This document shows positions 1 through 64,000 of a stretch of 64,000 nucleotides of DNA, one piece after another. The notes beneath the pieces were generated by a model that did not search any database, was not told the DNA's origin, and saw only the letters and a list, made by a program, of their open reading frames with translations. How positions within the stretch are numbered: the stretch's first letter is position 1; each line of letters starts with the position of its first letter. This stretch comes from Acidobacteriota bacterium. Its GTDB lineage: Bacteria; Acidobacteriota; Thermoanaerobaculia; Multivoradales; Multivoraceae. Both the position numbers and the translations under genes were made by a program. The DNA lies in assembly GCA_011523565.1 (NCBI GenBank), contig WTGL01000159.1, forward strand, positions 2,101-66,100, given 5' to 3'.

Positions 1-479
1 GGGGCCAGGACATGGACCACGAGACGACGCCCTTCCAGTGCAACCTGGCCTACCAGGTGCCACGCAGGAAGAGGGGTGACTACATTGGCCGGAAGGCGCT
101 CGAGTGGATTCGTGACGAGATCGCTGCAGGTCGACCCCCGTTCTCCATGGTCCTGGTCGGCATGTCGCTGGGCGGACTGCCGATCGACGACTACGCGCCG
201 GACTTCTGGCTCGTGTCGGACGTGAGCGGCGGTGAGCCGATCGGCTACCTGACCTCGCCCTGGCATGCGCCGGAACTGGGCTGCAACATCGCCCTGGGCT
301 ACGTGCCGGTCAACAAGTCGGCGGTGGGGACCCGGTTGCAGGTCCACCTGCCCGACGAGTACGCCACCGTACCGGGCCGACCCGACGAGGCGCGCGTCTG
401 CGAGGTGCCCTTCCGGCCGTCCGCCCATCCGAGTGCGCGGGAGCTGGCGCACGCGCGCGGCGAGGACGCGATCGACTAG
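1..479 (+). CDS. aminomethyltransferase (GcvT/DmdA) family protein, C-terminal fragment; gene continues upstream of the window
   Basis: The translated ORF is open to the window edge. Its C-terminal beta-barrel region resembles the glycine-cleavage T protein family. Confidence 0.55.
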   Translation, partial: GQDMDHETTPFQCNLAYQVPRRKRGDYIGRKALEWIRDEIAAGRPPFSMVLVGMSLGGLPIDDYAPDFWLVSDVSGGEPIGYLTSPWHAPELGCNIALGYVPVNKSAVGTRLQVHLPDEYATVPGRPDEARVCEVPFRPSAHPSARELAHARGEDAID

Positions 480-485
480 GACTGC

Positions 486-1604
486 CTAGCCGCCGAAGGA
501 GAAGCGCGCGTACGCCTGCTCGGCGGTGCTGAACCAGCGGAAGGAGGAGCGCCGGACCTCGTCCCACGACTCGAAGATCTTCCGGTAGCCGGCATCCGCG
601 GCCGCGTTCTCGTTCATCAGTTCGAATGCGGCGGACCGGGCGGCTTCCAGGATCTCCTCGGAGAACGGGCGCAGCGCGACGCCGTCGTCGACCAGGCGCA
701 TGAGCGCCCCCGGGTTCACGGCGTCGTAACGGGAGATCATGTCGATGTTCGCTTCGGCCGTGGCGGACTGGACGATGGACTGGTACTCGGCCGGGAGGGA
801 GTCCCATGCGGTCCGGTTGACGTACACGGAGAGCGTCGGACCCGGTTCCCACCAGCCGGGGTAGTAGTAGTTCTTCGCCACTCGCTGGAAGCCGAGCTTC
901 TCGTCGTCGTAAGGGCCGACCCACTCCGCGGCGTCCACCACGCCGCGCTCCAGGGCGGGGTAGATCTCGCCGCCCGGAATGGTCTGCACCGTGACGCCGA
1001 GGCGGCTGAGGACTTCCGCGCCGAGCCCGGGGATGCGCATCTTCAGTCCGCGCAGTTCGTCCAACGTGTTGACCTCGCGCCGGAACCAGCCGCCCATCTG
1101 GCCGCCCGTGTTGCCGGCCGGGAAGTTCACGATGTCGAAGTCCGCGAACACCTCGCGCATCAGTTCCAGGCCGCCGCCATGGTAGAGCCAGGCGTTCTGC
1201 TGCCGCGTGTTCAGGCCGAAGGGCATGGCGGTGTCGAAGGCCACGGCCGGGTTCTTGCCCGTGTAGTAGTAGCTCGCGGTATGGCCGAGTTCGACCGTGC
1301 CCTGCTGGACGGCGTCGAGCACGCCAAGGCCGGGAACCAGTTCGCCGGCGGGGTAGGCGCGGATCCGGAACCGGCCCTCGGACAGGGTCTCGACCCGCTC
1401 CGCGAACACTTCCGCGCCGCCGAAGATCGTGTCGAGGCCTCGCGGGAAGCTCGAGGCCAGGCGCCAGTTGAGGCGCGGTTTGGTGACCACCGCGGGTCCA
1501 CCCTCCGGCCCGGCAGCCGGTCCGCCGCATGCGGCGACGGCGCCGGCTCCGGCGGTAGCGAGGGCGGCCTTGCCGAGGAAGTCCCTACGTCTCAGTTTGG
1601 CCAT
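486..1604 (-). CDS. TRAP transporter substrate-binding protein (DctP family), Tat-type signal peptide
   Basis: The N-terminus MAKLRRRDFLGKAALATAGAGA carries a twin-arginine signal. Overall DctP-like SBP fold. No dctQM genes adjacent. Confidence 0.8.
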   Translation of the reverse strand: MAKLRRRDFLGKAALATAGAGAVAACGGPAAGPEGGPAVVTKPRLNWRLASSFPRGLDTIFGGAEVFAERVETLSEGRFRIRAYPAGELVPGLGVLDAVQQGTVELGHTASYYYTGKNPAVAFDTAMPFGLNTRQQNAWLYHGGGLELMREVFADFDIVNFPAGNTGGQMGGWFRREVNTLDELRGLKMRIPGLGAEVLSRLGVTVQTIPGGEIYPALERGVVDAAEWVGPYDDEKLGFQRVAKNYYYPGWWEPGPTLSVYVNRTAWDSLPAEYQSIVQSATAEANIDMISRYDAVNPGALMRLVDDGVALRPFSEEILEAARSAAFELMNENAAADAGYRKIFESWDEVRRSSFRWFSTAEQAYARFSFGG

Positions 1605-1643
1605 GCGCGCTCCCGTCCTTGTCGAATCTGGTGGTGGGTCAGT

Positions 1644-2585
1644 CTAGTCGCTCAGCCAGCGCTCGGCGTCGATCGCGGCCTGACAGCCCGTACCCGCCGC
1701 CGTGACCGCCTGCCGGTAGATCGGGTCCATCACGTCGCCGCACGCGAACACTCCCTCGATGTCCGTCGCGGTGCCGGGATGACGGACCGCCAGGTAGCCG
1801 ACGTCGTCCATCGCCAGTTGGCCCTTGAACAGCTCCGTGTTCGGGTTGTGGCCGATGGCCATGAAGACGCCCTGACAGGAGAAGTCGGATTCGTCGCCGG
1901 AGCGGGGATCGCGCAGGCGGACGCCGTGAACGCCCTCGGCCTGGGTGCCGTAGATCTCCTCCACGGTGGCGTGGTAGCGCCACTCGATCTTCTCGTTGGC
2001 GAAGGCGCGCTCCTGCATGATCACCGACGCCCGCAGTTCGCCGCGACGGTGAACGATCGTCACCTTGCTGGCGAACTTGGTCAGGAACGTGGCCTCTTCC
2101 ATCGCCGTGTCGCCACCGCCCACCACGACGAGTTCCTTGTCGCGGAAGAAGAAGCCGTCGCACGTTGCGCAGGCCGAGACGCCGTAGCCCATCAGCTCCG
2201 CCTCGGAGGGGAGGCCCAGTTGGCGGGCCGAGGCGCCAGTGGCGATGATCAGGGCATCGGTGCGGTACTCGCCGCCGTCCGTCTCGAGCCGGAAGGGCCG
2301 CGCGTCCAGGTCCACACGCGTACCGGTTTCGAAACGGGTGTCGGCGCCGAAACGCTGGGCCTGGGCCCGCATCTGGTCGATCAGCTCGGGTCCCAGGATG
2401 CCCTTCGGGAAACCGGGGTAGTTCTCGACGTCGGTGGTGATCGTCAACTGGCCTCCGGGCTGGCTGCCCTCGAGGACCAGGGGGGCGAGGTCGGCGCGGG
2501 CGGCGTAGAGCGCCGCCGTAAGGCCGGCCGGCCCCGAGCCGAGGATCGCGAGCCGATGGTGGTTGCCGGGCGAGGCAGTCGTCAT
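1644..2585 (-). CDS. trxB: thioredoxin-disulfide reductase
   Basis: GSGPAG FAD-binding motif and CATCDG redox-active disulfide. Start taken at the internal ATG (MTTASPGNHHRLAILGSGPAG), giving 313 aa. Confidence 0.9.
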   Translation of the reverse strand: MTTASPGNHHRLAILGSGPAGLTAALYAARADLAPLVLEGSQPGGQLTITTDVENYPGFPKGILGPELIDQMRAQAQRFGADTRFETGTRVDLDARPFRLETDGGEYRTDALIIATGASARQLGLPSEAELMGYGVSACATCDGFFFRDKELVVVGGGDTAMEEATFLTKFASKVTIVHRRGELRASVIMQERAFANEKIEWRYHATVEEIYGTQAEGVHGVRLRDPRSGDESDFSCQGVFMAIGHNPNTELFKGQLAMDDVGYLAVRHPGTATDIEGVFACGDVMDPIYRQAVTAAGTGCQAAIDAERWLSD

Positions 2586-3349
2586 GGGCGGCGGAGAGTA
2601 GCAGCGCCGCGCCAGGGGCGCCGGCGCATCCTCCTTCCGAGCCAGGCGGTCGGGCCCGAGAGCGCGTAGCTCAAGGCGACGACCAGGAAGAACAGGCCGA
2701 TGTGGATCAGGGCGAGGATCGCGATGGCGGCGATCACCACGACGACCCGGAAGCCTCGCCGACGCCGGAAGTCGAGCTCCCTGAAGCTGAGGTAGCGGAA
2801 CGTGGAGACGGAGAGCAGGCCGACGACGATCAGGGCTCCGAGAACCGCGAGTTGCAGAACGAAGGAGTCGCCCCTGGTGTCGACGAAGAACAGAATCGAA
2901 CCGATCGCGCCCGCCGCCGCCGGCGCCGGCAGACCGACGAAGTACGCGGGATCGCTGGTCCGTCGGCTGACGTTGAAGCGGGCGAGCCGGGCCGCGCTGC
3001 AGAGCAGGTAGACGGCCGGCGCCGCGAAGCCGACGCGGCCAAGTTCGTGCAGGCCCCACAGGTAGCAGAGCAGGGCGGGCGCGAGGCCGAAGGAAACGAG
3101 GTCGGCGAGGGAATCGTACTCCCGGCCGAAGGGGCTCGCGGTACGGGTCAGCCGGGCGATCCGTCCGTCCAGCGTGTCGAGAACGGCGGCGGCGAAGATC
3201 ATCAGGATGGCGGTCCGGAACTGCCCCTCCAGCCCGGCCAGGAGGGCGTAGAAGCCGAGCAGCATGTTCGCCGTCGTGAACAGGCTGGGGATGAGGTAGG
3301 CCCCGGCACGCAGGGGTCTGGCTCTCCTTCGGGGACGCTTCCTGGTCAT
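2582..3349 (-). CDS. pssA: CDP-diacylglycerol--serine O-phosphatidyltransferase (CDP-alcohol phosphatidyltransferase family)
   Basis: DG..AR...G...D...D motif present (DTLDGRIARLTRTASPFGREYDSLAD). Multi-TM protein. 4-nt overlap with trxB. Confidence 0.85.
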   Translation of the reverse strand: MTRKRPRRRARPLRAGAYLIPSLFTTANMLLGFYALLAGLEGQFRTAILMIFAAAVLDTLDGRIARLTRTASPFGREYDSLADLVSFGLAPALLCYLWGLHELGRVGFAAPAVYLLCSAARLARFNVSRRTSDPAYFVGLPAPAAAGAIGSILFFVDTRGDSFVLQLAVLGALIVVGLLSVSTFRYLSFRELDFRRRRGFRVVVVIAAIAILALIHIGLFFLVVALSYALSGPTAWLGRRMRRRPWRGAATLRRP

Positions 3350-4044
3350 CGCACGTCGGCAGAACGGGCCGGCGGCCTCTTCACCGGGAAGTCGCCGGGC
3401 GGCGGTGTCGACGGATCGGTAGGCATGGCGAGCGGTGTCTCGCCGGAGACCACCCGTTGTCCCTTCTCGACCAGCGGGTCGTAGGACATCGGTACGAACA
3501 CATCCACCCTGGAACCGAACTTGATCAGACCCAGGGGCTCGCCCTGGCTCACGCGTTGACCCGCCTGTAGCCGCGAAACGACCCGCCGCGCGACCAGGCC
3601 GGCAATCTGCCGCACGGCGATCAGATCGCCATCGGTTCGCCGGAGCAGGGTCAGGTGGTTCTCGTTCAGGTCGCCCGCCTCCTTGCGGTACGCCGGCAGT
3701 TTCCTACCCGGCGTGGAGATGCTGCCGATCACCACGCCCTCGACCGGCGTTTTCTGAGTGTGCACGTTGAACACCGACAGGAAGATCGAGATGCGGCGCC
3801 AGGTCTGGTCTCCGAGAGCGCTGTCCGTGATGACCTCGACCGCCGTGACCGTGCCCTCGGCGGGCGCGAGAACGACATCCGGTGGTCCGTCGTACTCCCG
3901 CGTCGGATCGCGGAAGAAGAGAAGCACGAGCAGGCCGAGCACGGTCATCGAAACCGCGGCCACGAGAATCCCGACCAGCCAGAAGATGCCGGCCGCGACC
4001 AGGAACGGCAGGACGAACGGCCAGGCTTCCCGCGCGAACTTCAT
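3346..4044 (-). CDS. psd: phosphatidylserine decarboxylase proenzyme (short type)
   Basis: PSD family with the GS self-cleavage site (KFGSR). 4-nt overlap with pssA, giving a psd-pssA-trxB operon. Confidence 0.85.
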   Translation of the reverse strand: MKFAREAWPFVLPFLVAAGIFWLVGILVAAVSMTVLGLLVLLFFRDPTREYDGPPDVVLAPAEGTVTAVEVITDSALGDQTWRRISIFLSVFNVHTQKTPVEGVVIGSISTPGRKLPAYRKEAGDLNENHLTLLRRTDGDLIAVRQIAGLVARRVVSRLQAGQRVSQGEPLGLIKFGSRVDVFVPMSYDPLVEKGQRVVSGETPLAMPTDPSTPPPGDFPVKRPPARSADVR

Positions 4045-4104
4045 CGATTCAACTCCGACCCGACCTTCGGCGCGATCGGTCGGAGGGGACGCAGCCCTGC
4101 CGGA

Positions 4105-4332
4105 CTACTTGGCGGCTTGAAGAGTGTAGGACCGGATGATCGACTCCATGCGGTCCTTGAGGGCGAGTTTGTGGAGCTTGATGCGCTTGGCCTCGGAGTG
4201 GTCGATCGGTGACAGGACCGGTCGGCCGACGAGCTCCTCGAGCTGGCTCTCACATGCCTGGTGCTCGTCGTAGAGCTTGCGGAATTCGCCCTCCTGCGCC
4301 AGTAGTTCTTCCTTGACTGCGTCATCGCTCAT
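4105..4332 (-). CDS. DUF465 (YdcH-like) family small protein
   Basis: 75-aa coiled-coil protein resembling the YdcH family. Confidence 0.55.
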   Translation of the reverse strand: MSDDAVKEELLAQEGEFRKLYDEHQACESQLEELVGRPVLSPIDHSEAKRIKLHKLALKDRMESIIRSYTLQAAK

Positions 4333-4465
4333 TCGGTACGCGCCTCCCTTCCTCCGTTGTTCCCGGGTGTGGCGAATCTTGACGACAGCCTAGCAGTAGA
4401 GTCGCGGCGTCCGCGCCGCGCTGACGCACAGGAACTACGGTTCCATGCAAGCTTGGAGCCTTCGA

Positions 4466-5164
4466 TCAGGTCGAGCGGCAGTCCCCGCGACCCGGTCTCG
4501 GACTGCCGGGCAGGCGGGTGGACGGGGACGTCGCCGGTGGGCGGATGTAGAGCGGTTCGGTCAGCGCTTCGCCATCCCACGAGAAGGCGCCGTCCGCCAT
4601 GAGACAAAGGAGGGTCGGAGCGAGTTCGGCCGCTTCGACCGCGCCGGCCGGTGCGGGAATGCGGGAGACCCCGTGGCCGACGAGCGGCAGACGGCCGTGC
4701 GAGAGGTCGTCGCGCGCCGTCGTTTCCGGCGGACCGGCGGCTCGGACGCGCCCGTCTTTCCCAAGTTGCATCGGTTGCGTGTACCAGCGTCCACGAAGCG
4801 CGTCGATGACGGCCAGCACTTCGGTGACGCCGTCGCCCTTCCGTTCGAAGTAGTGGGAGGCGAGAATCTCGAAGGTGGAAGGTGCCCCGGCCCTGATTCC
4901 GGAGGCCTGATGAAGCCCGAGCGCGGTCGCCAGCCCCACGCGCAGGCCGGTGAAGCTGCCCGGCCCGCTCGCGGCGCCGATGCCTGCCAGATCCCCCGGC
5001 CCCATGCCGGCGCGGCCCAGCAGTTCGTCGATCATCGCGATCAGTTCCCGCGACGAACGGCCCTGGGGCGCGGAGAGCACGCCACACCGGTCCGGGCTGC
5101 CGACCGCTACGCTGACGATGGCAGAACCGGTGTCTAGCGCGAGAAAGGGCCCCATTCCGCTCAA
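4466..5164 (-). CDS. tsaB: tRNA threonylcarbamoyladenosine biosynthesis protein TsaB
   Basis: LALDTGS and GPGSFTGLRVG motifs of the YeaZ/TsaB family. Confidence 0.8.
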   Translation of the reverse strand: MSGMGPFLALDTGSAIVSVAVGSPDRCGVLSAPQGRSSRELIAMIDELLGRAGMGPGDLAGIGAASGPGSFTGLRVGLATALGLHQASGIRAGAPSTFEILASHYFERKGDGVTEVLAVIDALRGRWYTQPMQLGKDGRVRAAGPPETTARDDLSHGRLPLVGHGVSRIPAPAGAVEAAELAPTLLCLMADGAFSWDGEALTEPLYIRPPATSPSTRLPGSPRPGRGDCRST

Positions 5165-5268
5165 TATACTGGCGGCTGCCCGTGGTTAGACCGAGCACCG
5201 CCGAAGTCGCGGAGGATTCGCGGGCGCCTGCCAGCGGATCGAGCGGGTCCGCCCGGAAGCTCTCGGCG

Positions 5269-7947
5269 ATGACGCCGATGCTCCGGCACTACCTGACGGT
5301 GAAGGCGGAGCATCCCGACGCCATCCTTCTGTACCGGATGGGCGATTTCTTCGAGATGTTCTTCGAGGACGCCGTTACCGCGGCGCCGGTGCTCGATGTG
5401 GCGCTGACGGCCCGCCAGAAGGGCACGGCCAGCGAAGCGCCGATGTGCGGCGTGCCCCACCACGCGGTCGACGCCTACATCGGCAGGCTGCTCGACGCGG
5501 GCTTCAAGGTCGCGGTGTGCGACCAGGTCGAGGATCCGGCACAGGCCCGGGGCCTTGTACGCCGGGAGGTCACGCGGGTGGTGACGCCGGGGACGATCAG
5601 CGACCTCGAAATGCTGGACCAGGCCCGTCCGAACTACCTGGCCGGGATTCGTTTCGACGGGGCGTCCGGCGCAGGGGCGTTTCTCGATCTCTCGACCGGC
5701 GAGTTCTTCGTGCGGCGGTGGCCGAACGTGGAGGAGGCGGTCGAGGATCTGGAGAGGCTGGCGCCGCGGGAAGTTCTCACCTGCGCCGCCGATCTCGCGG
5801 CCGGCGCGGGTGACCCCGACGGACATCTGGCGGCCTGGATCGGCCGCGCCGGCACACCGCACACCGAAATCGAGGAGGACCAGGCTCCGAGACCGGCCGC
5901 GGCGGGGCGCGTCCTGCGGCGGCAGTTCGGAGTCCGGAACCTGCGGGGATTCGGTCTTGCCGAGGGGGAGGCGGCGGTCGCGGCGGCCGCCCTGGTGGTG
6001 GACTACGCGCGTGGCGCGGCGCGCTCCGACATCGACCACGTCGTTGCGCTGGAGGTCCAGCACGATGATCGCCGCGTGGTTCTGGACGAGACGACCCTTC
6101 GCAACCTGGAGGTCTTTCGCCATCTCCAGCACGAGGGGGGCAAGACCCTGATGGAGGTACTCGACCTGACGCTCACCGGACCGGGGACGCGCATGCTGCG
6201 ACGCTGGTTGAGCCGGCCCCTGCGTGACCTGGAGGTGCTCGGCGACCGCCACGACGGGGTGGCGGTGCTGGTCTCCGAGATCGGCCGGCGCGAGACGCTC
6301 CGGTCGCGGTTGATGAGCATTGCCGATCTGGAGCGGTTGACCTCGCGGGCGGTACTGGGACGGATCACGCCGCGGGAGGTCGGGGCGCTGCGGGACACCC
6401 TGCGCGAGGCGCCGTCCGTGCAGGGGGTTCTCGAGGGCCTGCGGGGGGAGCTTCTTGCCCGTCTCGCCGCGGTGGAGCCGCTGGGCGGGCTCCGGTCGAG
6501 GTTGGACTCCGTGCTGGCGGAAAGGCCCGGATCCCTGACCGAAGGCGGCGTGATCGCCGCTGGCGTCGACTCCGAACTCGACCGGCTCCGTTCGCTGGCG
6601 CGGGACGGCAAGGGGCACGTTGCCGCCCTTGAGGCGCGGGAGCGCGAAGCGACCGGTATCCCGACCCTGAAGGTCGGTTACAACCGGGTGTTCGGGTACT
6701 ACTTCGAGGTGCGGAAGACACAGCAGGACCGGGTTCCCGACCACTACGTGCGGCGGCAGACGTTGACCCATGCCGAGCGCTATGTCACCGACGAACTGAA
6801 GACGCTGGAACAGCAGATTCTCGGCGCCGAGAGCGGTCAGCTCGCGCTGGAACAGGAGTTGTTCGAGGGGCTGCGCCTGGAAATTGCGGACCAGGCCCCG
6901 CGGCTCCTGGAACTTGCCGCCGCGCTGGCGGAAATCGATTGCCTGGCCGCTCTGGCGGAGGTTGCCGCCCGGTACGACTACGTGCGACCGAGCATGATGC
7001 CGTCGGGAGGCCGTATCGAGATCCGCGATGGGCGGCACCCGGTGGTCGAGCGGTCGGCGGCGGCGGTGCGAGGCGCCTCGGGCTTCGTTCCCAACGACGT
7101 GGCGCTGGACCGCGAGACCGATCGGATCGTCCTGCTCACGGGTCCCAACATGGGCGGCAAGTCGACCTATCTGCGGCAGGTGGCGCTGATCGTGCTGATG
7201 GCTCATGCCGGCAGCTTCGTGCCCGCTCAGAGTGCCGAGATCGGCCTGGTGGACCGCATCTTCACCCGCGTCGGCGCCAGCGACGACCTGGCCCGGGGCG
7301 AGTCCACCTTCATGGTGGAGATGGTCGAGACCGCGAACATCCTCCGCCACGCGACGCGCGACAGCCTGGTCGTGCTCGACGAGGTCGGCCGCGGTACCTC
7401 GACGTACGACGGCCTGTCGCTGGCCTGGGCGATCGTCGAACGCCTGCACGAGCGGAACGGCTGTCTGGCTCTCTTCGCGACCCACTACCACGAACTGACC
7501 GGTCTGCCCGCGACGCTTTCCCGGGTGGCGAATCGACGCATGGCGGTCAAGGAGTGGCAGGACCAGATCCTGTTCCTGCACCGGGTGGCCGCGGGCCGCG
7601 CGGACAAGTCCTACGGCCTGCACGTCGCCCGGCTGGCCGGAGTGCCCAGGGAGGTGATCGAACGCGCGGCCGCGGTGCTCGAGAACATCGAGTCCCAGCA
7701 GTACAGCTTCTCAGGCAAGCCGAAGGTCGCCCTGGGGGCTGCCGGCGGACCGCCGGGCCCGGGAGCCGATCAGCTTTCCCTGTGGGCCGGCGAGGACGAG
7801 GCGGTGGTCGAAGCGCTTCGAGGCGTCGACGTGGACCAGTTGACGCCTGTAGCCGCGCTGAATCTGGTGCAGACCCTCCAGGACCGGCTCAGGTCGGGGC
7901 CGAAGCCGCCGGAGACCTCGGGGTCCGGCCGGGGCGAGAACTCCTAG
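5269..7947 (+). CDS. mutS: DNA mismatch repair protein MutS
   Basis: N-terminal MTPMLRHYLTVKAEHPDAILLYRMGDFFEMF and Walker A GPNMGGKST. Start set at the ATG at 5269 rather than the upstream ORF start. Confidence 0.95.
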   Translation: MTPMLRHYLTVKAEHPDAILLYRMGDFFEMFFEDAVTAAPVLDVALTARQKGTASEAPMCGVPHHAVDAYIGRLLDAGFKVAVCDQVEDPAQARGLVRREVTRVVTPGTISDLEMLDQARPNYLAGIRFDGASGAGAFLDLSTGEFFVRRWPNVEEAVEDLERLAPREVLTCAADLAAGAGDPDGHLAAWIGRAGTPHTEIEEDQAPRPAAAGRVLRRQFGVRNLRGFGLAEGEAAVAAAALVVDYARGAARSDIDHVVALEVQHDDRRVVLDETTLRNLEVFRHLQHEGGKTLMEVLDLTLTGPGTRMLRRWLSRPLRDLEVLGDRHDGVAVLVSEIGRRETLRSRLMSIADLERLTSRAVLGRITPREVGALRDTLREAPSVQGVLEGLRGELLARLAAVEPLGGLRSRLDSVLAERPGSLTEGGVIAAGVDSELDRLRSLARDGKGHVAALEAREREATGIPTLKVGYNRVFGYYFEVRKTQQDRVPDHYVRRQTLTHAERYVTDELKTLEQQILGAESGQLALEQELFEGLRLEIADQAPRLLELAAALAEIDCLAALAEVAARYDYVRPSMMPSGGRIEIRDGRHPVVERSAAAVRGASGFVPNDVALDRETDRIVLLTGPNMGGKSTYLRQVALIVLMAHAGSFVPAQSAEIGLVDRIFTRVGASDDLARGESTFMVEMVETANILRHATRDSLVVLDEVGRGTSTYDGLSLAWAIVERLHERNGCLALFATHYHELTGLPATLSRVANRRMAVKEWQDQILFLHRVAAGRADKSYGLHVARLAGVPREVIERAAAVLENIESQQYSFSGKPKVALGAAGGPPGPGADQLSLWAGEDEAVVEALRGVDVDQLTPVAALNLVQTLQDRLRSGPKPPETSGSGRGENS

Positions 7948-7951
7948 CGCC

Positions 7952-8045
7952 GCCAAACCTGTCGCAGGCTCCATGTTTGGCCCCAGCCCCCACCTACCTA
8001 GGAGCGTGCGCCGTGGACCTTGCTGCACGGCGTTCTACGGCGCAC
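7952..8045. terminator. bidirectional terminator hairpins between convergent mutS and ssb
   Basis: Inverted repeat GCCAAAC/GTTTGGC at 7952-7981 and a 9-bp inverted repeat GTGCGCCGT/ACGGCGCAC at 8006-8045. Confidence 0.4.
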
Positions 8046-8049
8046 CCTC

Positions 8050-8490
8050 CTAGAATGGAATGTCGTCGTCGGCGCCGCCGGGGTCGAAGCCCGCGTCGTG
8101 GGGAGCGGGCTGGGCCGGCGCTGCCTGACTGCGGCCGTGGCCGGGCTGGCCGCCGCTGTCGCCGCGGCCGCCGAGCATCTGGAAGTTGCGGCACACGATC
8201 TCGGTGCGGTAGCGCTTCTGGCCGGTCTGCTGATCGTCCCAGGAACGGGTCTGGAGCCGGCCCTCGACCGAGACCAGCTTGCCCCTGGTCAGGTACTGGC
8301 CGGCGACCTCGGCCTGGCGGCCCCAGCAGACGATGTAGTGCCACTCCGTCTCCTCCTGCCGGTTGCCGTCGCGGTCCGTCCAGCGCCGGTTCGTGGCGAC
8401 GCTGAAGTTGGCGACCGTCTGGCCGGATTGGGTCGTGCGGAGTTCCGGGTCGCGGCCGAGATGGCCGATCAGGATCACATGGTTCAGCAT
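8050..8490 (-). CDS. ssb: single-stranded DNA-binding protein
   Basis: OB fold ([14 protein letters not shown]) and acidic C-terminal tail DDDIPF. Start at the internal ATG, 146 aa. Confidence 0.9.
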
Positions 8491-8692
8491 TTTCGGGTGA
8501 GTCGTCCTTTCTGATGGATTGGTAGGAGCTTCGGTTTCGTCACGGCGGGGAGCGAAGGGCGGCGCGAGCGGCATCACGCCCCTCGCCTTCTTGTACGGAA
8601 CTCGGGCCGGGGATGTCGCCCGGGCGCCGCGCCGGTTGATCGTAGCGGCTGGAGCGGCGCTTCGGGTGGGGCGCCGGCGTTATCGTTTGGCC

Positions 8693-9139
8693 GTGCGCCT
8701 GGTCGTGCAGCGGGTGAGTTCGGCGTCGGTCACGGTCGACGGCCGGACCGTGGGTCGAATCGATGGTGGTCTAGTCGTCCTGGCGGGAGTGGAAGCCGGC
8801 GACGGCGAGGATCAGGTGGCGGCTGCGGCCTCCAGGTTGAGCCGCCTCCGGCTGTTCGACGACGAGCGGGGAAGGATGAACCTGGACATCCGTCAGGCGG
8901 GAGGTTCGGTCCTGCTCGTGTCGCAGTTCACCCTCGCCGCCTCGACGCGGAAGGGAAGACGGCCGTCCTTTGACCGGGCGGCGCGTCCGGAGGTGGCCGA
9001 GCCGTTGCTGGCCGGCCTGCGCAGGCGGCTGGAAGAGGCGGGGCTGACCGTCGAAGAGGGCCGCTTCGGAGCCCGCATGCGCGTGGAACTCGCCAACGAC
9101 GGGCCGGTGACCTTCGTGCTGGAGTTCAGAGGTTCTTGA
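8693..9139 (+). CDS. dtd: D-aminoacyl-tRNA deacylase
   Basis: RLVVQRV, SQFTL and GPVT motifs. GTG start chosen at 8693, 148 aa. Confidence 0.85.
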   Translation: MRLVVQRVSSASVTVDGRTVGRIDGGLVVLAGVEAGDGEDQVAAAASRLSRLRLFDDERGRMNLDIRQAGGSVLLVSQFTLAASTRKGRRPSFDRAARPEVAEPLLAGLRRRLEEAGLTVEEGRFGARMRVELANDGPVTFVLEFRGS

Positions 9140-9392
9140 GTTCCTTGCCGGGCTTGAAGCGCACGGTCTTGCCGGGCGCGATCGTCACTTCGACTCCCGT
9201 CTTGGGATTGCGTCCCACGCCGCACTTGCGATTGCGGACCTGGAAGACACCGAAGCCGCGGAGTTCGATTCGCTTGCCGTCGCCGAGGGCGTCCTTCATG
9301 GCGCCCAGGATCGTGTCGACCGCCCGCGCGGCCTTGACGCGGGGAAGATCCGAGTTCTCAGCGACCCGGTTCACGATGTCCGCCTTGATCAT
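9126..9392 (-). CDS. IHF/HU family DNA-binding protein
   Basis: 88 aa with RGFG.F and GRNPKTG signature. Confidence 0.8.
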   Translation of the reverse strand: MIKADIVNRVAENSDLPRVKAARAVDTILGAMKDALGDGKRIELRGFGVFQVRNRKCGVGRNPKTGVEVTIAPGKTVRFKPGKELKNL

Positions 9393-9606
9393 GGGAGCGC
9401 CTCCTCAGAACTGTCGGCCACGTTCCGGCGCAGGTGCCGGACGGTGCCGGACGATCGGCCGTGAACCGGACATTCTAGCCTGCCGGGACCCCTTCCGTAA
9501 AGAGTCCGGGCAGCCTCGTGCGAACGCCGGGTGGATCGTCGGGGCTGCTAACCTTGCCGCCCGCATGGACCCCGCAGGACACTTTCCGGCGCGCGGAGCG
9601 CGAGGT

Positions 9607-11625
9607 ATGTGGCGTCGCCGACTCGTCGTCGCGACACTCCTTCTGAGCTGTCTGGGCGGGTCGGGCGCAGTCGCACAGCCGGTCGACGAAGCAACGGGCG
9701 ACAGCGGCCCGTTCCTGTTCGCGGCCGCCCGCATGCTGGCCGGCGAACCCGGCCGCACGGACGAGGCGCTGGAGCTCTTCGAGCGGGCGGTGGCCATGGA
9801 TCCGGAGGCACCCTTTCTGAGGGTCGGCCTCGCGGACTTCCTGGTTCGGCTCGGGCGGTTCGAGGAAGCGGCCGACCACCTGGCCGTCGCCTATCGGAAC
9901 GCGCCCAGGGATGTCGACGTGTTGCGCAGGTACGGACGAATTCAGATGGAACTCTCCGACCGCGGTCGGGACCGGGCGGCGATTGACCGCGCGCTCGAGG
10001 CGCTCGAGGCCCTGCGCGCGGTGGCACCGAGCGACATCGACGGCATGGCGGCCCTGTTCCAGATTCGTGGAGGGCTGGGACAGCACGGGGAGGCGGCCGC
10101 GGTTCTTGAGGAACTGGTCAGCTACCACAACGGCAACCGCCAGCTGCAGCACATGCTGGTCAACGCCCTGAGGACGGCGGGGGAGGAGGATCGGGCGCGC
10201 GAAGTCCAGGCGGAAATGCGGCGGTTCGGGGATCTCTCGTTCGAGGAACGATTGGAGCTGGCCACGAGGGAGGGCCGCCGGGGAAACCACTCCAGGGCGA
10301 TCGAAATGCTGGAGCGTCTGGTGGAGGAGTTCGCCGACGTCCCGCTCGTTCGAGCCACGCTGGCGGAGGCGTACTACTGGCGCGCGACGAGCCGCGGCCG
10401 GACGCCCGATCAACGAGCGGAGGATCTCGCCGTGGCCCTGCGCCGGTTGCGCGAACTCCCGCGCGCGGACCGCCGGAATCGGGCCATCCGCCTGCTGGAG
10501 GCGGGCATCCTCGGCGCCTCGGGCCGGACGAGCGAGGCGATCGATCTGCTCGAGGATCTGCGGAGGGAGCGGCCGGACGACCTGCAGGTTCTGTCCGAGT
10601 TCGTGCGCCAGTTGATCCAGGCGGACGAGTGGGAGCGAATCGGCCAGATCGGCCGTGGGCTGGTGGACAGGGCCGACCGCGGTACGGAGCCGGGCCGGGA
10701 CCTGGCCAACTACGGTCTCGGTCTGGTAGTCGAGGCGCTCCGGCGATCGGGTGAGACGGAGAGGGCCCTTGCCGAACTGGAGGCGGAGGAAGAGCGGCAG
10801 GGCGAATCGGTCGAACTCCTCCTGGGTCAGGCGGAACTGCTGGTGGAAGCGGGCAGAAAGCGGCGCGCGATGGCCATTCTGCGTCGTGACGCGGTCGCCA
10901 ACCGGCGTCTGCTGGCGGGCAGCCCGGACGGCACCCCCGACTACCAGGCGCTGGACCGGAAGGCGCGCCTGCTCTTCGATCTCGGAGCCGAACGGCAGGC
11001 AGTCAGGGTCTTCGAGGACCTCGCGGCGGGTGGGGACGTCGAGCGGCTGGAGGTCGTGGCGTCTCTGTGTTATCGGCAGGAACGGTTCGCGGAATCCGTC
11101 CCGTTTCTCGGGCGGGCGCTCGCGAGGATCGATGCCGGAGTGGAAGAAGCCGACTCCGCGACTCGTGTTCGCCTCCTGTTCCAGCTAGGCGCTTCCTACG
11201 AGCGCACGCGCCGCTACGAGGAGGCGGCCGAGCAGTTCCAGGCGGTGCTCGAGCTTCAGCCCGAACACAGCACCGCGATGAACTACCTGGGCTACATGTG
11301 GGCGGACAACAACGAGAACCTGGAGCAGGCGCTGGACCTCGTGCGCCGGGCCGTGGCTCTCGAACCGAACAACGGCGCCTACGTGGACTCCCTGGGCTGG
11401 GCGCTCTTCCGGCTGGGTGAGTTCGAAGAGGCACGACGCCACCTGGAACGAGCAAACCAGTTGGTGCCCGAGGACTCCGTCATCCTGGAGCATCTCGGCG
11501 ATGTCTACGTCGCGCTCGGCGACAAGCGGCGGGCTCGCGAAGCCTACGAGCACGCGCTCGCGATCAACGATGACGAAAACGTCGAGGCGGTGCGCCGCAA
11601 GCTGGGCAAACTGTCTCGGCGTTGA
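9607..11625 (+). CDS. secreted tetratricopeptide-repeat protein
   Basis: Signal peptide MWRRRLVVATLLLSCLGGSGAVAQP followed by many TPR-like helical repeats. Start set at the ATG at 9607. Confidence 0.7.
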   Translation: MWRRRLVVATLLLSCLGGSGAVAQPVDEATGDSGPFLFAAARMLAGEPGRTDEALELFERAVAMDPEAPFLRVGLADFLVRLGRFEEAADHLAVAYRNAPRDVDVLRRYGRIQMELSDRGRDRAAIDRALEALEALRAVAPSDIDGMAALFQIRGGLGQHGEAAAVLEELVSYHNGNRQLQHMLVNALRTAGEEDRAREVQAEMRRFGDLSFEERLELATREGRRGNHSRAIEMLERLVEEFADVPLVRATLAEAYYWRATSRGRTPDQRAEDLAVALRRLRELPRADRRNRAIRLLEAGILGASGRTSEAIDLLEDLRRERPDDLQVLSEFVRQLIQADEWERIGQIGRGLVDRADRGTEPGRDLANYGLGLVVEALRRSGETERALAELEAEEERQGESVELLLGQAELLVEAGRKRRAMAILRRDAVANRRLLAGSPDGTPDYQALDRKARLLFDLGAERQAVRVFEDLAAGGDVERLEVVASLCYRQERFAESVPFLGRALARIDAGVEEADSATRVRLLFQLGASYERTRRYEEAAEQFQAVLELQPEHSTAMNYLGYMWADNNENLEQALDLVRRAVALEPNNGAYVDSLGWALFRLGEFEEARRHLERANQLVPEDSVILEHLGDVYVALGDKRRAREAYEHALAINDDENVEAVRRKLGKLSRR

Positions 11626-11632
11626 GGGCTGG

Positions 11633-12406
11633 CTGACGTCTTCCAGCCGGTTCGCGGCGCCCCTGCTGGTGCTGGCCGCCGTGTCCTGGCTGATCGGCTG
11701 CGCCAGTACCGGACCGACCCGCGAGGTTCAGCCCGCCGCCGACCCAGGCGGCGCCCGAGCCGCACTGCCGTGGGAGATTCCCGGAGTGGAGTGGGGTACC
11801 CAGCGCATCGTCAGGATGCGGTACGACGGTCCGGAGGGGGAGGGAACGCTCCGCCTCGTGCTGCGCTTCGAGTCGCCGGACCGCTTTCAGGTGGAGGCCT
11901 CGGACCGCCTGGGGCGCCGATGGTGGGACCTCAACGTCCAGGATGGCAGCGCCCTGGTGCTGTGGGTGCGTGAGCGGACGTTCTGCCGTTACCGTGGCGA
12001 CCTCGAGATTCCCGCCCTCTCGCTCGGACCGGTCCCGGCCGGAGCGGTCGCCGCGCTGCTGCTGCTGCGCCTGCCGGCGCCGCCGGTCGAACCCGGCGTC
12101 CTGGAGGACACTACGGCCGCGGGCTCCGGTGCCGTGGAACTCGACTTCGGAGATCGATGGGGCCGGCGCTGGACGGCGGTGACCACGGCGAGCGCTCCGC
12201 GGAGCTGGACGCTGCACCGGGGCGCCCAGACAAGGGCCTCCTGGCGGGTCGACGCCGACGGCATGGCGCGACTGGTGGAGCCCGAGACGGGACTCGAGCT
12301 GCGCTGGCTTCAGAACCGGGCGGCGAAGCCACTCAGGGGTGCGCTGCGGGCGCCGGAAGTGCCGAACGGGTTCGTACCGGGCGTCTGCGAGTCCGGCGCC
12401 CGATGA
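11633..12406 (+). CDS. LolB-like outer-membrane lipoprotein (apparent CTG start)
   Basis: Lipoprotein signal LTSSSRFAAPLLVLAAVSWLIGC with lipobox. No ATG/GTG/TTG lies between the TPR stop at 11625 and the signal peptide, whereas CTG at 11633 follows a GAGGG SD-like motif. Conserved lolB-ispE-prs order. Confidence 0.5.
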   Translation: MTSSSRFAAPLLVLAAVSWLIGCASTGPTREVQPAADPGGARAALPWEIPGVEWGTQRIVRMRYDGPEGEGTLRLVLRFESPDRFQVEASDRLGRRWWDLNVQDGSALVLWVRERTFCRYRGDLEIPALSLGPVPAGAVAALLLLRLPAPPVEPGVLEDTTAAGSGAVELDFGDRWGRRWTAVTTASAPRSWTLHRGAQTRASWRVDADGMARLVEPETGLELRWLQNRAAKPLRGALRAPEVPNGFVPGVCESGAR

Positions 12407-13293
12407 GAACGCAGGTCAGCCTGGAGTGCCCCGCCAAGGTCAACCTGAGTCTGCGGGTCCACCGCCGGCGCCCGGACGGCTATCACGCGATCTCGACCGT
12501 GCTGCAGACGATCGCTCTCTGCGACCGGCTCACGGTGAGCCGCACCGAACCGGAGGCCCCCTTGCGCCTCGACGTGCCGGGCGGCGGTGCACCAGCCGAT
12601 GACTCCAACCTCGTGATGGCGGCGGCGCGGACCTTCTTCGGCGCGATCGGCGAGCCGGCGCGGGGCGTGCGCTTCGAGTTGAGGAAGCGGATTCCGGCGG
12701 CGAGCGGACTCGGCGGCGGCAGCAGTGATGCGGCGGGGACGCTGTTGGCGCTGCAGGAACTCTGGGGCGAACCCCTCAGTACCGATCGCCTCCACACCGC
12801 GGCCGCCGCCGTCGGTTCCGATGTGCCTTTCTTCCTGGTCGGTGGGACGGTGCTGGCGACCGGCCGGGGAGAACGTCTGCGGCTGATGGACGACGTGGCC
12901 CCGACGCCGGTCATCGTCGCGGCGCCGGCGATGGAGGTGTCCACCACCGCCGTCTACAGCCACTGGAGTCGCCCTGGAGGAAGCGATGCGGAGTTCGGGG
13001 AGGAAGAGCTGCTGCCGCCGCCCTCGATGCGGCGCGAGACGGCCCAGTGGCTTCGGGGAAACGACCTGGAACCAATCGTCCGGCGTCTTCACCCGGAGGT
13101 GGACCGGCTGCTCGTCGGGCTCCGCGCGGCAACGCTCGACGGGTCGGACCGGGGCCCGCAGCTTTCCGGTGCCGGTGGGGCGGCGTTCGGTGTCGGAAAC
13201 TGGAAGGACGCCGAGCGCGCGGTGGCGGGTCACAACGTGCGCCTGTTCCGAACCTCGACGCTGCCCGGGCGTTCAAGGCCGGAGCGCTCGTGA
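12403..13293 (+). CDS. ispE: 4-diphosphocytidyl-2-C-methyl-D-erythritol kinase
   Basis: GHMP kinase motifs (KVNLSLRV, PAASGLGGGSSDAAG). ATGA overlap with the upstream lipoprotein gene. Confidence 0.9.
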   Translation: MRTQVSLECPAKVNLSLRVHRRRPDGYHAISTVLQTIALCDRLTVSRTEPEAPLRLDVPGGGAPADDSNLVMAAARTFFGAIGEPARGVRFELRKRIPAASGLGGGSSDAAGTLLALQELWGEPLSTDRLHTAAAAVGSDVPFFLVGGTVLATGRGERLRLMDDVAPTPVIVAAPAMEVSTTAVYSHWSRPGGSDAEFGEEELLPPPSMRRETAQWLRGNDLEPIVRRLHPEVDRLLVGLRAATLDGSDRGPQLSGAGGAAFGVGNWKDAERAVAGHNVRLFRTSTLPGRSRPERS

Positions 13294-13361
13294 GGACCCT
13301 TCCGGGGTTGCCGTCGAGCGTCTCATCTGCCGCCGCTTCATGTACAATCCGCCGGCCCGTC

Positions 13362-13436
13362 TGGGGCGTCGCCAAGTGGTAAGGCACGAGACTTTGGATC
13401 TCGCATTCGGGGGTTCGATTCCTCCCGCCCCAACCA
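13362..13436 (+). tRNA. tRNA-Gln (anticodon TTG), CCA encoded
   Basis: Cloverleaf folded by hand: acceptor TGGGGCG/CGCCCCA, anticodon loop CTTTGGA. Confidence 0.85.
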
Positions 13437-13503
13437 CGCAGCCGCGCCAGCCTCCTCCCCGTTGCAACACATGACCGTTCACGCCAACAACGTCGAGCGA
13501 GCC

Positions 13504-14445
13504 ATGTACACGGAGTTGAAGATCTTCGGAGGGCGCGCGCACCCCGCCCTGACGAACGAGATCTGCAACTACCTGGGCATGGTGCCCGGCCAGGTCACCG
13601 CCTACAACTTCGCCGACGGAGAGATCTTCTGCCAGATCCAGGAGAACGTACGCGGCACGGACGTGTTCATCGTCCAGCCGACCTGCACGCCGGTGAACGA
13701 CAACTTCGTCGAACTGCTGATCATGCTGGACGCGGTGAAACGGGCATCGGCGGCGCGCGTTACCGCCGTCCTGCCGTACTACGGCTACGCCCGCCAGGAC
13801 AAGAAGGACAAACCGCGAGTCCCCATCACGGCCAAGCTGGTGGCGGACCTGATCACCGCCGCGGGTGCCGACCGGCTGCTGACGATGGATGTTCACGCGG
13901 CCCAGATCTCCGGCTACTTCGACATCCCCGTCGACCACCTGTTCGCTGCGCCGGTTCTGCTGGACGCCATCAGGGCGCTGGGTATCGACGATCTGATGAT
14001 CGTGGCCCCGGACGCCGGCGGTGTGGCGAGGGCGCGAGCGATCGCCAAGCGCCTGCACACGGAACTCGCCATCATCGACAAGCGCCGGGTGGCCGCGAAC
14101 GAGGCCGAGGTGATGAACGTGATCGGCGACGTGAAGGGACGGGACCTTCTGATCCTCGACGACATCATCGACACCGGCGGTACGCTGCTGAACTCCGTCG
14201 AATCGCTGGCGGCCCAGGGAGCGCGGAGGATCTTCGCAGCCGGGATACACGGCGTTCTCTCGGCTTCCGCGATCGAACGAATCGAAAACTCGAAACTCGA
14301 GGGCGTGCTGGTGACGAACACGACGCCGCTCGAGGACAAGCTCGCCCGCAGCACGCGGCTGCGTCCGCACAGTGTTGCAGCCCTGCTCGGCGAGGCCATT
14401 CGCAGAATCCACGACAACAGCTCCGTGACCTCCCTCTTCGTCTGA
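13504..14445 (+). CDS. prs: ribose-phosphate pyrophosphokinase
   Basis: MYTELKIFGG N-terminus, PRPP-binding loop and DGEIF motif. Alternative upstream starts at 13462 or 13471 are possible. Confidence 0.9.
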   Translation: MYTELKIFGGRAHPALTNEICNYLGMVPGQVTAYNFADGEIFCQIQENVRGTDVFIVQPTCTPVNDNFVELLIMLDAVKRASAARVTAVLPYYGYARQDKKDKPRVPITAKLVADLITAAGADRLLTMDVHAAQISGYFDIPVDHLFAAPVLLDAIRALGIDDLMIVAPDAGGVARARAIAKRLHTELAIIDKRRVAANEAEVMNVIGDVKGRDLLILDDIIDTGGTLLNSVESLAAQGARRIFAAGIHGVLSASAIERIENSKLEGVLVTNTTPLEDKLARSTRLRPHSVAALLGEAIRRIHDNSSVTSLFV

Positions 14446-14472
14446 GCTGTTCAGGAAACCAAGGAGCTCGAC

Positions 14473-15141
14473 GTGAGCGAACCGACCGTCACCGTCCGGC
14501 TGCGTGAGCAGACCGGAAAGAACGCGAACCGCCGCCTGCGCGCGGCGGGTGAGATCCCGGCCGTCGTGTACGGCGGCGAGGGGGATTCGGCGGCCATCCG
14601 GGTCGACGGCAAGAGCGTGCAGACGCTGATTCGGGAAGGCGGGGAGAACGCCGTCTTCCTGCTCCAACTGGAGGGCACGGATCGCACGCGACACACGATG
14701 ATCCGCGATCTGCAATGGAACCCCCTGACCGGGTCCCTGGTCCACATCGACTTCCTGCGCGTGAAGATGGACCAGGAAGTGCAGGTCTCGGTGCCGATCG
14801 CACTGGTCGGAAGCCCCGAGGGAGTCAGGAACGAAGGTGGCCTGCTGGAGTTCATCACCCGCGAGGTGGGAGTCGTCTGCCTGCCCGGCGACATTCCGGT
14901 TTCGATCGAACTCGATGTCGAGCCGCTGCACATCGGCCAGCACGTGGAAGCCGGCGAACTCGTTCTTCCCTCGGCGGTGCGGCTGGAGGAGGACGAGAGC
15001 CGCGTGATCGTGTCGGTGGCCGCGAAGAAGGTCATCGAAGAGGAGGAAGAAGTCCCCGAGGAGGACGAACTGCTGGAGGCCGTCGCCGAGGAGCCCGAGA
15101 TGGTGGGCGCGAAGACGGAATCGGAGGACGAAGACGACTAG
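14473..15141 (+). CDS. rplY: 50S ribosomal protein L25 / general stress protein Ctc
   Basis: L25/Ctc family with an acidic C-terminal extension. Confidence 0.9.
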   Translation: MSEPTVTVRLREQTGKNANRRLRAAGEIPAVVYGGEGDSAAIRVDGKSVQTLIREGGENAVFLLQLEGTDRTRHTMIRDLQWNPLTGSLVHIDFLRVKMDQEVQVSVPIALVGSPEGVRNEGGLLEFITREVGVVCLPGDIPVSIELDVEPLHIGQHVEAGELVLPSAVRLEEDESRVIVSVAAKKVIEEEEEVPEEDELLEAVAEEPEMVGAKTESEDEDD

Positions 15142-15172
15142 GGGCGCCGGTGGCGCCGACGAGCCGTCGCGA

Positions 15173-15745
15173 CTGGTCCTCGGTCTGGGCAATCCGGGCG
15201 AGCGGTACTCCGACACGCGCCACAACCTCGGCTTTCGCGTGGTCGAGGAACTGGCCAGGCGACTGGACGTCCGTCTAGGCCTGAAGGTCTGCGGAGCACT
15301 CTGGAGCGCGGCGAGCCCCGTCGATCTGGCGACCCCTCAGACCTACATGAACCGCAGCGGCTACAGTGCGCGCTGTCTCAGTGAACGAAATGGCTATGCT
15401 CCGGAGAACATCCTGGTCGTCTACGACGAAGTCCATCTGCCCCTGGGAAGGCTGCGTCTTCGCGGCAGGGGCAGTCCGGGCGGCCACCGGGGAATGGAAT
15501 CGATCATCGAGAACCTGCGCACCACTGCGGTGCCCCGGCTCAGGCTGGGCATCGCGGCGGAGGGAGCAGAACAAACAGATGGAAGTGCGGGCGGCAGGAA
15601 GGGAGAACTCACGGACTTCGTGCTCGCTCCCTTCGCCGGCGGGGAAGTCGAAACGGCGGCGCGCATGGTGTGCCGGGCGGCCGACTGCGTCCTGAGCTGG
15701 GTCGACCGCGGTGTCGACATCACCATGAACGAGTACAACGGATGA
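15173..15745 (+). CDS. pth: peptidyl-tRNA hydrolase (apparent CTG start or -1 frameshift)
   Basis: The [21 protein letters not shown] catalytic N-terminus is encoded in frame, but there is no ATG/GTG/TTG between the in-frame stop at 15005 and the GTG at 15239. CTG at 15173 sits at the expected start. Confidence 0.7.
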
Positions 15746-15758
15746 GGGGAAACGGATA

Positions 15759-17831
<2,073 letters not shown>

Positions 17832-17904
17832 CGGGCGGGCGTGATAGATTCCGCCGCCGATTCGTTGCGGCCCTGGAGCCAACGAACACGACGAGGACGA
17901 ACGA

Positions 17905-18273
17905 TTGACACGGACATACGAACTGGTCTTCATAGCGGACCCGCGCCTCTCGGACGAGGAGACGGTGCAGTTGAGCGACGGTTTCGCCGAGATGCTGACA
18001 GCGGACGGCAAGACCCGGATTACCCAGGAGGAATCCTGGGGTAAGCGCCGGCTCGCCTATCCCATTCGGAAGTTCACCGAGGGGCGGTACCACATCTATT
18101 ACCTGGAATCGGACGGAGGCGACAACAGTCTTGCCGAGGTGGGGCAGCGGATGCTCCAGAACGAGCGCATCCTGCGCCACCTCGTCGTGCGCACGGACCT
18201 CGATCTGAAGCGCGCGGCAAGCAAGGGCAAGGCTCCGGTCCGGTCGACGGTACTCGCCGAGACCGCTAGCTAA
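17905..18273 (+). CDS. rpsF: 30S ribosomal protein S6
   Basis: Resembles S6 (YELVFI). TTG start. Confidence 0.9.
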
Positions 18274-18288
18274 GGGGAGTCGAGAGAG

Positions 18289-18519
18289 ATGGCGAAACGC
18301 AGAACCTTCTTCCGCCGCCGCAAGGTGTGCAAGTTCACCGCGGACGGCATCGAGTACATCGACTACAAGGATGTCGCGACCCTGCGGCCGTTCGTGCCGG
18401 AGCGGGCCAAGATCCTCCCGCGGAGGATCTCGGGCAACTCGGCCCGGCACCAGAGAATGCTGGCCCGGGCCATCCGGCGCGCCCGCTTTCTGGCCCTGAT
18501 TCCGTACACGACCGACTGA
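18289..18519 (+). CDS. rpsR: 30S ribosomal protein S18
   Basis: RRRKVCKF...DYKDV motif. Confidence 0.95.
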
Positions 18520-18555
18520 ACGGTCGAGAGCCTGGGGAGCTGACGAGGAAAAGCG

Positions 18556-19002
18556 ATGGAAGTCATCCTGCTTCAGGACATGAGGGGGCTCGGTACGCGC
18601 GGCGAAGTCGTCGACGTGAAGCCCGGCTACGCGCGGAACTACCTGTACCCGAGGGAGCTCGCCGCCCCGTCCACCGTGGCGAACCGGCACTGGTTCGAGT
18701 CCCAGCGGGCGAAGTTCGACGCCCGGCACGCGGCGGAACGCTCGGCTGCGGCGGAGGTCGCGGCCGAGCTTGCGGCGCTGAAGGTCGAGATCGCCAAGCG
18801 GGCGAGCGAGACGGGAACTCTCTACGGTTCCGTGACGCCGACGGAAGTCGTCGAGGCGCTGGCAGCCAAGGGCGTTCAGGTGCATCGGCGGATGGTGGAC
18901 CTGTCGGGCGGCATCAAGGCGCTTGGCGATCATGTGGTGCGGATCGACCTGCACACGGAGGTGATCGCCGAAGTTGCACTCGAGGTCGTGCCTGAGACGT
19001 AG
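18556..19002 (+). CDS. rplI: 50S ribosomal protein L9
   Basis: MEVILLQD...GYARNYLYP motif. Confidence 0.95.
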   Translation: MEVILLQDMRGLGTRGEVVDVKPGYARNYLYPRELAAPSTVANRHWFESQRAKFDARHAAERSAAAEVAAELAALKVEIAKRASETGTLYGSVTPTEVVEALAAKGVQVHRRMVDLSGGIKALGDHVVRIDLHTEVIAEVALEVVPET

Positions 19003-19075
19003 AGCCTCCAGCGAGGCGGACGTCCCGGCGGAGACGTCCGAACAGACCGCGCACTCCGGCGGTGACAGGGGACCA

Positions 19076-20296
19076 ATGGGAGTCGAAGACTCCCTCCGGC
19101 ACACGGACGTCGAGGACTTTCTGGGCGATCGGCCTACCCGTCGCCTGGAGGACTGGCGCCATCTGTGGGAGAGGGACGTTCCGTTCCCGATTCGCAGCCA
19201 CCGCGGCCTTGCCGGGAGCCTGCTGGTGGCCTTCAAGCGGCTGCTGCGTCCCTTCGTTCGCCTGCCGCAGAGCGATCTCTGGGAGCGCCAGCGGGTCTTC
19301 AACCTGATCCTGCTCGGCCACGTCCAGGATCAGGCCCAGCGCTTTCGGGACTGGCGGAGGCACCAGGAGCAGGTCGACCGGGCGCTCGAGGAGCGCATCG
19401 GGGAACTGGATCGGCGGACCCGGCACCTGGAGAACTTCCTGCGCCAGGGCCTGGACGAGGTCATGCGGCACGATGACGCCCTGTTCGGCCGCGTGGACCG
19501 GAAGCTGGACCGGTACCGGCGCGAAGCGGACGAACTCGTCGGCCTCCTGCGATCGGCTCTGGACCGGAGCGGCGAGGAAGCGACCGAAGACGTGCGATCC
19601 ATCGTCGACGATGCCGCCTACCTGACGTTCGAGGACCGGTTTCGCGGCGGCGAGGAGGAGATCAGGAAGCGCATCGAGGTCTATCTGCCGCGGCTCCGCG
19701 AAGCGGCACCCGTGCTGGATCTGGGTTGCGGCCGGGGCGAGGCGCTGATGCTCCTCGAAGAGGAGGGAGTCGAGTGCCGCGGTATCGATTCGTCCGCCGC
19801 CATGGTGCGCCGCTGTTCGCGGCGGGGCCTTCGCGTCGAGCAGGGGGATCTGCCGGAGGCCCTGGCCGGCCTCGAGCCGGGATCGCTGGGCGGGATCGTG
19901 TCCTTCCACGTGATCGAGCATTTGCCTCCGGCAGCGATCGACCGCCTCGTGCGACTGGCGTTCACAGCCCTCCGACCCGGTGGAATCCTGCTGCTCGAGA
20001 CGCCGAACCCCCTATCCGTCTGTGTGACCGCGCGCAGCTTCTGGCTCGACCCGACGCATCTGCGCCCGGTTCACCCGGAAACGCTCCGGGCCAGCTTCGA
20101 GAGCTCCGGGTTCTCCAGCGTCGAACGGCTCGACCTGCGGCCCTATCCCCCAGAGGAGCGTCTGCCGGAGATTCCGCTGGACGGGTTGGACGGCCAGACC
20201 CTGGAACTGGCGGATCGCCTGAACCGCCTGCGCGACGAGATCGACGACGTCCTCTACGGCCATCGCGACTACGCGCTGATCGGCACCCGGCCCTAG
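19076..20296 (+). CDS. class I SAM-dependent methyltransferase with N-terminal coiled-coil region
   Basis: Methyltransferase motif I VLDLGCGRGE and post-I motif. N-terminal ~200 aa predicted helical/coiled-coil. Start taken at MGVEDSL just after rplI. Confidence 0.6.
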   Translation: MGVEDSLRHTDVEDFLGDRPTRRLEDWRHLWERDVPFPIRSHRGLAGSLLVAFKRLLRPFVRLPQSDLWERQRVFNLILLGHVQDQAQRFRDWRRHQEQVDRALEERIGELDRRTRHLENFLRQGLDEVMRHDDALFGRVDRKLDRYRREADELVGLLRSALDRSGEEATEDVRSIVDDAAYLTFEDRFRGGEEEIRKRIEVYLPRLREAAPVLDLGCGRGEALMLLEEEGVECRGIDSSAAMVRRCSRRGLRVEQGDLPEALAGLEPGSLGGIVSFHVIEHLPPAAIDRLVRLAFTALRPGGILLLETPNPLSVCVTARSFWLDPTHLRPVHPETLRASFESSGFSSVERLDLRPYPPEERLPEIPLDGLDGQTLELADRLNRLRDEIDDVLYGHRDYALIGTRP

Positions 20297-22773
20297 GAGT
20301 CCTCCTCCTCGTCCTCCCTCCAGGCCTCCCGGACGAGGGACCAGTCGGCGACGTCCTCGGGCATGTTCTCGCCGGCCTTGGGCTCGCCGTACAGGGCCCG
20401 TTGCTGGTACCAGGGCAGGTCGTAGACCGGTCGGGTGTCGGGGTCGAAGGTCAGCACCGGCTCGGTGCCGACGATGAAGGCTTCCTCGATCAGGTGTTGG
20501 CTCACCGGCCGGCGTGACGGGCGGAGACCGGAGTTGTACTCGACCGGGGCCAGATGTACCTGGTTGGGACGGGTGAAGGTGGCCCGGCGGTCGATCCAGC
20601 CATCCTCGATACCCAGGCGCAGCACTTCCTTCCAGATCGGCAGGGCGGCCGCCGCTCCGGTCATGTTGCGTCCGATCCGCCGCTGCTGGTCGTAGCCGAC
20701 CCAGACGACGAGGGTGTACCTGGGTGTAAACCCGGCGAACCAGGCGTCGGTGAAGCCGTCCGTGGTACCGGTCTTGCCCGCCAGGGCCGCAAGTCCAAGG
20801 CTCCTTGCCGACTGGGCGGTGCCGCGCTGGACCACACCCGCGAGCACATGGGTCAACAGATACGCGACCTCCGGTGTCAGCACGGTTGCCGCCTGCGGCA
20901 GGTGAGCCTCGAGTTCGCGGCCGTCCGGGGTCGCGACGCCCTCGATCATGTACGGCTCGACGTGGACCCCCAGGTTGGCGATCGTGGCGTAGGCGGTGGC
21001 CACCTCCAGCAGGGTCAGGTCGGCGGCGCCCAGGGCCAGGCTCGGGTACGGCGGCAGCGGTGAACGAACGCCGGCCCGGTAAGCGAAATCGACCACGCGG
21101 TCGGCGCCGACGATGTCGTGGAGTTTGACCGACGTGACGTTGATCGACTTCTCGAGCGCCTTGCGCAGGGTCAGGATGCCGAGGTACTTGCGGTAGTAGT
21201 TGCGGGGGCTGTAGTTGGGCAGGTTGTCGACGCCGACGAACACCGCCGGTGCGTCGAAGAGCGTGTCGGCGGGTGTGAAGCCGTGCTCGAACGCGGCGCC
21301 GAAGACGAGTGGCTTGAAGAGCGAACCGACCTGGCGCCGTGCCTGGACGGCGCGGTTGAACTCGCTCCGTTCGTAGTCCCAGCCTCCGACCATGGCGCGA
21401 ACGGCGCCGGTCGACGACTCGAGCAGCAACACGGCTCCCTCGACGATCGGTTCCTGGACGAGTTCGAGGGCCAACGGCTGCTCGGGATGGGCTCCGGCCT
21501 CCGCGTCGATCTCCGTAGCGGGCCGGAGTTCAAACCACGCAACGTCGCCCTGCTCGAGCGGCGGCGCGTCGCGGCGGGTCCAGGCGTACCCCTCGGGATG
21601 GAGCACGAAACGGTGCTCGCCGATGCGGATCTCCGCTTCGCGCCGGCTGCGCCGGAGTACCACGCCGGGCGCCCAGGTGCCCGCCTCCGGTTCGAAATCG
21701 TCCCAGCGGGCGAGGAGCCCCCCGGCCGAGTCGGCGAGATCCTCCGCCTCGAGGTCCTCCAGGTCGAGGCGTGACGCCGGACCGCGGTAGCCTCGCAGCC
21801 GGTCGATCCGAACCAGGCCCTGACGCAGGGCGCGCTCCGCGGCGTGCTGCATCCGGGGATCCAGGGTCGTCCTGACCTGCAGGCCCCGCTCGTAGAGGCC
21901 CTTCTGGCCGTACGTCCGGTAGAGATCGACGCGGACTCGTTCAGCGAAGTACGGAGCCACCGGCTTCGTCTGCCGTTGCTTGACGACGCCCAGCGGTCTG
22001 GTCGTTGCTTCCTCGGCCTGCCGTCTCGTGATCACGCCCCGCTCGGCGATGACCTGGAGGATCGCATTGCGGCGCCCGCGAACGACCTCGGGGCGCAGAT
22101 AGGGCGTCCACACGCTTGGACCCGGCAGCACGGCGACCAGGGTCGCCGCTTCAACGTGATCGAGCTCGGCGGCCGGTTTGCCGAAGTAGTAACGGGCGGC
22201 GGCTTCCAGGCCGTAGTTGCCGTGGCCGAAGTAGGTCAGGTTGCAGTACAGCGTGAGGATCTGCTGCTTGCTCAGGCGCTTTTCGAGATGAACGGCGAGC
22301 AGCGTCTCCCGGATCTTCCGGCTCCACACCTTTTCGCGACCGAGAAACAGGGTGCGCGCCACCTGCATCGTGATCGTGGAGGCGCCCGAGAAGCGTTCGC
22401 CCCGGCGCCAGTTCTGCACCGTTGCCCGCAGCACCCCGTTGATGTCGAAGCCCCCGTGCTTGTAGAAGTTCCGATCCTCCGCGCTCAGCAGGACGCGCTC
22501 GAACACCTCCGGCACCTCGCCCTCGGCAAGCATGATCCGCTTCTGGACGGAGTAGCTCCGGAAGACCTCGCCGCGGCGATCGAGGAGCCGGGTGATCTGG
22601 CTCGGCGTCAGCTCCGCAACCGTCTCGACCTGCGGCAGATCGATCGCCGCGGCCACCGAGATGCCCAGCAGGACGCCGGCGACCGGCGTCACGGCGACCG
22701 GCGTGAGCCAGCGCCAGTGCCGCAAGGCCCAGTCTGCAACGGGTCGCAGGGCGTTCCGCGGCGCCTCCATCAC
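20293..22773 (-). CDS. mrcA: penicillin-binding protein 1A (bifunctional transglycosylase/transpeptidase)
   Basis: GT51 motifs (EDRNFYKHGG, RKIRE) and transpeptidase domain. Confidence 0.9.
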   Translation of the reverse strand: MMEAPRNALRPVADWALRHWRWLTPVAVTPVAGVLLGISVAAAIDLPQVETVAELTPSQITRLLDRRGEVFRSYSVQKRIMLAEGEVPEVFERVLLSAEDRNFYKHGGFDINGVLRATVQNWRRGERFSGASTITMQVARTLFLGREKVWSRKIRETLLAVHLEKRLSKQQILTLYCNLTYFGHGNYGLEAAARYYFGKPAAELDHVEAATLVAVLPGPSVWTPYLRPEVVRGRRNAILQVIAERGVITRRQAEEATTRPLGVVKQRQTKPVAPYFAERVRVDLYRTYGQKGLYERGLQVRTTLDPRMQHAAERALRQGLVRIDRLRGYRGPASRLDLEDLEAEDLADSAGGLLARWDDFEPEAGTWAPGVVLRRSRREAEIRIGEHRFVLHPEGYAWTRRDAPPLEQGDVAWFELRPATEIDAEAGAHPEQPLALELVQEPIVEGAVLLLESSTGAVRAMVGGWDYERSEFNRAVQARRQVGSLFKPLVFGAAFEHGFTPADTLFDAPAVFVGVDNLPNYSPRNYYRKYLGILTLRKALEKSINVTSVKLHDIVGADRVVDFAYRAGVRSPLPPYPSLALGAADLTLLEVATAYATIANLGVHVEPYMIEGVATPDGRELEAHLPQAATVLTPEVAYLLTHVLAGVVQRGTAQSARSLGLAALAGKTGTTDGFTDAWFAGFTPRYTLVVWVGYDQQRRIGRNMTGAAAALPIWKEVLRLGIEDGWIDRRATFTRPNQVHLAPVEYNSGLRPSRRPVSQHLIEEAFIVGTEPVLTFDPDTRPVYDLPWYQQRALYGEPKAGENMPEDVADWSLVREAWREDEEEDS

Positions 22774-22796
22774 ACGCGTATCATACGGCCCGACTC

Positions 22797-23264
22797 ATGA
22801 CGTCCGAAGCCGAGCAGCCGCGTGACCTGCCGCCGTTACCGGAGCCGTTTCCCGAGCCGTCGGCGAAGCGGCCGCGGGATCCGGAGAGCTCGCGGCGAGG
22901 TTGTCTGATCGCGGGGCTGGCCGGATGCGGGGTGCTCGCGCTCCTGCTGGTGATCGGCCTGGTCGTGGCGTTGACGCAGGCCGACGAGCTGCTCGAGTTC
23001 GTGCTGGACTTCGGTCGCGATCGCATCATGGAGACACTGCCTGAGGACACCACGTCGGAAGAACGCAACCGTCTCGACCAGGCCTTTGATTCCGTCCTCG
23101 AACGCTACCGGTCCCGTCCCGCGACGCCCGCCGACAACCGTCGGCTGCAGATGGCCCTCACCGACGCGCTGCGCCGGGCCGAGCGGGGACTCCTCGACCG
23201 CGACGATGTGCGCCGCCTGACCGAGCGTCTGGAACGGATCGCGGCGTCCGGACCGGAGGTGTGA
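22797..23264 (+). CDS. hypothetical single-pass membrane protein
   Basis: 155 aa with one TM helix ([23 protein letters not shown]). Nothing recognisable. Confidence 0.4.
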
Positions 23265-23265
23265 C

Positions 23266-25305
23266 TTGCACCGGCGCCTCGAGCCGGGGAACGGAGCCGG
23301 AGGACGCTTCGAGCTGATCTCCCCGTTCCGGCCCCAGGGTGATCAACCGGCGGCGATCGCCGAACTGGTGGCCGGTCTCGAGGACGACGTTCCCGAGCAG
23401 GTGCTGCTCGGGGTCACGGGTTCCGGCAAGACCTACACGATCGCCAAGGTGATCGAGGCGGTGAACCGGCCAACGCTGGTCCTGTCCCACAACAAGACGC
23501 TGGCGGCGCAGCTCTACCAGGAGTTCAAGAGCTTCTTTCCGAACAACGCGGTGGAGTACTTCGTCTCCTACTACGACTACTACCAGCCCGAGGCCTACGT
23601 CCCGCAGTCCGATACGTACATCGAGAAGGAAACGAGCATCAACGACGAGATCGACCGTCTGAGGCTGCGGGCGACGATCTCCCTGTTTGAACGGCGGGAC
23701 GTACTGGTCGTGGCCTCGGTGTCGTGCATCTACGGCCTGGGCGCGCCGGACGTCTTCTTCTCCATGCTCGAGTTCTTCGAGCGCGGGGCCGAGTTGCCGC
23801 TCGAGCGCGCACAGCGAAGCCTGGCAGAGATGCAGTACGAGCGCACCCGGCTCGATCTGTTCCACGGCAGTTTCCGCGTACGCGGAGACGTGCTCGAGAT
23901 CCTCCCGGCCTATGACGACCGGGGTATCCGGGTCGAGTACTTCGGAGACGAGATCGACCGGGTGTGCCGCTTCGACGTGATCACGGGACGCGTACTGGAG
24001 GAAATCGACCGGCTGCCGGTCTTTCCGCGCAACCACTACGTGACGCCGGAGGAACGGATGCGGAGGGCCACCCAGTCGATCGAGGAGGAACTGGGCGAGC
24101 ACCTCGTCGTCCTCGAGCGCGAGAACCGCCTGCTCGAGATGCAGCGCCTGGAGCAGCGGACCCGCTACGACCTGGAGATGCTGCGGGAGCTCGGCTCCTG
24201 CGCCGGCATCGAGAACTACTCGCGCCACCTCTCCGGCCGGGCACCGGGCGAGGCTCCGCCCACGTTCCTGGACTACCTGCCCGAGGACTTCCTCTTGGTG
24301 GTCGACGAGAGCCACCAGTCGATTCCGCAGGTGCATGGGATGTACCACGGCGACCGCGCGCGCAAGGAGACGCTGGTGGAGTTCGGATTCCGCCTGCCCA
24401 GTGCCCTCGACAACCGGCCGCTCCGGTTCGACGAGTTCGAGGAGCGTTGCGGCCAGAGGATCTACGTTTCGGCCACGCCGGGTCCCTTCGAACTGGAACG
24501 AACCGCCGGCGTGGTCGTCGAGCAGGTCATCAGGCCGACCGGCCTGCTCGATCCCCGGATCGAGCTCCGACCCTCCGCGAACCAGATCGACGACCTGGTG
24601 GAAGAGGCGAGGGCGGCGATCGAGCGCCGCGAGCGGGTGCTGGTGACCACGCTGACCAAGCGGATGGCCGAGGAGCTGACCCAGTACCTGACCGAGCTGG
24701 GCCTGAGGGTCCGCTACCTCCACAGCGACATCGACACCCTGGAGCGGGTCGAGATCACGACCGCGCTGCGGCGGGGCGAGTTCGACATTCTGGTCGGCAT
24801 CAACCTCCTGCGGGAGGGACTCGACCTCCCCGAAGTTTCGGTCGTCGCGATTCTGGACGCCGACAAGGAAGGGTTCCTGCGCAGCGAGGTGTCGCTCATC
24901 CAGACCGCGGGCCGCGCGGCGCGCAACCTGAACGGGCGGGTCATCTTCTACGCCGACCAGCGCACCGAGTCGATCGACCGCTCGGTCCGGGAGACCGCGC
25001 GGCGACGGCGTCTGCAGGCGCGCTACAACCGGGAGCACGGGATCGAGCCGGCCTCCATCCTGAAGGACGTGCACAGCCCGCTGGTGCAGATGAGCAACCT
25101 GGACTATCTGCACAAGGCCGGTGCGGCGGCCGAGAAGGCGGTGGAGGACCTCCTGCGCGAGGACGCGCCGGAAATGCCCCTGGAACGCCGCATCGCGCGC
25201 CTGGAGAAGGCGATGAAGCAGGCCTCCCGGCGGCTCGAGTTCGAGCAGGCCGCGGTGCTGCGTGACCGCCTGAAGGAACTCCGGGAAGTCAAGGTGATGG
25301 GCTGA
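23266..25305 (+). CDS. uvrB: excinuclease ABC subunit B
   Basis: [22 protein letters not shown] and full UvrB helicase motifs. Confidence 0.95.
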
Positions 25306-27107
25306 TGCACGCGCGCCTCGTTCGTCGGCTCGGCGAGCTTCCGGATCAGCCGGGGATCTACATCTTCAAGTCGGAGGACGGCGCGGCGCTCTACGTCGGC
25401 AAGGCGAAGTCCCTGCGCCGGCGCGCGGCAGCCTACCGCAAGCCGGCGGAGGATCCGCGCATCGCCCTGATGCTGCAGGACGCGGCCGATCTCGAGTTCG
25501 TGGTCACCGACTCGGAGGCCGAGGCGCTGCTGCTCGAGAACAACTGGATCAAGCGCCGGCAGCCGCGCTTCAACATCCGTCTGCGCGACGACAAGACCTA
25601 CCCGTACCTCAAGCTCACGCTTGCCGACGGCCACCCGCGTCTGGCCTTTACGCGGCGCATTCGCCGCGACGGCGCCGAGTACTACGGCCCGTACCTGCCC
25701 GCCGGACTGGCGCGCAAGGCGATCAAGCTGACGCAGAAGCTGTTCGGCATCCGGGTATGCCGCATCGAGATCGACGGCAGCCTGCCGCGGCCCTGCCTCT
25801 ACTACGACATGAAGCGCTGTCTCGGTCCCTGCGTCGACGGCCTGACGACCGACGAGGCCTATGCGGAGGCGGTGGAGAAGGCGCGCCTCTTTCTCGCCGG
25901 CAGGAACGACGAGTTGCTGCGCGGCCTGCGCGACAGCATGCGGACGCACGCCGCCGGTCTGGAGTTCGAAACCGCGGCCCGTCTTCGGGACACGATGCGG
26001 GAGATCGAACAGGTCACTCAGCGGCGGAAACTGTTCTCGGATCGGGGCGAGGATGTCGACATTTTCGGTGTCCATACCAGCGGCGACAACGCCGCGGTCG
26101 TCGTGCTGGTCATGCGCGGCGGTCAGGTCCTCGATCGTCGCGAGCTGTTCTGGGAGGGGGTCTCGAGGATCACCGCCGAACGTCTGCTGTCGGAACTGCT
26201 GCCGCAGCTCTACGACCGGACCACCCTGATTCCGAAGGAGATCCACCTGCCGGCGCCGATCGAGGGTGAAGGGGCGCTTACCTCGTGGCTGAGCGAGCGG
26301 CGCGAATCGAGGGTGTACCTCCGCATGCCCTCGCGCGGACCGAAGGCGCAGCGGGTGGCCCTCGCCAACCGGAACGCGGCGATGGCCTTCCGCCGCCGGT
26401 TCCGGGGTGCGGGCGCCGCCGGAGAGGCCGGCGAGGCGCTGCGGCGGGCGCTCGACCTCGAAGACCCCCCGCGCCGGATCGAGGGTCTCGACATCTCGAC
26501 CTTCGGCGGCAGCCAGACGGTCGCCTCGCTCGTGGTCTGGAATGACGGCCGGATGGTCAAGAAGGAGTACCGGAGCTTCAACATCCGGGGCCTGGAGCAG
26601 GCCGACGATTTCGCCTCGATTCGCCAGGCGGTGGAGCGGCGCTACCGGAGGACCCTCGAGGAGGTCGGCGAGATGCCCGACCTGATCCTGATCGACGGCG
26701 GACGGGGCCAGTTGAACGCGGCGCTGGAGGCGCTGTCGGAACTCGGCGTCGACGAGACACCGGTGGTGGGCCTCGCGAAGCGCGAGGAGGAGGTCTACGT
26801 CCCGGCGCGGCCGGCGCCGCTCAGGCTGCGGCGGAATCACGCCGGCCTCCGCGTGCTCCAGCAGGTGCGTGACGAGGCGCACCGCTTCGCCGTGTCGCGC
26901 CACCGCCGTCGCCGTTCCCGGCGAACGCTGCGCAGCCGGTTCGACGACCTCCGGGGGATCGGGCCGAAGCGGCGCAAGTTGCTGGTGCGCCGCTTCGGCA
27001 GCTACGCGGGTGTCACCCGGGCGTCGGAGGAGCAGCTCCAGGAGGTCCTGGGCGCGAAGCTCGCCCGATCGGTCTATGCCTCGGTCCATCGAGATCGGAC
27101 CGGTTGA
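25305..27107 (+). CDS. uvrC: excinuclease ABC subunit C
   Basis: GIY-YIG motif (GIYIFKSEDGAALYVGKA) and UvrC RNase H/HhH domains. ATGA overlap with uvrB. Confidence 0.95.
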   Translation: MHARLVRRLGELPDQPGIYIFKSEDGAALYVGKAKSLRRRAAAYRKPAEDPRIALMLQDAADLEFVVTDSEAEALLLENNWIKRRQPRFNIRLRDDKTYPYLKLTLADGHPRLAFTRRIRRDGAEYYGPYLPAGLARKAIKLTQKLFGIRVCRIEIDGSLPRPCLYYDMKRCLGPCVDGLTTDEAYAEAVEKARLFLAGRNDELLRGLRDSMRTHAAGLEFETAARLRDTMREIEQVTQRRKLFSDRGEDVDIFGVHTSGDNAAVVVLVMRGGQVLDRRELFWEGVSRITAERLLSELLPQLYDRTTLIPKEIHLPAPIEGEGALTSWLSERRESRVYLRMPSRGPKAQRVALANRNAAMAFRRRFRGAGAAGEAGEALRRALDLEDPPRRIEGLDISTFGGSQTVASLVVWNDGRMVKKEYRSFNIRGLEQADDFASIRQAVERRYRRTLEEVGEMPDLILIDGGRGQLNAALEALSELGVDETPVVGLAKREEEVYVPARPAPLRLRRNHAGLRVLQQVRDEAHRFAVSRHRRRRSRRTLRSRFDDLRGIGPKRRKLLVRRFGSYAGVTRASEEQLQEVLGAKLARSVYASVHRDRTG

Positions 27108-27126
27108 GCGGGTGGTAGGGTTCGCC

Positions 27127-27545
27127 TTGCCGGAGGACCGGATGCGGTCGCTCCCGGCGGTGCTGCCGCCGGGGGAGGAAAGTCCGGACTCCAACGGACG
27201 GCATGCTTGCTAACGGCAAGGCGCGGCAACGCGACGGAAAGTGCAACAGAGAGCAGACCGCCGACCAGGTGGTTCCGGTGCCGACGAGGCCCCCGGAGCA
27301 CCGGGAAGGCAAGGGTGAAACGGTGCGGTAAGAGCGCACCGCTCGGCCGGCGACGGTCCGAGGCGATGGCAAACCCCATGTGGAGCAAGACCAAATAGGG
27401 AGTGCGGATCGGGCTGTCCGTCCCGATTCCGGGTTGTTCGCAACCGGGGACGCTCTCCGGGTAGGTCGCAAAGATGAATGGCCGCCTCCCATCGCCTGAA
27501 GGTGACGGGACGAACAGAATCCGGCTTACGAGGTCCTCCGGCACT
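27127..27545 (+). ncRNA. rnpB: RNase P RNA (bacterial type A, M1 RNA)
   Basis: Universal elements GGAGGAAAGTCCGGACTCCA, AGGGTGAAACGGTGCGGTAAGAGCGCACC and ACAGAATCCGGCTTA. P1 helix GCCGGAGGACC/GGTCCTCCGGC. Confidence 0.85.
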
Positions 27546-28468
27546 TGACCTTCTTCGACAGGCCGTTCGGATGGCCGCCGTCCGTCGGGCCGGGCGACCG
27601 GATCGGCATCGCGGCACTGTCCGGACCGATCGACGACGACCGTCTCCGGGCCGGCGTGGCTGCGCTTGGAGACCTTGGGTTCGAGGTCGTGCTCGCCTCC
27701 AACCTGCGTCCCGGGGCGAAACGGGAAGGACGCGGTCTGTTCGTGGGATCGGACCGCCAGCGGCTACAGGCGTTCCACGACCTGGCGGCGGACGAGGAGG
27801 TCGCCGCGATCGTCTTCGCCCGTGGCGGCTATGGCGTGACGCGGCTCCTGGAACGCATCGACTGGCGTCTGCTCGCGGGCAGGCCGCGGCCCTACGTGGG
27901 TTACTCGGACGTGACGCCGTTCCTGCTCGCCCTGGTCGCCAGAACCCGGATGGCGGCCTTCCATGGCCCGATGCTGGTCGACTTCGCCCGCGGCCTGCTG
28001 GCTGAGGAGCGTTGCTCCCTGCTCGCCGCACTGGCCGGCCGCCGAGGCGAGACCTGGCAACTCGAGCGCATCGGCGGGGCAACGTCGGCCGGCCGACCGG
28101 AAGCGATCGAGGGTCATCTTCTCGGCGGTTGCCTGACCATGCTGGCGGCGACGATCGGAACGGGTTTCCTGCCGGACTTCCGCGGCTCGATCCTGTTTCT
28201 CGAGGACATCGATGAGCCCGAGTACCGGATCGACCGCCTGCTGACGCAGCTTCGGTCCGCCCGACGTGTCGGTGGCGTGCGTGCGGTGGTCGCAGGTCAT
28301 TTCACGAACTGTGACGCGCGCGACGGCTTGGTCGACTTCGCCGAAGGACTCGGGGTGCCGTTGCTGGTCGGTCTTCCGGCGGGTCACGAGGCGCCTAACC
28401 ACACGCTGCCGCTGGGGGCCTCGGTCCGGCTCGATCCGGACGCCGGCACGCTGGAAGTCACGGACTGA
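27545..28468 (+). CDS. ldcA: LD-carboxypeptidase (peptidase S66, muramoyltetrapeptide carboxypeptidase)
   Basis: S66 family. TTG start at 27545 lies inside the rnpB 3' stem. Confidence 0.75.
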   Translation: MTFFDRPFGWPPSVGPGDRIGIAALSGPIDDDRLRAGVAALGDLGFEVVLASNLRPGAKREGRGLFVGSDRQRLQAFHDLAADEEVAAIVFARGGYGVTRLLERIDWRLLAGRPRPYVGYSDVTPFLLALVARTRMAAFHGPMLVDFARGLLAEERCSLLAALAGRRGETWQLERIGGATSAGRPEAIEGHLLGGCLTMLAATIGTGFLPDFRGSILFLEDIDEPEYRIDRLLTQLRSARRVGGVRAVVAGHFTNCDARDGLVDFAEGLGVPLLVGLPAGHEAPNHTLPLGASVRLDPDAGTLEVTD

Positions 28469-28476
28469 CTCCGCCG

Positions 28477-30612
28477 ATGGAGCCGTTCGACCCGATCACA
28501 AGTGCGCGCGGTGTGGGCCCGGTGCTGGGCCGCAAGCTGGCCGAGGCGGGTTGCCGCCGCATCGCCGACCTGCTGGCGCACCTTCCCATCCGGTACGAGG
28601 ACCGGCGCGAACTCGGGCGCCTGCCCGGGCCGGGCGGCAATGCGTCCGAAGGCGCGCCGGGGCCGTTGACCGTGGTCGTGCGCCTGGAGAAGCTGCGGCG
28701 GGTGTTCGGCCGGCGCCGGTTCTCGCGTGTGGAGGCGGTCGCCGACGACGGTGAGAACAGGGTCGGCGTCGTCTGGTTCAATCGGCCCTATCTCGCGAAC
28801 CAATTGGACGAGGACGCTTCCTACCTCCTTCACGGAGTGCCCAGACGCCGGGGCCGGGACGGCGTCTGGCAACTCGCGAATCCGACCGTCGAACGGGTGG
28901 AGGAGGAGCCGGCCGGTGGGGGCGGCGTACGACCGGTGTACGGCCGCATCGGAGACGTGCCGCCGTCGCGGGTGGAGCGCCTTGTCCACGGAGCCGTGTC
29001 CCGCCTGACGAAAACCCGCGGCTCTGACTGGATCGACGAGTGGTTGCCGGACGAAGAGCGTGCCCGGCACGGCCTGCCAAGACTGGCCGAGGCACTGATG
29101 GCGGTCCACCGCCCCTCCGCCGAGGCCTCGGTCGAAGCACTGAACGAGAGACGGAGTCCGGCCCATGCACGCCTCGCCTACGGGGAATTCCTGCTCCAGC
29201 AGTTGCAGCTCGCCGCCGCTCGCAGGGGGCGCAGCCGGCACGGGAAACCGCACCGGTACCGGACCTCCGACGCGGCGGCGAGAGTGGCTCGGGAACTACT
29301 GCCGTTCCGGTTGACCGGTGCCCAGGAACGGGTGCTCGAGGAAATCGAAACCGACCTCTTCGGGCAGCGGCCCATGCTCCGCCTGGTGCAGGGCGATGTC
29401 GGCTGCGGCAAGACGGTCCTTGCCGCCCTGGCCTGCCTGATCGCGGCTCGGAGCGGCCTCCAGTCGGCCCTGATGGCGCCCACGGAGCTACTCGCCGAGC
29501 AGCACTTCGCCTCCCTGCAGCGGCTGTTGGGGTCGCACCTCGACCTTGCGCTTGTGACCTCCAGCCAGCGCGTCGCCAGCGACGGGGGCGGCGCGGTGCG
29601 CGAACGGGTCGGCAACGGCCGCATCGACCTCACGGTCGGCACCCACGCATTGATCCAGGAGCGCACCAGCTTCGCGCGCCTGGGACTCGCCGTCGTCGAC
29701 GAGCAGCACCGGTTCGGTGTTGTCCAGCGCCAGTCCCTGGCTCAGAAAGGGCAGCGTCCGGACCTCCTGGTCATGACCGCGACGCCGATTCCCAGGTCTC
29801 TGGCGCTGACCGTGTACGGTGACCTGGACGTGTCCTTGGTGGACGAGATGCCGCCGGGCCGCGGCCCGGTCGAGACCCGCGTGCTGACCGAGAAGCACCG
29901 GGACGAGGCGGTGTCCCTCGTCCGGCAGTGCATTCGCCGCGGTGGCAGGGCCTACGTCGTCTTCCCCCTGATCGATCCCGGCGAAGGAAGCGCGGCCGGG
30001 CTGCCGTCGCTGGAGGAGTCGGGCGCCTGGTGGGCCGAGGCGCTCGCAGCGCCCCATGGCGTGGTCCACGGTCGTCTGGGCCGCGAGGAGCGCGATGCGA
30101 CGATGAGCCGCTTCTCGGCCGGCTCGATCCGGGTGCTGCTTGCGACGACCGTGATCGAGGTGGGCGTCGACGTGCCGGAGGCGACCGCGATGGTGATCCT
30201 CGGTGCGGAGCGGTTCGGACTGGCCCAACTGCACCAGCTTAGGGGCCGCATCGGACGGGGCACGGATCCGACGCTCGGGCAGTCGATCTGCATCGCCATT
30301 TCGGGCCGCTCGTCTGCCGAAGCCGAGCGTCGGCTGGCGGTGTTCGCAGCATCGAACGACGGCTTCCGGATCGCGGAGGAGGATCTGCGGCAGCGCGGAC
30401 CCGGCGAGGTGCTCGGCACGCGCCAGGCCGGATTGCCGCAGTTCCGCTTCGGCGACCTGGCCCGGGACTGGAAGTGGCTCGTGGCGGCGCGGGCCGACGC
30501 CGCAAGGCTTCTCGACCGGCTCGCGGAGCCCGGCAATGAGCCGCTACGGCGGCAGTTGGAGCGCCGGATTCCGGCGCTTGCCACTCCGGCGCAGGGGACC
30601 GCTGAGCCGTGA
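28477..30612 (+). CDS. recG: ATP-dependent DNA helicase RecG
   Basis: Wedge domain, helicase motifs GDVGCGKT and DEQHRFG. Confidence 0.95.
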   Translation: MEPFDPITSARGVGPVLGRKLAEAGCRRIADLLAHLPIRYEDRRELGRLPGPGGNASEGAPGPLTVVVRLEKLRRVFGRRRFSRVEAVADDGENRVGVVWFNRPYLANQLDEDASYLLHGVPRRRGRDGVWQLANPTVERVEEEPAGGGGVRPVYGRIGDVPPSRVERLVHGAVSRLTKTRGSDWIDEWLPDEERARHGLPRLAEALMAVHRPSAEASVEALNERRSPAHARLAYGEFLLQQLQLAAARRGRSRHGKPHRYRTSDAAARVARELLPFRLTGAQERVLEEIETDLFGQRPMLRLVQGDVGCGKTVLAALACLIAARSGLQSALMAPTELLAEQHFASLQRLLGSHLDLALVTSSQRVASDGGGAVRERVGNGRIDLTVGTHALIQERTSFARLGLAVVDEQHRFGVVQRQSLAQKGQRPDLLVMTATPIPRSLALTVYGDLDVSLVDEMPPGRGPVETRVLTEKHRDEAVSLVRQCIRRGGRAYVVFPLIDPGEGSAAGLPSLEESGAWWAEALAAPHGVVHGRLGREERDATMSRFSAGSIRVLLATTVIEVGVDVPEATAMVILGAERFGLAQLHQLRGRIGRGTDPTLGQSICIAISGRSSAEAERRLAVFAASNDGFRIAEEDLRQRGPGEVLGTRQAGLPQFRFGDLARDWKWLVAARADAARLLDRLAEPGNEPLRRQLERRIPALATPAQGTAEP

Positions 30613-31775
30613 AGGTCCTGCTGGTCGCCAATGTTCTGCCGCCACGGGATCTCTCGGGTGCGGGCGAACAGGTACTTCAACTCGCCTGGGGCCTTCAGCA
30701 GGCCGGCTGCGAGGTCGAGATCCTCGGCCGCGACCAGTGTGGCGCGAGGGTTTCGAAGACGTCGTTTCCCTGGCACGCGCGCCGTGCCGTCGCGCGCCGG
30801 GTCGCCGAGTGGCGGCCGGACGTGGTGCAGGTCCATGAAAGCGACGGCGGCCTGGTCATCCGGGACCTGGCCCGCCAGGCCGCCGGCCGGCGGCCTCTGC
30901 TCGCGGCCCTCCAGCAGGTGAGCTATGTCCAGGAGCGCCTGGCGGTCCGTGCGCTGGTCGATGGCGACGACAGCGCGCAGGTCGTGGCCCGTCCGGCGAT
31001 GAGCGAACGCACCTTCCGCGCACTGCGCGCGCCCGTGCACATCGCCCTGGGCCGGATCACGGCCCGGCGCGCGGACCTCCGCCTGGCGCCGAGCCAGGTT
31101 ACGGCGGCGGAGATCGAGCGTGACTACGGTGTCGCCGGGGTCGAGGTGGTTCCGAACGTCACCGGCGCGCCCCTGGACCTGCCGGACGGCGCCGGGCTCC
31201 GAAAGAGCCGGGCCGACGAGCTCGTCGAGCAGAAGCCCTTCCTGCTCGCCGTGGGACGGCTACGCATCCGCAAGGGCTTCGAGATCCTCCTGCGAGCCGT
31301 GGCGACCGCTCACGGGCGCGGGCATCGTCCTCGACTGGTCATCGCGGGCGATGGGGAGCGGCGCGATTCCCTTTCGGCGCTGGCCCGGGATCTGGGGCTG
31401 GAAGCGAGCGTGCGTTTCGCCGGCCGGTGCTCGCGGTCGGAGGTTGCCCGGTTGCGGCGTCGCGCCACCGCCCTCGTCGTGCCGTCCACCTACGAGGGCA
31501 TGCCGCTGGTCGTGCTCGAGGCCATGGGGGACGGGGTTCCCGTCATTGCCTCCGCGGTCAGCGGCATTCCGGAGGTCGTCGTCGATGAGGAGACCGGCTG
31601 GCTCGTACCCCCCGAGCGTTCCGGCGCTCTCGCAGACGCCTTGATCGCGGCCACGCTCGACCCCGAGGAATCCCGTCGGCGGGGCATGGCGGGAGGCCGC
31701 CGGCTCGATCGGCGCTACCGGCCTCGCCACGCGGCGGAGCGGTGGCTGGAAGCCCTGGAACGGGTCGATCGATAG
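30609..31775 (+). CDS. GT4-family glycosyltransferase
   Basis: GT-B fold. GTGA overlap with recG. Confidence 0.8.
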   Translation: MKVLLVANVLPPRDLSGAGEQVLQLAWGLQQAGCEVEILGRDQCGARVSKTSFPWHARRAVARRVAEWRPDVVQVHESDGGLVIRDLARQAAGRRPLLAALQQVSYVQERLAVRALVDGDDSAQVVARPAMSERTFRALRAPVHIALGRITARRADLRLAPSQVTAAEIERDYGVAGVEVVPNVTGAPLDLPDGAGLRKSRADELVEQKPFLLAVGRLRIRKGFEILLRAVATAHGRGHRPRLVIAGDGERRDSLSALARDLGLEASVRFAGRCSRSEVARLRRRATALVVPSTYEGMPLVVLEAMGDGVPVIASAVSGIPEVVVDEETGWLVPPERSGALADALIAATLDPEESRRRGMAGGRRLDRRYRPRHAAERWLEALERVDR

Positions 31776-31827
31776 GTGCCGTCGGTGTGGAAGAATCCGG
31801 ACAGATGAGTTCCATCTCGGGCTGCAG

Positions 31828-32664
31828 TTGCTCCAGCGGGCAATACTGATGAGCTCGACCGTCGACGTAGGACGCGCCAGCGCCCAGGCATCGAGCAGCT
31901 TGCTCCCGGCCTCCTGGCGGGTCGAGCTACCGGAGTTCGAGGGACCGCTCGATCTGTTGCTTCGTCTGGTGAGAATCAACGAGATCGAGATCACGGACAT
32001 CCCGGTCGCCCTGATCTGCGATCAGTTTCACGCGTACCTGGACCTGATGGACGAGCTGGATCTCGACATCGCCGCCGACTACATCTACGAAGCGGCCCTG
32101 CTGATCCAGCTCAAGGCCAGGGTGCTGCTGCCGCAACCAAAGCCGGCGCCCGGCGAGGAACCGGAGGATCCGCGCCGGGAGTTGATCGAACGGTTGCTCG
32201 AGTACCAGCGGCTCAAGGAGGCCGCGCAGACCCTGGCCGAGGTCGACAGCCTTCGGCACGGGCTGTGGACGCGCGGCCGGACGGAGACCGTCGAAGCCGC
32301 CGACGGCGAGGAGTTCGACCTGGGCGACCTGTCGCTCTTCGACCTGCTTCAGGTGTTGCGGGGCGTGCTGAAGCGCTACGACGAGGAGCATCCCAGTCCG
32401 CTGATCTACCAGGGCGAGTCCTTCAGCGTCCGGGGCCAGATCGAGCGGTTGCTGAGCCGCTTCGAGGGCGGCCGCTCGCTCGATCTGAAGGATGACCTGT
32501 TCGCTTTGTCGAGCCGCGCGGAGGCGATCGCGTGCTTCCTGGCCGTGCTGGAGATGGCCCGCCTCAATCTGGTACGGCTCCACCCCTCCGACGCCGGCTC
32601 CGTCTTTCTGTTTCGCACGACGCGGGCCCTCGACCCGGTTCTGCTGGAGGACCTGACCGGATGA
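31828..32664 (+). CDS. scpA: segregation and condensation protein A
   Basis: FEGPLDLLLRLV ScpA signature. Confidence 0.85.
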   Translation: MLQRAILMSSTVDVGRASAQASSSLLPASWRVELPEFEGPLDLLLRLVRINEIEITDIPVALICDQFHAYLDLMDELDLDIAADYIYEAALLIQLKARVLLPQPKPAPGEEPEDPRRELIERLLEYQRLKEAAQTLAEVDSLRHGLWTRGRTETVEAADGEEFDLGDLSLFDLLQVLRGVLKRYDEEHPSPLIYQGESFSVRGQIERLLSRFEGGRSLDLKDDLFALSSRAEAIACFLAVLEMARLNLVRLHPSDAGSVFLFRTTRALDPVLLEDLTG

Positions 32665-33278
32665 CGGAGACGCCCGAGATGGAGGCGGTGTTCGAGGCTC
32701 TGCTCTTCGCCAGCCCCGATCCTCAACCCGAAGGGAAGCTCCTCGAGGTGTTTCCCGAACAGGACCGTGAACGCGCGGCCGAGGCCCTCGAAGCGGTTCT
32801 CGACCGCTACCGGGTCGACGAAACCGGCGGTTCGGCGAACCGCGGCGTCGTCCTGGACCAGGCCGGCGGTGGATACCGGCTCGTCACGCGTTCCGATCTG
32901 CATCCCTACCTGCGCAGGTTCTTCGAGGTGGCCGGTCGCAGCAGGTTGTCCATGGCCGCGGTGGAAACGCTGGCGATCGTGGCCTACCGCCAGCCGGTGA
33001 CGAGTCCGGAGATCCAGGAGCTGAGGGGCAGGAATTCCGCGGGTGTGCTGAAGACGCTTCTCGAGCGACGGCTGATCCGGATTGCCGGGCGCAAGGAAGT
33101 CGTCGGCAGTCCCTTCCTCTACGCCACCACGCGCGAGTTTCTGCTTCACTTCGGCCTGCGCGCCCTCTCCGAGCTGCCCCCGCTGGAGGAGTTCGAAGAG
33201 ACCTTCCTCGGTGGGGCGGAGGAGGAGCCCCTGCAGACACCGATCGCCCTTGCGCCGGTGGACCCGATCGATGGCTGA
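32661..33278 (+). CDS. scpB: segregation and condensation protein B
   Basis: ScpB winged-helix signature (EALLFAS, PVTSPEIQELRG). ATGA overlap with scpA. Confidence 0.85.
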   Translation: MTETPEMEAVFEALLFASPDPQPEGKLLEVFPEQDRERAAEALEAVLDRYRVDETGGSANRGVVLDQAGGGYRLVTRSDLHPYLRRFFEVAGRSRLSMAAVETLAIVAYRQPVTSPEIQELRGRNSAGVLKTLLERRLIRIAGRKEVVGSPFLYATTREFLLHFGLRALSELPPLEEFEETFLGGAEEEPLQTPIALAPVDPIDG

Positions 33279-34086
33279 GGAACCCAAGGGCGAACGGCTC
33301 CAGAAGATCCTCTCCCGCGCGGGCGTCGCCTCACGCCGGGCCGCGGAAGATCTGATTCGGGCCGGCCGGGTCACGATCGACGACCGCGTCGCGGTCCTCG
33401 GAGACCGCGCCCGGCAGTGGGGCAAGGGCAGGCAGACGGTCCGGGTCGACGGCGAGCCCGTCGCGCGGATGGATGCGGCCCTCTACGTTCTGCTGAACAA
33501 ACCGGCCGGTCACGTAACGACCCGTAGCGACCCCGAAGGGCGACCCACGGTCATGGATCTGCTCCCGGAGAGGTGGCGCGGACGGCTCAAGCCAGTCGGG
33601 CGGCTGGACTACCGGACCGAGGGCCTGCTCCTCTTCACGGACGACGGCGATCTCGCCAACCGCCTGACGCATCCGCGCTTCGGCTGCACGAAGCGATATC
33701 TGGTCAAGGTCCGGGGGTTCCCGGCCCGGGCGGCCATCGAGCGCCTCGGCCGGGGGATGTTCATCGCGGGTCGGCGAACTGCGGCGGTGACTCCGCGGCC
33801 GGTGCGAACGCGCAGGGGGGGCAGGACCGCGCGCTCGTCAAGCTGGTGGGAGCTGGAACTGCGCGAAGGCCGGACCCGGCAGATTCGGGAGATGTTCTTC
33901 CGCGTCGGACATCCGGTGCAACGACTGCGCCGGGTGGCGATCGGCCGGCTCGAGGACGCTCACCTGCCGAGCGGCAAGTGGCGCGAACTCTCGGTTGGAG
34001 AAGTGGCGAGCCTGAAGGCCGGTTCAGGCCGGATGTCGGCAGGGCGCTCTGGCGGCGGACGGAAACGGGGACGCCGGCGCCGGTGA
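33271..34086 (+). CDS. rluB: 23S rRNA pseudouridine synthase (RsuA/RluB family)
   Basis: S4 domain plus catalytic GRLDYRTEGLLLFTDDG. Confidence 0.85.
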   Translation: MAEEPKGERLQKILSRAGVASRRAAEDLIRAGRVTIDDRVAVLGDRARQWGKGRQTVRVDGEPVARMDAALYVLLNKPAGHVTTRSDPEGRPTVMDLLPERWRGRLKPVGRLDYRTEGLLLFTDDGDLANRLTHPRFGCTKRYLVKVRGFPARAAIERLGRGMFIAGRRTAAVTPRPVRTRRGGRTARSSSWWELELREGRTRQIREMFFRVGHPVQRLRRVAIGRLEDAHLPSGKWRELSVGEVASLKAGSGRMSAGRSGGGRKRGRRRR

Positions 34087-34757
34087 CGGTTGTCGCCATC
34101 GACGGTCCGGCCGGTGTCGGCAAGAGCACCGTGGCCCGGACGGTCGCGGCGAAACTCGGCGTTCCCTATCTCGACACGGGAGCCATGTACCGCGCGGTCG
34201 CGTGGAAGGCGCTGGAGGACGGCCTCGATCCGGCCGAAGGACCCGCGATGGAGGAACTGATCGCGCGGATCTCCTTCGAACTCCGAACTCGTGATGCCGA
34301 GGCGGAGGTGGTCATCGACGGCTTCGCTCCGGGGACGCTATTGCGTACAGCCCGGGTCGACGCAGCCACATCGCGGGTTGCCGTGCATCCCCGAGTACGT
34401 TCGTGGCTGGTCGCGCGGCAGCGCGAGTTCGCGTCCCGGGAGGGCGCGGTGGTCGAGGGTCGGGACATCGGCACGGTCGTCTTTCCCCAGGCGAAGCACA
34501 AGTTCTTTTTGGACGCGCCGCTCGAGGTGAGGGCGGAGCGGCGGCTTCGCCAGCTCGGCGGCCGGAACGACAGTGGCCGCGAGCGACTCAAGCGGGAGAT
34601 TCAGGCGCGGGACCAGCGGGACCGACGGCGCCGCGCGTCGCCGCTGCGGCACGACGCGAGCTACGAGGTGATCGATACGTCGACCGGCGCCGCCGAACAG
34701 ATCGCCGCCCGGATTCTCCGCTCGGTTCGCGCGGCCGAGACGGTGAAGGGCGAATGA
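34083..34757 (+). CDS. cmk: cytidylate kinase
   Basis: P-loop AIDGPAGVGKST. GTG start overlapping the rluB stop. Confidence 0.9.
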   Translation: MTVVAIDGPAGVGKSTVARTVAAKLGVPYLDTGAMYRAVAWKALEDGLDPAEGPAMEELIARISFELRTRDAEAEVVIDGFAPGTLLRTARVDAATSRVAVHPRVRSWLVARQREFASREGAVVEGRDIGTVVFPQAKHKFFLDAPLEVRAERRLRQLGGRNDSGRERLKREIQARDQRDRRRRASPLRHDASYEVIDTSTGAAEQIAARILRSVRAAETVKGE

Positions 34758-37700
34758 GGGACCCCGCGGACGAGCGCGGCGGGGGCGCTGCCGGGCTGCT
34801 GATCATCTTGGGACTGTTCGCGCTGGCCGCGATTCTGCTGGCGGTGGAACGATGGCCGCGGGACGAGGAGCCGCCGCTTCCGACGAACGGGCAGTTGGCC
34901 TCGATGGAAGCGGCGTACCAGGCGATGTTGCTGGATCTGCAGGCGGACGCCGAGCGCGCCGCGGAGAACGTCAGGCGGAAAGGGGCGATTCCGCTCGAGT
35001 CTGCCGGGGCCCGACAGAGCGTGTTCGAGGAGTTGGATCGGGCGAGCCGCGTCGAAGGCCGCACCCTGGTTCTCGTGGATTCGGATGGTCTGGCGCAGGC
35101 CTGGGGCGGACCGGGACTGAGGCACGATCTTCCCCTCGATCGCCTGCTGCCCGGAGGCATCAATCAGACCGCCGGCTTCACGGCGGTCTCGCTGTACGCG
35201 GCCATCGACATGAGCACTGGCGAGGGCGGCTGGCGGTTGATCGTCGGCAGCAGTTTCCCGACCGATACGCTGCCGATCGCCACACCGTTCGGACTGCGAC
35301 GGCACGGGGTCAGGTGGTCGGTACGGGACCACTCGGCGGAACCGCTGACGCCTGGCCTGGAGGCGATCGGCATTCGCGAACTCGCTCCGCCGGACGGGAT
35401 CGCGGGCCCGTGGCTGCGCCTGCGATTCGGGCCGCCCTCCGAGCGGCAGTCCGGAGCCGCCGGCGCGCTGGCGGTGGCCGCGGCCATGATCGGCGCGGGC
35501 CTGTCGCTGGTCTGGGTCTTCCGCCGCTGGAGCGGTCGAGCAGGGACGAGGCCTCGGTCTGCGACGGCCGTACCTGGTCTGGCCGGCGTTTGCGCGGCAG
35601 TGGGCTACGGCCTCTACCGGTGGCAGATCTGGGCAACGGACGCCGCCGGAGCGCCGGTCGATCCGGGAGGTTCGTTCGGGGGCCCGATCGGACACTGGGT
35701 CGTCCTGTTGACGGGTTGGGTCCTGCTGACGGCAACCGCGCTCTGGGCGGCCGGGTGGGGCGGCCGTCGGGACTGGATGCACGTTCTGCTGACCGCCACG
35801 GCGGCGGCTCTCGGTGTCGGTCTGCTCGTCGAAGTGACGCACCGACCTGCCCTGCGGGCGCTGCTGACCGAGAGCGTTCGAGGCGGTCTTGAGGGTCCGG
35901 AGCCGGGAGACGTCGCGGCCCTTGCGAGGCAGGTCGGCTCCTTCGTCACCGCGAGCGACCTGAGGGAACTGGCCCTGGGCGATCCGAACGAACTCGACGA
36001 TCACCAGGATCTGGCTCTGGAACTCTGGCGAGAGTCGCCCCTGGCCGCTTCCGAGACGTTCTCGGCTCTGGCGGTCATCCGCGGGAACGAGGTGTCGACA
36101 TTCTCCTACGGGTTGCCGGTGGACGCGGAGACGGGCGAACTGGCCGTTGACAGCGCGCGTTGGCCGCGGGGGAACCTGCCGCTATGGCAGGAAGAGCGCA
36201 GTGCGGCGGGTGAAGCCACGGTAGCGTCCGCGGGTCAGGACTGGGGCGCGGTTCGTTTCTGGACCGCGGCGTTGCCACGGCTGGATGTCTGGAGCACCGT
36301 CACCTCGGGGACCGGCGGCGAACTGGAGTTGCGGCTGTTGCGGGGAGGTCCGGCCAGAAGTCCGAGCGGCTCGAATCCTCCCGGAGAGGCTGTACTCGCT
36401 TACGTCGACGGCGCGGGCCGCCCGCTCGTTTCACGGTGGGATGAGGACTGGCTCCTGCCGGCGCCCTCGGAAGCGGTGGATCCGCGCCGAACGATGCGCG
36501 TCGAGACGCCGGCGGGACCCGCTCTGGCCTGGTTCAGTGCCAGCAGTCTCGAGGGTCTCTGGGTCGTCGCGTTGCTGCCCGAAGAGACGGTGGCGGCGCG
36601 GCTCTGGCGGACCGCCACGGTTGCCGCGCGGCTGGTGCTGGCAGTGTCGGCGGTGGCGCTCGCGGTGCTACTCATCAGCCTGCCGCGAGCGAAACTGCGC
36701 GGCGGCTTCCTGCCGGACTTCCGGCGGTACTCGGTCCGCCTGACGGCGGTGCTGGCCCTGATCGCGATCGTGCCGCTGGCGCTGCTCAACGGTTTGCTCG
36801 TCCGGAATCTGGGCGCCCGCATCCAGGCGGAGCAGGAGGTCGCCGGTCGAGCAGCCCTCGTGTCGCTCGAGCATGTTCTGACCGACTTCCTCCTCGGCCT
36901 GCCGCCGGGGTTCTCGATGGACGCCCAGTTGGACGACGAACTCCTGGCCTGGCTGGCGGAAGTCGTGGGACACGAAGTGAATCTCTACTGGCGCGGAGGC
37001 GTCTACGCATCGAGCAAACCGGACCTCTTTACCGCCGGCCTGATGCCAAAGCGCATTCCGGGCAACGTCTACAGCAGATTGGCGCTGCTCGGCCACGCGA
37101 CCGCTGCTCGCGTTCAGACGGCGGGCCAGGGCGTGTCCTACCTGGAGTTGTACCAGCCCGTATCCCTGGGTGAGGAGCGTCCGGGGGAATCGGGTCTGTT
37201 CGTGTCCGTGCCGCTGCTGGCGCAGCAGGAAGCGGGTACGCGCGACCTCGCCGCCTTGAGGCGGCAGGCGCTGGTCATCACGACGGCCCTGGTGCTCCTG
37301 CTGATCACCGTTGGCGCGCGGCTCGCGCGTGGGTTCACCCGTCCGCTCATGCGGATGATCGACGGCGCGGACCGAATCGCCGGGGGCGCGGCCTCCCTCG
37401 GTTTCAAACCGCAGGAGACGGAACTCAGGACCCTCGGTGCCGCCATCGACGGCATGGCGGCCCGGATTGCATCGACTCGTGCGCGGGAGGAGGAGGCGCA
37501 GCGTCTGGAGGCCTGGGCCGAGATGGCGCGGCTGATCGCGCACGAGGTGAAGAACCCCCTGACCCCGATCCGCCTCTCGACCGAGCACCTGCGGCGCGTG
37601 TGGCGGGACGCCCCGCATCGGTTGCACGAGGTCTTCGAGCGCTGCACCGACAACATCCTCTACCAGGTGGACGAGCTTGCCCACACGGCTGGCGAGTTTG

Positions 37701-38215
37701 GGGCGTACAGCAGGATTCCCCTGGCCCGGCCGGAGCCCGGGGACCTGGCGGCGGCGGTGCGGGAGGTGGTGGACGGCTATCGCCACCCGCCGCCGGAGGG
37801 GGTGACGGTGGCCTTCGAGTCGAGGGTGGACGGAGAGACGGCGCGGCTTCCGTTCGATCGGCGGCTGATGCAGCGGGCGGTCCGCAACCTGCTGGAGAAC
37901 GCCCTCGGCGCCAGCGACGGCGGAGGCGAGGTCCGGGTCACCGTGAGTCCGGTGGCCGGCGGCAGAGCCCTGGGTGTCACCGTCGACGACCGGGGGCCCG
38001 GTGTCTCGGACACCGACCTGGAACGCATCTTCGAGCCCTACTTCTCGACCTCGAGCGGGGGTACCGGCCTGGGTCTGCCGATCGCCCGCCGCATCGTGGA
38101 GGAGCACGGCGGAACGATCACCGCTGCAAGAAGGCTCGAGGGGGGACTCTCGGTCCGGATCGTCCTGCCCGCCGATCAGGTGTCCGAGCCGTCGCCGGAC
38201 GGCGGCTCCAGGTGA
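34754..38215 (+). CDS. large multi-TM sensor histidine kinase (orphan, no adjacent response regulator)
   Basis: 1153 aa. N-terminal TM and extracytoplasmic regions, HAMP, HisKA (IAHEVKNPLTPI) and HATPase_c (GTGLGLPIARRIVEEHGG). ATGA overlap with cmk. Confidence 0.8.
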   Translation: MRDPADERGGGAAGLLIILGLFALAAILLAVERWPRDEEPPLPTNGQLASMEAAYQAMLLDLQADAERAAENVRRKGAIPLESAGARQSVFEELDRASRVEGRTLVLVDSDGLAQAWGGPGLRHDLPLDRLLPGGINQTAGFTAVSLYAAIDMSTGEGGWRLIVGSSFPTDTLPIATPFGLRRHGVRWSVRDHSAEPLTPGLEAIGIRELAPPDGIAGPWLRLRFGPPSERQSGAAGALAVAAAMIGAGLSLVWVFRRWSGRAGTRPRSATAVPGLAGVCAAVGYGLYRWQIWATDAAGAPVDPGGSFGGPIGHWVVLLTGWVLLTATALWAAGWGGRRDWMHVLLTATAAALGVGLLVEVTHRPALRALLTESVRGGLEGPEPGDVAALARQVGSFVTASDLRELALGDPNELDDHQDLALELWRESPLAASETFSALAVIRGNEVSTFSYGLPVDAETGELAVDSARWPRGNLPLWQEERSAAGEATVASAGQDWGAVRFWTAALPRLDVWSTVTSGTGGELELRLLRGGPARSPSGSNPPGEAVLAYVDGAGRPLVSRWDEDWLLPAPSEAVDPRRTMRVETPAGPALAWFSASSLEGLWVVALLPEETVAARLWRTATVAARLVLAVSAVALAVLLISLPRAKLRGGFLPDFRRYSVRLTAVLALIAIVPLALLNGLLVRNLGARIQAEQEVAGRAALVSLEHVLTDFLLGLPPGFSMDAQLDDELLAWLAEVVGHEVNLYWRGGVYASSKPDLFTAGLMPKRIPGNVYSRLALLGHATAARVQTAGQGVSYLELYQPVSLGEERPGESGLFVSVPLLAQQEAGTRDLAALRRQALVITTALVLLLITVGARLARGFTRPLMRMIDGADRIAGGAASLGFKPQETELRTLGAAIDGMAARIASTRAREEEAQRLEAWAEMARLIAHEVKNPLTPIRLSTEHLRRVWRDAPHRLHEVFERCTDNILYQVDELAHTAGEFGAYSRIPLARPEPGDLAAAVREVVDGYRHPPPEGVTVAFESRVDGETARLPFDRRLMQRAVRNLLENALGASDGGGEVRVTVSPVAGGRALGVTVDDRGPGVSDTDLERIFEPYFSTSSGGTGLGLPIARRIVEEHGGTITAARRLEGGLSVRIVLPADQVSEPSPDGGSR

Positions 38216-39765
38216 ATCGTCCGCGTGGGGAAGGCGATCCGCACGCCCAGCCGGTCGGCAAGGCGCAGGATGTCCAGGGCCAGATCGTGGCGGAGTCGCA
38301 GTTCGGTGCTCCAGTCCGGGGCGAGGAAGAAGACGTAGAGCATGATCTCGAGCCCGTCGGCGCCGAACTCGTTGAGGTGAATCTCGAAGGCGTCCTGGCG
38401 CATCGATTCGTTCTCCCGAACGAGCTGCCGAATGCCCTCGCAGAACGCGTCGACGCTGGCGGGCGGCGTGTCGTAGGTGATTTGGATTCGCGTGCTCCAG
38501 CGGCGGAACTGCCTTGCTCCGTAGTTGTCGACCGAAGCGTCGATCAGGCGGGCATTGGGTAGCGTGACAAGGGAGGCGTAGAAGGTCCGGACGCGTGTGC
38601 TCCGGAAGCCGACCTCCTCGACCACTCCCTCGACGTCGCCCAGCCTGATCCAGTCGCCGACCCGGAACGGGCGGTCGAGCAGCACCGTGATCGAGCCGAA
38701 GAGGTTCTTCAGCAAGTCCTGCGCCGCGAGCGCAACGGCCAGTCCGCTGAGCCCCAGGCCGGCGAGCAGGGCCGTGACGTCCCCGCCCAGCCTGGCGATC
38801 AGGAAGACGGCTCCGAAGACGCTCACGGCCAGCTTCAGGGTCTTCGTGACGAACGGCACCAACTGGTCCTGGAAGCGGTTCTCGCTTCTCCTGGCGCGGG
38901 CCTTGAGCGCCGTCCCGAGCAGGTCGACCTGGGCGAAGGCCGCGCGGCCCAACGCCAGCAGCAGGAGCACCAGCAGGGTCGTATCGAGCCAGGCGTCGAC
39001 CTGCGCCGGCAGGCCCAGCCACTGAATTCCCAGCCACCACGCCGCCGCCATTCCCAGCAGCCCGGTGGGTCGCAGAATGCGACGCGCTCCCGGAAGGTCC
39101 AGGTTCTCGTAGCGGCCGCTCAGAGGCTTCGCGAGAAGGCCGTAGGCGGTCCAGACGACGAGCCGGTCGATCAGGAAGCCCAGCAGCAGCAGAATCGGCA
39201 GGGCCAGCCATTGCCACGGATAGAGGATGAAGCCGCCGCTCCTGAGGGTTTCCGGGATCCGGTCCCGAAGCCACATCGTGGCGGTGACCGGCGCTTCCTC
39301 GACGCCTTCGACCACGGTGCGGTCGCGCACCTCGTCGTACAGGGTCGGGATCGCCGCCACCGTGGCGCGGTTGAACAGCCAGCGACCGTCGCCGTCGGGC
39401 GCCAGGACGAGCGGCACGGACAACTCGTCGCTGAACACCCACCGTTCGAGTTCGCCATCGCCGGGGATGGCCTGAAGCTCCACGAACTCGAGCCGGTCGA
39501 TCACCTGTTTCAACTGGTTCGCGAGGTTCCGGCCCTGACGCGCGCGGACGGGAAACGGAAGGTCGCCGAGGTCCAGGCAGGCCGCCGCGGTATCCAGGTC
39601 CGGACGGCCGTCTTCGGTCGCGAATGCCTCGAGGAAGACGCGCATCGTGTCGCGCGGGCTGATCAGCGGCTCGTCCCCGGCCGGCTGCGCGAAGGCGAAC
39701 CAGGCCAGAGCCAGCAGGGCGCCGGCGGCGACCAGGGAGATCCTGCGCAGGAAGGCGGCATTCAT
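38176..39765 (-). CDS. mechanosensitive ion channel (MscS family) protein
   Basis: MscS core (LSGLAVALAAQDLLKNLFGS, RVGDWIRLGDVEGVVEEV). 3' end overlaps the kinase gene by 40 nt. Confidence 0.8.
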   Translation of the reverse strand: MNAAFLRRISLVAAGALLALAWFAFAQPAGDEPLISPRDTMRVFLEAFATEDGRPDLDTAAACLDLGDLPFPVRARQGRNLANQLKQVIDRLEFVELQAIPGDGELERWVFSDELSVPLVLAPDGDGRWLFNRATVAAIPTLYDEVRDRTVVEGVEEAPVTATMWLRDRIPETLRSGGFILYPWQWLALPILLLLGFLIDRLVVWTAYGLLAKPLSGRYENLDLPGARRILRPTGLLGMAAAWWLGIQWLGLPAQVDAWLDTTLLVLLLLALGRAAFAQVDLLGTALKARARRSENRFQDQLVPFVTKTLKLAVSVFGAVFLIARLGGDVTALLAGLGLSGLAVALAAQDLLKNLFGSITVLLDRPFRVGDWIRLGDVEGVVEEVGFRSTRVRTFYASLVTLPNARLIDASVDNYGARQFRRWSTRIQITYDTPPASVDAFCEGIRQLVRENESMRQDAFEIHLNEFGADGLEIMLYVFFLAPDWSTELRLRHDLALDILRLADRLGVRIAFPTRTIHLEPPSGDGSDT

Positions 39766-39848
39766 GGCGGGCGCCACTCTTCCAATCTGGTAGCGCGCGG
39801 TCAAGCGGGAATCGCCCGGCGGCCCGGAATGGCTGGTAGCGTGGCCCG

Positions 39849-40694
39849 ATGCGTGGCTGCTGCGCGCTTCTCGCCTTCCTCCTGCTCCCGGCCACCGGGT
39901 GCGCGCCCGCCGGGTCGAGCGGTTCGCTGGCGGAAGGAGCCGTATCGCAGTCCGGAGAGCCCCCGGAACGTTGGCGGGTCGAGGTGCTGGACCGGCGGAC
40001 GCACGACCTCGAGGCCTACACCCAGGGCCTTCTCTGGCGCGGCGGCGTCGTCTATGAGAGCACCGGCTCGTACGGCGCGTCCAGTCTTCGGGCGTGGCGC
40101 TGGAGCGACGGCGAAGAGCTGGCGCGCGTGGACCTGGACCCGAGACTGTTCGGCGAGGGGATCGCTTTGCTGCCCGATCGCGCGGAAGCCAAGCAGCGTC
40201 TCCTGCAGCTCACCTGGAGGCGTGGCGAGGCGCTCGTCTGGTCTCTCGATCCGTTGCGGGAGCTGAGCCGGATCCGGTACGAGGGCGAAGGCTGGGGCCT
40301 GGCCTACGACGGTTCGGACCTGATCATGAGCGACGGCACGCCGTCGCTGAGCTTCCGGGATCCCCGCACCCTCGATGTTCGTCGCCGGCTGCGGGTGACG
40401 CAGCAGGGCATGCCGCTCGCCAACCTGAACGAACTCGAGCTGGTCGACGACGTTCTGTTCGCGAACCTCTACGGGAGCGACGAGATCGCGGCGATCGACC
40501 TCGACTCCGGCGCGGTGATTGCCGTGGTCGACGCGTCGGGACTGCTGACGGACCAGGAGGCGGCAGCCGCCGACGTCCTGAACGGGATCGCCTTCCGGCC
40601 CGACACGGGGACCTTTCTGCTGACGGGCAAGTACTGGCCATGGGTGTTCGAGGTGCGGATCCTCGGCTACGATGCGCCTCGCCCCGGGAGTTGA
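39849..40694 (+). CDS. glutaminyl-peptide cyclotransferase (beta-propeller type), lipoprotein
   Basis: YTQGL and VYESTG motifs. Lipobox LLLPATGC. Confidence 0.8.
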
Positions 40695-40698
40695 GACG

Positions 40699-41703
40699 AT
40701 GAGCGACCGTATCTGGTATCTGGCCACCTCCGGCAAGCAGGAAGGCCCCTTTCTTGCCGGCGAGATCGTGGAGAGGATCCGCGCCGGCGGCGTTCCCCGA
40801 AGTGCGCACGTCTACCGAGAGGGCCTGGGCAACTGGGCGCCCGTGGTCAGCGAACCGCAGTTCGCGTCTGCCTTCGGCAGTTCCATACCACGACCGCCGG
40901 GAGGGATCGCAGACGAGATCGACTACGTCATCGTCGGCGAGGAGATGCAGTTCGTCGAGATCACCCTCGATCCGGGTGAGGCGTGCGTCGCGGAGGCCGG
41001 GTCGTTCATGTACATGGATCCCGGCATCGAGATGAACACGATCTTCGGCGACGGCTCCGAGCGAGGCGGCGGCGGCTTCATGGACAAGTTGCTTTCGGCC
41101 GGCAAGCGGGTCCTGACCGGCGAATCCTTGTTCATGACGGTGTTCGGAAACAGTGCCGGAGCCCGCCGCAACGTCGCCTTCGCGTCGCCGTATCCGGGGC
41201 GGATCATCCCCCTCGATCTGACCTCCCACGACAACCGCATCCTGTGCCAGAAGGACGCGTTCCTGTGCGCCGCCAAGGGTGTTTCGGTGGGCATCGCGTT
41301 CCAGCGCAAGCTGGGGGCCGGCCTGTTCGGCGGCGAGGGTTTCATCCTGCAGAAGCTCGAGGGAGACGGCCTGGCCTTCGTTCATGCGGGCGGTACGGTC
41401 GTCGAACGCGACCTCGCAGCCGGCGAGACGTTGCGGCTCGATACCGGCTGTCTGGTCGCGTTCGAACAGCAGGTCGATTACGACATCCAGATGGTGAGCG
41501 GAATCAAGACGGCGCTGTTCGGTGGCGAGGGGCTCTTCTTCGCCAGCCTGACCGGACCGGGAAAGGTGTGGATTCAGTCGCTTCCGTTCAGCCGCCTCGC
41601 GAGCCGGGTGTTCGCTGCCGCCCCTCAGGGCGGGGGCGCGAGCAAGGGCGAAGGCTCGGTGCTCGGTGGCCTGGGAGGCCTGGTGATGGGCGACCGGCGT
41701 TAG
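40699..41703 (+). CDS. AIM24/TIGR00266 (DUF124) family protein with N-terminal DUF4339 (GYF-like) domain
   Basis: N-terminus [14 protein letters not shown]...GLGNWAPV. Repeated GGEG beta-helix motifs. Confidence 0.7.
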
Positions 41704-41715
41704 CGCCGGAAGCGC

Positions 41716-41988
41716 TCAGGTCGCTACGGTCTCGATCTTCAGCATTCGCGCCCAGGCGGCGCGCAGGCTGTCGGGCAGATCCAGGTCGTCGAACAGATCC
41801 CGGACCTCGTCCCGCGAAACGTAGTCCCAGATGTCCTCCCACTGGGCGTAGCGGAGCATGCACGAGACCGCGTAGCACCGTTCTTCTCTGTCTTCACCGC
41901 CCAGCATTGCGTTCAGCTCCCCGGCAGTCACGCGCCGCTCCGGAAAGAAGTAGAGGGGCTGGTCTCGGTTCTGGGAGCTGGTGGCCAT
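41716..41988 (-). CDS. hypothetical small protein
   Basis: ~90 aa from the internal ATG. Nothing recognisable. Confidence 0.35.
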   Translation of the reverse strand: MATSSQNRDQPLYFFPERRVTAGELNAMLGGEDREERCYAVSCMLRYAQWEDIWDYVSRDEVRDLFDDLDLPDSLRAAWARMLKIETVAT

Positions 41989-42184
41989 CAAGGAATCGGA
42001 CAAAGGCGCGAAAGTGGACGGCGAAGCATCATAGCGTCTTCGCTGTAGTTGTTCAGACGGAGTTGAGTCGCGCGAAGCACTCGTCTTTGACCGGCATGAA
42101 CCCGGAGTGCTACTGTCACACAATTCTCACACAATTCTCTCGCAATTGTCTCACGTCTCAGCGCGGGCCGAAAGGGGATTGGAC

Positions 42185-42919
42185 ATGGCTGAATCGACCA
42201 CTACGAACCCCGCTACCAAGTCGGGAGGGTTGGCCCTGATCATCGGAGTCGTCCTGCTGGTGCTCGCATCGCTCCTCCTTCCCGGGGGCGTACTGCTGGA
42301 CACGGTGGACCAAACCGACTTCGCGCTGGTCCTCGAGGCAATGGCCGAGAATGCCAGCCTTGCGCATCTTGCGTCCATGCTGTCGATCATCGGGATGTTC
42401 CTCTACATGTACGCCGGCCTCACCTGGCTCCGCCTACCCCAACAGACGGAACTCGGCGGTTCCATGCTGCGGCTGGGGGTGTTCGCAAGCCTGTTTGGAT
42501 GGAGCCTCTACGTCATTGCGATGGGTATGAGGCACTTCAGCGTCCACCTGATGCAGCGCGGCATGCAATCCGGCGCTGATCAGGCCATGTTCGAGTCCCT
42601 TGCCCTCAGCGTCTACACACCGATGGCCGGCATCGTCATCGCGCTGGTCGGCGTCTATCCTCTCGCGTCCATTCTGGTCGGCATCGGCCTTTCGTCCCGC
42701 TTCGGTTCACTGAACGTCTTCAAACTGGCCTCCTACGGACTTGTCCTCATCGGGATCCTGGCGGTCGTCAACTTCCTTGTCCTGCAGCACGTCCCAGGGG
42801 TCGATCCCGCGGTGCTACTCACGAACGACAACGCCATGCAGGCGTTGGGTTCGCTCTGCTTCGTCATCATCGGGCTGGGGATGTACCGGGGCAGGAGCGA
42901 ACTCTCCTCAGAGGGCTAG
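42185..42919 (+). CDS. hypothetical polytopic membrane protein
   Basis: About 6 predicted TM helices. Nothing recognisable. Confidence 0.5.
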   Translation: MAESTTTNPATKSGGLALIIGVVLLVLASLLLPGGVLLDTVDQTDFALVLEAMAENASLAHLASMLSIIGMFLYMYAGLTWLRLPQQTELGGSMLRLGVFASLFGWSLYVIAMGMRHFSVHLMQRGMQSGADQAMFESLALSVYTPMAGIVIALVGVYPLASILVGIGLSSRFGSLNVFKLASYGLVLIGILAVVNFLVLQHVPGVDPAVLLTNDNAMQALGSLCFVIIGLGMYRGRSELSSEG

Positions 42920-43086
42920 GAGCCTGCGTCGCGCAACGTAGCGACCGGGTGTCTGCGGCGCAGGGTCCTGGTGAGGTGGGGGCGACTGGGGCCAAACAGC
43001 GAGCCTGCGAGCGGTTTGGCGGCTCTAGCGCGCCCTCTTGACCGCCCGCGAGTGGCTGGGTTACCTTGGCCGTCCGGGCGGCGCGT

Positions 43087-43162
43087 GCGGGCATAACTCA
43101 GTTGGTAGAGTGCCAGCTTCCCAAGCTGGATGTCGCGGGTTCGAGTCCCGTTGCCCGCTCCA
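43087..43162 (+). tRNA. tRNA-Gly (anticodon CCC), CCA encoded
   Basis: Acceptor GCGGGCA/TGCCCGC, anticodon loop TTCCCAA. Confidence 0.85.
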
Positions 43163-43215
43163 GTTGCCCGTCCGGATGACCCCGTCCTGCTGAGTTCGGT
43201 ACTGGAGAGAGGTAG

Positions 43216-43683
43216 ATGGCGTTCTTCAAGAAGGATCTCGACGAGCCGGCGGCTGAGGCCGCCCTGACGCCCCCGGGGAAGGTGAGGTCGACATCGGCCG
43301 CGCCGGCCCGTACGTACGTGGCGGCCGGCTCTCGCATCGAAGGCACCATCTCCGGCGAAACGGAGGTCCTGGTTGACGGCTCCCTGGATGGGTCCGTGCA
43401 GCTCGACGGGCGATTCGTTCTCGGTCGCAGAGGCCGCATCCAGGGCAACGTAACGGCCCACTCGGTGCAGGTTTCCGGCAAGGTGAAGGGCAATGTCCGG
43501 GCGACGGAGAAGATCGAGGTGGCGACCTCCGGATCGATCGAGGGCGATCTGGCGGCGCCCCTGGTCTCGATCGCCGAAGGAGGTGTCTGCAACGGCCGGA
43601 TCGAGATGAGCGGCACGCTGGCGATCGGCTCCCCTTCCGGTTCGCGCTTCGGAGGTGAAGTCGCCGAGACGGGCGGCTCCTAG
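43216..43683 (+). CDS. bactofilin (polymer-forming cytoskeletal protein, DUF583)
   Basis: Repeated beta-helical GxVxG motifs (IEGTISGETEVLVDGSLDGSVQ...). Confidence 0.75.
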   Translation: MAFFKKDLDEPAAEAALTPPGKVRSTSAAPARTYVAAGSRIEGTISGETEVLVDGSLDGSVQLDGRFVLGRRGRIQGNVTAHSVQVSGKVKGNVRATEKIEVATSGSIEGDLAAPLVSIAEGGVCNGRIEMSGTLAIGSPSGSRFGGEVAETGGS

Positions 43684-44711
43684 CGCCCGGTTTCGTCGGT
43701 GGGGAGGCTCGACGCCAGGTCGCAGGCGGTACAGAGCGCCCGTAGATCGCCCGGCGCCGGTGCGGTGGAGCTGACCGGAGGCGCGCCGGCGATCGAGGGG
43801 AGCGTCAGCTTCCTGGCGTGCAACGCTGGGCGTGGGAATTCCCGCAGGGGTCGTCGCAGGGCCGGCGCCAGACCGCGCCAGCGATCTTCGCCGTAGGCCG
43901 GATCGCCGGCCAGCGGGTGGCCGATCGCTTTGCAGTGCACGCGGATCTGGTGAGTTCTCCCGGTGAGGAGTTCGACTTCCAGCAGCGAGATGCCGGCGGC
44001 GGTCCCGAGTACGCGGTAGCGGGTCGTTGCGGGTCGGCCGCCCCGGGCTTCGGGCACGACGGCCATGCGGGTGCGGACCGTCGGGTGGCGGCCGATGGGT
44101 AGCTCGACTGTTCCATTGGGGGGATCCGGTCGACCGTAGACGACCGCCAGGTAGATCTTGTCCACCTCCCGCTCGGCGAATGCCTGGCTCAGCCTCCGGT
44201 ACGCCGCGTCGGTGCGGGCGATGGCAAGGACACCACTCGTACCCCGATCCAGCCGGTGGACGATGCCGGGCCGCTCTGGCGATCCGACGCTCGCGATCTC
44301 AGGGTAGTGGTGGAGAAGGCGATTCACGAGCGTGCCGCTACGGACACCGGAGCCGGGATGCACGATCAGCCCCGCCGGCTTGTCGATCACCAAGAGGTGT
44401 TCATCCTGGTGAAGCACTCGGATCGGCTCGGCCTCGGGTTGGAGAACCGTGGGGGTAGGGGCTGGAACCTCGTAGTCGATCCGCTCGTCGCCGCGCAGCA
44501 GGTAGGAGGGCTTGGCCGCCGTTCCGTTTACGGTCGCGAAACCGTTGCGCAGCAGGCTCTGAACCTGGTTGCGGGTCAGATCCAGCGTCTTCGCCAGATA
44601 GCGGTCGATCCGCTCGCCCGTCGCGGACGCCGGCGCCCTGAAGTGGCGTCGCGAAGTGCCGGATTTGTGAGCGTCCCGGGATCGCGGCGTGCCGCGGTCG
44701 ATCGAGTTCAC
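43680..44711 (-). CDS. RluA-family 23S rRNA pseudouridine synthase (RluD-like)
   Basis: S4 domain plus HRLDRGTSGVL catalytic motif. Confidence 0.8.
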   Translation of the reverse strand: MNSIDRGTPRSRDAHKSGTSRRHFRAPASATGERIDRYLAKTLDLTRNQVQSLLRNGFATVNGTAAKPSYLLRGDERIDYEVPAPTPTVLQPEAEPIRVLHQDEHLLVIDKPAGLIVHPGSGVRSGTLVNRLLHHYPEIASVGSPERPGIVHRLDRGTSGVLAIARTDAAYRRLSQAFAEREVDKIYLAVVYGRPDPPNGTVELPIGRHPTVRTRMAVVPEARGGRPATTRYRVLGTAAGISLLEVELLTGRTHQIRVHCKAIGHPLAGDPAYGEDRWRGLAPALRRPLREFPRPALHARKLTLPSIAGAPPVSSTAPAPGDLRALCTACDLASSLPTDETGR

Positions 44712-45238
44712 TTCGACGTGCGGGCCTGGGCCAAGCCGTGGCGCCGCGCTCGTCCCGCGCTCGACCGCCGCCGTACCTGCGGCCCGAAGCTGTGCGCCAG
44801 CATCAGCACGATGCCAACGGTGACTCCGCTGTCAGCGACATTGAAGGCCGGCCAGTGGTAGGTGCCGGCGTAGACATCCAGGAAGTCGGTTACGGCGCGC
44901 AAGAGAATCCGGTCGGCCAGGTTGCCGACGGCCCCGCCGAGTACCAGGGCGAGGGAGAGCAGGAGGAGGGGCTCGCGTTCGGATGTACTGCGGAAGTACA
45001 GCGAGACGACGATCAGCGCGGCGAACCCGAGGGCAGTAAGCAGCAACGTGCCCGCGAACTCACGGTCGGCCGGAAACAGCCCGAAGGCAATGCCCGTGTT
45101 CTGTACGTGAACCAGATTGAAGATGCCCGGCAGAACGGGCAGCCGTTCGTGGACTTCGAGGCTGGCTTCGATCCACAGCTTGGTCCACTGATCGAGCGCC
45201 AGCACGAAGGCGGAGACGACGAGGAATCTCGCTTTCAC
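44708..45238 (-). CDS. lspA: lipoprotein signal peptidase II
   Basis: LspA family (FNLVHVQNTGIAFG). Confidence 0.9.
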   Translation of the reverse strand: MKARFLVVSAFVLALDQWTKLWIEASLEVHERLPVLPGIFNLVHVQNTGIAFGLFPADREFAGTLLLTALGFAALIVVSLYFRSTSEREPLLLLSLALVLGGAVGNLADRILLRAVTDFLDVYAGTYHWPAFNVADSGVTVGIVLMLAHSFGPQVRRRSSAGRARRHGLAQARTSK

Positions 45239-45864
45239 GGGAGTCGGAGCGTACCAGCAGCCAGTGCCCAGGCCGCGGCGAGAGCGGCCGCCGTATCGGG
45301 TTCGGCAAAGGCGCGGATCGCGGCGACGCCATGCGCGCCGGCGCGGGCCAGATCGGGTGTGTTGGAGGGATCGACGCCGCCGACCGCAAGGATCGGGAGG
45401 GGGCCCTGCGCGGCCCGCTTCAGGCGTTCGATGCCTTGGGGCGCGCCAAACCGGAGCTTCTCGGGTGAGGCGAAAACAGGGCCGAAGAGGGCGTAGTCGG
45501 CATCGGCAACGGCGGCATCTTCGAGTTCGCGCCGGTTATGCGTCGAAACGCCGAGCAGCAGGCCCCGGTCCTGGATCGCCGGGGCGGCTTCGGTCCACGG
45601 CTGGTCCGACCCCAGGTGGACGCCGTCGGCCCGGCAGTCGACTGCCACGTTGAGGCTGCCGTTGACGATGAGAAGGCCGGAAACCGCCTCTCGGAGGGTG
45701 CGGCCAATCTCCGTCAGTGCAGTGGAATCGAGGTCTTTCTCGCGGAGCTGAACGGCGGTTCCGGCCGGCAGCGAGCGGGCCCAGTGTTCCAATCCGGATG
45801 CTCCGCCGCAGAGGCGCCGGTCGCTGATGGCGAGCAGCGTGGGGACGTTGGGCTTTCGCCTCAT
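45235..45864 (-). CDS. thiE: thiamine-phosphate synthase
   Basis: ThiE TIM-barrel motifs. Confidence 0.85.
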   Translation of the reverse strand: MRRKPNVPTLLAISDRRLCGGASGLEHWARSLPAGTAVQLREKDLDSTALTEIGRTLREAVSGLLIVNGSLNVAVDCRADGVHLGSDQPWTEAAPAIQDRGLLLGVSTHNRRELEDAAVADADYALFGPVFASPEKLRFGAPQGIERLKRAAQGPLPILAVGGVDPSNTPDLARAGAHGVAAIRAFAEPDTAAALAAAWALAAGTLRLP

Positions 45865-46163
45865 CCAGCTCGATCAGGTTCCGGAATCGCCGCTTTCGGG
45901 TCCGTTCGACGCCTGCTGAGGAGGATGCGTTCAAGGTCGTGAATGCCCCAGATGAGATGAACGAACCCGAACCCGGTGACCGCGCCGCGGACCCACGGCA
46001 GCATGAGGAAGGCGCCGAGATGCGCCTGCGATAGCGCCGACCTGGTCACCAGGACGTTCCAGAACTCTCGCCATGGAGCGATGACCAGGAAGAGTCCGGC
46101 CTCCACGCAATAGATCACGAAGAGAACGCGGAGCAGGCTGGACCAGGCTACACCCCAGCGCAT
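45861..46163 (-). CDS. hypothetical small membrane protein
   Basis: 100 aa with 2-3 TM helices. Confidence 0.45.
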   Translation of the reverse strand: MRWGVAWSSLLRVLFVIYCVEAGLFLVIAPWREFWNVLVTRSALSQAHLGAFLMLPWVRGAVTGFGFVHLIWGIHDLERILLSRRRTDPKAAIPEPDRAG

Positions 46164-46241
46164 GAGTGCATTCTAGGACTCAGCGCCCGGAATCTGCACG
46201 AGAGGGTCGATTTCGGGCGGTGAATCCTGGGGAGATGAGTC

Positions 46242-48551
46242 CTAGGGAGGAGTGCGGCCTCTGTCGCTGGGGGGCGGCGCCGACGGCGACGAGGATCTGG
46301 GCGGAGGGGAGTAGCTGGAAGGCCTCGAGGGCGGTGTGTAGCTGCGGGACGGCGGCGACGAGCGTGGCGACGAAGCGCGTGGCGTCGACCGCGTCCGGGT
46401 GGGGGGCGTGGAGCGTGTGCGCGTGGGTGTCGACCTCGGCGTGGAAGCCCTCGGTGGCGTGGAGCGCGTGCGAGTGGGCGTCGACTTCGGCGTGGACGCC
46501 CTCGGTGGCGTGGAGCGTGTGCGCGTGGGTGTCGACCTCGGCGTGGACGCCCTCGGTGGCGTGGAGCGCGTGCGAGTGGGCGTCGACTTCGGCGTGGAAG
46601 CCCTCGGTGGCGTGGAGCGCGTGCGAGTGGGCGTCGATCTCGGCGTGGAAGCCCTCGGCGGGGTCGAGCGGGTCCGGGTGGGTGTCGACTTGGGCGCGGA
46701 TGTCCGTGTCGGCACGGAACGGGTTCGGCTAGGTGTTGCCGTTCGCGGCGCGTTGACTCGTTCGGGCCGTCTCGATGGAGGATTCGCCGTGCGAGGGGCC
46801 GCCGGCACCGCGTCCCGGCCGCGGATCGCGTCGAGCACGCGGCGGGCGGGCGTCGGTCTCCGGGTGCGGTCGAGCACGTTTCCGCTCGCCCTCGGAGCCG
46901 CCACACGAGCCGGCGCCTTGTCGTCTGCGCCCTCGGAGTCTCGGGCGGTCGTCGTTGACGTTGGGGCCGCCGTCAGACCTCCGGAACTGACGCGTACGGC
47001 CTTCGGGGCTTCGGTTCGCCGAGCGTCGTCGAGGGACCTCCGCCGAAGCGTGACGCCCGTACCGGACTCCGTACCGGCGCCCGCTGTCGGCGAGTTGGAG
47101 CGCGTCCGGACGCCGCCGGCCGTTACGCCAACCAGACCGGATCGGCCGGCTACGGGGGGACCGCCCACGACTCGCACCGTCCCTTGCTGGTCGGGTGTTC
47201 GCGTCAGCTTGGCCTTGAGAGTCTCGTTCAGGTCCGTCCTTCGCGCGACGAAATCCGTGACATCGGGGAGTTCGCTTTCGGAAAGGCCGCGGCGCTTGCC
47301 GAGGAGGACCTGCTGTACCGCCTCGGGATTCCGCCAGTTTCGGTAGTCGATGCCGTTCGTGTCCGTCGTGATGATGCCGCGTGCGAGCTTCGGATGACGC
47401 TGGCGCAGGGAGCGGCCGTAGGTGTAACCGCGGCCGTAGCCCAGGTAGCCTGACGGGCAGAAGATCCAGGTGTTGAAGGGATCCCAGAAGCCCCCTGCCC
47501 ATCCGTAGAGTCCCCAACGGAGGCCGAAGCCCCGGCCGAGGTAGTAGCGGTGGTAGTAGCCGCGGGGGATCCACCCCACATACGACGGCCCCCAGTACCA
47601 GTACACGTGGCTCGGAGCGTAGATGGAGCTTGGGAACCAGAGCCAACCGTAGCCGGGATACAGGTTCCAGCTGCCGTAGTGATAGGTGAGGGGACCCCAG
47701 GGGTCGCGCGCGACCCAGTACAGTCCGGCGGGGGTATGCGTCCAGCGGCCTCGACTGTAGGGCTGCCAATCGTCCTCAACCGCGGGCTTCCAGGCCCGGC
47801 CATCCTCAACCTCCACCCATTGGCCGTGGTCGGTCAGGCTGGACCCGTAGCCGTCGACATCGACGGCGGCGTATGCCGCAAGCCGGGTGCGGTGAGCCCC
47901 TACCCATTCATCCAGGGCCAGAGCGGCGGCGCCGGCGCCGCTCTGAAGTTCGATCCACGGGTCGTCCAGACCTTGCACCAGAAGGGCTTCGCCATCGCGG
48001 ACGATCACCGAACCGCGCTGGGTGACGACCTCCGCGAAGCCGTCCAGCACAGCGATTTCCGCCCAGCGGTCGCCGTCGCTTTCGACCTGGTAGCGGCCGC
48101 CCTGTTTGGCGTAGACCCGGGCGTTCGTCGTGTCGATTGCCGGCAGCTCCCAGTCCAGCAGGTTGTTCGGGACCTCGAGGCTCAACCGGCCCCGGTGCAG
48201 GACGTAGAGGGAGTCCATGTCGTCCGCGTCCGGTGAGCCGGCGATCTGGGCGAGAGTGACCTCGCTGTCGTGGTCGAGAGCGAGAATCGAGCGGTCCGAC
48301 ATCAGCACGGCCAGCCGGCCGTACGGATTGGTCCAGATTCGGTCTCCGCGCAGGACCGGAAGGTGAATCTCCAAGTCGCTCTGCGCTCCGGAACGTGCCG
48401 CGAACAGGGTCGCGTCTCCGTCCAACGCACCGACGAGGCTGTAGACGCCCTCGAGTTGTCCTTGTTCCTGGGGTGCCGTCTGAGCGTGGGTGGCGGTCGC
48501 CACCCCTGCCGCGAGGACGATCAGTAGGGCTTGCGGGAGGGTACGTCTCAT
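46242..48551 (-). CDS. secreted FecR-domain protein with aromatic-rich central region and R/S/T/P-rich tandem-repeat C-terminus
   Basis: Signal peptide MRRTLPQALLIVLAAGVATATHAQ. FecR-like segment. G/Y/W-rich stretch. About 6 copies of a 17-aa repeat TPTRTRSTPPRASTP[RK]S. Confidence 0.65.
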   Translation of the reverse strand: MRRTLPQALLIVLAAGVATATHAQTAPQEQGQLEGVYSLVGALDGDATLFAARSGAQSDLEIHLPVLRGDRIWTNPYGRLAVLMSDRSILALDHDSEVTLAQIAGSPDADDMDSLYVLHRGRLSLEVPNNLLDWELPAIDTTNARVYAKQGGRYQVESDGDRWAEIAVLDGFAEVVTQRGSVIVRDGEALLVQGLDDPWIELQSGAGAAALALDEWVGAHRTRLAAYAAVDVDGYGSSLTDHGQWVEVEDGRAWKPAVEDDWQPYSRGRWTHTPAGLYWVARDPWGPLTYHYGSWNLYPGYGWLWFPSSIYAPSHVYWYWGPSYVGWIPRGYYHRYYLGRGFGLRWGLYGWAGGFWDPFNTWIFCPSGYLGYGRGYTYGRSLRQRHPKLARGIITTDTNGIDYRNWRNPEAVQQVLLGKRRGLSESELPDVTDFVARRTDLNETLKAKLTRTPDQQGTVRVVGGPPVAGRSGLVGVTAGGVRTRSNSPTAGAGTESGTGVTLRRRSLDDARRTEAPKAVRVSSGGLTAAPTSTTTARDSEGADDKAPARVAAPRASGNVLDRTRRPTPARRVLDAIRGRDAVPAAPRTANPPSRRPERVNAPRTATPSRTRSVPTRTSAPKSTPTRTRSTPPRASTPRSTPTRTRSTPPRASTPKSTPTRTRSTPPRASTPRSTPTRTRSTPPRASTPKSTPTRTRSTPPRASTPRSTPTRTRSTPPTRTRSTPRASSPRSSPPSRSYTPPSRPSSYSPPPRSSSPSAPPPSDRGRTPP
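46405..46700. repeat. 51-nt tandem repeat (~5.7 copies) inside the FecR-domain gene
   Basis: Unit GGCGTGGAGCGYGTGCGMGTGGGYGTCGACYTCGGCGTGGAMGCCCTCGGT is visible directly in the sequence. It also produces spurious plus-strand ORFs. Confidence 0.8.
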
Positions 48552-48760
48552 CTCTCTACCTCCAACGGACTCGGAGTCTGCACGCTACCACCGGGAGTCG
48601 AGCAAACCGCGTGCCAGATCCGCGGAGACGTCGGAGCGTGTCGACCTCGGAGGAACCGTAGCGGGAACGGCACAGTGGTGTCTACTCGCGGGGACGGTGG
48701 CGTCATCAGGCGTCTGCCTTCCCGTATGATCGGCGCGGCTCCACGCCGCGTAGGGAGTGC

Positions 48761-49291
48761 ATGTCCGTTCTTCCGATCCGTCTCTACCCGGACCCCGTGC
48801 TGCGGGTGCAGTGCGCGCCTGTCGAGGACTTCGACTCCGATCTCGCGCGTCTGGTCGCGGACATGGTCGAGACGATGCACGAGGCGCCCGGCGTGGGACT
48901 TGCCGCGCCCCAGGTCGGTGTTGAACTGCGGGTAGCGGTAGTCGATGCGACCGCCGGAATGGACCCTGACGCGGTGCGGGTTCTGGTGAATCCGCGAGTC
49001 GTCGATTCGGCTGGCGTGGACACGGATACGGAAGGCTGTCTGTCGATTCCCGATTTCACGGAGAAGGTCACCCGGCCGGCCACGGTTCGCGTCGCAGCCA
49101 CCAACCTGGAGGGCGCTCCCTTCCAGATGGAGGCCGAGGAACTCGAGGCGCGGGCCATTCAGCACGAGTTGGACCACCTGGACGGCGTGCTGTTCGTCGA
49201 TCGGTTGCGTGGGCTGCGAAGACAGCGGGCCAGGAGCTTCCTTCGTCGCCTGCGGGCCGGCGAAGCGGTCCATGCTGGCGGTGGCCTCTGA
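48761..49291 (+). CDS. def: peptide deformylase
   Basis: GVGLAAPQ, EGCLS and HELDHL motifs. Confidence 0.95.
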   Translation: MSVLPIRLYPDPVLRVQCAPVEDFDSDLARLVADMVETMHEAPGVGLAAPQVGVELRVAVVDATAGMDPDAVRVLVNPRVVDSAGVDTDTEGCLSIPDFTEKVTRPATVRVAATNLEGAPFQMEAEELEARAIQHELDHLDGVLFVDRLRGLRRQRARSFLRRLRAGEAVHAGGGL

Positions 49292-49320
49292 GCGCTCGGG
49301 CGGGAGGGGCGCCCATTCGG

Positions 49321-49830
49321 CTGCCGCTACTGCGGGCGGCCGTTCTGGTGGCGCTGGGCCTGGCAGCTTGCGACAGTGGGGGCGGAAGCCCGACGGCGCC
49401 GGGCTCTCGGGCGCCGCGGGGTATCAGCTTCCTGGCGGGGCAGGTCGGGGACGAGTCGATCGGCCTGCGCGGCACGGCGCTGGGGGCGACGCTCGAGCTC
49501 GAGATCTACGCCGCCGGCGTCCAGGATCTATACGGCCTGGGCTTTGAACTCCTGTTCCCCGCCAACCTGCTGCGCTACGAGGGGGTGGACGACAGCGTGT
49601 TCCCGAGCCTCGAGGCCCGGGAATCCGCGCCGGGCCGGCTTGTCGTCGGCGCAACCCATCTCGGTTCGGTCGCAGGTCTCGACGGCGGCGGTTCGGTGGC
49701 CATCGTCCGCTTCACGGCATTCGCCAACGGCAGCGGAAGCCTGGACTTCAGCGCCCAGGAGGCCTTTGACAGGTTCGGCGATCGTCTCGCCCTGAATTGG
49801 GTGGGGGGTTCGGTCCAAGTGGACCTCTGA
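49321..49830 (+). CDS. cohesin-like domain lipoprotein (apparent CTG or ATT start)
   Basis: Signal peptide RLPLLRAAVLVALGLAAC is encoded upstream of the first GTG at 49348. CTG at 49321 and ATT at 49315 are the only candidate starts. Confidence 0.5.
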   Translation: MPLLRAAVLVALGLAACDSGGGSPTAPGSRAPRGISFLAGQVGDESIGLRGTALGATLELEIYAAGVQDLYGLGFELLFPANLLRYEGVDDSVFPSLEARESAPGRLVVGATHLGSVAGLDGGGSVAIVRFTAFANGSGSLDFSAQEAFDRFGDRLALNWVGGSVQVDL

Positions 49831-49993
49831 CGCTGTCCGCTCGCTCGGAGTGTTGGCGGCGGCTGGACCGCTCCGGTGGCCGTTGCTACTGTCGCCCGTG
49901 CCACCCACTCGCCCGATGGCGGGCCCGTGGAACGGGTCGCGTGCGTGGCGCGAATCGCGCCATCCCGGGTTCAAGTCGGCTTGGAGTCGTTCG

Positions 49994-51427
49994 ATGGTAC
50001 CGGTGAAGCTCTACAACTCTCTCGGGCGACGGCTGGAGGAACTCGAGCCGCTCGTTCCCGGTCATGTCCGCCTCTACACCTGCGGTCCGACGGTGTATGA
50101 CCGCGTGCACATCGGCAATCTGCGCACGTTCGTATTCGAGGACGTGCTGCGAAGGACGCTCAGGTTCTTCGGCTACCGCGTCACCCAGGCGATGAACCTG
50201 ACCGATGTCGAGGACAAGATCATCGCCGCGTCGATCTCTGCCGGCGTCGACATCGGCGACTTCACCCGACCCCATGTGGACTCGTTCTTCGAGGACCTGT
50301 CGGCGCTTCGAATCGAGCCCGTGGAGCACTATCCGCGGGCCACGGCCCACATCGACGAGATGATCGCGATGATCCAGCAGCTGCTGGTAGCTGGCTACGC
50401 CTACCAGGCAGACGGTTCGGTGTTCTTTCGCATCGCCGCCGATGCCGACTACGGCAAGTTGTCCGGCATCGACGTCGACCGGGTGCGGCGGGGTGAACGT
50501 GTGCAGAGCGACGAGTACGGCAAGGAGGACGCGCGCGACTTCGTTCTGTGGAAAGGCGCCAAGGAAGGTGAGCCGGAGTGGGCGTCGCCGTGGGGCCCCG
50601 GTCGGCCGGGTTGGCACATCGAGTGCTCGGCGATGAGCCAGAAGTACCTGGGCACGACCTTCGACATCCACTGCGGAGGTGTCGACAACCTGTTTCCGCA
50701 TCACGAGAACGAGATCGCCCAGAGCGAATCGGCGAACGGCTGCCCGCTGGCGCGGTACTGGCTCCACTCCGAGCACCTGACGGTCGACGGCGAGAAGATG
50801 TCCAAGTCCCTCGGCAACTGCCACACCCTTGGAGATCTTCAGGGCAGGGGACTTCCGGTCCGCTCGATCCGCTACCTGCTGATCTCGGTCCACTACCGCC
50901 AGCAGCTCGACTTCACCTTCGCCAAGGTGGCGGAAGCGGGGCGAGCGGTGAAACGGATCGACGATATGCGGTTCCGGCTCGCCCATGAGGCGGAGCGGGC
51001 CGCCGATACCGCGCCCATCGAGGCCGCCGCGGCGGCGTTCGAGGACGGCTTCGCCTCCGCACTCGCCGACGACCTGAACACGTCCGCCGCCCTCGGTACG
51101 GTCTTTCGGTTCGTCCACGAAGTGAACGGGATGATCGACCAAGGTCTGCCTGCCGGCGGCAGGGCTCTCGTGGAGAGCGTGTTGCGGCGAGCCGACCAGG
51201 TGCTCGGAGTGCTGGACGCCGCGGCCTGGGCGGCGGACTCGGGTTCGGCCCCGGGAGACGGGGACCGTGGCCTGAGTGACGCGGAGGTCGAGAAACTGGT
51301 GCGGGCCCGGAGCGAAGCGAGAGCGGCGCGGGACTTCGCGGCTGCCGACCAGCTCCGCGACGAACTGGCGGCCGCCGGGGTGGTGGTGGAGGACACGCCG
51401 GACGGTAGTCGCTGGAAGCGGTCCTGA
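49994..51427 (+). CDS. cysS: cysteine--tRNA ligase
   Basis: HIGN and KMSKS motifs. Confidence 0.95.
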   Translation: MVPVKLYNSLGRRLEELEPLVPGHVRLYTCGPTVYDRVHIGNLRTFVFEDVLRRTLRFFGYRVTQAMNLTDVEDKIIAASISAGVDIGDFTRPHVDSFFEDLSALRIEPVEHYPRATAHIDEMIAMIQQLLVAGYAYQADGSVFFRIAADADYGKLSGIDVDRVRRGERVQSDEYGKEDARDFVLWKGAKEGEPEWASPWGPGRPGWHIECSAMSQKYLGTTFDIHCGGVDNLFPHHENEIAQSESANGCPLARYWLHSEHLTVDGEKMSKSLGNCHTLGDLQGRGLPVRSIRYLLISVHYRQQLDFTFAKVAEAGRAVKRIDDMRFRLAHEAERAADTAPIEAAAAAFEDGFASALADDLNTSAALGTVFRFVHEVNGMIDQGLPAGGRALVESVLRRADQVLGVLDAAAWAADSGSAPGDGDRGLSDAEVEKLVRARSEARAARDFAAADQLRDELAAAGVVVEDTPDGSRWKRS

Positions 51428-51437
51428 TCGCGGCCGC

Positions 51438-51857
51438 ATGAGCGAAGCCGGAGCGGAGCGCGAGCCGCGCCTGAGCGGTGCGGAGGCGGAGCAGGCCGCG
51501 GCGGACCTGCTCAGGCGGAACGGGCACCGGATCCTGGGACGGAACGTCGACACCGTGGCTGGCGAACTGGACCTGGTGACGATGGACGGAGACACGCTCT
51601 GCTTCGTCGAGGTCAAGGCCCGGTTCGATCCGCGCTTCGGCGGTGCGGCCGCGGCGGTGGACCGGCGAAAGCGGCGCCGCCTCGTACGCGCGGCGGAGGC
51701 CTACCTGAGCGACCCGGAACGGACGCCGCTACGGCTCGGTCCGTGCCGTTTCGACGTCGTGGCGGCGACCTGGCAGCCGGAACTCGGAGAATGGCGGTTC
51801 ACGCACTATCGGGATGCATTCACCGTCGACGACACGGGCGGGCGAAGCTGGTTGTAG
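51438..51857 (+). CDS. yraN: YraN family (UPF0102) endonuclease-like protein
   Basis: ELDLV...FVEVK motif. Confidence 0.8.
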   Translation: MSEAGAEREPRLSGAEAEQAAADLLRRNGHRILGRNVDTVAGELDLVTMDGDTLCFVEVKARFDPRFGGAAAAVDRRKRRRLVRAAEAYLSDPERTPLRLGPCRFDVVAATWQPELGEWRFTHYRDAFTVDDTGGRSWL

Positions 51858-51869
51858 GGCGCCTGCGAG

Positions 51870-51899
51870 TTGACAGTCCGGAAGAGGGGGCCGTATCCT
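51870..51899 (+). promoter_or_regulatory. sigma-70-like promoter for the tRNA cluster
   Basis: TTGACA, an 18-nt spacer, then TATCCT, about 45 nt upstream of the first tRNA. Confidence 0.5.
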
Positions 51900-51943
51900 C
51901 CGCGACTCAGGGCCTGCCGGTTGGCCGGCGGGTTCGCTCCGGC

Positions 51944-52041
51944 GCGGGAATAGCTCAGTGGTAGAGCACAACCTTGCCAAGGTTGGGGTCGCGGGTTTGC
52001 AAAACCCTTATTCGCCGGTTCGAATCCGGCCGTCGCCTCCA
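51944..52041 (+). tRNA. chimeric tRNA: 5' portion of tRNA-Gly(GCC) fused to 3' portion of tRNA-Cys(GCA)
   Basis: Gly acceptor, D arm, anticodon arm (GCC) and T-stem 5' strand run directly into the Cys anticodon arm (TTGCAAA), T arm, acceptor 3' strand and U73-CCA. Junction at a shared CGGGTT. The two acceptor strands cannot pair. Confidence 0.65.
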
Positions 52042-52055
52042 GACTTTCCTTACAC

Positions 52056-52139
52056 GCCGGAGTGGCGGAACGGCAGACGCAGGGGACTTAAAATCCCCGG
52101 CCCCTAGTGGGCGTGTGGGTTCGAATCCCACCTCCGGCA
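52056..52139 (+). tRNA. tRNA-Leu (anticodon TAA), type II
   Basis: Acceptor GCCGGAG/CTCCGGC, anticodon loop CTTAAAA, long variable arm. CCA not contiguous. Confidence 0.85.
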
Positions 52140-52187
52140 CGCCACGTAGATTGGTACCCGTGGAAACTGGTACTATCCCGGTCCGAA

Positions 52188-52433
52188 ATGAATCGGACAC
52201 TGGCCGAGTTGGCGGAATCGGGCGACGACCGGCTGGTCGAGATCGTCGGCGTGGCCGGTGACGGCCCCGTCAGTTGGCGGCTGCGCGAGATCGGTTTCTG
52301 CCGGGGAGCCGCGGTGCGGTTCGTTCGGCGGGCGCCCCTGGGCGATCCGTCGATGTATGAGCTGCACGGCGCCATCCTCAGCCTGCGCCGCAGCGAGGCG
52401 AGTCGAATCCGCGTCGGGCCGGGCAGCTCATGA
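52188..52433 (+). CDS. feoA: ferrous iron transport protein A
   Basis: FeoA SH3-like domain, 81 aa. Confidence 0.8.
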   Translation: MNRTLAELAESGDDRLVEIVGVAGDGPVSWRLREIGFCRGAAVRFVRRAPLGDPSMYELHGAILSLRRSEASRIRVGPGSS

Positions 52434-54361
52434 CGGAGCTGGTCCGGCTGGGGACGGCAGAGGCCTCCGGGGAACCTCGGCGGTTCGCCATCCTCGGGGC
52501 GCCGAACTCGGGCAAGACGACGTTGTTCAACGCGCTCACCGGGCACCGGGCGAAGGCCGGGAACTACCCGGGAGTCACGGTCGACCGGCGCGAAGGCGAC
52601 CTGCATCGCCGCTTCTCGGACGAACCCGTTCGGCTCATCGATCTTCCCGGCGTGTACAGCTTGGAACCCCAATCGGAGGACGAAGCGGTAGCCGTGCGCG
52701 TTCTGCGCGGAGAGTTCGGCGAACCGCCGCCGGACGGCGTGGTCGTCGTAGTGGACGCCACCACGATCGAGCGCGCCTTGCCACTCGTGGCGGAGGCCGC
52801 GGCCCTGGGTCTCCCCCTCTGCATCGCTCTGACCATGGTCGATGAGCTGAAGGCGCGGCACGGCGAAATCGACGTCAGCGCACTGATGGCCGTCCTCGGG
52901 GTGCCGGTGCTGGGCGTGGTCGGCAACCGCGGCCTCGGCATCGATGACCTCGGCGCGCTCCTGGCCGGGTCCCGGAACAACTGGACGCCGTCTCCGGACT
53001 TGAAGGAGGCCGCGGTGTCGGGCACGCCGGAGGCGAGGTTCAACTGGACGTACGGGGTGCTGGGGCGATGTCGCCGCGAGGTGCCACGAGCCGATCACTG
53101 GAGCCGGCGACTGGACCGGTTTCTGCTCCATCCGATCTTCGGGCCGGCGGTCTTTCTGACCTTCGTCGCCCTCTTCTTCCAGGCGATCTTCACCTGGGCA
53201 ACGCCGGCGATGGACCTGCTCTCGGGCCTGATGGACGGTCTCGCGGATCGGCTGCTCGTCGCTCTGCCGGACACCCTGGTGACGCGGCTGCTCGCCGACG
53301 GGGTGGTTCGGGGCGTCGGTGCGGTGATCGTCTTCCTGCCCCAGATCGTGCTCCTGTTCACGGTCATCCTGTTTCTCGAGGGGTGCGGCTACATGGCGCG
53401 CGCAGCGTTCGTCGTGGACCGGATGATGGGTTGGGTGGGCCTGGAGGGCCGCTGCTTCCTCGCTCTGCTCTCTTCGTACGCCTGTGCCGTTCCGGGCATC
53501 ATGGCGACCCGGACGATTCCTTCGGAGCGGGATCGACTCACTACCATCCTGGTCGCTCCCTTCGCCACCTGCTCGGCCCGGTTGCCGGTGTACACGCTGC
53601 TCATCGCGGCGTTCATTCCCGCCGAACGGGTGTTCGGACCGTTCACCTGGCAGGGTTTTACCCTGGGCGGCCTGTACGTCCTGGGAACGGCGACCGCTCT
53701 CCTTTCGGCCGCCGTCCTGAAACGGGGCCTGATGCGGGGCGCCTCGCTGCCGTTCTACCTCGAGCTGCCGCCGTTCCGCCTGCCGCGGCCAAGTGACATA
53801 TTGCTCGGCGTCTGGGACCGTGCACGGATGTTCCTGCGGCGTGCCGGCACGATCATCCTGAGCGTCAGCATCGTCCTCTGGTTCCTGCTCAATCTGCCGC
53901 GGAGGGCCGCCGATCCGCAGCTCGGCGACGCGGCGAACCAGCAGGCGATCCTAGAGGGCAGCTACGCGGCTTCGGTCGGCAGATTCCTGGAGCCGGTGTT
54001 CGCCCCCATGGACTTCGACTGGCGCATCAACGTCGGTCTGGTGGCTTCCCAGGCGGCCCGAGAGGTCATGGTCGCCACACTCGCACAGATCTACGCTCAC
54101 GAAGGCGAGGCCAGGGAGGGCCTGGGCGGTGTTCTGGCCGGTGGCGGTGGGCGCGGCGGCGAACCGGTGCTGTCCCGCGCTTCGGCACTTGCCCTGCTCG
54201 TCTACTTCGCGTTCGCCATGCAGTGCATGTCGACCCTGGTCGTGATCCGTCGCGAGACGGGGAAGTGGCGATGGCCGGCCTTCACGTTCATCTACATGAC
54301 CGGCCTGGGCTGGCTCGGGGCCTGGGTCACCTTCCAACTGGCGACGGCGGCAGGAGCCTGA
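52430..54361 (+). CDS. feoB: ferrous iron transport protein B
   Basis: G-protein domain (GAPNSGKTTLFNALTG) plus polytopic membrane domain. ATGA overlap with feoA. Confidence 0.95.
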   Translation: MTELVRLGTAEASGEPRRFAILGAPNSGKTTLFNALTGHRAKAGNYPGVTVDRREGDLHRRFSDEPVRLIDLPGVYSLEPQSEDEAVAVRVLRGEFGEPPPDGVVVVVDATTIERALPLVAEAAALGLPLCIALTMVDELKARHGEIDVSALMAVLGVPVLGVVGNRGLGIDDLGALLAGSRNNWTPSPDLKEAAVSGTPEARFNWTYGVLGRCRREVPRADHWSRRLDRFLLHPIFGPAVFLTFVALFFQAIFTWATPAMDLLSGLMDGLADRLLVALPDTLVTRLLADGVVRGVGAVIVFLPQIVLLFTVILFLEGCGYMARAAFVVDRMMGWVGLEGRCFLALLSSYACAVPGIMATRTIPSERDRLTTILVAPFATCSARLPVYTLLIAAFIPAERVFGPFTWQGFTLGGLYVLGTATALLSAAVLKRGLMRGASLPFYLELPPFRLPRPSDILLGVWDRARMFLRRAGTIILSVSIVLWFLLNLPRRAADPQLGDAANQQAILEGSYAASVGRFLEPVFAPMDFDWRINVGLVASQAAREVMVATLAQIYAHEGEAREGLGGVLAGGGGRGGEPVLSRASALALLVYFAFAMQCMSTLVVIRRETGKWRWPAFTFIYMTGLGWLGAWVTFQLATAAGA

Positions 54362-54369
54362 GGACGCCG

Positions 54370-55152
54370 TCAGGAGCCCACGAAACGGGGCCGGCGCCGC
54401 TGGGTCATGGCCCGCACGCCCTCTGCGAAATCCGCCGTCTGCCGCAAACGATCCTGCTCGACCTTCTCGTGATCCGTGGCGGCGCGGATCTCCGAAGCGA
54501 GCTGTCCGCGGAGGGTCTGCCGGATCGATCGCACCGCGAGCGGCGCCGAGGCTGCGATCTCACGAGCCAGTGTCCGTGCCCGTGTTCGCACTTCCTCACA
54601 GGCGACGAATTCGTCGCAGAGACCGATTCGATACGCCTCCTCGCCCTTCACCCGGCGGCCGGTGTAGAGCAACTCCATTGCCCGCTGGCGGCCGACCAGG
54701 CGGGGGAGAGTGACGGTCAGCCCGAAACCCTGGATGAAGCCGAGGCGCGCGAAGTTCGCGGCGAACCGGGCTTCGGCGCAGGCGACGCGAAAATCCGGCA
54801 TCAGGGCCAGTCCGAGACCGCCGCCGATGGCCGCGCCCTGGATGGCGGCGACGACCGGGGTGCGGGTCTCGAACAACCGCACGGCCTCGTCGTAGAGGTG
54901 GCGCTGCGGCGTCCCGGTGGCGGGCCGCGACGCGTTCAGGTTCGCTCCGGCACAGAAGTGCTTGCCCTCGGAACAGAGCACGACGGCGCGGCAGTCGTCG
55001 CGCTCGTCGAGTTCCTCGATCGCCGCCGCCAGAGCGGCGATCAGGTCCTGGTCGAAGAAGTTGTTGGGCGGCCGGTGGATCTCCACCTCCGCCACCAGGT
55101 CGTCGCCGACCGCGACCGTGACTTCGCCGTTCCCGGCAGCGCTACCGCTCAT
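54370..55152 (-). CDS. enoyl-CoA hydratase/isomerase family protein
   Basis: Crotonase fold motifs (CAGANL, AAIQGAAIGGG). Confidence 0.8.
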   Translation of the reverse strand: MSGSAAGNGEVTVAVGDDLVAEVEIHRPPNNFFDQDLIAALAAAIEELDERDDCRAVVLCSEGKHFCAGANLNASRPATGTPQRHLYDEAVRLFETRTPVVAAIQGAAIGGGLGLALMPDFRVACAEARFAANFARLGFIQGFGLTVTLPRLVGRQRAMELLYTGRRVKGEEAYRIGLCDEFVACEEVRTRARTLAREIAASAPLAVRSIRQTLRGQLASEIRAATDHEKVEQDRLRQTADFAEGVRAMTQRRRPRFVGS

Positions 55153-55192
55153 CCGTTTCCTCGCTCTGGAGTTGTTTTCTGCGAAGGGGACT

Positions 55193-56350
55193 CTATCTTC
55201 CTGAAACCGGTGCGGCCGTTCCCTGGCCGCGGTAGTCGCCGAACAGCATTTCAACTCCGAAGCGCAGGATGGGAACGGAATCCCTGGGTTCGCCCGGCGT
55301 TTCCCGGCGCCAGGCCATGCCGGGACCGATCTCGAGAAAGAACCACTCGCGGAGGATCTGCTGACGGTAGATCAGGCGGACGAAGTAGTTTTCGATCTGG
55401 ACCGGCATGTCCGTCTCCCCGTTGGCGCCGATCTGGTGGGCAATGGCGCGACGCCGGCCCAGGCGATGGTAGTAGCTCAGCTCGGTGAACCAGTCCGCGC
55501 CCTGTGTGATGTCGGAGATCTTCCCGGCGCCGCGCCAGCGCATCATCGAGCCGCCCGCGAAGGCGTGCTCGTAGTCGATTCGGGTGGACAGGCCCCAGCC
55601 GTCTTCGCGTTCCCAGAACAGGCTGTGACGAAAGCGCACGAGGTCCGTGTCCGACAGGAAGGTCCGGTGCTTGTAGCGGGCGCGCGCGAAGGGCTCGACC
55701 GGAAAGTCGAAGTTCATGCCGACGTCGAAATCGAGGTCGCCGTTGCCGCCGGAGATCGGCCGGTAGCCGAGTCCGAGCAGCCACTCGTCGTCGGCGGCGT
55801 CGAACATATGCGGCAGGGATGTGGCGCCCCGGCGCTGGGCGTCCTCCAGTACGTCTTCGCGGTCGTCGCGGCCGATGAAGGCGTTCAGGCGCCGCTCCAT
55901 GTTCGGAAAGTGAAGACGGGCGCGAAAGCGAAGGTCATCCTCGAAGCCGTACTGCTCATCCCAGATCACGCCCACGAGGGCGCGGCCGTACGTCGCCTCG
56001 AGTTCCTCGTCGAGCCGGTAGTCGCCGAACAGGTGATCGAACCACAGCGCCGTCTCGCAGGCGGTCCGGTGCAGGCGCAGGTTCAGCCAGTCGAGCCAGG
56101 AACGTCCCTCGAGGTACTCGGAGGCGCACGGGTCGACCTGCTCGTCCCCGGCTTCTTCCGCAGTTTCTTCCGCGGCCGACCGGGCCTCGGGCTCCGCCTC
56201 CACCGCGGGCCTGGGAGCCTGGCCCGCGTCGGGTTCGGGTTTCGTTTCCTGGCCCGAGACGGGGGCAGCGGCGAGAACGCCGCCACAGTAGAGCGCGCCA
56301 GCCACTGCCAACCAACCGCGGAGGGGGTGCCGCGTTTCTCTAGTCAACAT
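55193..56350 (-). CDS. hypothetical secreted protein
   Basis: Signal peptide MLTRETRHPLRGWLAVAGALYCGGVLAAAPVSG followed by an acidic linker. Possibly a beta-barrel outer-membrane enzyme, not identified. Confidence 0.45.
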   Translation of the reverse strand: MLTRETRHPLRGWLAVAGALYCGGVLAAAPVSGQETKPEPDAGQAPRPAVEAEPEARSAAEETAEEAGDEQVDPCASEYLEGRSWLDWLNLRLHRTACETALWFDHLFGDYRLDEELEATYGRALVGVIWDEQYGFEDDLRFRARLHFPNMERRLNAFIGRDDREDVLEDAQRRGATSLPHMFDAADDEWLLGLGYRPISGGNGDLDFDVGMNFDFPVEPFARARYKHRTFLSDTDLVRFRHSLFWEREDGWGLSTRIDYEHAFAGGSMMRWRGAGKISDITQGADWFTELSYYHRLGRRRAIAHQIGANGETDMPVQIENYFVRLIYRQQILREWFFLEIGPGMAWRRETPGEPRDSVPILRFGVEMLFGDYRGQGTAAPVSGR

Positions 56351-56494
56351 GGTTCCAGGGGCAGCGCGACCGGCACTCCGCCCGGCTCGGCGGCGCCTGT
56401 CCATCTTCGCACGCCGGCTCGGAAATCCGCAGGAGGTTGCGCCTCGGACACACAGCGTTGCGTTCCTCAGCTCAACCTCCTAGGCTGAGGTACC

Positions 56495-57856
56495 GTGCGC
56501 GGCCCGGTCGAGGAAACCCACAGCCTGCCGCACAGCGAGGAGTCGGAGCGCGCTGTGCTGGCCGCGATCCTGCTCGATGCCGACCGACACCTGGCGGCCA
56601 CCGCGACCCGCCTGAAGGCCGACGACTACTACTTCGAAAGGCATCGTCTTCTGTATGAGGCGATGCTCGCGCTCCAGGAGTCGGACAGCCCGATCGACCT
56701 GCGGACCGTTCAGGCGCGGCTGGAACAGCGGGACCAGTTCGAAGCCGCCGGCGGCGTCGCGTATCTGGCCACGCTGGAGGTGGACCTGCCGGACCTCGGC
56801 CGTGTCGACTCCTACGTCGAGATCATCAAGGAACGGGCCCTGCGCAGGCGACTGATCGACGCCTGTACAACGATCTACCGGACGGCGCTCGACGGCGGGC
56901 TCGAGGCGAAGGACGCCCTTGGCCGCGCGGAGCAGGCGGTGATGGAACTGAGCGAGGAGGCGGTAACGCGCACCTTCGCGCCATTCGACCAGGTGGTCCG
57001 CGAGACGGTGGAGAGGCTCGAACAGCGCTCGTCGAACGACTTCCCCGGGTTGCGTACGGGATTCGTCGATTTCGACCGGATGACACACGGTCTCCAGCCG
57101 GGCAACCTGATCATCATCGCCGGCCGGCCGGGGATGGGAAAGACGAGCCTGGCCCTCAACATCGCCACCCACGTTGCGCATGAGGAAGGGAAGGCGGCCG
57201 GCTTCTTCTCGCTCGAGATGAACGAGCAGGAGATCGCCATGCGGGTGCTGTGCTCAACGACCGACATTCCCTTCCACCGGTTGCGCGGCGGTCGGCTCGG
57301 GGCGCGCGACTGGAGCCGTCTGCACGAGGCCGTGGAGGCCGGCCGGGACTCGAGTCTGTTCATCGACGATTCCGCCAATCCGTCGCTCCTCGAGGTCGCC
57401 TCCAAGGCGCGCAGGCTGAAGGCCCAGCAAGGCCTCGCACTCGTGGTCGTGGACTACCTCCAGTTGATGAACGCCGGGGGCAGGTACGAGAACCGCAACC
57501 TGGAGATCGGAGCGATCACGCGCGGCCTGAAACAACTGGCCAAGGAACTCGATGTGCCGGTCGTGGCGCTCTCCCAGCTCTCGCGGCTTCCAGAGCGCCG
57601 CGGCAAGGACCACCGTCCCCAGCTCGCGGATCTCCGGGAGTCGGGCAACATCGAGCAGGACGCCGACATCGTCGTCTTCGTCTACCGGGAAGAGATGTAC
57701 GAGCGGGACGACCCCGACGTGCGGGGCATGGCGCAGTTGATCATCGCCAAGCACCGGAACGGGGAAACGGGGAGCGTGGATCTGGTCTTCATCGGCGACA
57801 CGACGACGTTTCGCAACTACGACAGCCAGCACACGCCGCCCGAGGGACCACCCTGA
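56495..57856 (+). CDS. dnaB: replicative DNA helicase
   Basis: DnaB N-terminal domain plus RecA-like domain (GRPGMGKTS). GTG start. Confidence 0.95.
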   Translation: MRGPVEETHSLPHSEESERAVLAAILLDADRHLAATATRLKADDYYFERHRLLYEAMLALQESDSPIDLRTVQARLEQRDQFEAAGGVAYLATLEVDLPDLGRVDSYVEIIKERALRRRLIDACTTIYRTALDGGLEAKDALGRAEQAVMELSEEAVTRTFAPFDQVVRETVERLEQRSSNDFPGLRTGFVDFDRMTHGLQPGNLIIIAGRPGMGKTSLALNIATHVAHEEGKAAGFFSLEMNEQEIAMRVLCSTTDIPFHRLRGGRLGARDWSRLHEAVEAGRDSSLFIDDSANPSLLEVASKARRLKAQQGLALVVVDYLQLMNAGGRYENRNLEIGAITRGLKQLAKELDVPVVALSQLSRLPERRGKDHRPQLADLRESGNIEQDADIVVFVYREEMYERDDPDVRGMAQLIIAKHRNGETGSVDLVFIGDTTTFRNYDSQHTPPEGPP

Positions 57857-59001
57857 CCCCGGACGCTCGCGCCCGGGTCGAAATCGATCTCGGCACTCTG
57901 GCCGGCAATCTGCGACTGGTTCGGCGGGCGGTCGGCGGGACCGGTGTGTTCGGTGTGGTCAAGGCGGACGCCTACGGTCACGGAGCCGTGTCCGTGAGCC
58001 TCGAATTGGAGCGGTTGGGCATCGACGGGTTCGCCGTGGCTCGCGTGAATGAGGTCGGGGAACTGCGGCAGTCAGGGGTACGCGGCCGGCTGCTGCTCCT
58101 GGGTGGACCAGCGTCGATCGAGGAGCTCGCGTGCGCCGTCGAGTGGAACGCAACGCCCGTGCTCACGCGCCGGCAGCAGATCGCCGACTGGTCGGCCTGG
58201 CGACGGCGGGCCTCCGGCAGCCGCACCCCTCTCGGCGTCGTGGTCGAGCTGGACACCGGCATGAGGCGCTACGGCGTACCGCTCGACGAGTGGCCGCCCT
58301 TGCTCCGGGAACTCCGGTCGGCGCCGGAACTGCGACTGACCGGCCTGATGTCCCATCTGGCGGAATCCGAGCTGCCGGAAAGCGGCTTCACGGCGCTCCA
58401 GGAGGAGCGGTTTGCCGAGGCAGTCGGAGCCTTGGGACCGGAAGAGCGCGGGGCCGTGTCCCTTCATCTCGCGAACTCGTCCGGCGCGCTCAGACGGGCC
58501 TCCGCGCGCTGGAGCGCGGTTCGTGTGGGCGGGGCACTCTACGGCCTCGATCTGGCCGCTGCCGCCGACCCCTCGCCGGGATCCGGGTTGCGCCCGGTGA
58601 TGCGTGTCATAGCGCCCATCCTCGATCTTCGGCAGGTTCCGATCGGGACCGGTGTCGGCTACCGGCGAACCTGGAAGGCAGCGCGTGACGCGACGATCGC
58701 CCTGCTGCCTGTCGGCTACGGCGACGGATTCAGCACCGCCTACGGCATCGGCGACGTGCTCGTGGGGGGCATCCGCTGCCCGATCGCGGGTCAGGTCAGC
58801 ATGGACTCGCTGACCGTCGACGTCACCGGCGTTTCCGGCGTCAAGTTGGGAGACGAGTGCGTTCTGCTCGGCTCGCAGGGGGACGAACGGATCGGGGTCA
58901 CCGAACTCTCCGCCCGCGCCGGCATCGCCGCCTACGAAGTCTGGTGCGGCTTCAGGAGTCGGCTGCCGCGGCGGATCCTGGACCCTGGCGTCAGCTCCTA
59001 G
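57853..59001 (+). CDS. alr: alanine racemase (apparent CTG start)
   Basis: N-terminal VEIDLGTLAGNLRLV and PLP-lysine motif VVKADAYGHG. No ATG/GTG/TTG for more than 45 codons upstream. CTG at 57853 overlaps the dnaB stop. Confidence 0.75.
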   Translation: MTPDARARVEIDLGTLAGNLRLVRRAVGGTGVFGVVKADAYGHGAVSVSLELERLGIDGFAVARVNEVGELRQSGVRGRLLLLGGPASIEELACAVEWNATPVLTRRQQIADWSAWRRRASGSRTPLGVVVELDTGMRRYGVPLDEWPPLLRELRSAPELRLTGLMSHLAESELPESGFTALQEERFAEAVGALGPEERGAVSLHLANSSGALRRASARWSAVRVGGALYGLDLAAAADPSPGSGLRPVMRVIAPILDLRQVPIGTGVGYRRTWKAARDATIALLPVGYGDGFSTAYGIGDVLVGGIRCPIAGQVSMDSLTVDVTGVSGVKLGDECVLLGSQGDERIGVTELSARAGIAAYEVWCGFRSRLPRRILDPGVSS

Positions 59002-59873
59002 AGGATCGGGTCTCGCCCGGTGATCCGCCGGAACGCGTCGAGATAGCGTTCCCGGGTCTCCTGGACGACCTCCGGAGTCAGTTCCGGCGGCGGGGATGCC
59101 TTGTCCCAGCCCGTTCCGGCCACCCAGTCGCGAACCGGCTGCTTGTCGTAGGACACCGGCTCGGTGCCCGGTGTCCAGGCCGCGGCGTCCCAGTAGCGCG
59201 ACGAGTCCGGCGTCAGAACCTCGTCGATCAGCAGCAGCTGGCCGTCGACCAGTCCGAACTCGAACTTCGTGTCCGCCAGGATGATGCCGCGCCGCGCCGC
59301 AAGGTCCCGGCCGCTGCTGAACAGCTCGAGCGTGACCCGGCGGAGCGTCGCCGCCATCTCGGCGCCTACGCCTTCGACCAGGGTGTCGTAGTCGATGTTC
59401 TCGTCGTGGCCCTCTTCGGCCTTCGTGGCGGGCGTGAAGAGCGGCTGGTCCAGCTTCTCCGCCCGCCGCATGCCCGCGGGCAGGTCGTGGCCACAGGCCC
59501 GGCCGGACTGCTGGTACTCCTTGAAGGCGCTCCCGGCCAGATAGCCCCGCGCCACGCACTCGTAGGGAACCACTTCCGCCTTCTGTACGAGCACGGAGCG
59601 CCCGTCGAGGTAGTCGGCGTGCCGCTGCAGTTCAGCCGGGTAGCGGCCGACGTCCGTCTCGACCAGATGGTTCGGAATCGTGTCTCCCAGCCGATCGAAC
59701 CAGAAGTTGGTCAACTGGTTGAGGACCTTGCCCTTGTCCGGGATCTCGGGCGAGAGCACGAAATCATAGGCGGACACGCGGTCGCTGGCCACCAGGAGCA
59801 ACTGATCGCCCAGGTCGTAGATGTCGCGCACCTTGCCGCGGCGGGGAGCCGGAAGCCCTTCGAGAACGCTCAT
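58998..59873 (-). CDS. purC: phosphoribosylaminoimidazole-succinocarboxamide synthase
   Basis: Resembles SAICAR synthetase throughout. Confidence 0.95.
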   Translation of the reverse strand: MSVLEGLPAPRRGKVRDIYDLGDQLLLVASDRVSAYDFVLSPEIPDKGKVLNQLTNFWFDRLGDTIPNHLVETDVGRYPAELQRHADYLDGRSVLVQKAEVVPYECVARGYLAGSAFKEYQQSGRACGHDLPAGMRRAEKLDQPLFTPATKAEEGHDENIDYDTLVEGVGAEMAATLRRVTLELFSSGRDLAARRGIILADTKFEFGLVDGQLLLIDEVLTPDSSRYWDAAAWTPGTEPVSYDKQPVRDWVAGTGWDKASPPPELTPEVVQETRERYLDAFRRITGRDPIL

Positions 59874-60000
59874 CGAGCGGGGAATGTAGCATGGCGTTTC
59901 GAGACGCGGAGGACCGCGGAATTCCGCGCCCGCGAGGGCAGGAGAGGAGCCGATCGTGGAAGACAGGTCGTCCCGGCAGGGCAGTCGATAGCGGCAGTAC

Positions 60001-61632
60001 GTGCGCTACGACATCCAGACGCTCCGCGGAGATCTGTTCGGCGCGCTGACCTCGACGGTCGTCGCACTGCCCGTGGCGCTGGCCCTGGGCGTCGCGTCGG
60101 GCATGGGGGCCGTGGCGGGTCTGCACGGGGCGATTGCGGTCGGCTTCTTTGCCGCGGTGTTCGGCGGCACACGGTCCCAGATCTCCGGCCCGACGGCGCC
60201 GATGACCGTTGCGATGACGGTGATCATCACGACCCACGCGTCGAATCTGACCGAGGCGCTGACCGTCGTCGTACTCGGCGGCCTGATCCAGTTGCTCCTG
60301 GGCCTGGCGAAGATCGGCCGCTACGTCGTCTACACGCCCTACGTCGTCGTGTCCGGTTTCATGTCGGGCATCGGGATCATCGTCATCCTGATCCAGGTTC
60401 TGCCACTCCTCGGTGCGCCGCCGGCGCCCGGGGGCGCGATGGGCGCGATTCGGGCCATCCCGGAAGCGGTGGGGACGGTGAACATGAACGCGCTGGCGGT
60501 CGGACTGCTCACCCTGGCCGTGGGTGTGCTCTGGCCCGGGCGGCTGGCGAAGTACCTGCCCGGACCGCTGCTCTCCCTGATCGTGGGAACGCTCCTGGGC
60601 GTGCTCTGGCTGGGCGGCGCGCCAGTCCTGGGCGATGTGCCGGCTGGTCTGCCGTCCCTGAAGATCGGGATCCCCGCCGCGGGTTTCCTCGTCCAGGCGC
60701 TGCAGCCGGCGTTGATTCTCGCGCTACTGGGTTCCGTCGACAGTCTGCTGACGTCCCTCGTGGCGGACTCGCTCACCGGCACCCGTCACAATCCGAATCG
60801 CGAACTGGTGGGGCAGGGCATCGGCAACATGGTCTCGGGGATGCTGGGCGGCCTGCCGGGCGCCGGCGCCACCATGGGTACGGTGGTCAACATCCGGGCC
60901 GGCGGATCGACGCCGGTGTCCGGGGCACTGCGGGCGATGTTCCTGCTGCTGCTCGCGGTGGGCCTCGGACCGATCGTGGAGCCGGTTCCACACGCAGTGC
61001 TGGCGGCCATCATGATGAAGGTCGGCTGGGACATCATCGACTGGCCGCTCGTCGCCCGGGTCCACCGGATTCGCCGCGAACACCTGTTCGTCATGCTCCT
61101 GACGTTGGGACTGACCGTGCTGGTCGATCTGGTGACGGCGGTGGCGGTCGGCCTGATCGCGGCCGGAATGGCGCATGCCCGGCGCCTGGAACGTCTCGAA
61201 CTGGACAGCGTGGTCTCCGTTCCGCTGCTCGACCGCACGTTCTTCGCCGAGGAGCACGGACCGCCAGCGGCCGATCGGTACTCGGCCCGCGTCGGCCTCG
61301 TCGCGCTCAAGGGAACGCTCACCGTGGCCTCCTCGAACAAGCTGGTCGGCGTGATCGGCGGAGACATCAAGGACCATGAAGTGGTCATCTTCGACTTCTC
61401 GGAAGCCGTGCACCTGGACGACAGCGCCGCCATGCTGATCCGGCGACTGTTCCAGGTGGCCTCGGCGGAGCGAACGGAAGTGGTCGTCGCCGGGCTTTCC
61501 GGCTCGGTCGCCAGGACGCTCCGTACGCTCGACATCCTTCGAGGCATCTCGGAGGACCGTCTGACACCCAGCCTGGATGAGGCGCGAGCCGTTGCCCACG
61601 ATCTCCTCAATGGTCCTCCCGCCAGCGGATAG
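60001..61632 (+). CDS. SulP family inorganic anion transporter with C-terminal STAS domain
   Basis: SulP transmembrane core plus STAS domain. GTG start. Confidence 0.9.
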   Translation: MRYDIQTLRGDLFGALTSTVVALPVALALGVASGMGAVAGLHGAIAVGFFAAVFGGTRSQISGPTAPMTVAMTVIITTHASNLTEALTVVVLGGLIQLLLGLAKIGRYVVYTPYVVVSGFMSGIGIIVILIQVLPLLGAPPAPGGAMGAIRAIPEAVGTVNMNALAVGLLTLAVGVLWPGRLAKYLPGPLLSLIVGTLLGVLWLGGAPVLGDVPAGLPSLKIGIPAAGFLVQALQPALILALLGSVDSLLTSLVADSLTGTRHNPNRELVGQGIGNMVSGMLGGLPGAGATMGTVVNIRAGGSTPVSGALRAMFLLLLAVGLGPIVEPVPHAVLAAIMMKVGWDIIDWPLVARVHRIRREHLFVMLLTLGLTVLVDLVTAVAVGLIAAGMAHARRLERLELDSVVSVPLLDRTFFAEEHGPPAADRYSARVGLVALKGTLTVASSNKLVGVIGGDIKDHEVVIFDFSEAVHLDDSAAMLIRRLFQVASAERTEVVVAGLSGSVARTLRTLDILRGISEDRLTPSLDEARAVAHDLLNGPPASG

Positions 61633-61807
61633 GGTGGTGCCGGTTTCGACCCCCGGCGCCGGGATCGTGCGGCTCAAACTGCGGCGGTCTGAGGCGTTTA
61701 GGCATTGGGGTCAGGTGAAACAACCTCGCGCCTCTCGCGTCAAAGAGGAAGACACGAGGCGTGGCGGCCATCCCGGCCGGGCGCGGTCGAAGGAAGGAAC
61801 GTAGCCG

Positions 61808-63505
61808 ATGAACCTGTTCTCAGCTCTGAGAGTCCGAAGACCGGCGGCGGTGATCACCGCAGTCTGCGCCGTTCTCCTCCTGCCGGCGGTTTCGGCGTCC
61901 CCCGCGAAGGCGCAGGTACAAGTCGGCTCGACCTGGATCACCGAGCCGGTCGTGCCCGACCTGGACATCGCGGACGAGCAGCTCCTCCTGGATCTGGACG
62001 AGGCGATCGCGATCGCGCTGCGGAACAACCTCGGCCTGCTGGTACAGCGCTATCAGCGGTCCCAGTCGCTGTTCCGGATCGACCAGGAGTTCGGCATCTA
62101 CGACCTGGTGCTCGGGGTCAACACGAGCGTGAACAGCGAGAGCCGGCCGTCGGTGTCCCAACTCGACGGCGCTCTGGTGACGGAGAACGAGACGATCGTC
62201 GCCAACGTCGAACTGCGCCAGCCGATCTCATCCGGCGGCGACTTCTCGATCAACTTCGACAACAACCGCTCCTCCTCGAACTCCCGTTTCTCCGACATCA
62301 ACCCGAGCCTGCGGTCCAGCCTGACGGTCGCCTTCAACCAGCCTCTGCTCCGGAACCGCGGCAAGAGGATCACGGAGCGCAATCTCGCTGTGGCGCGCCT
62401 GAACAGCGACATCAGCCTGGAGGATCTGGAGGTTCAGGTCGTCGACACCGTGCAGACGGTGGCCAACGGCTACTGGGCCCTGGTGGAGGGTCTGGAACAG
62501 CTCAAGGTCGCGGAGGAGAGTCTGGCCCTGGCCGAGGAACTCCACGAGATGAACCGGATTCAGATCGAGGTGGGAACCCTGGCGCCGCTCGAACTCGTGC
62601 AGAGCGAGGCCGGTATCGCCACGCGGGAGGAGGAGATCATCCGGGTGCAGGCGCAGATCGAGGATGCCGCGGACGAGCTCAGGCGGCTTCTGAATCTGGA
62701 CGAGACGTCGTTCTGGGATCTGGAGATCGTGCCGACGACCTCCCCGGAGATCGCCCGCGTCGTCATCGACCTGGAGGCTTCCCTGAAATGGGCGCTCGAC
62801 CGGCGGGCCGAGATCGATCGGCAGGAGCTTCAGATCGCGTCCCTGGTCATCGACTCGGAGTTCCTGAGGAACCAGAGGCGTCCGGACCTGAACCTGAGCG
62901 TGAGCTACGGCCGGAACGCGCTCGGCGGCGAGCGGACGTTCTGCGATCGACCCGGTCCGCCCAGCATCTCGGATCTGTTCGAGCCGTGCCCGGAAGAGTA
63001 CGTCCAGGTCGACTCGCTCGACTACCTTTCCACTCTGGGTCAGTTCTACGACGGCATCCTGGGGCAGGTCTTCGAGGGCTGGAACGTTGGCCTGAATCTC
63101 ACGAAGCCCCTTCAGAACCGGTCGGCCAAGGCCCAGAGCCGGATCGCCGAGCTGGCCCTGGACCAGGGGCGTCTCGAACTAGACGACCTGATGCTCACGA
63201 TCCGCACCGAAGTCCGTACCGCCGCCCGCGGGGTCGAGACCGCGGGCAAGCAGATCGACTCCGCCCGGGTGTCGCGGGAGCTCGCCGAGAAGAACCTCGA
63301 CGCGGCCCAGAAGCGCTACGAGAACGGTCTCTGGACGAGCTTCCAGGTGCTCGAGATCCAGGAGGACCTGACCGCGGCGCGAAGTCGTGAAGTCGAGGCC
63401 ATCACGGGTTACAGGCGCGCCCTGCTGGCCTACTTCAGGGCCATCGGCATGCTGCTGGAACAGAAGGGCATCGAACTCGTCGACGACGCCGAAGCCGACA
63501 GCTAG
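61808..63505 (+). CDS. TolC-family outer membrane efflux protein
   Basis: Signal peptide plus duplicated OEP repeats. Confidence 0.85.
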   Translation: MNLFSALRVRRPAAVITAVCAVLLLPAVSASPAKAQVQVGSTWITEPVVPDLDIADEQLLLDLDEAIAIALRNNLGLLVQRYQRSQSLFRIDQEFGIYDLVLGVNTSVNSESRPSVSQLDGALVTENETIVANVELRQPISSGGDFSINFDNNRSSSNSRFSDINPSLRSSLTVAFNQPLLRNRGKRITERNLAVARLNSDISLEDLEVQVVDTVQTVANGYWALVEGLEQLKVAEESLALAEELHEMNRIQIEVGTLAPLELVQSEAGIATREEEIIRVQAQIEDAADELRRLLNLDETSFWDLEIVPTTSPEIARVVIDLEASLKWALDRRAEIDRQELQIASLVIDSEFLRNQRRPDLNLSVSYGRNALGGERTFCDRPGPPSISDLFEPCPEEYVQVDSLDYLSTLGQFYDGILGQVFEGWNVGLNLTKPLQNRSAKAQSRIAELALDQGRLELDDLMLTIRTEVRTAARGVETAGKQIDSARVSRELAEKNLDAAQKRYENGLWTSFQVLEIQEDLTAARSREVEAITGYRRALLAYFRAIGMLLEQKGIELVDDAEADS

Positions 63506-63513
63506 AACGTCGG

Positions 63514-63600
63514 TGGTGCCGGAGGTGGGAGTCGAACCCACACGCCCTTGCGGGCGCAGGGTCATTGGAGTCCCCGCAGGGGACCCTTCAGGTGCTCGAC
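63514..63600 (-). pseudogene. partial tRNA-Leu copy: duplicate of the 3'-terminal 34 nt of tRNA-Leu(CAA) plus degenerate upstream part
   Basis: Plus-strand 63514-63547 is identical to 63601-63634. It has variable-arm, T-arm and acceptor-3'-CCA features but lacks a matching 5' acceptor strand. Confidence 0.6.
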
Positions 63601-63686
63601 TGGTGCCGGAGGTGGGAGTCGAACCCACACGCCCCGAGGGGCGGGGGATTTTGAGTCCCCTGCGTCTGCCATTCCGCCACTCCGGC
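63601..63686 (-). tRNA. tRNA-Leu (anticodon CAA), type II, CCA encoded
   Basis: Reverse complement folds as GCCGGAG...CTCAAAA...CTCCGGCACCA with a long variable arm. Confidence 0.85.
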
Positions 63687-63840
63687 AGGAAAACCGCGCG
63701 CCGCCGCCATGGGTATGGCGAAGGGGGCGCAGCGTAGCACCGCCACCGTGTAACTTCCAGTGACGGAGCCGCAAAGTCAGCGCCTTCAATGACTTAGAGA
63801 GAGTCCTGTTGCAACAGGCACAAATGGGGCGGAAACAGCC

Positions 63841-63869
63841 TTGACGACGAGGGCCCTGTCGGCTACAAT
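63841..63869 (+). promoter_or_regulatory. consensus-like sigma-70 promoter (TTGACG-17-TACAAT)
   Basis: Seen directly. Located in a locally lower-GC stretch at the window end, with no ORF downstream inside the window. Confidence 0.5.
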
Positions 63870-64000
63870 CCGCGCCCGTTAAGTGCGTGGCTATCCGTAG
63901 GTTAGGACTGATTCAGAAGAGCCACCGGCGGCCGATCTCGGAACTGCATTCAGGGTTCCGGCGACGTTTACCGGGGCAGGCGACTGTCACGGGTTTGTAG

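Follow-up and report, generated by a model that had tools for sequence, protein, structure and literature searches.

Natural near-cognate start codons occur in bacteria, such as AUU in E. coli infC and pcnB, and translation table 11 allows CUG, AUU, AUC and AUA. To our knowledge, ACG is not among the table-11 start codons. In plant organelles, C-to-U RNA editing makes AUG from the ACG start of ndhD and psbL; we know of no C-to-U start-codon editing system in bacteria. Reporter measurements in E. coli place initiation at CUG at 1–2% of AUG and at the other non-canonical class, including ACG, at 0.1–1%, and the Met N-terminus of products initiated at ACG was confirmed by MS (10.1101/063800). ACG is, in that organism, the weakest detectable start-codon class. 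Initiation can also depend on a neighboring gene: after termination, ribosomes are able to start again at codons close to a stop, whether before or after it (PMC12548453), and termination–reinitiation coupling or post-termination scanning has been described for coat–lysis of phages fr and MS2 and for trpE–trpD (PMC12548453, PMC6728339). Our literature search found no paper on a natural ACG start in bacteria or on a pth gene lacking a start codon.

The peptidyl-tRNA hydrolase gene (pth) analyzed here lies in a 64,000-nt stretch of acidobacterial DNA (hereafter, the window). Near-cognate initiation with coupling is an already known kind of mechanism, to which this gene adds a case. As in infC and pcnB, a conserved housekeeping gene lacks AUG, GUG and UUG, and the near-cognate codon proposed has a Shine-Dalgarno (SD) motif and is conserved among orthologues. 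The differences are that ACG is mismatched at the second position and falls outside table 11, that the putative start sits inside the upstream gene, and that there is no sign of autoregulation like that of infC. The layout also resembles termination–reinitiation systems, with co-directional genes, a stop and a start within a few nucleotides, and a downstream start that may precede the stop; however, the described cases use canonical starts, whereas coupling of pth to the gene for ribosomal protein L25 is proposed here from sequence. The likeness to plant organelles is limited to a genomic ACG where a start is needed, as nothing in the window suggests editing.

The pth gene of this acidobacterium has no ATG, GTG or TTG start codon, and the sequence is real. 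A TGA at 15005–15007 closes the pth frame, which is open from 15008 and runs for 77 codons before the first canonical start, GTG 15239–15241; the original prediction that the conserved N-terminus lies 5' of every canonical start was correct down to these coordinates. This GTG is located 22 codons within the Pfam Pth domain, so that starting there would remove 22 domain residues. CTG 15173–15175 is in the same frame. The 190-nt junction between the two genes does not differ by a single base among five independent assemblies of this organism, which stem from different samples and assemblers and belong to a set of 17 contigs carrying pth (MEGAHIT assemblies, contigs with long-read-style names, and Logan short-read contigs); one of the five represents a strain that has 8 mismatches in other parts of the locus. 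The same frame structure is found in the related L002 and four independent assemblies (L057–L060), and the closest relative, L001 (96% identical), reads the same frame through GGADEPPRLVLG. From base composition alone, we estimated ~0.036 canonical start triplets per codon, giving a probability of ~0.06 for a 77-codon start-free stretch, which by itself is unremarkable. What makes the stretch significant is that it contains conserved coding sequence under selection and that the same state recurs in independent assemblies and related species. Since neither this genome nor several relatives have a canonical start, pth must begin at a rare non-standard codon near the end of the L25 gene. The features discussed are collected in the table.

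Table. Features of the L25–pth region and the dnaB–alr junction, in window coordinates.
Feature	Position	Strand	Remarks
rplY/ctc (ribosomal protein L25/TL5), upstream gene	14473..15141	+	Pfam Ribosomal_L25p and Ribosomal_TL5_C; tail ESEDEDD*
SD-like GGAGGA within the L25 tail	15123..15128	+	predicted duplex -9.5 kcal/mol, about 5 nt before ACG 15134
ACG at the site homologous to the putative ancestral ATG	15128..15130	+	from junction alignment; L25 codon GAT in relatives, GAC here
ACG, favored candidate initiation codon of pth	15134..15136	+	5 nt upstream of the L25 stop; -8 overlap
Proposed pth CDS	15134..15745	+	203 aa from ACG 15134; 190 aa from CTG 15173; stop TGA 15743–15745
L25 stop TAG	15139..15141	+	proposed termination–reinitiation point
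31-nt spacer from L25 stop to CTG	15142..15172	+	open in the pth frame; coding if ACG is the start (RGAGGADEPSR)
GTG, out of frame	15150..15152	+	outside the gene; 23 nt upstream of CTG, in another frame
CTG, rival candidate start	15173..15175	+	first Pfam Pth domain residue; CTG in all start-less genomes, CTC, CTG or TTG elsewhere
Conserved catalytic N-terminus	15173..15238	+	GNPG Asn 15191–3, His 15221–3; 5' of any canonical start
GTG, first canonical in-frame codon	15239..15241	+	used by public gene callers, giving a 168-aa truncated product
dnaB–alr junction, parallel case	57842..57856	+	SD GAGGGA 57842–7; in-frame CTG 57853–5 overlaps dnaB TGA 57854–6 (CTGA)

The encoded protein is a complete peptidyl-tRNA hydrolase. 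It matches Pfam Pept_tRNA_hydro (PF01195) over model positions 1–183 of 183 (E 5e-47, 160.5 bits against a cut-off of 27), with model position 1 falling on the Leu of CTG 15173. We found 6255 pth homologues, the closest with 96% identity. In an alignment to Thermus thermophilus Pth (5zx8), which the catalytic N-terminus matches from residue 7 onward, the catalytic Asn (GNPG), His (TRHN) and Asp ((V/Y)DE motif) are all present, which we take to be the counterparts of E. coli Pth N10, H20 and D93. Codons 0–21, upstream of any canonical start, have a dS of 0.55–0.80 and a dN of 0.04–0.09 when the window is compared with start-less lineages outside its own subclade, and a dN/dS of ~0.1 among start-less genomes. 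Such strong constraint over 22 codons implies that they are translated. Our preferred reading is that pth is an intact Pth1 gene, still functional, whose canonical start codon has been lost.

How the start may have been lost is suggested by the junction with the upstream gene, which is syntenic in all relatives and itself begins at GTG 14473, 6 nt after AAGGAG. Most relatives have the pth ATG within the codons for the acidic end of L25 (GAG GAT GGG), and in the outgroups and the L003 clade it stands at codon -9, inside an L25 GAT codon. An ATG of this type starts 11 nt before the L25 TAG, so that pth overlaps L25 by ~14 nt. An ATG in the L25 tail is the arrangement best explained as ancestral. 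The lineage studied here has GAC for this Asp, a change that is synonymous for L25 but leaves ACG in place of the ATG. Same-strand overlap or short spacing between the L25 stop and the pth start is kept in relatives except at repeat-element insertions, where the two genes are >100 nt apart and starts were called from -19 to -25 (three relatives). Neither the junction nor the repeat element matched anything in Rfam. In some relatives, in-frame canonical codons also exist far upstream within L25 (-33 to -70); their positions are not conserved, they are absent from the window and L002, and we rejected them as candidates.

The start-less configuration extends to at least seven related species-level lineages, with L002 (and its four further assemblies), L009, L062, L012, L013, L036/37 and L061 sharing the state of the window. 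The genomes counted as lacking a canonical start in the analysis of ACG are the window, L002/L057–60, L009, L062, L012, L013, L036/37, L016, L017 and L061; a canonical codon adjoins the CTG position in two of these lineages (TTG at -2 in L016 and GTG at +1 in L017). Relationships were assessed with a 6.2-kb NJ tree. A metagenome scan contributed two close loci only. The organism carrying the window is a sponge-associated uncultured symbiont known only from MAGs.

The favored candidate for the present start is ACG 15134. All genomes that lack a canonical start have this codon, despite variation in the L25 residues around it (DD, DA or NA); in ATG-bearing genomes, the same site reads ACG, AAA, AGG, GCG or AAG. 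An equivalent SD motif precedes it by 4–5 nt in all nine start-less genomes (-9.4 to -10.0 kcal/mol). The window contains no 16S rRNA gene, and duplex energies were computed with the canonical anti-SD assumed; on this scale, the pairing predicted for ACG 15134 exceeds that of canonical control genes in the window (-5.9 to -8.5 kcal/mol). Conservation of the codon and its SD is only moderately informative, because both lie inside the coding tail of L25, whose acidic or Gly-rich sequence itself yields GGAGG-like strings, and because the start-less genomes are related.

A further line of evidence comes from the region between ACG and CTG, which behaves like coding sequence. Spacers in relatives measure 4, 10, 13, 25 and 31 nt, each leaving a remainder of 1 on division by 3; the Arg codon at -1 has only synonymous variants (CGA, CGC, CGG or CGT); and a 6-nt in-frame indel separates the window from L001. 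Third-position-biased and in-frame changes in the spacer are few, too few for a significant test, and two in-frame indels would arise by chance with a probability of ~0.1. No near-cognate codon occurs within the spacer, at 15142–15172.

Taken together, we propose, at what we judge to be even chances, that pth lost its canonical start through a synonymous change in L25 and is now initiated at a near-cognate codon, most likely ACG 15134, 5–6 nt after the SD GGAGG(A). In mechanistic terms, a synonymous GAT to GAC change in L25 would have converted the pth ATG to ACG. Translation would now begin at a near-cognate codon, most likely ACG 15134–15136, decoded as fMet. Initiation there would be inefficient and would fall to ribosomes that have just completed the heavily translated L25 reading frame or that are drawn in by the SD at 15123–15128; the predicted product is a Pth of 203 aa whose short N-terminal tail is disordered. 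The choice of codon, its decoding as Met and its dependence on L25 translation are the parts of this scheme that we infer. The broader proposal, that ACG is the native pth initiation codon in several sponge- and coral-associated species of Thermoanaerobaculia through SD-assisted reinitiation after L25, is a tentative one that we hold at somewhat below even chances.

CTG 15173 remains the main rival to ACG 15134. A start at this codon, de novo or after post-termination scanning 31 nt past the L25 stop, would give a 190-aa protein beginning M-VLGLGNPG, and we consider it unlikely, if still a serious reading. The CTG is invariant in all start-less genomes, so the conservation among orthologues that the original prediction had proposed to check does hold; since ACG 15134 is equally invariant in the start-less lineages examined, conservation does not discriminate the two. 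In E. coli, CUG ranks with the best near-cognate starts, the clade evidently uses CTG at alr (see below), and the Pfam model begins at this very Leu. N-termini near this point may also be tolerated, to judge from TTG at -2 in L016, GTG at +1 in L017 and TTG at codon 0 in L014 and L023. However, CTG is the commonest Leu codon at 68% GC, and ATG-bearing relatives also carry CTG or CTC here. Its predicted SD pairing is only 0 to -2.2 kcal/mol in six of the nine start-less genomes, its distance from the L25 stop varies (10, 13 or 31 nt) yet the ACG frame is always kept, and the preceding Arg codon shows no nonsynonymous change. The solved Pth chains that matched in our comparison carry at least 1–2 residues before the position aligned to codon -1/0. 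Canonical-start relatives all begin at least 6 codons upstream (6–11 codons, most at codon -9), which overturns the earlier view of CTG 15173 as the place where Pth proteins usually start and leaves it as the first conserved residue. Thus, of the two options in the original prediction, genuine CUG initiation or consensus indels, non-canonical initiation stands and indels do not, but the codon favored is ACG 15134 rather than CTG 15173.

Another near-cognate codon close to the L25 stop (ACG 15128, AAG 15131 or AGG 15140), or several acting together, is a rather improbable source of Pth. All three lie within a few nucleotides of the termination site, and ACG 15128 occupies the very site of the putative ancestral ATG. 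As a general start, ACG 15128 was rejected for its lack of conservation: the site is GCG in L012, L013, L036, L037, L017 and L061, and AAG in L062. In addition, GGAGG abuts it with 0-nt spacing, and AAG and AGG are near-cognate codons of the weakest class.

We regard as very improbable a +1 ribosomal frameshift near the end of L25 that would yield an L25–Pth fusion. The pth frame is indeed the L25 frame +1, and the SD-like motif a few nucleotides before the stop superficially recalls the programmed frameshift of prfB. Unlike prfB, the locus has no slippery P-site codon; the codon before the stop is not conserved among start-less genomes (GAC or GCC), and shifting by +1 would move GAC to ACU and GCC to CCU, neither of which re-pairs. 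Moreover, ATG-bearing relatives make a separate Pth, and in the insertion-bearing relatives the two genes stand >100 nt apart. The fusion was rejected for lack of a conserved slippery codon.

Still less credible is a truncated or decaying pth, either starting at GTG 15239 or surviving as a pseudogene replaced by another hydrolase. Public gene calls of 168 aa agree with the former, but that product would lack the GNPG Asn and the catalytic His. Codons 0–21 are under strong purifying selection, and the relaxed dN/dS of ~1 expected from decay is not seen; GTG 15239 has no SD (-1.7 kcal/mol), and its position is not kept as a start in L009, L012 or L013. Internal stops or frameshifts in pth were found in no lineage. 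We rejected both versions on the Pfam and structure alignments together with dN/dS.

Least probable of all, and rejected, is the assembly or consensus indel raised by the original prediction, in which a base lost between 15150 and 15173 would hide a true start at GTG 15150. Although a modest SD-like AGGGG stands 4–5 nt before that GTG (-5.6 kcal/mol), the junction is identical across the five assemblies, L002, L057–L060 and L001 share the frame relation seen in the window, the GTG has no counterpart in L009, L012 or L013, and a broader Pfam screen of window genes gave no sign of frequent frameshifts.

A parallel case lies at the dnaB–alr junction. Position 1 of the Ala_racemase_N model falls at 57883, and the first canonical alr codon, a GTG, appears only at 57946. 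The CTGA and its SD are conserved in L070, L072, L073/74, L075 and L076 (six genomes), down to 66% protein identity, and the NCBI record GCA_026707375.1 (locus L076) annotates the alr CDS from this CTG. Like the pth start proposed here, that of alr comprises an SD, a gap of 5–6 nt and a near-cognate codon adjoining the upstream stop in the same genome, and most public calls are likewise truncated. The two differ in that alr uses a classic -4 (NTGA) overlap, while the pth ACG is at a -8 overlap and is found in only part of the clade.

Because a GC3-based ORF survey was too noisy at 68% GC, Pfam screening was used to look for further cases. Across ~45 window ORFs, pth and alr encode the only domains starting 5' of every canonical start. 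The recurrence of non-canonical starts claimed earlier therefore holds for alr, with its conserved, SD-preceded CTG over the dnaB stop, and is ambiguous for the lolB-like gene, which has an in-frame ATG at 11570. The "cohesin lipoprotein" named as a further example was not located in the window. A secreted protein encoded at 55193–56479 on the reverse strand has ordinary ATG starts.

These observations bear on annotation. Many public pth calls in the clade are N-terminally truncated (132–189 aa), and those of 168 aa or less lack the catalytic His. Most public alr calls are truncated as well (332–373 aa); all truncated ones lack the conserved N-terminal segment, and two also lack the PLP-binding Lys. 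Such calls can mislead functional inference and measures of MAG quality.

The pth gene offers a clear case in nature of an essential gene retained for a long time without a canonical start, with dS reaching ~0.8 between lineages. It also illustrates how gene overlap can cost a downstream gene its start, a silent upstream GAT to GAC change, favored at 68% GC, being enough to destroy the downstream ATG. New canonical starts appear to have been gained in some relatives, as an ATG at a new site in L007, TTG at -2 in L016 and GTG at +1 in L017. Similarly, L001, L021 and L014 appear to have gained one through insertion of a repeat element carrying GTG or ATG. If confirmed, ACG would extend the set of natural bacterial start codons. 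An ACG-initiated pth alongside a clade-wide CTG-initiated alr would, if true, suggest that this lineage routinely tolerates near-cognate starts or selects for them. Start codons would then be lost through GC3-driven synonymous change in an overlapping upstream gene, and near-cognate starts would keep genes that are coupled to highly translated neighbors at a very low level of expression.

The reading frame of pth, the peptidyl-tRNA hydrolase gene, extends well upstream of its first canonical start codon. In this window (68% GC), the TGA at 15005–15007 is followed in the pth frame by 77 codons without ATG, GTG, or TTG, up to the GTG at 15239. Pfam Pept_tRNA_hydro covers pth end to end (model 1–183, 160 bits), with model position 1 at the Leu encoded by the CTG at 15173 (codon 0; upstream codons are negative), and in an alignment with solved Pth structures, the GNPG Asn and the TRHN His both fall before GTG 15239. 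Because both residues are encoded there, the 168-aa product found in the ORF list and in public gene calls lacks the catalytic His. The frame scan, Pfam, and structure alignment bear out, as written, the original prediction that no canonical start precedes GTG 15239, and the scan also agrees that GTG 15150 lies out of frame, while CTG 15173 lies in it. Between the window and type-B lineages (defined below) outside its own subclade, codons 0–21 have a dS of 0.55–0.80 and a dN of 0.04–0.09, a pattern resembling the remainder of the gene, and internal stops or frameshifts are absent from every lineage compared. On sequence evidence, the start-less codons are translated.

The gene order is prs, rplY/ctc (encoding L25/TL5), pth, then the H+-PPase gene and rpsF-rpsR-rplI, with pth in the +1 frame relative to L25. 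The most closely related database entries are MAGs that carry the labels Acidobacteria, Thermoanaerobaculia, or ‘Candidatus Multivorans’, many of them probably from sponges and corals, going by isolate or sample names. Comparing 23 loci from close genomes, plus additional contigs (all given L numbers), distinguished three junction types. (i) Type A, comprising outgroups L015–L023 and the L003–L011 clade, has an ATG at codon −9 within the L25 tail (GAG GAT GGr ... TAG), 11 nt ahead of the L25 stop. (ii) Type B (the window, L002/L057-60, L009, L062, L012, L013, L036/37, L061) lacks this ATG because the L25 codon there is GAC, GGC, or GAA, giving ACG, GCG, or AAG and leaving it with no canonical start; L016 and L017 are also counted here, despite a TTG at −2 and a GTG at +1, respectively. 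(iii) Type C (L001, L021, L014) carries a ~107-nt repeat element flanked by CTAG exactly at the L25 TAG, whose in-frame GTG or ATG provides a new pth start. In a neighbor-joining tree (6.2 kb; topology read without support values), type A branches at the base, and type B falls into at least three subclades. The ATG-to-ACG change at window 15128–30 is synonymous for L25 (GAT to GAC). In L007, a GAG-to-GAT change in L25 places an ATG two codons ahead of the ancestral position, and a GTG lies at −3; L007, L016, and L017, all without the ancestral ATG, appear to have gained canonical starts secondarily (locus position about 2960–3010).

Across all type-B genomes, two codons never vary: the CTG at codon 0 and an ACG located 5 nt ahead of the L25 stop (15134–6 in the window). 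The conservation of CTG, originally to be checked in related genomes, was found within type B, where the ACG is equally conserved. We give ACG 15134 about an even chance of being the pth start. It is kept in type B although the overlapped L25 residues vary (DD, DA, NA); type A has ACG, AAA, AGG, GCG, or AAG at the same site. GGAGG or GGGGGG lies 4–5 nt ahead of the ACG in all nine type-B genomes, with a predicted pairing of −9.4 to −10.0 kcal/mol, assuming a canonical anti-Shine-Dalgarno (SD) sequence; pairing is weaker for L25, S6, S18, L9, and PPase (−5.9 to −8.5 kcal/mol). The spacers between the L25 stop and CTG (10, 13, 25, and 31 nt) all preserve the ACG frame, the Arg codon at −1 varies only synonymously, and where relatives have a canonical start, it always lies six or more codons upstream of CTG. 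In E. coli, non-canonical codons other than CUG, a class including ACG, initiate at 0.1–1% of AUG, and an ACG start yielded a Met N-terminus confirmed by MS (10.1101/063800).

Non-canonical initiation at pth, one of the two readings originally offered, is supported, but the CTG proposed for it is less likely than the upstream ACG. A start at CTG 15173 is a distinctly weaker candidate: CUG reaches 1–2% of AUG initiation in E. coli (10.1101/063800), the same clade uses a CTG start for alr, and the canonical codons of L016 and L017 lie at −2 and +1, but SD pairing for CTG is just 0 to −2.2 kcal/mol in six of the nine type-B genomes. Other codons or mechanisms are somewhat less probable again. A +1 frameshift producing an L25-Pth fusion is unlikely, given a variable pre-stop codon with no possibility of +1 re-pairing, and ACG 15128, homologous to the lost ATG, is rejected as a general start, being unconserved and adjoining the SD.

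The originally suggested consensus indel, with GTG 15150 as the start, is rejected on the basis of identical junctions, the frames of relatives, and the non-conservation of that GTG. The exact 168-aa product is present on 17 contigs; five loci, differing in sample and assembler (MEGAHIT k141 contigs, one long-read-like contig, judged by its name, and Logan short-read contigs), are base-identical to the window over the 190-nt junction, and one of them has eight differing positions elsewhere and is therefore a different strain. The same frame structure occurs in L002 and four more assemblies of its species, in L001 (96% protein identity) this frame likewise continues across GGADEPPRLVLG, and L009, L012, and L013 have nothing corresponding to GTG 15150.

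Comparing Pfam domain start with first canonical start in ~45 window ORFs, only pth and alr were anomalous. For alr, position 1 of the Ala_racemase_N model falls at 57883, and the first canonical GTG, at 57946, is five codons ahead of the PLP Lys. The predicted recurrence holds here: the CTGA and SD are kept in L070, L072, L073/74, L075, and L076 (six genomes; 66–100% protein identity), the CTG-to-VEIDL length varies but is always in frame, and the alr CDS of NCBI record GCA_026707375.1 begins at CTG. N-terminal truncation affects 50 of the 62 close alr gene calls, e.g., MFGVVKADAYGHG. For the lolB-like gene, the same claim is ambiguous: a start at CTG 11633, 7 nt past the TPR TGA, would yield a lipoprotein signal peptide of typical length (22 residues), but an in-frame ATG exists at 11570, inside the TPR gene tail (GAT GAC), with a 43-residue signal peptide. 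In more distant relatives the protein begins MRRSFPLLLL..., 17 residues ahead of the Cys, and several closer ones are called from within the hydrophobic core. The uvrB/uvrC, recG/GT4, and scpA/scpB overlaps apparently use canonical starts, judged from ORF start indices. The secreted-protein gene at 55193–56479 (−), without a Pfam match, was rejected as a non-canonical case, having ordinary ATGs at 56404 and 56350; it is called at 336 and 385 aa in L063 and L064, assemblies of the same organism.

Coordinates of features in the window and of repeat copies in relatives
Feature	Coordinates	Remark
lolB-like lipoprotein gene start region	11570-11700	after TPR gene
rplY/ctc (L25/TL5)	14473-15141	directly upstream of pth
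dnaB-alr junction	57842-57963	canonical alr start missing ahead of Ala_racemase_N domain
alr in-frame CTG	57853	overlaps dnaB TGA (CTGA), 5-6 nt after GAGGGA SD
Repeat element, window	7944-8053 (-); 42916-43028 (+)	
Repeat element, relatives	L001 2865-2976; L021 2881-2991; L014 2874-2980	
RNase P RNA, class A	27131-27544 (+)	228 bits
Five tRNA genes	13362-13433, 43087-43159, 51951-52139, 63604-63686	noted with RNase P RNA

The repeat element (~107–110 nt) has CTAG direct repeats at both flanks, a 5' hairpin, and a conserved 3' half (GGTGGGGGCTGGGGCCAAAC...GGTTTGGCGGC); it has no Rfam entry and looks like a MITE targeting CTAG, hence TAG stop codons. One window copy lies exactly between the mutS and ssb TAG stops, and the other at the TAG of ORF 42035–42919, ending ~60 nt ahead of the tRNA at 43087. 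Separately, a 182-codon ORF at 46180–46728 (−) has no ATG, GTG, or TTG whatever, a GC3 of 0.87–1.0, and His-rich 16-aa tandem repeats (HATEGFHAEVDAHSHAL). It overlaps a 780-aa DUF6600/FecR-domain ORF (46245–48584, −), reading the S/T/P/R-rich C-terminal repeats of that ORF in another frame, and could reflect a frameshift within the gene or the wrong frame picked for the repeat region.

Neither near-cognate initiation nor translational coupling is unprecedented, and the alr CTG is already used in one relative's NCBI record. No earlier description of a start-less pth, or of a bacterial gene naturally starting at ACG, was found in the literature searched. What is new is an essential gene, pth, that is start-less at clade level; a start-loss route, documented by sequence comparison, through a substitution that leaves the protein of the overlapping gene unaltered; apparent compensatory gains of fresh starts; and ACG as the favored candidate for the codon in use. 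L25 would be heavily translated, placing ribosomes that end at TAG 15139 on or beside the SD-ACG unit, and ribosomes that have just terminated can begin again at codons close to a stop, whether before or after it (PMC12548453). A weak codon beside the L25 stop would supply the low amount of Pth that the cell requires.

Follow-up and report, generated by a model that had tools for sequence, protein, structure and literature searches.

The gene at 46242..48551 lies in a window of 64,000 nt, which is the whole stretch of DNA that was analysed and derives with high confidence from an uncultured marine member of the Thermoanaerobaculia that is closely related to Ca. Multivorans. All features for which coordinates are given below are located on the minus strand of this window. 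The gene is complete in the ORF list, begins with ATG and encodes a 769 aa protein composed of a FecR(CJM) domain, a DUF6600 module and a cationic tail. A Shine-Dalgarno sequence (GGAGG, 48559..48563) can be read off 7 nt upstream of the start codon. The GC3 content of 0.79-0.81 is like that of the adjoining genes. An identical copy of the protein is present on 12 public contigs from JGI, ENA and NCBI sources. The layout can be given with high confidence: a rigid head of ~420 aa, in which a FecR/CJM-type beta domain is packed on the Trp-rich DUF6600 module, is followed by an intrinsically disordered, Pro-rich and net-positive tail of 125-374 aa. The AF2 model of aa 1-470 appears as a single rigid unit (pLDDT 86, pTM 0.84).

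Export is predicted from the N-terminus. Hydropathy and comparison with relatives assign a signal peptide to aa 1-23 (48483..48551), which comprises MRR, a hydrophobic core and an SPase I-type cleavage site between THA and Q. This segment, MRRTLPQALLIVLAAGVATATHA with Q as the first residue behind it, is the sole hydrophobic one found in a hydropathy scan of the 769 aa. The second-highest 19-aa window, with a score of 1.2, is part of the beta domain. A lipobox of the form L-[AS]-[GA]-C is absent from the end of the signal peptide, and the first Cys does not occur before aa 365. The signal peptide claimed in the preliminary description is well supported by the family: 213 of 220 members carry an N-terminal hydrophobic signal and only 7 a lipobox-like string. 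Hence, the protein is with high confidence a soluble envelope protein, Sec-exported and processed by SPase I, and neither a lipoprotein nor membrane-anchored. Two ideas were rejected at this point. Cleavage as a lipoprotein by the LspA encoded nearby fails because neither the protein nor the family has a lipobox, and histone-like DNA binding in the cytoplasm by the S/T-P-K/R tail is contradicted by a signal peptide that is kept in 213 of 220 members. Sec export of a tail with a charge of +47 is energetically unfavourable, which is unusual, not prohibitive.

The signal peptide of 23 aa leads straight into a FecR / CJM-like all-beta domain (aa ~35-205, 47937..48449) delimited by Pfam, AF2, Foldseek and relatives. 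In the HMM search suggested earlier, Pfam FecR (PF04773) matches aa 70-171 with 22.5 bits (E 1.6e-4), slightly under the gathering cutoff of 24 bits, so that the assignment of the fold is carried by structure comparison and by the relatives. The AF2 model of this region has a pLDDT above 90 and resembles the periplasmic domains of BDI_1681 (4m0h, 4m0n) and PupR (6ovk_R) in Foldseek (E 2e-7 to 2e-6, probability 1.0, ~145 aligned columns, rmsd 2.3-3.0 A). PF04773 is matched by 40 of 41 relatives at E<=0.01, the best at 1.1e-8, and a Gemmatimonadota homolog reaches 42 bits. Structure search and relatives thus confirm the FecR fold of the modelled N-terminal beta domain, as had been proposed. In addition, a weak match links the first ~75 residues of the head to the N-terminal 'cell surface anchoring' domain in region I of MpIBP (PDB 5IX9; PMC5550230; bioRxiv 10.1101/198937), a retention module of an RTX adhesin. 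With Foldseek values of E 8e-3, 61 columns and rmsd 1.2 A and a profile E of 0.099 for aa 39-114, the similarity is marginal, covers a short stretch and is probably one that beta-sandwiches share in general. Unlike MpIBP, the protein does not belong to the RTX adhesins, nor is it a T1SS substrate.

A connecting alpha-helix (aa 208-228, 47868..47930), assigned by DSSP on the AF2 model, joins the FecR-like domain to the second beta domain. This domain starts with DUF6600 (PF20245) at aa 238-331 (47559..47840). Pfam reports 76.6 bits (E 1.8e-21) against a gathering score of 27 bits, and all 41 relatives tested match as well. Pfam, AF2 and invariant columns together define four Trp-rich beta-hairpins of the form G-x-W...G-x-x-W-x-P, which appear as strands in the AF2 models and contain the invariant W, G and P columns. 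They are followed by a conserved folded extension at aa 332-455 (47187..47558), recognised by AF2 and alignment and composed of aromatic/Gly strands and a helical part with RGIITTDT and ELPDVTxFVAR. Pfam yields no match for the extension at E<=10. Its pLDDT is ~90 in the domain-only model, and its invariant columns are G347, G350, G354, W362, F364, G392, D397, F434 and R437. This means, the Pfam model covers part of a conserved folded module of ~220 aa, about twice the model length. Modelled alone, the DUF6600 part has a pLDDT of 90.3 and a pTM of 0.89, and the module contains 13 invariant Trp. Neither Foldseek (best PDB E 2.8, best BFVD E 1.4) nor sequence and profile searches of the PDB (no profile match below E 0.06) yielded a significant counterpart. 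The preliminary description had seen here an aromatic low-complexity block. The stretch quoted for it is present at aa ~301-358, and it belongs to DUF6600 and the extension not modelled in Pfam, which are position-specifically conserved. The structure prediction proposed for it gave a confident fold with a pLDDT of ~90. A low-complexity or prion-like nature was therefore rejected on the basis of position-specific invariance in two phyla and a pLDDT of 90.

The remaining ~300 aa form, by composition, a disordered polycationic tail (aa 471-769, 46245..47141) with 18% P, 18% R, 18% T and 16% S and a net charge of about +47. Pfam recognises no family or domain in it, among them no T9SS CTD, PEP-CTERM, autotransporter or RTX module. 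Within the tail, Tandem Repeats Finder locates a 51-nt tandem array at 46405..46700 (period 51 nt, 5.8 copies, 88% matches, score 445). These coordinates agree exactly with those of the about six near-perfect 17-aa repeats described before. In the protein, the array comprises five perfect units of 17 aa, TPTRTRSTPPRASTP[R/K]S, which occupy aa 623-707 (46431-46685), with a degenerate unit before them (aa 606-622) and a truncated one behind, from aa 708. The repeat region contains 31% T, 23% P and 17% S. Two islands in the tail are conserved. One is RRPTPARRVLDAIRGRD (aa ~564-580, 46812..46862), which corresponds to an RRVLDxIR-like motif in 37 of 97 relatives, including some whose heads are ~40% identical, and is possibly a short binding helix. 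The other is a C-terminal [RK]xPP motif.

The earlier suggestion that the number of repeats varies is confirmed by the comparison across strains. Alleles with 2, 5 and 7 units show 0 mismatches throughout the other 2,055 nt of the gene, and their flanks, compared over 2.8 kb, contain 0-1 mismatch. Further allele pairs have 5 vs 3, 6 vs 8 and 6 vs 5 units, and two chromosome-level MAGs (P0008 and P0009) encode family members with 98.6% identity and a single indel between them, 68 aa or 4 units long, in the array. Judged from these sequences, the repeat copy number differs between otherwise identical strains by whole units in-frame, which makes the array a VNTR. An alternative is that the array, or its length, results from expansion or collapse during assembly. 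The 2- and 7-unit alleles were compared as assemblies from metagenomes; the 2-unit allele, of the k141 (MEGAHIT-style) type, and one 5-unit copy come from k141-named, probably short-read assemblies. The 7-unit allele holds an exact repeat of 152 nt, beyond the resolution of 150-nt reads, and some relatives, e.g. P0018, P0026 and L064, have frameshifted or N-filled tails. For the 2- and 7-unit alleles, some chance of an assembly error thus persists. The 5-unit allele of the window, however, is resolvable, since its longest exact self-repeat measures just 50 nt, and it is the same on the 12 contigs from the three sources, so that an artefact was rejected for the window. In addition, arrays are found in every relative, including the chromosome-level MAGs with their clean 4-unit indel. 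An artefact is therefore extremely improbable as a general explanation.

A further view holds that the head alone is functional, and that the tail is low-complexity 'junk' which is tolerated and grows or shrinks neutrally by replication slippage in a GC-rich genome. It would explain why the tail sequence is not conserved between lineages, why repeat units turn over and are lineage-specific, differing between lineages and phyla, and why the copy number varies freely. Nevertheless, none of the 97 family members analysed, which come from two phyla, lacks a tail. It measures 125-374 aa, and in each member it carries a net positive charge (median +19) and is rich in Pro (~18% Pro, ~9% hydrophobic residues). 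Furthermore, the units of the array differ by 44 synonymous vs 8 non-synonymous changes, all 8 of them conservative R<->K exchanges. The motif P-x-R-[TVL]-R-S-x-P of the 16-17-aa units can be followed as far as relatives with ~62% identical heads, and the RRVLDxIR and [RK]xPP islands are conserved as well. We consider a neutral tail improbable. The tail is a selected feature, as follows from its presence and net-positive, Pro-rich character in all 97 members together with the 44 synonymous vs 8 R<->K changes.

The preliminary description missed that this architecture is already catalogued and widespread. With high confidence, the protein is an ordinary member of a large known family with fixed architecture. 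We found 145 close homologs with the same domains, and relatives occur in the Thermoanaerobaculia and Gemmatimonadota, in at least 584 species genomes altogether. There are 6,786 representative clusters for DUF6600, the best 150 of which all share the FecR-DUF6600-tail layout. Proteins listed under Pfam DUF6600 (PF20245) or as NCBI 'DUF6600 domain-containing protein' with N-terminal FecR correspond to the protein in domain order, signal peptide, kind of tail and size, which is about 650-800 aa in most members. Their heads, from MAGs of Thermoanaerobaculia and Gemmatimonadota, are 35-93% identical to that of the protein. Nothing essential distinguishes it from this family apart from the marine clade having its own 17-aa unit and an unusually cationic, acid-poor and S/T-rich tail (net ~+48 vs a median of +19). 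This extreme tail is confined to the marine clade, which is apparently host-associated, whereas many soil relatives have polyampholytic tails with ~22% R+K, 16% D+E and 23% P. No plasmid-borne relative was found among the annotated ones, and no relative in PHROGs. No publication on DUF6600, PF20245 or Ca. Multivorans was found in a literature search. The family appears to be near-universal, single-copy and syntenic across a whole class of Acidobacteriota and to occur in Gemmatimonadota, too.

Downstream of the gene follow, on the same strand, an ORF for a 100 aa protein with two predicted TM segments (45861..46163), a ThiE-like (TMP-TENI) gene (45235-45864), lspA (44708-45238) and a gene of the RluA family, RluD-like (43680-44711); the last three were assigned by Pfam and NCBIfam. 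The two-TM ORF, taken from the ORF list, starts 78 nt 3' of the FecR-DUF6600 gene, and from there on successive genes overlap by 4 nt. This ORF belongs to no Pfam, NCBIfam or PHROG family; its relatives found are close ones only, and it is located downstream in 36 of 49 acidobacterial loci. The co-directional and tightly spaced arrangement noted earlier holds beyond the window: lspA and rluD follow in 46 of 49 acidobacterial loci in conserved order, although in 0 of 11 Gemmatimonadota loci, and def is divergently encoded upstream in 64 of 66 loci. Strand, the 78-nt gap, the 4-nt overlaps and the order kept in 46 of 49 loci suggest that the gene may be co-transcribed with the two-TM ORF, thiE, lspA and rluD as an operon. 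A scan yielded no promoter-like or terminator-like sites; a hairpin in the gap 3' of the stop codon falls short of significance (z = -1.65) and lacks a U-tract. In one relative, a gene for a GT-C-type glycosyltransferase (PF03901) is inserted into the block; this is a single genome, since loci L005 and L059 are on the same contig. The position ahead of the small membrane ORF, thiE, lspA and rluD would place the gene in a block of housekeeping genes found throughout the class. This suggests that it is constitutively expressed along with genes for envelope maturation, and does not suggest a mechanistic link. A functional partner inferred from context was rejected: Thermoanaerobaculia synteny is that of a housekeeping block, and neighbours in Gemmatimonadota are heterogeneous. 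None of the 11 Gemmatimonadota loci shares any neighbour with the acidobacterial ones. As no neighbour is shared across the phyla, context provides no functional handle.

What might the protein do? We tentatively propose, at close to an even chance, an exported binding head on a polycationic tether of tunable length that does not signal to a sigma factor. The head may be a binding module for an envelope ligand, either protein or glycan, because in sigma regulators the CJM fold serves as a scaffold for protein interactions in the periplasm, and because surfaces for aromatic stacking are suggested by the 13 invariant Trp. The tail would act as a flexible polycationic tether or spacer sticking electrostatically to anionic polymers of the envelope or matrix. 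In the marine clade, where the tail is built of 17-aa units P-x-R-T/V-R-S-x-P-P-R-x-S-T-P-K/R-S, recombination between the 51-nt repeats in unit register would add or remove units. Each unit gained or lost would alter the length by 17 residues and the charge by that of one unit (+4), and strain-level alleles would result. A model in which a polycation binds a polyanion generalises poorly to the polyampholytic tails of the soil relatives. For such tails, a functional analogy exists. The periplasmic Pro-rich spacer of TonB consists of Glu-Pro and Lys-Pro repeats and is, like the tail, a long, charged, non-globular segment joined to a globular interaction domain; the soil tails with their mixed charges and high Pro content are similar to it. 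Unlike TonB, the globular part is N-terminal and the spacer C-terminal, the marine-clade tail is almost purely cationic and S/T-rich, and both a TonB_C domain (Pfam) and a TM anchor are absent from the 769 aa protein.

Signalling to a sigma factor would be the expectation for a FecR domain. The twisted all-beta CJM/FecR fold and the FecR sequence motifs are shared with the periplasmic CCSSD of FecR/PupR sigma regulators (6OVK, 4M0H/4M0N), and the structural similarity to PupR CCSSD and BDI_1681 is genuine. Such regulators are defined by, among others, an N-terminal cytoplasmic anti-sigma domain, and the CJM subdomain of PupR helps to bind the NTSD of the transducer (PMC7186176). The protein could therefore be a FecR-like periplasmic signalling part whose CJM-like head docks on a TonB-dependent transducer or sensor and modulates an ECF-sigma pathway encoded elsewhere. 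By contrast, the defining parts are missing. FecR and DUF6600 are the only Pfam families in the protein, so that an anti-sigma domain is absent; hydropathy reveals no TM helix between cytoplasmic and periplasmic parts along the whole protein; and STN / DUF4974 has no match in aa 230-470 even at E<=10. The Foldseek alignments cover just ~145 of ~213 target residues in PupR/BDI_1681-type structures, and neither PupR subdomain alone binds NTSD (PMC7186176). No ECF sigma factor and no TonB-dependent transducer or receptor is encoded among the called, Pfam-annotated genes within ~8 kb on each side, and the relatives are alike in this respect. Unlike in FecR/PupR regulators, the CJM-like domain continues into DUF6600 and a disordered tail, and a protein that is soluble in the periplasm has no access to the cytoplasm. 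Thus, an anti-sigma or cell-surface signalling role was rejected, in line with the earlier remark that this is not a classical anti-sigma context, and even a signalling part for a remote pathway is very doubtful.

The tail might instead be displayed outside. A surface-exposed or released mucin-like coat or adhesin, possibly O-glycosylated, could attach to polyanions of the sponge or coral matrix or present a variable target or decoy to phages or grazers, which would drive the repeat polymorphism. Pro/Thr/Ser-rich comparators are mucin-type PTS repeats, Pro/Thr linkers and the wall-spanning repeats of bacterial surface proteins. Like these, the tail has Pro/Thr/Ser-dominated tandem repeats whose copy number varies in-frame between strains. 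The repeat region, rich in T, P and S, resembles mucin PTS tandem-repeat domains, and an in-frame copy-number polymorphism between otherwise identical alleles is typical of surface proteins under diversifying pressure. In addition, the extreme +48, S/T-rich tail occurs only in the marine clade, in which isolate names suggest sponge and coral MAGs, and the gene block of one relative contains the GT-C-type glycosyltransferase (PF03901). Unlike those surface proteins, however, the tail has ~21% Arg/Lys and lacks a cell-wall anchor or sorting signal. A secretion signal beyond Sec was not found, nor a Pfam sorting, autotransporter or RTX domain in the tail. Conservation of the family is just as strong in MAGs from soil and sediment, where the tails are quite different, and the glycosyltransferase insertion is limited to a single genome. 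A coat or adhesin is thus unlikely, and the exported head on a tunable tether is still preferred.

A wider version of the tether reading, which we regard as rather unlikely, extends to the whole family. The family would be an unrecognised core envelope component of Thermoanaerobaculia and Gemmatimonadota, the Trp-rich module a new fold that binds a cell-envelope polymer, and the polycationic, possibly glycosylated tail a tunable electrostatic tether or coat, whose length polymorphism might be maintained by host-matrix, phage or grazer selection in sponge and coral lineages.

The findings bear on no long-standing open question. Acidobacteriota and Gemmatimonadota are abundant phyla, for the most part uncultured, and little is known about their envelope biology. 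New here is that the FecR label should not mean 'anti-sigma factor' in this family. Furthermore, the DUF6600 module, about twice as long as the Pfam model, confidently folded and without a solved counterpart, is a reasonable target for structural genomics. The cationic repeat tail emerges as a feature that is under selection and polymorphic in length. It gives rise to assembly and annotation errors in MAGs and could help to tell strains apart in metagenomes of sponges and corals.

The open reading frame at 46242-48551 (minus strand) of the preliminary description is a real gene with an ATG start, a GGAGG box 7 nt upstream and 769 codons. In the encoded protein, Pfam detects DUF6600 (PF20245) at aa 238-331 (76.6 bits, E 1.8e-21) and FecR (PF04773) at aa 70-171, the latter with 22.5 bits slightly under the gathering score of 24. 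The 769 aa protein has no match in NCBIfam or PHROGs, nor in a sequence search of the PDB. An AlphaFold2 model of aa 1-470, built on a 74-sequence alignment (mean pLDDT 86.2, pTM 0.84), is confident over residues ~35 to ~455 and chiefly beta, with two beta domains linked by a helix (aa 208-228). In a Foldseek search against the PDB, the N-terminal domain resembles the periplasmic domains of BDI_1681, a putative anti-sigma factor (4m0h, 4m0n), and PupR (6ovk_R) with E values of 2e-7 to 2e-6 over ~145 columns (rmsd 2.3-3.0 A). Since, in addition, PF04773 is matched by 40 of 41 relatives (best 1e-8), the FecR assignment made previously is correct at the fold level. A short and marginal, if geometrically tight, match connects aa 39-114 with 5ix9, the 'cell surface anchoring' domain at the N-terminus of a Marinomonas ice-binding RTX adhesin (Foldseek E 8e-3, 61 columns, rmsd 1.2 A; profile search E 0.099).

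The aromatic stretch noticed earlier was located at aa ~301-358. It is not of low complexity, as had been assumed, but displays invariant columns and the confident fold of the DUF6600 module. Among 41-74 relatives, down to ~31% identity over the whole protein (~35% in the head), 13 Trp are invariant (W245, W254, W262, W270, W279, W285, W295, W303, W305, W318, W327, W362 and, slightly upstream, W216), as are numerous Gly, Pro and Tyr columns of the region. Modelled alone, aa 230-455 (pLDDT 90.3, pTM 0.89) form four G-x-W...G-x-x-W-x-P hairpins followed by more strands and short helices. The conserved module comprises ~220 residues, of which the Pfam model spans only the first ~94. The extension of ~125 residues past the Pfam model end at aa 331 (aa 332-455; 47187-47558, minus strand) is conserved, confidently folded and contains the invariant residues G347, G350, G354, W362, F364, G392, D397, F434 and R437. 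No Pfam family matches residues 332-470.

The layout of signal peptide, FecR, DUF6600 and long tail is widespread. With a word-indexed protein search, 145 proteins were retrieved, mostly 650-790 aa long, from Thermoanaerobaculia, Holophagales and other Acidobacteriota MAGs; where named, they are a 'DUF6600 domain-containing protein', 'FecR family protein' or 'hypothetical protein'. When one genome per species was scanned, at least 584 genomes proved to carry a relative; the 80 best belong to Thermoanaerobaculia and Gemmatimonadota. Head identity amounts to 93% in the coral-associated MAG Plut_88883 (labelled Vicinamibacteraceae) and 80-85% in Ca. Multivorans; for Gemmatimonadota including Ca. 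Palauibacter, identity is 34-40%. The window matches a 1.02-Mb JGI metagenome contig and most likely stems from a Ca. Multivorans-like bacterium (Acidobacteriota; Thermoanaerobaculia; Ca. Multivoradales). Isolate names, the only source here, suggest that the closest MAGs originate from sponge or coral hosts. Searched exhaustively by HMMER, the DUF6600 core returned 6,786 representative clusters at E≤1e-3, of which 179 reach E≤1e-30; in all of the top 150, fragments aside, the domain lies at ~aa 230-300, the whole protein measuring roughly 650-1000 aa. No paper naming DUF6600 or PF20245 was found in the literature. The protein is an ordinary member of a catalogued, wholly uncharacterised family that combines DUF6600 with an N-terminal FecR domain.

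As described before, the gene is co-directional with and close to genes for a small membrane protein, ThiE, LspA and RluD. A 78-nt gap separates it from an ORF of 100 aa (45861-46163, minus strand) with two predicted TM segments and no family in Pfam, NCBIfam or PHROG. The subsequent same-strand genes, a TMP-TENI/ThiE-like gene (Pfam 130.8 bits, under the NCBIfam thiE equivalog cutoffs), lspA (TIGR00077, 103 bits versus cutoff 74) and an RluA-family, RluD-like pseudouridine synthase gene, are joined to it and to one another by 4-nt overlaps. Owing to this spacing, the overlaps and the absence of terminator-like sites, co-transcription appears plausible. A 10-bp inverted repeat (CUAGGACUCA...UGAGUCCUAG) extends from the stop codon across the 78-nt gap (46164-46260, minus strand); with a folding z-score of only -1.65 and lacking a U-tract, it does not qualify as a canonical terminator. 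TRF flagged a 15-nt near-repeat at 46221-46249. Upstream, def is divergently transcribed from the opposite strand.

Among acidobacterial loci with enough flanking sequence (head identities 35% to 85%), lspA and rluD are each found downstream on the same strand in 46 of 49, the thiE-like gene in 41 and the small ORF in 36, while def is divergent upstream in 64 of 66. The small ORF is missing from a ~70%-identity subclade labelled 'Holophagales' (L012-L019, L021, L023, L024) and is therefore not an obligatory partner. None of these neighbours occurs at the 11 Gemmatimonadota loci, whose contexts are heterogeneous (peroxiredoxin, sulfatase, tricorn-like protease, PPK2, radical SAM, one LolA-like gene). 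Hence, the block reflects housekeeping gene order at class level, which speaks for a core gene with probably constitutive expression and yields no mechanistic partner. In at least one acidobacterial MAG (L062), the gene also occurs a second time, away from the block. In a single Thermoanaerobaculaceae genome (L005, contig shared with L059), a gene for a 694-aa GT-C type glycosyltransferase (PF03901; 9344-11428) is located on the opposite strand between the thiE-like gene and rluD, which bears only speculatively on possible tail glycosylation.

A bactofilin gene (43216-43683, plus strand; PF04519 in the identical locus L001) converges with the rluD end in a 4-nt overlap, a position kept in many Thermoanaerobaculia loci; among the acidobacterial loci, a bactofilin gene usually follows rluD convergently. 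tRNA-Gly(CCC) (43087-43162, plus strand) lies slightly upstream of it. Between def and cysS, a 160-aa ORF (49348-49830, plus strand) probably encodes a lipoprotein because of its lipobox-like start VALGLAAC... Its position is conserved in most Thermoanaerobaculia loci (33-86% identity); the window copy has no Pfam family, and one relative matches Cohesin (PF00963) weakly. A UPF0102 (YraN-like) gene and cysS precede the FeoA/FeoB ferrous-iron transporter pair (52107-54361, plus strand), which adjoins tRNA-Leu(TAA) (52056-52140, plus strand), all within one conserved syntenic block.

The tail (aa 471-769) is composed of 18% Pro, 18% Arg, 18% Thr and 16% Ser and has a net charge of +47. All 97 full-length relatives analysed have a tail (125-374 aa) that is net positive (median +19, minimum +3) with ~18% Pro and only ~9% hydrophobic residues. 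Many soil relatives carry polyampholytic tails (~22% R+K, 16% D+E, 23% P), which recall the TonB spacer by analogy only. Each lineage has repeat units of its own, for example PRSATPRSA and APQTRQPVNR among other Acidobacteriota or SGGSSRSGGAVRR and RPAPRPQARPSS among Gemmatimonadota. Therefore, composition and charge are conserved across two phyla and sequence is not. Within the tail, two short islands are conserved: RRPTPxRRVLDAIRxRD, with an RRVLDxIR-like motif shared by 37 of 97 members, and [RK]-x-P-P at the C-terminus. Tail GC3 in this frame is 0.79, like in adjacent genes. The 1-kb bin 46001-47000 has the strongest GC skew of the entire window (+0.195), since the coding strand of the tail is C-rich (ACN, CCN, CGC and TCN codons; repeats GC2 = 0.97). 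Long overlapping ORFs at 46148-46906 (minus) and 46399-47346 (plus) are compositional artefacts.

Tandem Repeats Finder reproduced the 51-nt array exactly at 46405-46700 (minus strand; 5.8 copies, 88% matches, score 445). In the protein, aa 623-707 consist of five perfect copies of the 17-aa unit TPTRTRSTPPRASTP[R/K]S, with a degenerate unit before and a truncated one after them. Within the same 90%-identity clusters, protein lengths differ by multiples of 17 aa. P0253, P0001 (identical to the window protein) and P0256 have 2, 5 and 7 units, respectively, and are 100% identical over the 622-aa N-terminal and 62-aa C-terminal parts. At the DNA level, the 2,055 nt that make up the rest of their gene are free of mismatches, and 2.8 kb of flanks contain 0-1. 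The 2-unit allele is a clean deletion in unit register between units 2 and 5; in the 7-unit allele, a 102-nt R/K double unit is duplicated. Further pairs identical outside the array have 5 vs 3, 6 vs 8 and 6 vs 5 units. In a chromosome-level MAG pair (5.26 and 4.92 Mb), the proteins are 98.6% identical with a single 68-aa (4-unit) array indel. The proposed hypervariability is supported by these alleles and this indel.

That the repeats are an assembly artefact is hardly credible. The longest exact self-repeat of the window allele is 50 nt, so that 150-nt reads and k=141 graphs can resolve it, and the allele is present on 12 contigs from JGI, ENA and NCBI sources. The assembly expansion named in the preliminary description as a possible refutation does not hold for this allele. 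The 7-unit allele is less secure due to a 152-nt exact repeat. Evidently, MAG assembly and annotation repeatedly go wrong in the GC-rich arrays: several database relatives (P0018, P0025, P0026) have frameshift-like tails, e.g. the Arg-rich 'PGYARRREVRRPRRRLP' of P0018, and L064 contains a run of N within its array (8400-8760). A neutral junk tail, free to vary in length, is improbable. Pairwise comparison of the five units yielded 44 nucleotide differences in synonymous codons versus 8 in non-synonymous ones, all eight of them Arg/Lys exchanges at position 16. The motif P-x-R-[TVL]-R-S-x-P...R-x-[ST]-x-P (16-17 aa) is kept where heads are only ~62-70% identical; judged by such comparisons, the marine-clade tail is also under sequence-level constraint. 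A surface-exposed mucin-like coat or adhesin under diversifying selection is unlikely, if the best placed of these alternatives; the tail resembles mucin-type PTS repeats by analogy only.

A FecR-like signalling partner is slightly more improbable still than a junk tail. CJM and STN are periplasmic subdomains of FecR/PupR-type sigma regulators. The protein shares the CJM fold with these regulators, this CJM-like part being the only one present, and lacks four of the five features that define the class. An anti-sigma factor is ruled out: the N-terminus is a cleavable signal peptide, a second hydrophobic segment is absent, STN or DUF4974 did not match even at E≤10, and the called genes up to ~8 kb away on each side include no sigma factor or TonB-dependent receptor. 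This bears out the non-classical context inferred previously. A lipoprotein, suggested by the proximity of lspA, is ruled out by the lack of a lipobox in the protein and its family, and a cytoplasmic histone-like role by the conserved signal peptide.

At the level of architecture, it is secure that this is an exported protein of two parts: the binding head is rigid and conserved, whereas the tail is disordered and cationic, varies in length and is under selection. The tentative model that needs the fewest assumptions, in which ligand and location, unlike the architecture, are not secure, is a head that binds and a tail that tethers electrostatically. The head would bind an envelope component, with the CJM scaffold serving protein contacts; its Trp-rich surface points to a glycan or polymer as ligand. 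As a flexible electrostatic tether or spacer, the tail would reach towards anionic polymers of the envelope or matrix, and recombination among the 51-nt units might tune its reach and charge. The DUF6600/FecR family is core to an under-studied class. It comprises a Trp-rich module without a solved counterpart, and its tail is a clear case of conserved composition combined with strain-level VNTR behaviour.

Follow-up and report, generated by a model that had tools for sequence, protein, structure and literature searches.

The chimera of tRNA-Gly(GCC) and tRNA-Cys(GCA) found at positions 51944–52041 of the window, the stretch of 64,000 nucleotides analyzed here (68% G+C, zero Ns), is very probably the product of a scaffolding mis-join that dropped 93 nt between two ordinary tRNA genes. 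On this reading, the true genome carries, with the same high probability, a promoter, tRNA-Gly(GCC), a 41-nt spacer, tRNA-Cys(GCA), a 14-nt spacer, and tRNA-Leu(TAA). The intact sequence was present in the same population, contigs ended at the breakpoints, and the junction was rebuilt from these contig ends. In biological terms, the locus would be an ordinary Gly-Cys-Leu tRNA cluster, and the chimera would not be a gene.

The 98-nt interval reads GCGGGAATAGCTCAGTGGTAGAGCACAACCTTGCCAAGGTTGGGGTCGCGGGTT followed by TGCAAAACCCTTATTCGCCGGTTCGAATCCGGCCGTCGCCTCCA on the forward strand. Its first part (51944–51997) corresponds to nt 1–54 of tRNA-Gly(GCC), comprising the acceptor 5′ strand, D arm, anticodon arm, variable loop, T-stem 5′ strand, and the TT of the T loop, and was identical at 54/54 positions to the intact tRNA-Gly(GCC) of two public contigs, L001 (6507–6560) and L002. 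The second part (51998–52041) corresponds to the final 44 nt of tRNA-Cys(GCA), comprising U33 of the anticodon loop, the T arm, the acceptor 3′ strand, and U73-CCA, and was identical at 44/44 positions, U73-CCA included, to the intact tRNA-Cys(GCA) of L001 (6654–6697) and L002. The probable false join lies between 51997 and 51998, where the window reads GTCGCGGGTT and then TGCAAAACCC; it was placed by the alignments, by the end of contig L005, and by rebuilding the junction from contigs L005 and L117. The 93 missing nt comprise 21 nt of tRNA-Gly at its 3′ end, the 41-nt spacer, and 31 nt of tRNA-Cys at its 5′ end.

As assembled, the chimera has neither the acceptor stem nor the single anticodon arm and stable fold of a functional tRNA cloverleaf. 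No tRNA was called by ARAGORN in 51944–52041, and the Rfam tRNA model gave only a local match (39.6 bits, model positions 8–63), in which the acceptor stem was absent and the Cys anticodon arm was treated as a 26-nt insertion. The 7-bp acceptor stem is not formed, as GCGGGAA and CGTCGCC pair at 3/7 positions by eye, and two anticodon arms (GCC and GCA) are present rather than one. The fold energy of the 98-mer was close to that of shuffled sequence (z = 0.03), whereas the intact Gly and Cys genes gave z values of −2.43 and −2.15, and both restored genes folded as cloverleaves. The Gly T loop supplies the first T of TTGCAAA, the apparent anticodon loop of the chimera. The only complete gene of the Gly-Cys-Leu cluster in the assembled window is tRNA-Leu(TAA) (52056–52140, forward strand); it was called by ARAGORN and matched the Rfam tRNA model over its full length with 58.3 bits.

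The genes around the cluster were assigned from Pfam matches. Upstream lies cysS, encoding cysteinyl-tRNA synthetase (49994–51427, forward strand; window coordinates derived by offset from an alignment), whose product in the identical loci of L001 and L002 has 477 aa and contains tRNA-synt_1e and CysS_C. It is followed by a YraN/UPF0102 family gene (51438–51857, forward strand; PF02021) and by a promoter-like site, TTGACA-18-TATCCT (51870–51899, forward strand), a consensus match of which one was found against 0.1 expected. Downstream of tRNA-Leu are feoA (52188–52433, forward strand; FeoA) and feoB (52430–54361; FeoB_N and FeoB_C), both assigned on the identical genes of L001 and L114. Within window positions 49994–54361, cysS is located approximately 0.5 kb upstream of a cluster containing tRNA-Cys.

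The true locus, as seen in L001 and L002, has the same Gly(GCC), Cys(GCA), Leu(UAA) order on one strand as the E. coli glyW-cysT-leuZ operon, the order of which was taken from the K-12 annotation; the cluster is complete in both, and the trio was also found in dozens of Thermoanaerobaculia and Ca. Multivorans genomes. The copy in the window differs from the E. coli operon in the 93 nt absent through the probable mis-join, and the neighbors differ as well, with cysS-yraN upstream and feoAB downstream here and pgsA and yecA in E. coli. A BLAST search of the intact cluster against E. coli genomes matched the Gly gene only. Several descriptive claims of an earlier note, made from the sequence of this interval alone, are borne out by these data, namely the fusion of a Gly(GCC) half with a Cys(GCA) half, acceptor strands that cannot pair, and a glyW-cysT-leuZ-like context with an intact tRNA-Leu(TAA) downstream.

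Other assemblies of the population were identified by the exact YraN and FeoA proteins, which were encoded on 22–23 public contigs (YraN: 23) from JGI 3300033057, 3300033058, 3300033112, and 3300033113, ENA ERZ27234773, and Logan SRR106949xx runs; the literature was also searched for the sample and run accessions, with no matches. These contigs were 99.9–100% identical to the window in aligned blocks reaching up to ~6 kb on each side of the locus, with differences at 0–4 positions per 5.8–6.6 kb aligned block. Intact versions with 93 extra nt were found in L001 (ENA ERZ27234773; contig named k141_), L002 (JGI 3300033058; a 1.02-Mb contig), and L118 (Logan SRR10694908). ARAGORN called complete Gly(GCC), Cys(GCA), and Leu(TAA) genes on L001 and L002, with tRNA-Gly at 6507–6581 and tRNA-Cys at 6623–6697 of L001; L118, whose first base falls within the Gly T stem, contains the complete tRNA-Cys and the 3′ end only of tRNA-Gly. 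The same 93-nt gap as in the window was present in L003 (3300033057) and L004 (3300033113), and the locus was split over two contigs, L005 and L117, in 3300033112. The earlier note had offered two readings, an assembly artefact or a true loss of both genes; the two separate intact genes of L001 and L002, found in assemblies rather than in reads, favor the former and speak against the latter.

A search for SNPs separating the "deleted" from the intact contigs found none, and the "deleted" L004/L116 equaled the intact L002/L115 at every variable site downstream. The SNPs thus did not track the deletion and gave no indication of a distinct strain. A scan of metagenome contigs for the Cys 3′ half, performed to find further assemblies of the population or a second Cys copy, found neither; the 10 contigs obtained all belonged to other organisms, and their genes were intact wherever not cut off. 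A second strain or species, 96.6% identical over cysS-yraN, was represented by L006 (Logan SRR10694902; positions 79–1570) and co-occurred in at least one run, and is a candidate source of the shared k-mers breaking the assembly at this locus.

The gene order was also examined in relatives. A scan of reference genomes for the Cys 3′ half, using a pattern of 38 specified bases with a free variable loop, matched 94 loci from Acidobacteriota (Thermoanaerobaculia, Holophagales, and Ca. Multivorans) and Chloroflexota. None of the 94 belonged to the species of the window, and the nearest locus was L104 of a Porites lutea-associated MAG (~91% identity). The tRNA-Cys was complete at every related locus not cut off, and nearly all of these loci had a complete Gly(GCC) upstream and, in Acidobacteriota, Leu(TAA) downstream. 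The order cysS-yraN-Gly-Cys-Leu-feoA-feoB was kept at 75–92% nucleotide identity in many Thermoanaerobaculia and Ca. Multivorans genomes (L020–L113). Each complete chromosome contained one match to the pattern, so tRNA-Cys appears to be single-copy, with the proviso that the pattern may have missed a divergent second copy, and a real loss would therefore probably be lethal. Two related MAGs (L081 and L083) had an additional Gly between Cys and Leu, giving Gly(GCC)-Cys(GCA)-Gly(GCC)-Leu(TAA). Freshwater Chloroflexota (Ca. Limnocylindrus and Aquidulcis; L022–L112) also matched the Cys 3′-half pattern, and their array differs, reading Leu-Leu-Val-Phe-Gly-Gln-Cys.

The two unjoined contigs of 3300033112 end at the breakpoints of the window. 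L005 terminates at ...GGGGTCGCGGGTT, which is exactly window position 51997, the left breakpoint, 54 nt into tRNA-Gly, and its final 55 nt consist of 1 nt of upstream sequence and Gly nt 1–54. L117 starts at GCGAGGGTCTGCAAAA (in longer form, GCGAGGGTCTGCAAAACCC), an intact-type Cys sequence, 9 nt before the right breakpoint and 53 nt before the end of tRNA-Cys; its first 55 nt consist of the final 53 nt of tRNA-Cys and 2 nt beyond the gene. This is the pattern expected of k = 55 de Bruijn contigs entering tRNA repeats, with separate contig ends located k or k−1 bases inside the repeats. L117 crosses the right breakpoint unbroken, which argues that a deletion allele was not the cause of the contig ends in 3300033112. 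The possibility that the L005 end marks a true branch between two alleles in this sample was rejected, since L117 starts upstream of the point where two alleles would merge again and continues past that point without interruption. Four Logan contigs stop 30 nt into the same tRNA-Gly; Logan uses k = 31, and every 31-mer is distinct in Logan contigs (PMC12424806). Across the loci of the metagenome and genome scans, tRNAs 100% identical to the intact genes were found in 53 loci for Gly and 49 loci for Cys, and relatives with identical tRNAs probably co-occur in the same samples.

To rebuild the junction, the end of L005 was slid over the start of L117, and every ungapped overlap of 1–120 nt was scored. 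The best overlap was 9 nt long, TCGCGGGTT over GCGAGGGTC, with 6/9 positions matching, and L005 followed by L117 from its base 10 reproduced exactly the 80 nt around the window junction. This exact reconstruction indicates that the "deletion" is the product of merging two contig ends on their best chance overlap. In the "deleted" contig L003, a 51-nt tandem repeat ~5.4 kb from the junction contains 100 consecutive Ns, indicating that scaffolding was in use in these records.

By default, metaSPAdes uses k = 21, 33, and 55, and the SPAdes scaffolder tries to fix small gaps by Hamming overlap, accepting scores > 0.7. Overlaps in the register of the junction scored 0.67 for 9 nt, 0.75 for 8 nt, 0.71 for 7 nt, and 0.80 for 5 nt, to be compared with the acceptance threshold of 0.7. 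The 9-nt overlap (0.67) is that of sample 3300033112, in which the contigs are indeed unjoined. In the other samples, the right-hand contig would have to start 1–4 nt later to give an acceptable overlap; most relatives have GACT after Cys, which makes it plausible that the repeat extended 1–4 nt past Cys in those samples. The JGI in-house workflow uses k = 33–127, unlike the k = 55 signature, which thus probably implies other settings or an external assembly. We infer that the assembler was metaSPAdes at these defaults, and likewise the exact rule by which the gap was fixed.

The mis-join could have formed as follows. In a de Bruijn graph of k ~55, the 75-nt Gly and Cys genes would behave as repeats, because many co-occurring relatives have the same sequences. 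Of the unique contigs, the upstream one would end about k bases into tRNA-Gly, and the downstream one would begin about k bases short of the tRNA-Cys 3′ end. The scaffolder would link both contigs and "close" the 84-nt gap by overlapping their ends instead of filling it. Such an overlap would rest on the weak chance similarity of CGCGGGTT over CGAGGGTC, and 93 nt would be removed. The same junction recurs in two to at least three separate assemblies besides the window, so the artefact would have to be deterministic; given one genome, one k, and communities that resemble each other, this is plausible. As in known de Bruijn scaffold mis-joins at short repeats, the breakpoints lie k or k−1 bases into repeats, the end-overlap join is reproducible, an N-filled scaffold gap occurs nearby, and larger-k assemblies are intact, whereas the overlap in the present case is unusually short and imperfect.

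The competing explanation that survives best, although improbable, is a real 93-bp segregating deletion, caused by replication slippage or illegitimate recombination between CGCGGGTT in the Gly T stem and CGAGGGTC in the Cys anticodon stem. Both genes would be inactivated, the promoter and tRNA-Leu(TAA) would be kept, and the cells would survive by a second Gly/Cys copy or by polyploidy. An identical junction in the window, JGI 3300033057, and JGI 3300033113 is consistent with such an allele, as are the 6/8 similarity between the two sites and the unaffected promoter and tRNA-Leu, and de Bruijn assemblers normally invent no k-mers. However, the left breakpoint is the end of L005, while its partner L117 is of the intact type and unbroken at the right breakpoint, and both contig ends fit k = 55 as counted from the tRNA boundaries. 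Moreover, the deletion has no linked SNP, the k141 assembly (L001) and the k31 Logan contig (L118) are intact, and the seemingly single-copy state of Cys in complete relatives would make the allele lethal in a haploid cell. Marginally less likely again is that this host-associated Acidobacteriota population harbors a real deletion allele at high frequency and that its match to k = 55 is coincidental. In that event, the cells would have lost a tRNA-Gly(GCC) gene together with what is apparently their sole tRNA-Cys(GCA) gene, and would tolerate this either through polyploid heterozygosity or through an undetected second copy.

The sequence at the junction also disagrees with the route proposed by the earlier note, a microhomology-mediated genomic deletion at a CGGGTT hexamer common to both genes. 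The intact Cys gene has AGGGTC and lacks CGGGTT, and its anticodon loop is CTGCAAA, not TTGCAAA as had been assumed. The parental sites are GCGGGTT/CGAAT in Gly and GAGGGTC/TGCAAAA in Cys (slashes mark the breakpoints); their sole common string, GGGT, lies 1 nt off the junction, where the two sites have no base in common. The breakpoints coincide with the k = 55 contig ends of the unjoined sample, and other assembly methods gave intact genes for the same population. The chimera resembles microhomology deletions and tRNA pseudogenes in that two truncated tRNA halves are fused with GGGT nearby, but it differs from them in having no shared base at the exact junction and in appearing in one assembly type alone.

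Far less probable than a deletion by slippage or illegitimate recombination is site-specific recombination by an integrase with the tRNA-Cys anticodon loop as its target and a pseudo-site in the Gly T loop. This idea draws on L063, a relative in which an integrase remnant is flanked by a 45-nt repeat of the Cys 3′ half, beginning at C32; the repeat indicates that tRNA-Cys is an integration site in this clade, and it starts at about the same base as the right breakpoint. We rejected an integrase-mediated deletion because the window locus contains no integrase or other mobile element and a crossover would have no homology to use between the two loops, TTCGAAT and CTGCAAA; the contig ends and the k = 55 fit weigh against it as they do against a real deletion. 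The window is like att-site tRNA 3′ halves in presenting a tRNA-Cys half that starts in the anticodon loop beside foreign sequence, which is genuine in L063. Unlike such sites, the half in the window is preceded by the neighboring tRNA-Gly rather than by an element, and no intact Cys copy or integrase is found nearby.

The L063 locus is of interest in its own right. In this Thermoanaerobaculia MAG (JALXFE010000149.1; 202–245 and 1993–2036, minus strand), the copy of the Cys 3′ half (C32 to CCA, 45 nt) is located 1.75 kb downstream of an intact tRNA-Cys. The ORFs between the copies (533–1876) were judged by eye to be pieces of a tyrosine-integrase-like ORF and a ParE-like toxin/antitoxin pair, and the region resembles what remains of an element that had integrated at tRNA-Cys.

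The least probable explanation of all is a functional unconventional RNA, with two anticodon arms, with a very long variable arm, or serving as a processed leader for tRNA-Leu: the Rfam score exceeds the gathering score of 29 and the alignment to the model takes in the D arm and the Gly anticodon arm along with the Cys T arm, but the acceptor stem, an ARAGORN call, and a fold more stable than that of shuffled sequence are all missing, and the arrangement is not conserved, with two separate genes in related loci and the intact version in the same population.

Under the preferred reading of a scaffolding mis-join, the locus is of practical value as a warning when genomes assembled from such scaffolds are rated for completeness by their tRNAs. 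With this contig, a genome would be rated as having no tRNA-Cys and as short of one tRNA-Gly, and annotation by Infernal alone could report a spurious tRNA, since 39.6 bits exceeds the Rfam cut-off. Scaffolding of metagenomes at short k can silently remove what lies between adjacent tRNA genes, without Ns.

Another repeat in these records is found in a minus-strand DUF6600 gene (46242–48551), which ends in imperfect 51-nt tandem repeats (window 46402–46707). The 100 N of the JGI 3300033057 scaffold (L003 1067–1166) lie inside this repeat with zero sequence missing relative to the window, so the repeat copy number is unreliable in all of these assemblies. The repeat unit encodes 17 aa and is rich in Pro, Thr, Arg, and Ser.

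Follow-up and report, generated by a model that had tools for sequence, protein, structure and literature searches.

The window analysed here is a 64,000-nt stretch of Acidobacteriota DNA in which the gene for the replicative helicase DnaB is followed, on the same strand, by a gene for alanine racemase (alr). The features of this locus, all on the plus strand, are as follows.

56495..57856, plus strand: dnaB (replicative helicase) coding sequence, taken from the open reading frame list, with a GTG start and a TGA stop at 57854-57856
57842..57846, plus strand: GAGGG resembling a Shine-Dalgarno motif, within the DnaB tail (GAG GGA of PPEGP)
57853..57855, plus strand: CTG, proposed as the initiation codon of alr; it overlaps the stop of dnaB in CTGA
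57853..59001, plus strand: proposed coding sequence of alr (alanine racemase), 382 aa followed by a TGA stop
57856..57873, plus strand: TPDARA, the variable N-terminal linker that joins the CTG to RVEIDL
57874..57945, plus strand: conserved N-terminal segment RVEIDLGTLAGNLRLVRRAVGGTG, upstream of the first canonical start
57946..57948, plus strand: GTG picked as start by automated gene callers (351-aa product P0001), with a second GTG at 57955
57961..57963, plus strand: AAG, encoding the PLP-binding Lys of VVKADAYGHG (K37 when numbered from the CTG)

The product of dnaB carries the Pfam DnaB and DnaB_C domains (E down to 1e-98). The downstream gene encodes an alanine racemase (Alr/DadX, PLP fold type III) with an N-terminal barrel and a C-terminal beta domain: when it is read from the CTG, Pfam Ala_racemase_N (PF01168) covers residues 11-232 (profile positions 1-218 of 220, E = 6e-55) and Ala_racemase_C (PF00842) covers residues 249-374 (E = 1e-36), and alanine racemases of the PDB match it with E down to 3e-45. 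Both K37, in VVKADAYGHG, and Y270, in GVGYRRTW, are invariant columns of alignment A1; from homology we take Y270 to be the catalytic Tyr.

An alr reading frame that lacks a canonical start codon

The dnaB gene ends in CCC TGA; since the CTG at 57853-57855 lies in the alr frame, the two genes meet in CTGA (57853-57856). The original prediction placed the alr start at this CTG, in a frame without ATG, GTG or TTG for more than 45 codons upstream and with the family consensus beginning about 8 codons past the dnaB stop. The overlap and the frame are as it described, RVEIDL starts at codon 8 after the CTG, and the lack of a canonical start is more extensive than claimed: the frame is open from 57184, and its nearest upstream canonical start is GTG 57250, 201 codons before the CTG and inside dnaB. 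The next canonical starts in the frame are GTG 57946 and GTG 57955, 5 and 2 codons before the PLP Lys. This 4-nt stop/start overlap of two co-directional genes, which is kept in relatives, uses CTG rather than a canonical triplet; the other true junctions in the window are ATGA, GTGA or TGATG.

An indel or frameshift error as the source of the missing start was considered and rejected, because no ATG, GTG or TTG was found in any frame from about 57780 to 57945 and an indel would thus be unable to supply one. Replacing just the C of CTGA by A, G or T would be silent in dnaB and would give back a canonical start, as would fit a sequencing or assembly error, or the recent inactivation of an ATGA or GTGA junction with alr as a pseudogene in the making. 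Against this, the junction sequence is identical in at least six independent assemblies; CTGA occurs in 13 genomes, although their identity to the window at fourfold sites is only about 46-86%; and the alr reading frame is intact and conserved, with its catalytic residues present. We regard this explanation as effectively refuted. An identical DnaB protein is found on 20 contigs from independent assemblies.

Automated gene callers truncate alr because no canonical start gives a full-length Alr. The called genes in L001-L006 use GTG 57946, and the product P0001 starts MFGVVKADAYGHG; among clade homologues, 50 of 62 (about 80% of records) are clipped. Since standard callers shorten the gene in this way, databases and pipelines carry systematically N-terminally clipped Alr for the lineage. 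NCBI annotates the homologue of L167 (P0002) from this CTG.

The callers' choice amounts to an alternative in which Alr starts at GTG 57946 (or 57955) as a 351-aa enzyme without its first 31-34 residues and the stretch upstream is untranslated. These are the first canonical starts, Prodigal-type callers selected 57946, and either would keep the PLP Lys codon AAG at 57961. The original prediction had raised the loss of this lysine as a check on internal starts; that holds for the first internal ATG (58261, Met137), but the two GTG codons come earlier and retain it. The residues that an internal GTG start would discard, on the other hand, are predicted to be structured: the structure model places a strand at residues 8-11 and a helix at 13-27 (pLDDT about 80), and residues 8-27 align with solved structures. 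Position 1 of the Ala_racemase_N profile aligns to residue 11 counted from the CTG, the PDB alignments begin at query residues 2-9, and no Shine-Dalgarno-like motif was found before 57946. The expected N-terminal peptide is (f)M-TPDARARVEIDLGTLAGNLR for a CUG start and MFGVVK for an internal GTG start.

Conservation of the CTGA junction and of the alr frame

The junction was compared across 16 genomes of the clade (family- or order-level, Acidobacteriota), whose members are uncultured MAG lineages. CTGA with the CTG in the alr frame is present in 13 of the 16. No ATG, GTG or TTG precedes RVEIDL in 11 of these 13; in L010 and L013 a GTG additionally lies between CTG and RVEIDL, and because of it the CTG may be unused in these two genomes. 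Seven of the 13 (L008, L009, L011, L012, L170, L172 and L173) have no canonical start anywhere from the upstream in-frame stop to RVEIDL, with the stop lying 3, 13 and 19 codons before the CTG in L009, L011 and L012, respectively. In L168, L169 and L171 a spacer of 70-150 nt separates dnaB from alr, and an ATG or GTG of alr's own stands immediately ahead of RVEID (Fisher p = 0.018 for the association between spacer and canonical start, uncorrected for phylogeny). A canonical alr start has thus been gained in the genomes that lost the dnaB-alr coupling, which supports a CUG start. A metagenome scan with the Alr alignment gave, among the matches listed, only distant alr genes (at most 42% identity), and these served as an outgroup control. 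A canonical start lies 26-80 codons before the Lys in 139 of 140 outgroup alr loci and is absent in 11 of the 13 dnaB-coupled clade loci, so the missing start is not a matter of chance.

The in-frame stops also bear on whether programmed frameshifting at the dnaB end could yield a DnaB-Alr fusion, or Alr could start at the far-upstream GTG 57250. In the window, no stop interrupts the alr frame over the final 600 nt of dnaB, which would permit either route; however, in the seven relatives named above an in-frame stop lies upstream of the CTG and is not followed by a canonical start, a conserved slippery site or shared heptamer is lacking, and the last dnaB codons vary among genomes. We know of no precedent or rationale for a helicase-racemase fusion, and consider both routes highly improbable.

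Downstream of the junction, it is the frame set by the CTG that is preserved. The distance from the CTG to the Lys is 33, 36, 37, 38 or 43 codons among genomes, always in frame, and all indels between the CTG and RVEIDL are multiples of 3. Over the 15 codons from RVEIDL, pairwise synonymous and nonsynonymous differences number 422:454 in the alr frame versus 78:774 and 88:735 in the other two frames, suggesting that the segment upstream of the first canonical start evolves as coding sequence in the alr frame only. Both observations weigh against an internal GTG start, as does the position of the first internal canonical start, which shifts among genomes (2, 5, 10, 14, 15 or 19 codons before the Lys). 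Together with the structured N-terminus, they make initiation at GTG 57946 or 57955 unlikely in our judgement.

Translation might instead begin at some other non-canonical codon past the end of dnaB, for instance at the EID isoleucine codon, ATC 57883. As a near-cognate codon, ATC is known to start translation weakly (bioRxiv 10.1101/063800); NCBI protein P0041 (MDLGALAHNL...) matches L012 from that EID Ile, whose codon is ATC there, and for P0028 (L170) the annotated start is an ATC lying further upstream. Yet L009 and L169 have GTC at the position of ATC 57883, a start there would discard the conserved R-V-E, and both the invariant C of CTGA and the in-frame indels upstream would be left unexplained. 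No other near-cognate codon was found to be conserved in the linker between CTG and RVEIDL among the clade genomes. We consider such a start improbable and favour the CTG.

The C of the CTG is also the third base of the last dnaB codon, which is CCC, ACC, CTC, ATC, AAC or TTC (P, T, L, I, N or F) depending on the genome. This third base is C in all 15 NNC TGA junctions, whereas among the final 200 codons of dnaB all 68 fourfold-degenerate columns vary. The share of C at fourfold third positions is about 45%, as is that of G, and GC3 bias and shared ancestry could partly explain the conserved C. The invariance of the C of CTGA at a site that seems otherwise free to vary supports a CUG start, and the CUG of alr is apparently held by purifying selection across this deep clade. 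Initiation of alr at CUG, as originally predicted, therefore gains support from the comparison, in which CTGA is kept, its C is invariant, the frame is maintained and substitutions are of the coding type. In sum, alr of the window lacks a canonical start, the CTGA and the Shine-Dalgarno-like motif are conserved, and the sequence from the CTG onward behaves as coding.

A proposed CUG start coupled to dnaB translation

We consider it likely that alr initiates with fMet at CUG 57853, probably fed by ribosomes terminating on dnaB. Initiation at this codon would give an alanine racemase of 382 residues with an N-terminus that agrees with the family, the CUG presumably being read by the initiator fMet-tRNA with a first-position mismatch. 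The codon would occupy a classic 4-nt stop/start overlap in which CUGA replaces AUGA or GUGA. Ribosomes finishing dnaB are the likely source of initiating ribosomes, through termination-reinitiation, because of the CUGA overlap and of the GAGGG inside the DnaB tail, and the intrinsically weak CUG may keep Alr output low and tied to dnaB translation. We infer that fMet is the first residue, that alr translation would depend on dnaB termination and that low expression could be a selected trait.

The GAGG-type motif that had been predicted upstream of the CTG is present as GAGGG (57842-57846), with a spacer of 6 nt (ACCACC). GAG followed by G or A is kept in 15 of the 16 clade genomes and lost only in L168, which has its own alr ATG behind a spacer; this conservation is no proof of Shine-Dalgarno function, because GAG GGN also encodes the conserved DnaB tail PPEGP. 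Motifs of this type precede many other genes of the window. Stop/start coupling would fit the dnaB-alr architecture, because in outgroup loci (L092 and L101) dnaB and alr likewise meet in a 4-nt overlap, GTGA. A conserved RNA structure at the junction was also considered and rejected: RNAalifold gave 14 pairs with 0 compensatory changes and thus no covarying pairs, and the single-sequence fold had z = -0.07.

CUG is a very poor start codon in E. coli, and IF3 discriminates against it. In bacteria it is nonetheless a proven start, rare and weak: its activity is about 1% that of AUG, and it accounts for 0.024% of the starts annotated (PMC11497404; bioRxiv 10.1101/063800). Among the first-position variants of AUG it alone is hardly ever used by bacteria, for reasons still under study (PMC11497404). 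CUG starts and AUGA-type coupling are both already known, and alr is most likely a new and, judging from its alignment, unusually well-conserved member of the CUG-start genes. We found no description in the literature of a CUGA overlap or of a CUG start in alr. In alr, a housekeeping gene would naturally start at CUG, with this codon falling precisely within a stop/start overlap; the case could be used to ask whether terminating or re-initiating ribosomes escape discrimination against CUG and whether weak starts are selected to set low, coupled expression.

Hda is a low-abundance protein linked to replication. The CUG starts of E. coli hda and yfjD were found through conservation and inspection of ribosome-binding sites and confirmed by start-codon mutagenesis (PMC3531124). 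Like alr, these are chromosomal genes with a CUG start in which downstream canonical codons were misannotated as the start; unlike them, where the start is experimentally verified, alr has a start proposed from sequence comparison, and its CUG is conserved over a family- or order-level Acidobacteriota clade and lies within a 4-nt stop/start overlap. To our knowledge, neither the hda nor the yfjD CUG has been described as overlapping an upstream stop as CUGA. With AUGA and GUGA overlaps the junction shares co-directional genes, a start whose last two bases open the UGA stop and a Shine-Dalgarno-like motif inside the upstream 3' end (PMC6728339, PMC10666635, PMC12548453), but the literature lists ATGA and TGATG, whereas the triplet of the alr overlap is CUG. 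The AUU start of infC, close to an upstream stop in UAA GGU AUU (PMC3592434), is likewise a conserved, deliberately weak non-canonical start of a housekeeping gene near an upstream stop; it differs in its codon and in serving IF3 autoregulation, and no such feedback is known or evident for Alr.

The pth gene and other candidate starts in the window

A second, related case lies outside the alr locus.

15173..15175, plus strand: CTG, candidate pth start

The pth frame has no canonical start between 15008 and 15238, and position 1 of the Pfam Pept_tRNA_hydro profile aligns to this CTG. The CTG is conserved in L175, L177 and L179; in L177 and L179 no canonical start lies between the L25 stop and GLGNPG, and L175 has a GTG further upstream. 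The proposal that pth and alr are two independent cases of CUG initiation stands in so far as the pth observation is real and common to two relatives, but the pth case is the weaker one, because it has no stop/start overlap and no clear Shine-Dalgarno motif and because a normal ATG is present in most homologues of the clade.

Another 30 stop-to-stop reading frames of the window were screened against Pfam, and in none was a domain found to extend upstream of the first canonical start. CTGA junctions at 6148, 25302 and 28465 were rejected as further cases, being internal to reading frames or followed by an ATG 0-4 codons later, and a start-less 182-codon reading frame at 46180-46728 (minus strand) was rejected as a gene, being an alternative frame of a tandem-repeat region.

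Two of about 55 window genes (alr and pth) appear to need CUG, compared with about 0.024% of annotated bacterial starts. One reading would be that start selection is relaxed or altered in this Thermoanaerobaculia lineage, making CUG a routinely usable fourth start codon; a changed IF3, initiator-tRNA anticodon stem or 16S rRNA P-site could be the cause, for example. We find this reading doubtful. Genes for initiator tRNA, IF3 (infC) and 16S rRNA were looked for in the window and none was found. Close relatives share both the alr and the pth CTG, and pth, too, is clipped by standard gene callers in some records.

The dnaB-alr junction and the Alr N-terminus

In this window (G+C ~68%), whose nearest relatives are MAGs carrying the labels Thermoanaerobaculia, Candidatus Multivorans or Acidobacteriota, the junction between the replicative helicase gene dnaB and the alanine racemase gene alr has the following features:

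56495-57856, + strand: dnaB, 3' end ...CCG CCC GAG GGA CCA CCC TGA
57842-57846, + strand: SD-like GAGGG, 6 nt upstream of CTG 57853
57853, + strand: CTG in the alr frame, its TG shared with the dnaB TGA to give the junction CTGA

Open from 57184, the alr frame holds only three canonical starts: GTG 57250, inside dnaB, and GTG 57946 and GTG 57955, which precede the PLP lysine codon (57961) by 5 and 2 codons. The original prediction, that alr lacks a usable canonical start and that a CTG lies over the dnaB stop, was correct by frame scan, Pfam, alignment with solved structures and modeling; the claimed absence of ATG, GTG or TTG for more than 45 codons upstream extends to 201 codons from the junction, where GTG 57250 is the nearest. 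It had also been considered that corrected sequence might reveal an upstream start. However, identical DnaB is encoded by 20 contigs of independent assemblies (ENA, several Logan runs), all with the same junction, and since ATG, GTG and TTG triplets are absent from every frame of the window from ~57780 to 57945, an indel error cannot supply the alr start. These independent assemblies, together with clade-wide conservation, exclude a sequencing error or an alr pseudogene as the explanation for the missing start.

Counted from CTG 57853, Alr has 382 residues with both Pfam domains and conserved Lys and Tyr, and is an ordinary alanine racemase. Position 1 of the Pfam Ala_racemase_N profile aligns with residue 11, alignment with solved alanine racemases begins at query residues 2-9 (their residues 5-10), and an AlphaFold model based on 20 aligned sequences has a predicted strand (8-11) and helix (13-27), with pLDDT ~80, before the strand bearing Lys37. 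Starting at GTG 57946 or 57955 would keep this Lys and cost 31-34 structured residues. The suggestion that an Alr truncated to the next internal ATG would lack the PLP-binding Lys thus holds for the first such codon (58261), the only one of these starts to lose it, but the next canonical starts are the two GTGs.

No conserved RNA structure was found at the dnaB-alr junction. The DnaB C-terminal tail, H-(T/A)-P-P-E-G-P-x (window 57823-57856 and relatives), lies past the Pfam DnaB_C domain, is conserved in the clade and includes the GAGG motif; DnaB tails from the outgroup bear no relation to it, e.g. KEFTRFENMWKE. CTGA also occurs at two other window junctions, both ordinary: 25302-25307 (CTGATG, uvrB/uvrC, with an immediate canonical ATG) and 28465-28479 (a canonical ATG four codons after CTGA, RecG-family gene).

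Conservation of the junction among relatives

We compared 16 dnaB-alr junctions from the clade: the window and the homologous loci L007-L013 and L167-L174. CTGA with CTG in the alr frame is present in 13/16, and 11 of these 13 have no ATG, GTG or TTG between CTG and RVEIDL, the conserved N-terminal segment of Alr; L010 and L013 have an extra GTG in this linker. In seven genomes (L008, L009, L011, L012, L170, L172 and L173) an upstream in-frame stop, just 3 codons before CTG in L009, is followed by no canonical start, thus excluding far-upstream starts there. These stops, and the lack of a conserved slippery site, argue against a DnaB-Alr frameshift fusion or initiation at GTG 57250.

Five lines of sequence evidence point to a functional, not an incidental, CTG. 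First, the last DnaB codon varies (CCC, ACC, CTC, ATC, AAC, TTC; P, T, L, I, N, F) and its third base is C in 15/15 genomes whose junction reads NNC TGA; across the 200 dnaB codons before it, the third base is invariant in 0/68 fourfold-degenerate columns where the amino acid does not change, and fourfold-site identity to the window drops to 46-59% in more distant clade members. Second, CTG-to-Lys distances of 33, 36, 37, 38 or 43 codons imply at least 4 indel events, every one a multiple of three. Third, the 15 codons from RVEIDL, which lie upstream of any canonical start shared by the genomes, have 422:454 synonymous:nonsynonymous pairwise codon differences in the alr frame, against 78:774 and 88:735 in the two other frames and 576:541 for the next 15, undisputedly coding, alr codons. 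Fourth, in L168, L169 and L171, a 70-150-nt spacer lies between the dnaB stop and alr, or alr is out of frame with that stop, and all three have an ATG or GTG of their own directly before RVEID (Fisher p = 0.018, uncorrected for phylogeny); L168 alone lacks C at the junction, which reads ATG TGA, and it alone has lost the GAGG motif. Fifth, no other near-cognate codon between CTG and RVEIDL is conserved in the clade genomes.

The coding signature, preserved frame and structural role of the N-terminal segment argue against an Alr that begins at an internal GTG; so does the fact that the first internal canonical codon lies at different places in different relatives. A start at ATC 57883, the ATC of EID, is argued against because this codon is not conserved (GTC in L009 and L169), and it would leave both the invariant C and the in-frame indels unexplained.

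In L171 (1848-2003), a 150-nt spacer precedes the ATG of alr, and dnaB nonetheless keeps its CTGA end; the CTG-initiated frame is open for 50 codons, ends two codons short of that ATG, and is uORF-like and may be vestigial.

The control set was 140 outgroup alr loci, of which 139 have a canonical start 26-80 codons before Lys; outgroup loci in which dnaB immediately precedes alr and overlaps it by 4 nt have GTGA there (L092, L101). The remaining locus, L110 (Ga0163153_10000014, ~2420-2600; alr ~39% identity), has no canonical start before its N-terminal SIDLDAL, and its only in-frame near-cognates after the upstream stop are ATC codons.

Gene callers on the 20 identical-DnaB contigs placed the alr start at GTG 57946, yielding a 351-aa protein (P0001). 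The called N-terminus of 50/62 closest Alr homologues (59-100% identity) lies ≤19 residues before Lys or after it; the missing start thus belongs to the clade and is no quirk of the window assembly. For one homologue, P0002 (GCA_026707375.1), the NCBI start is this very CTG. P0028 (L170) is started by NCBI at ATC (L170 2001-2003; 434 aa, 85-nt overlap with dnaB), and P0041, beginning MDLGAL, matches L012 from the ATC of EID, so public alr annotation is inconsistent.

Probable initiation at CUG and its precedents

Initiation at CUG 57853 is the best-supported reading of these sequences. The SD-like GAGGG is at optimal spacing, and the CTGA overlap has the geometry of termination-reinitiation coupling, with a putative dependence on dnaB termination; tight coupling is known for ATGA-type overlapping pairs in both bacteria and archaea (PMC6728339, PMC10666635, PMC12548453). 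Bacteria do genuinely start at CUG, though rarely and very weakly: in E. coli its activity is ~1% that of AUG, and it makes up ~0.024% of annotated starts (PMC11497404; bioRxiv 10.1101/063800). For E. coli hda and yfjD, experiments have confirmed a CUG start (PMC3531124). Because C is kept at a base where A, G or T would strengthen the start and be silent or harmless to DnaB, we infer that the weak CUG itself is under selection, probably to hold Alr low and tied to dnaB translation.

The unusual feature of alr is a probable non-canonical CUG start within a CUGA stop/start overlap, each ingredient being of a known kind, of which alr is a new and unusually well-conserved case. Our literature search found no description of a CUGA overlap or of an alr CUG start.

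pth and other genes of the window

The original prediction treated alr and pth as two independent cases, and pth is a real second CUG candidate: no in-frame canonical start occurs at 15008-15238, and there is no ATG, GTG or TTG before the catalytic His region (15139-15240, + strand).

15173, + strand: candidate pth start CTG, 31 nt after the stop of the L25 gene, where Pfam Pept_tRNA_hydro profile position 1 aligns

L177 (88% identity) and L179 (84%) likewise have no canonical start from the L25 stop to GLGNPG. Most clade pth homologues have an ATG start nine codons further upstream, and there the CTG is a plain Leu codon. The candidate is weaker than alr because there is no overlap and no convincing SD, and the start loss is recent and limited to a subclade.

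When 30 further window ORFs were screened with Pfam, no other gene had a domain reaching upstream of its first canonical start, leaving a tally of 2 of ~55 window genes, which hints at relaxed start-codon selection in the lineage. No initiator tRNA, infC or 16S rRNA lies within the window. At 46405-46700, a 51-nt tandem repeat (5.8 copies, 88% matches) falls within the C-terminal portion of a 769-aa FecR/DUF6600 protein (46242-48551, - strand), and its alternative frame gives a 182-codon high-GC3 ORF without any start codon.
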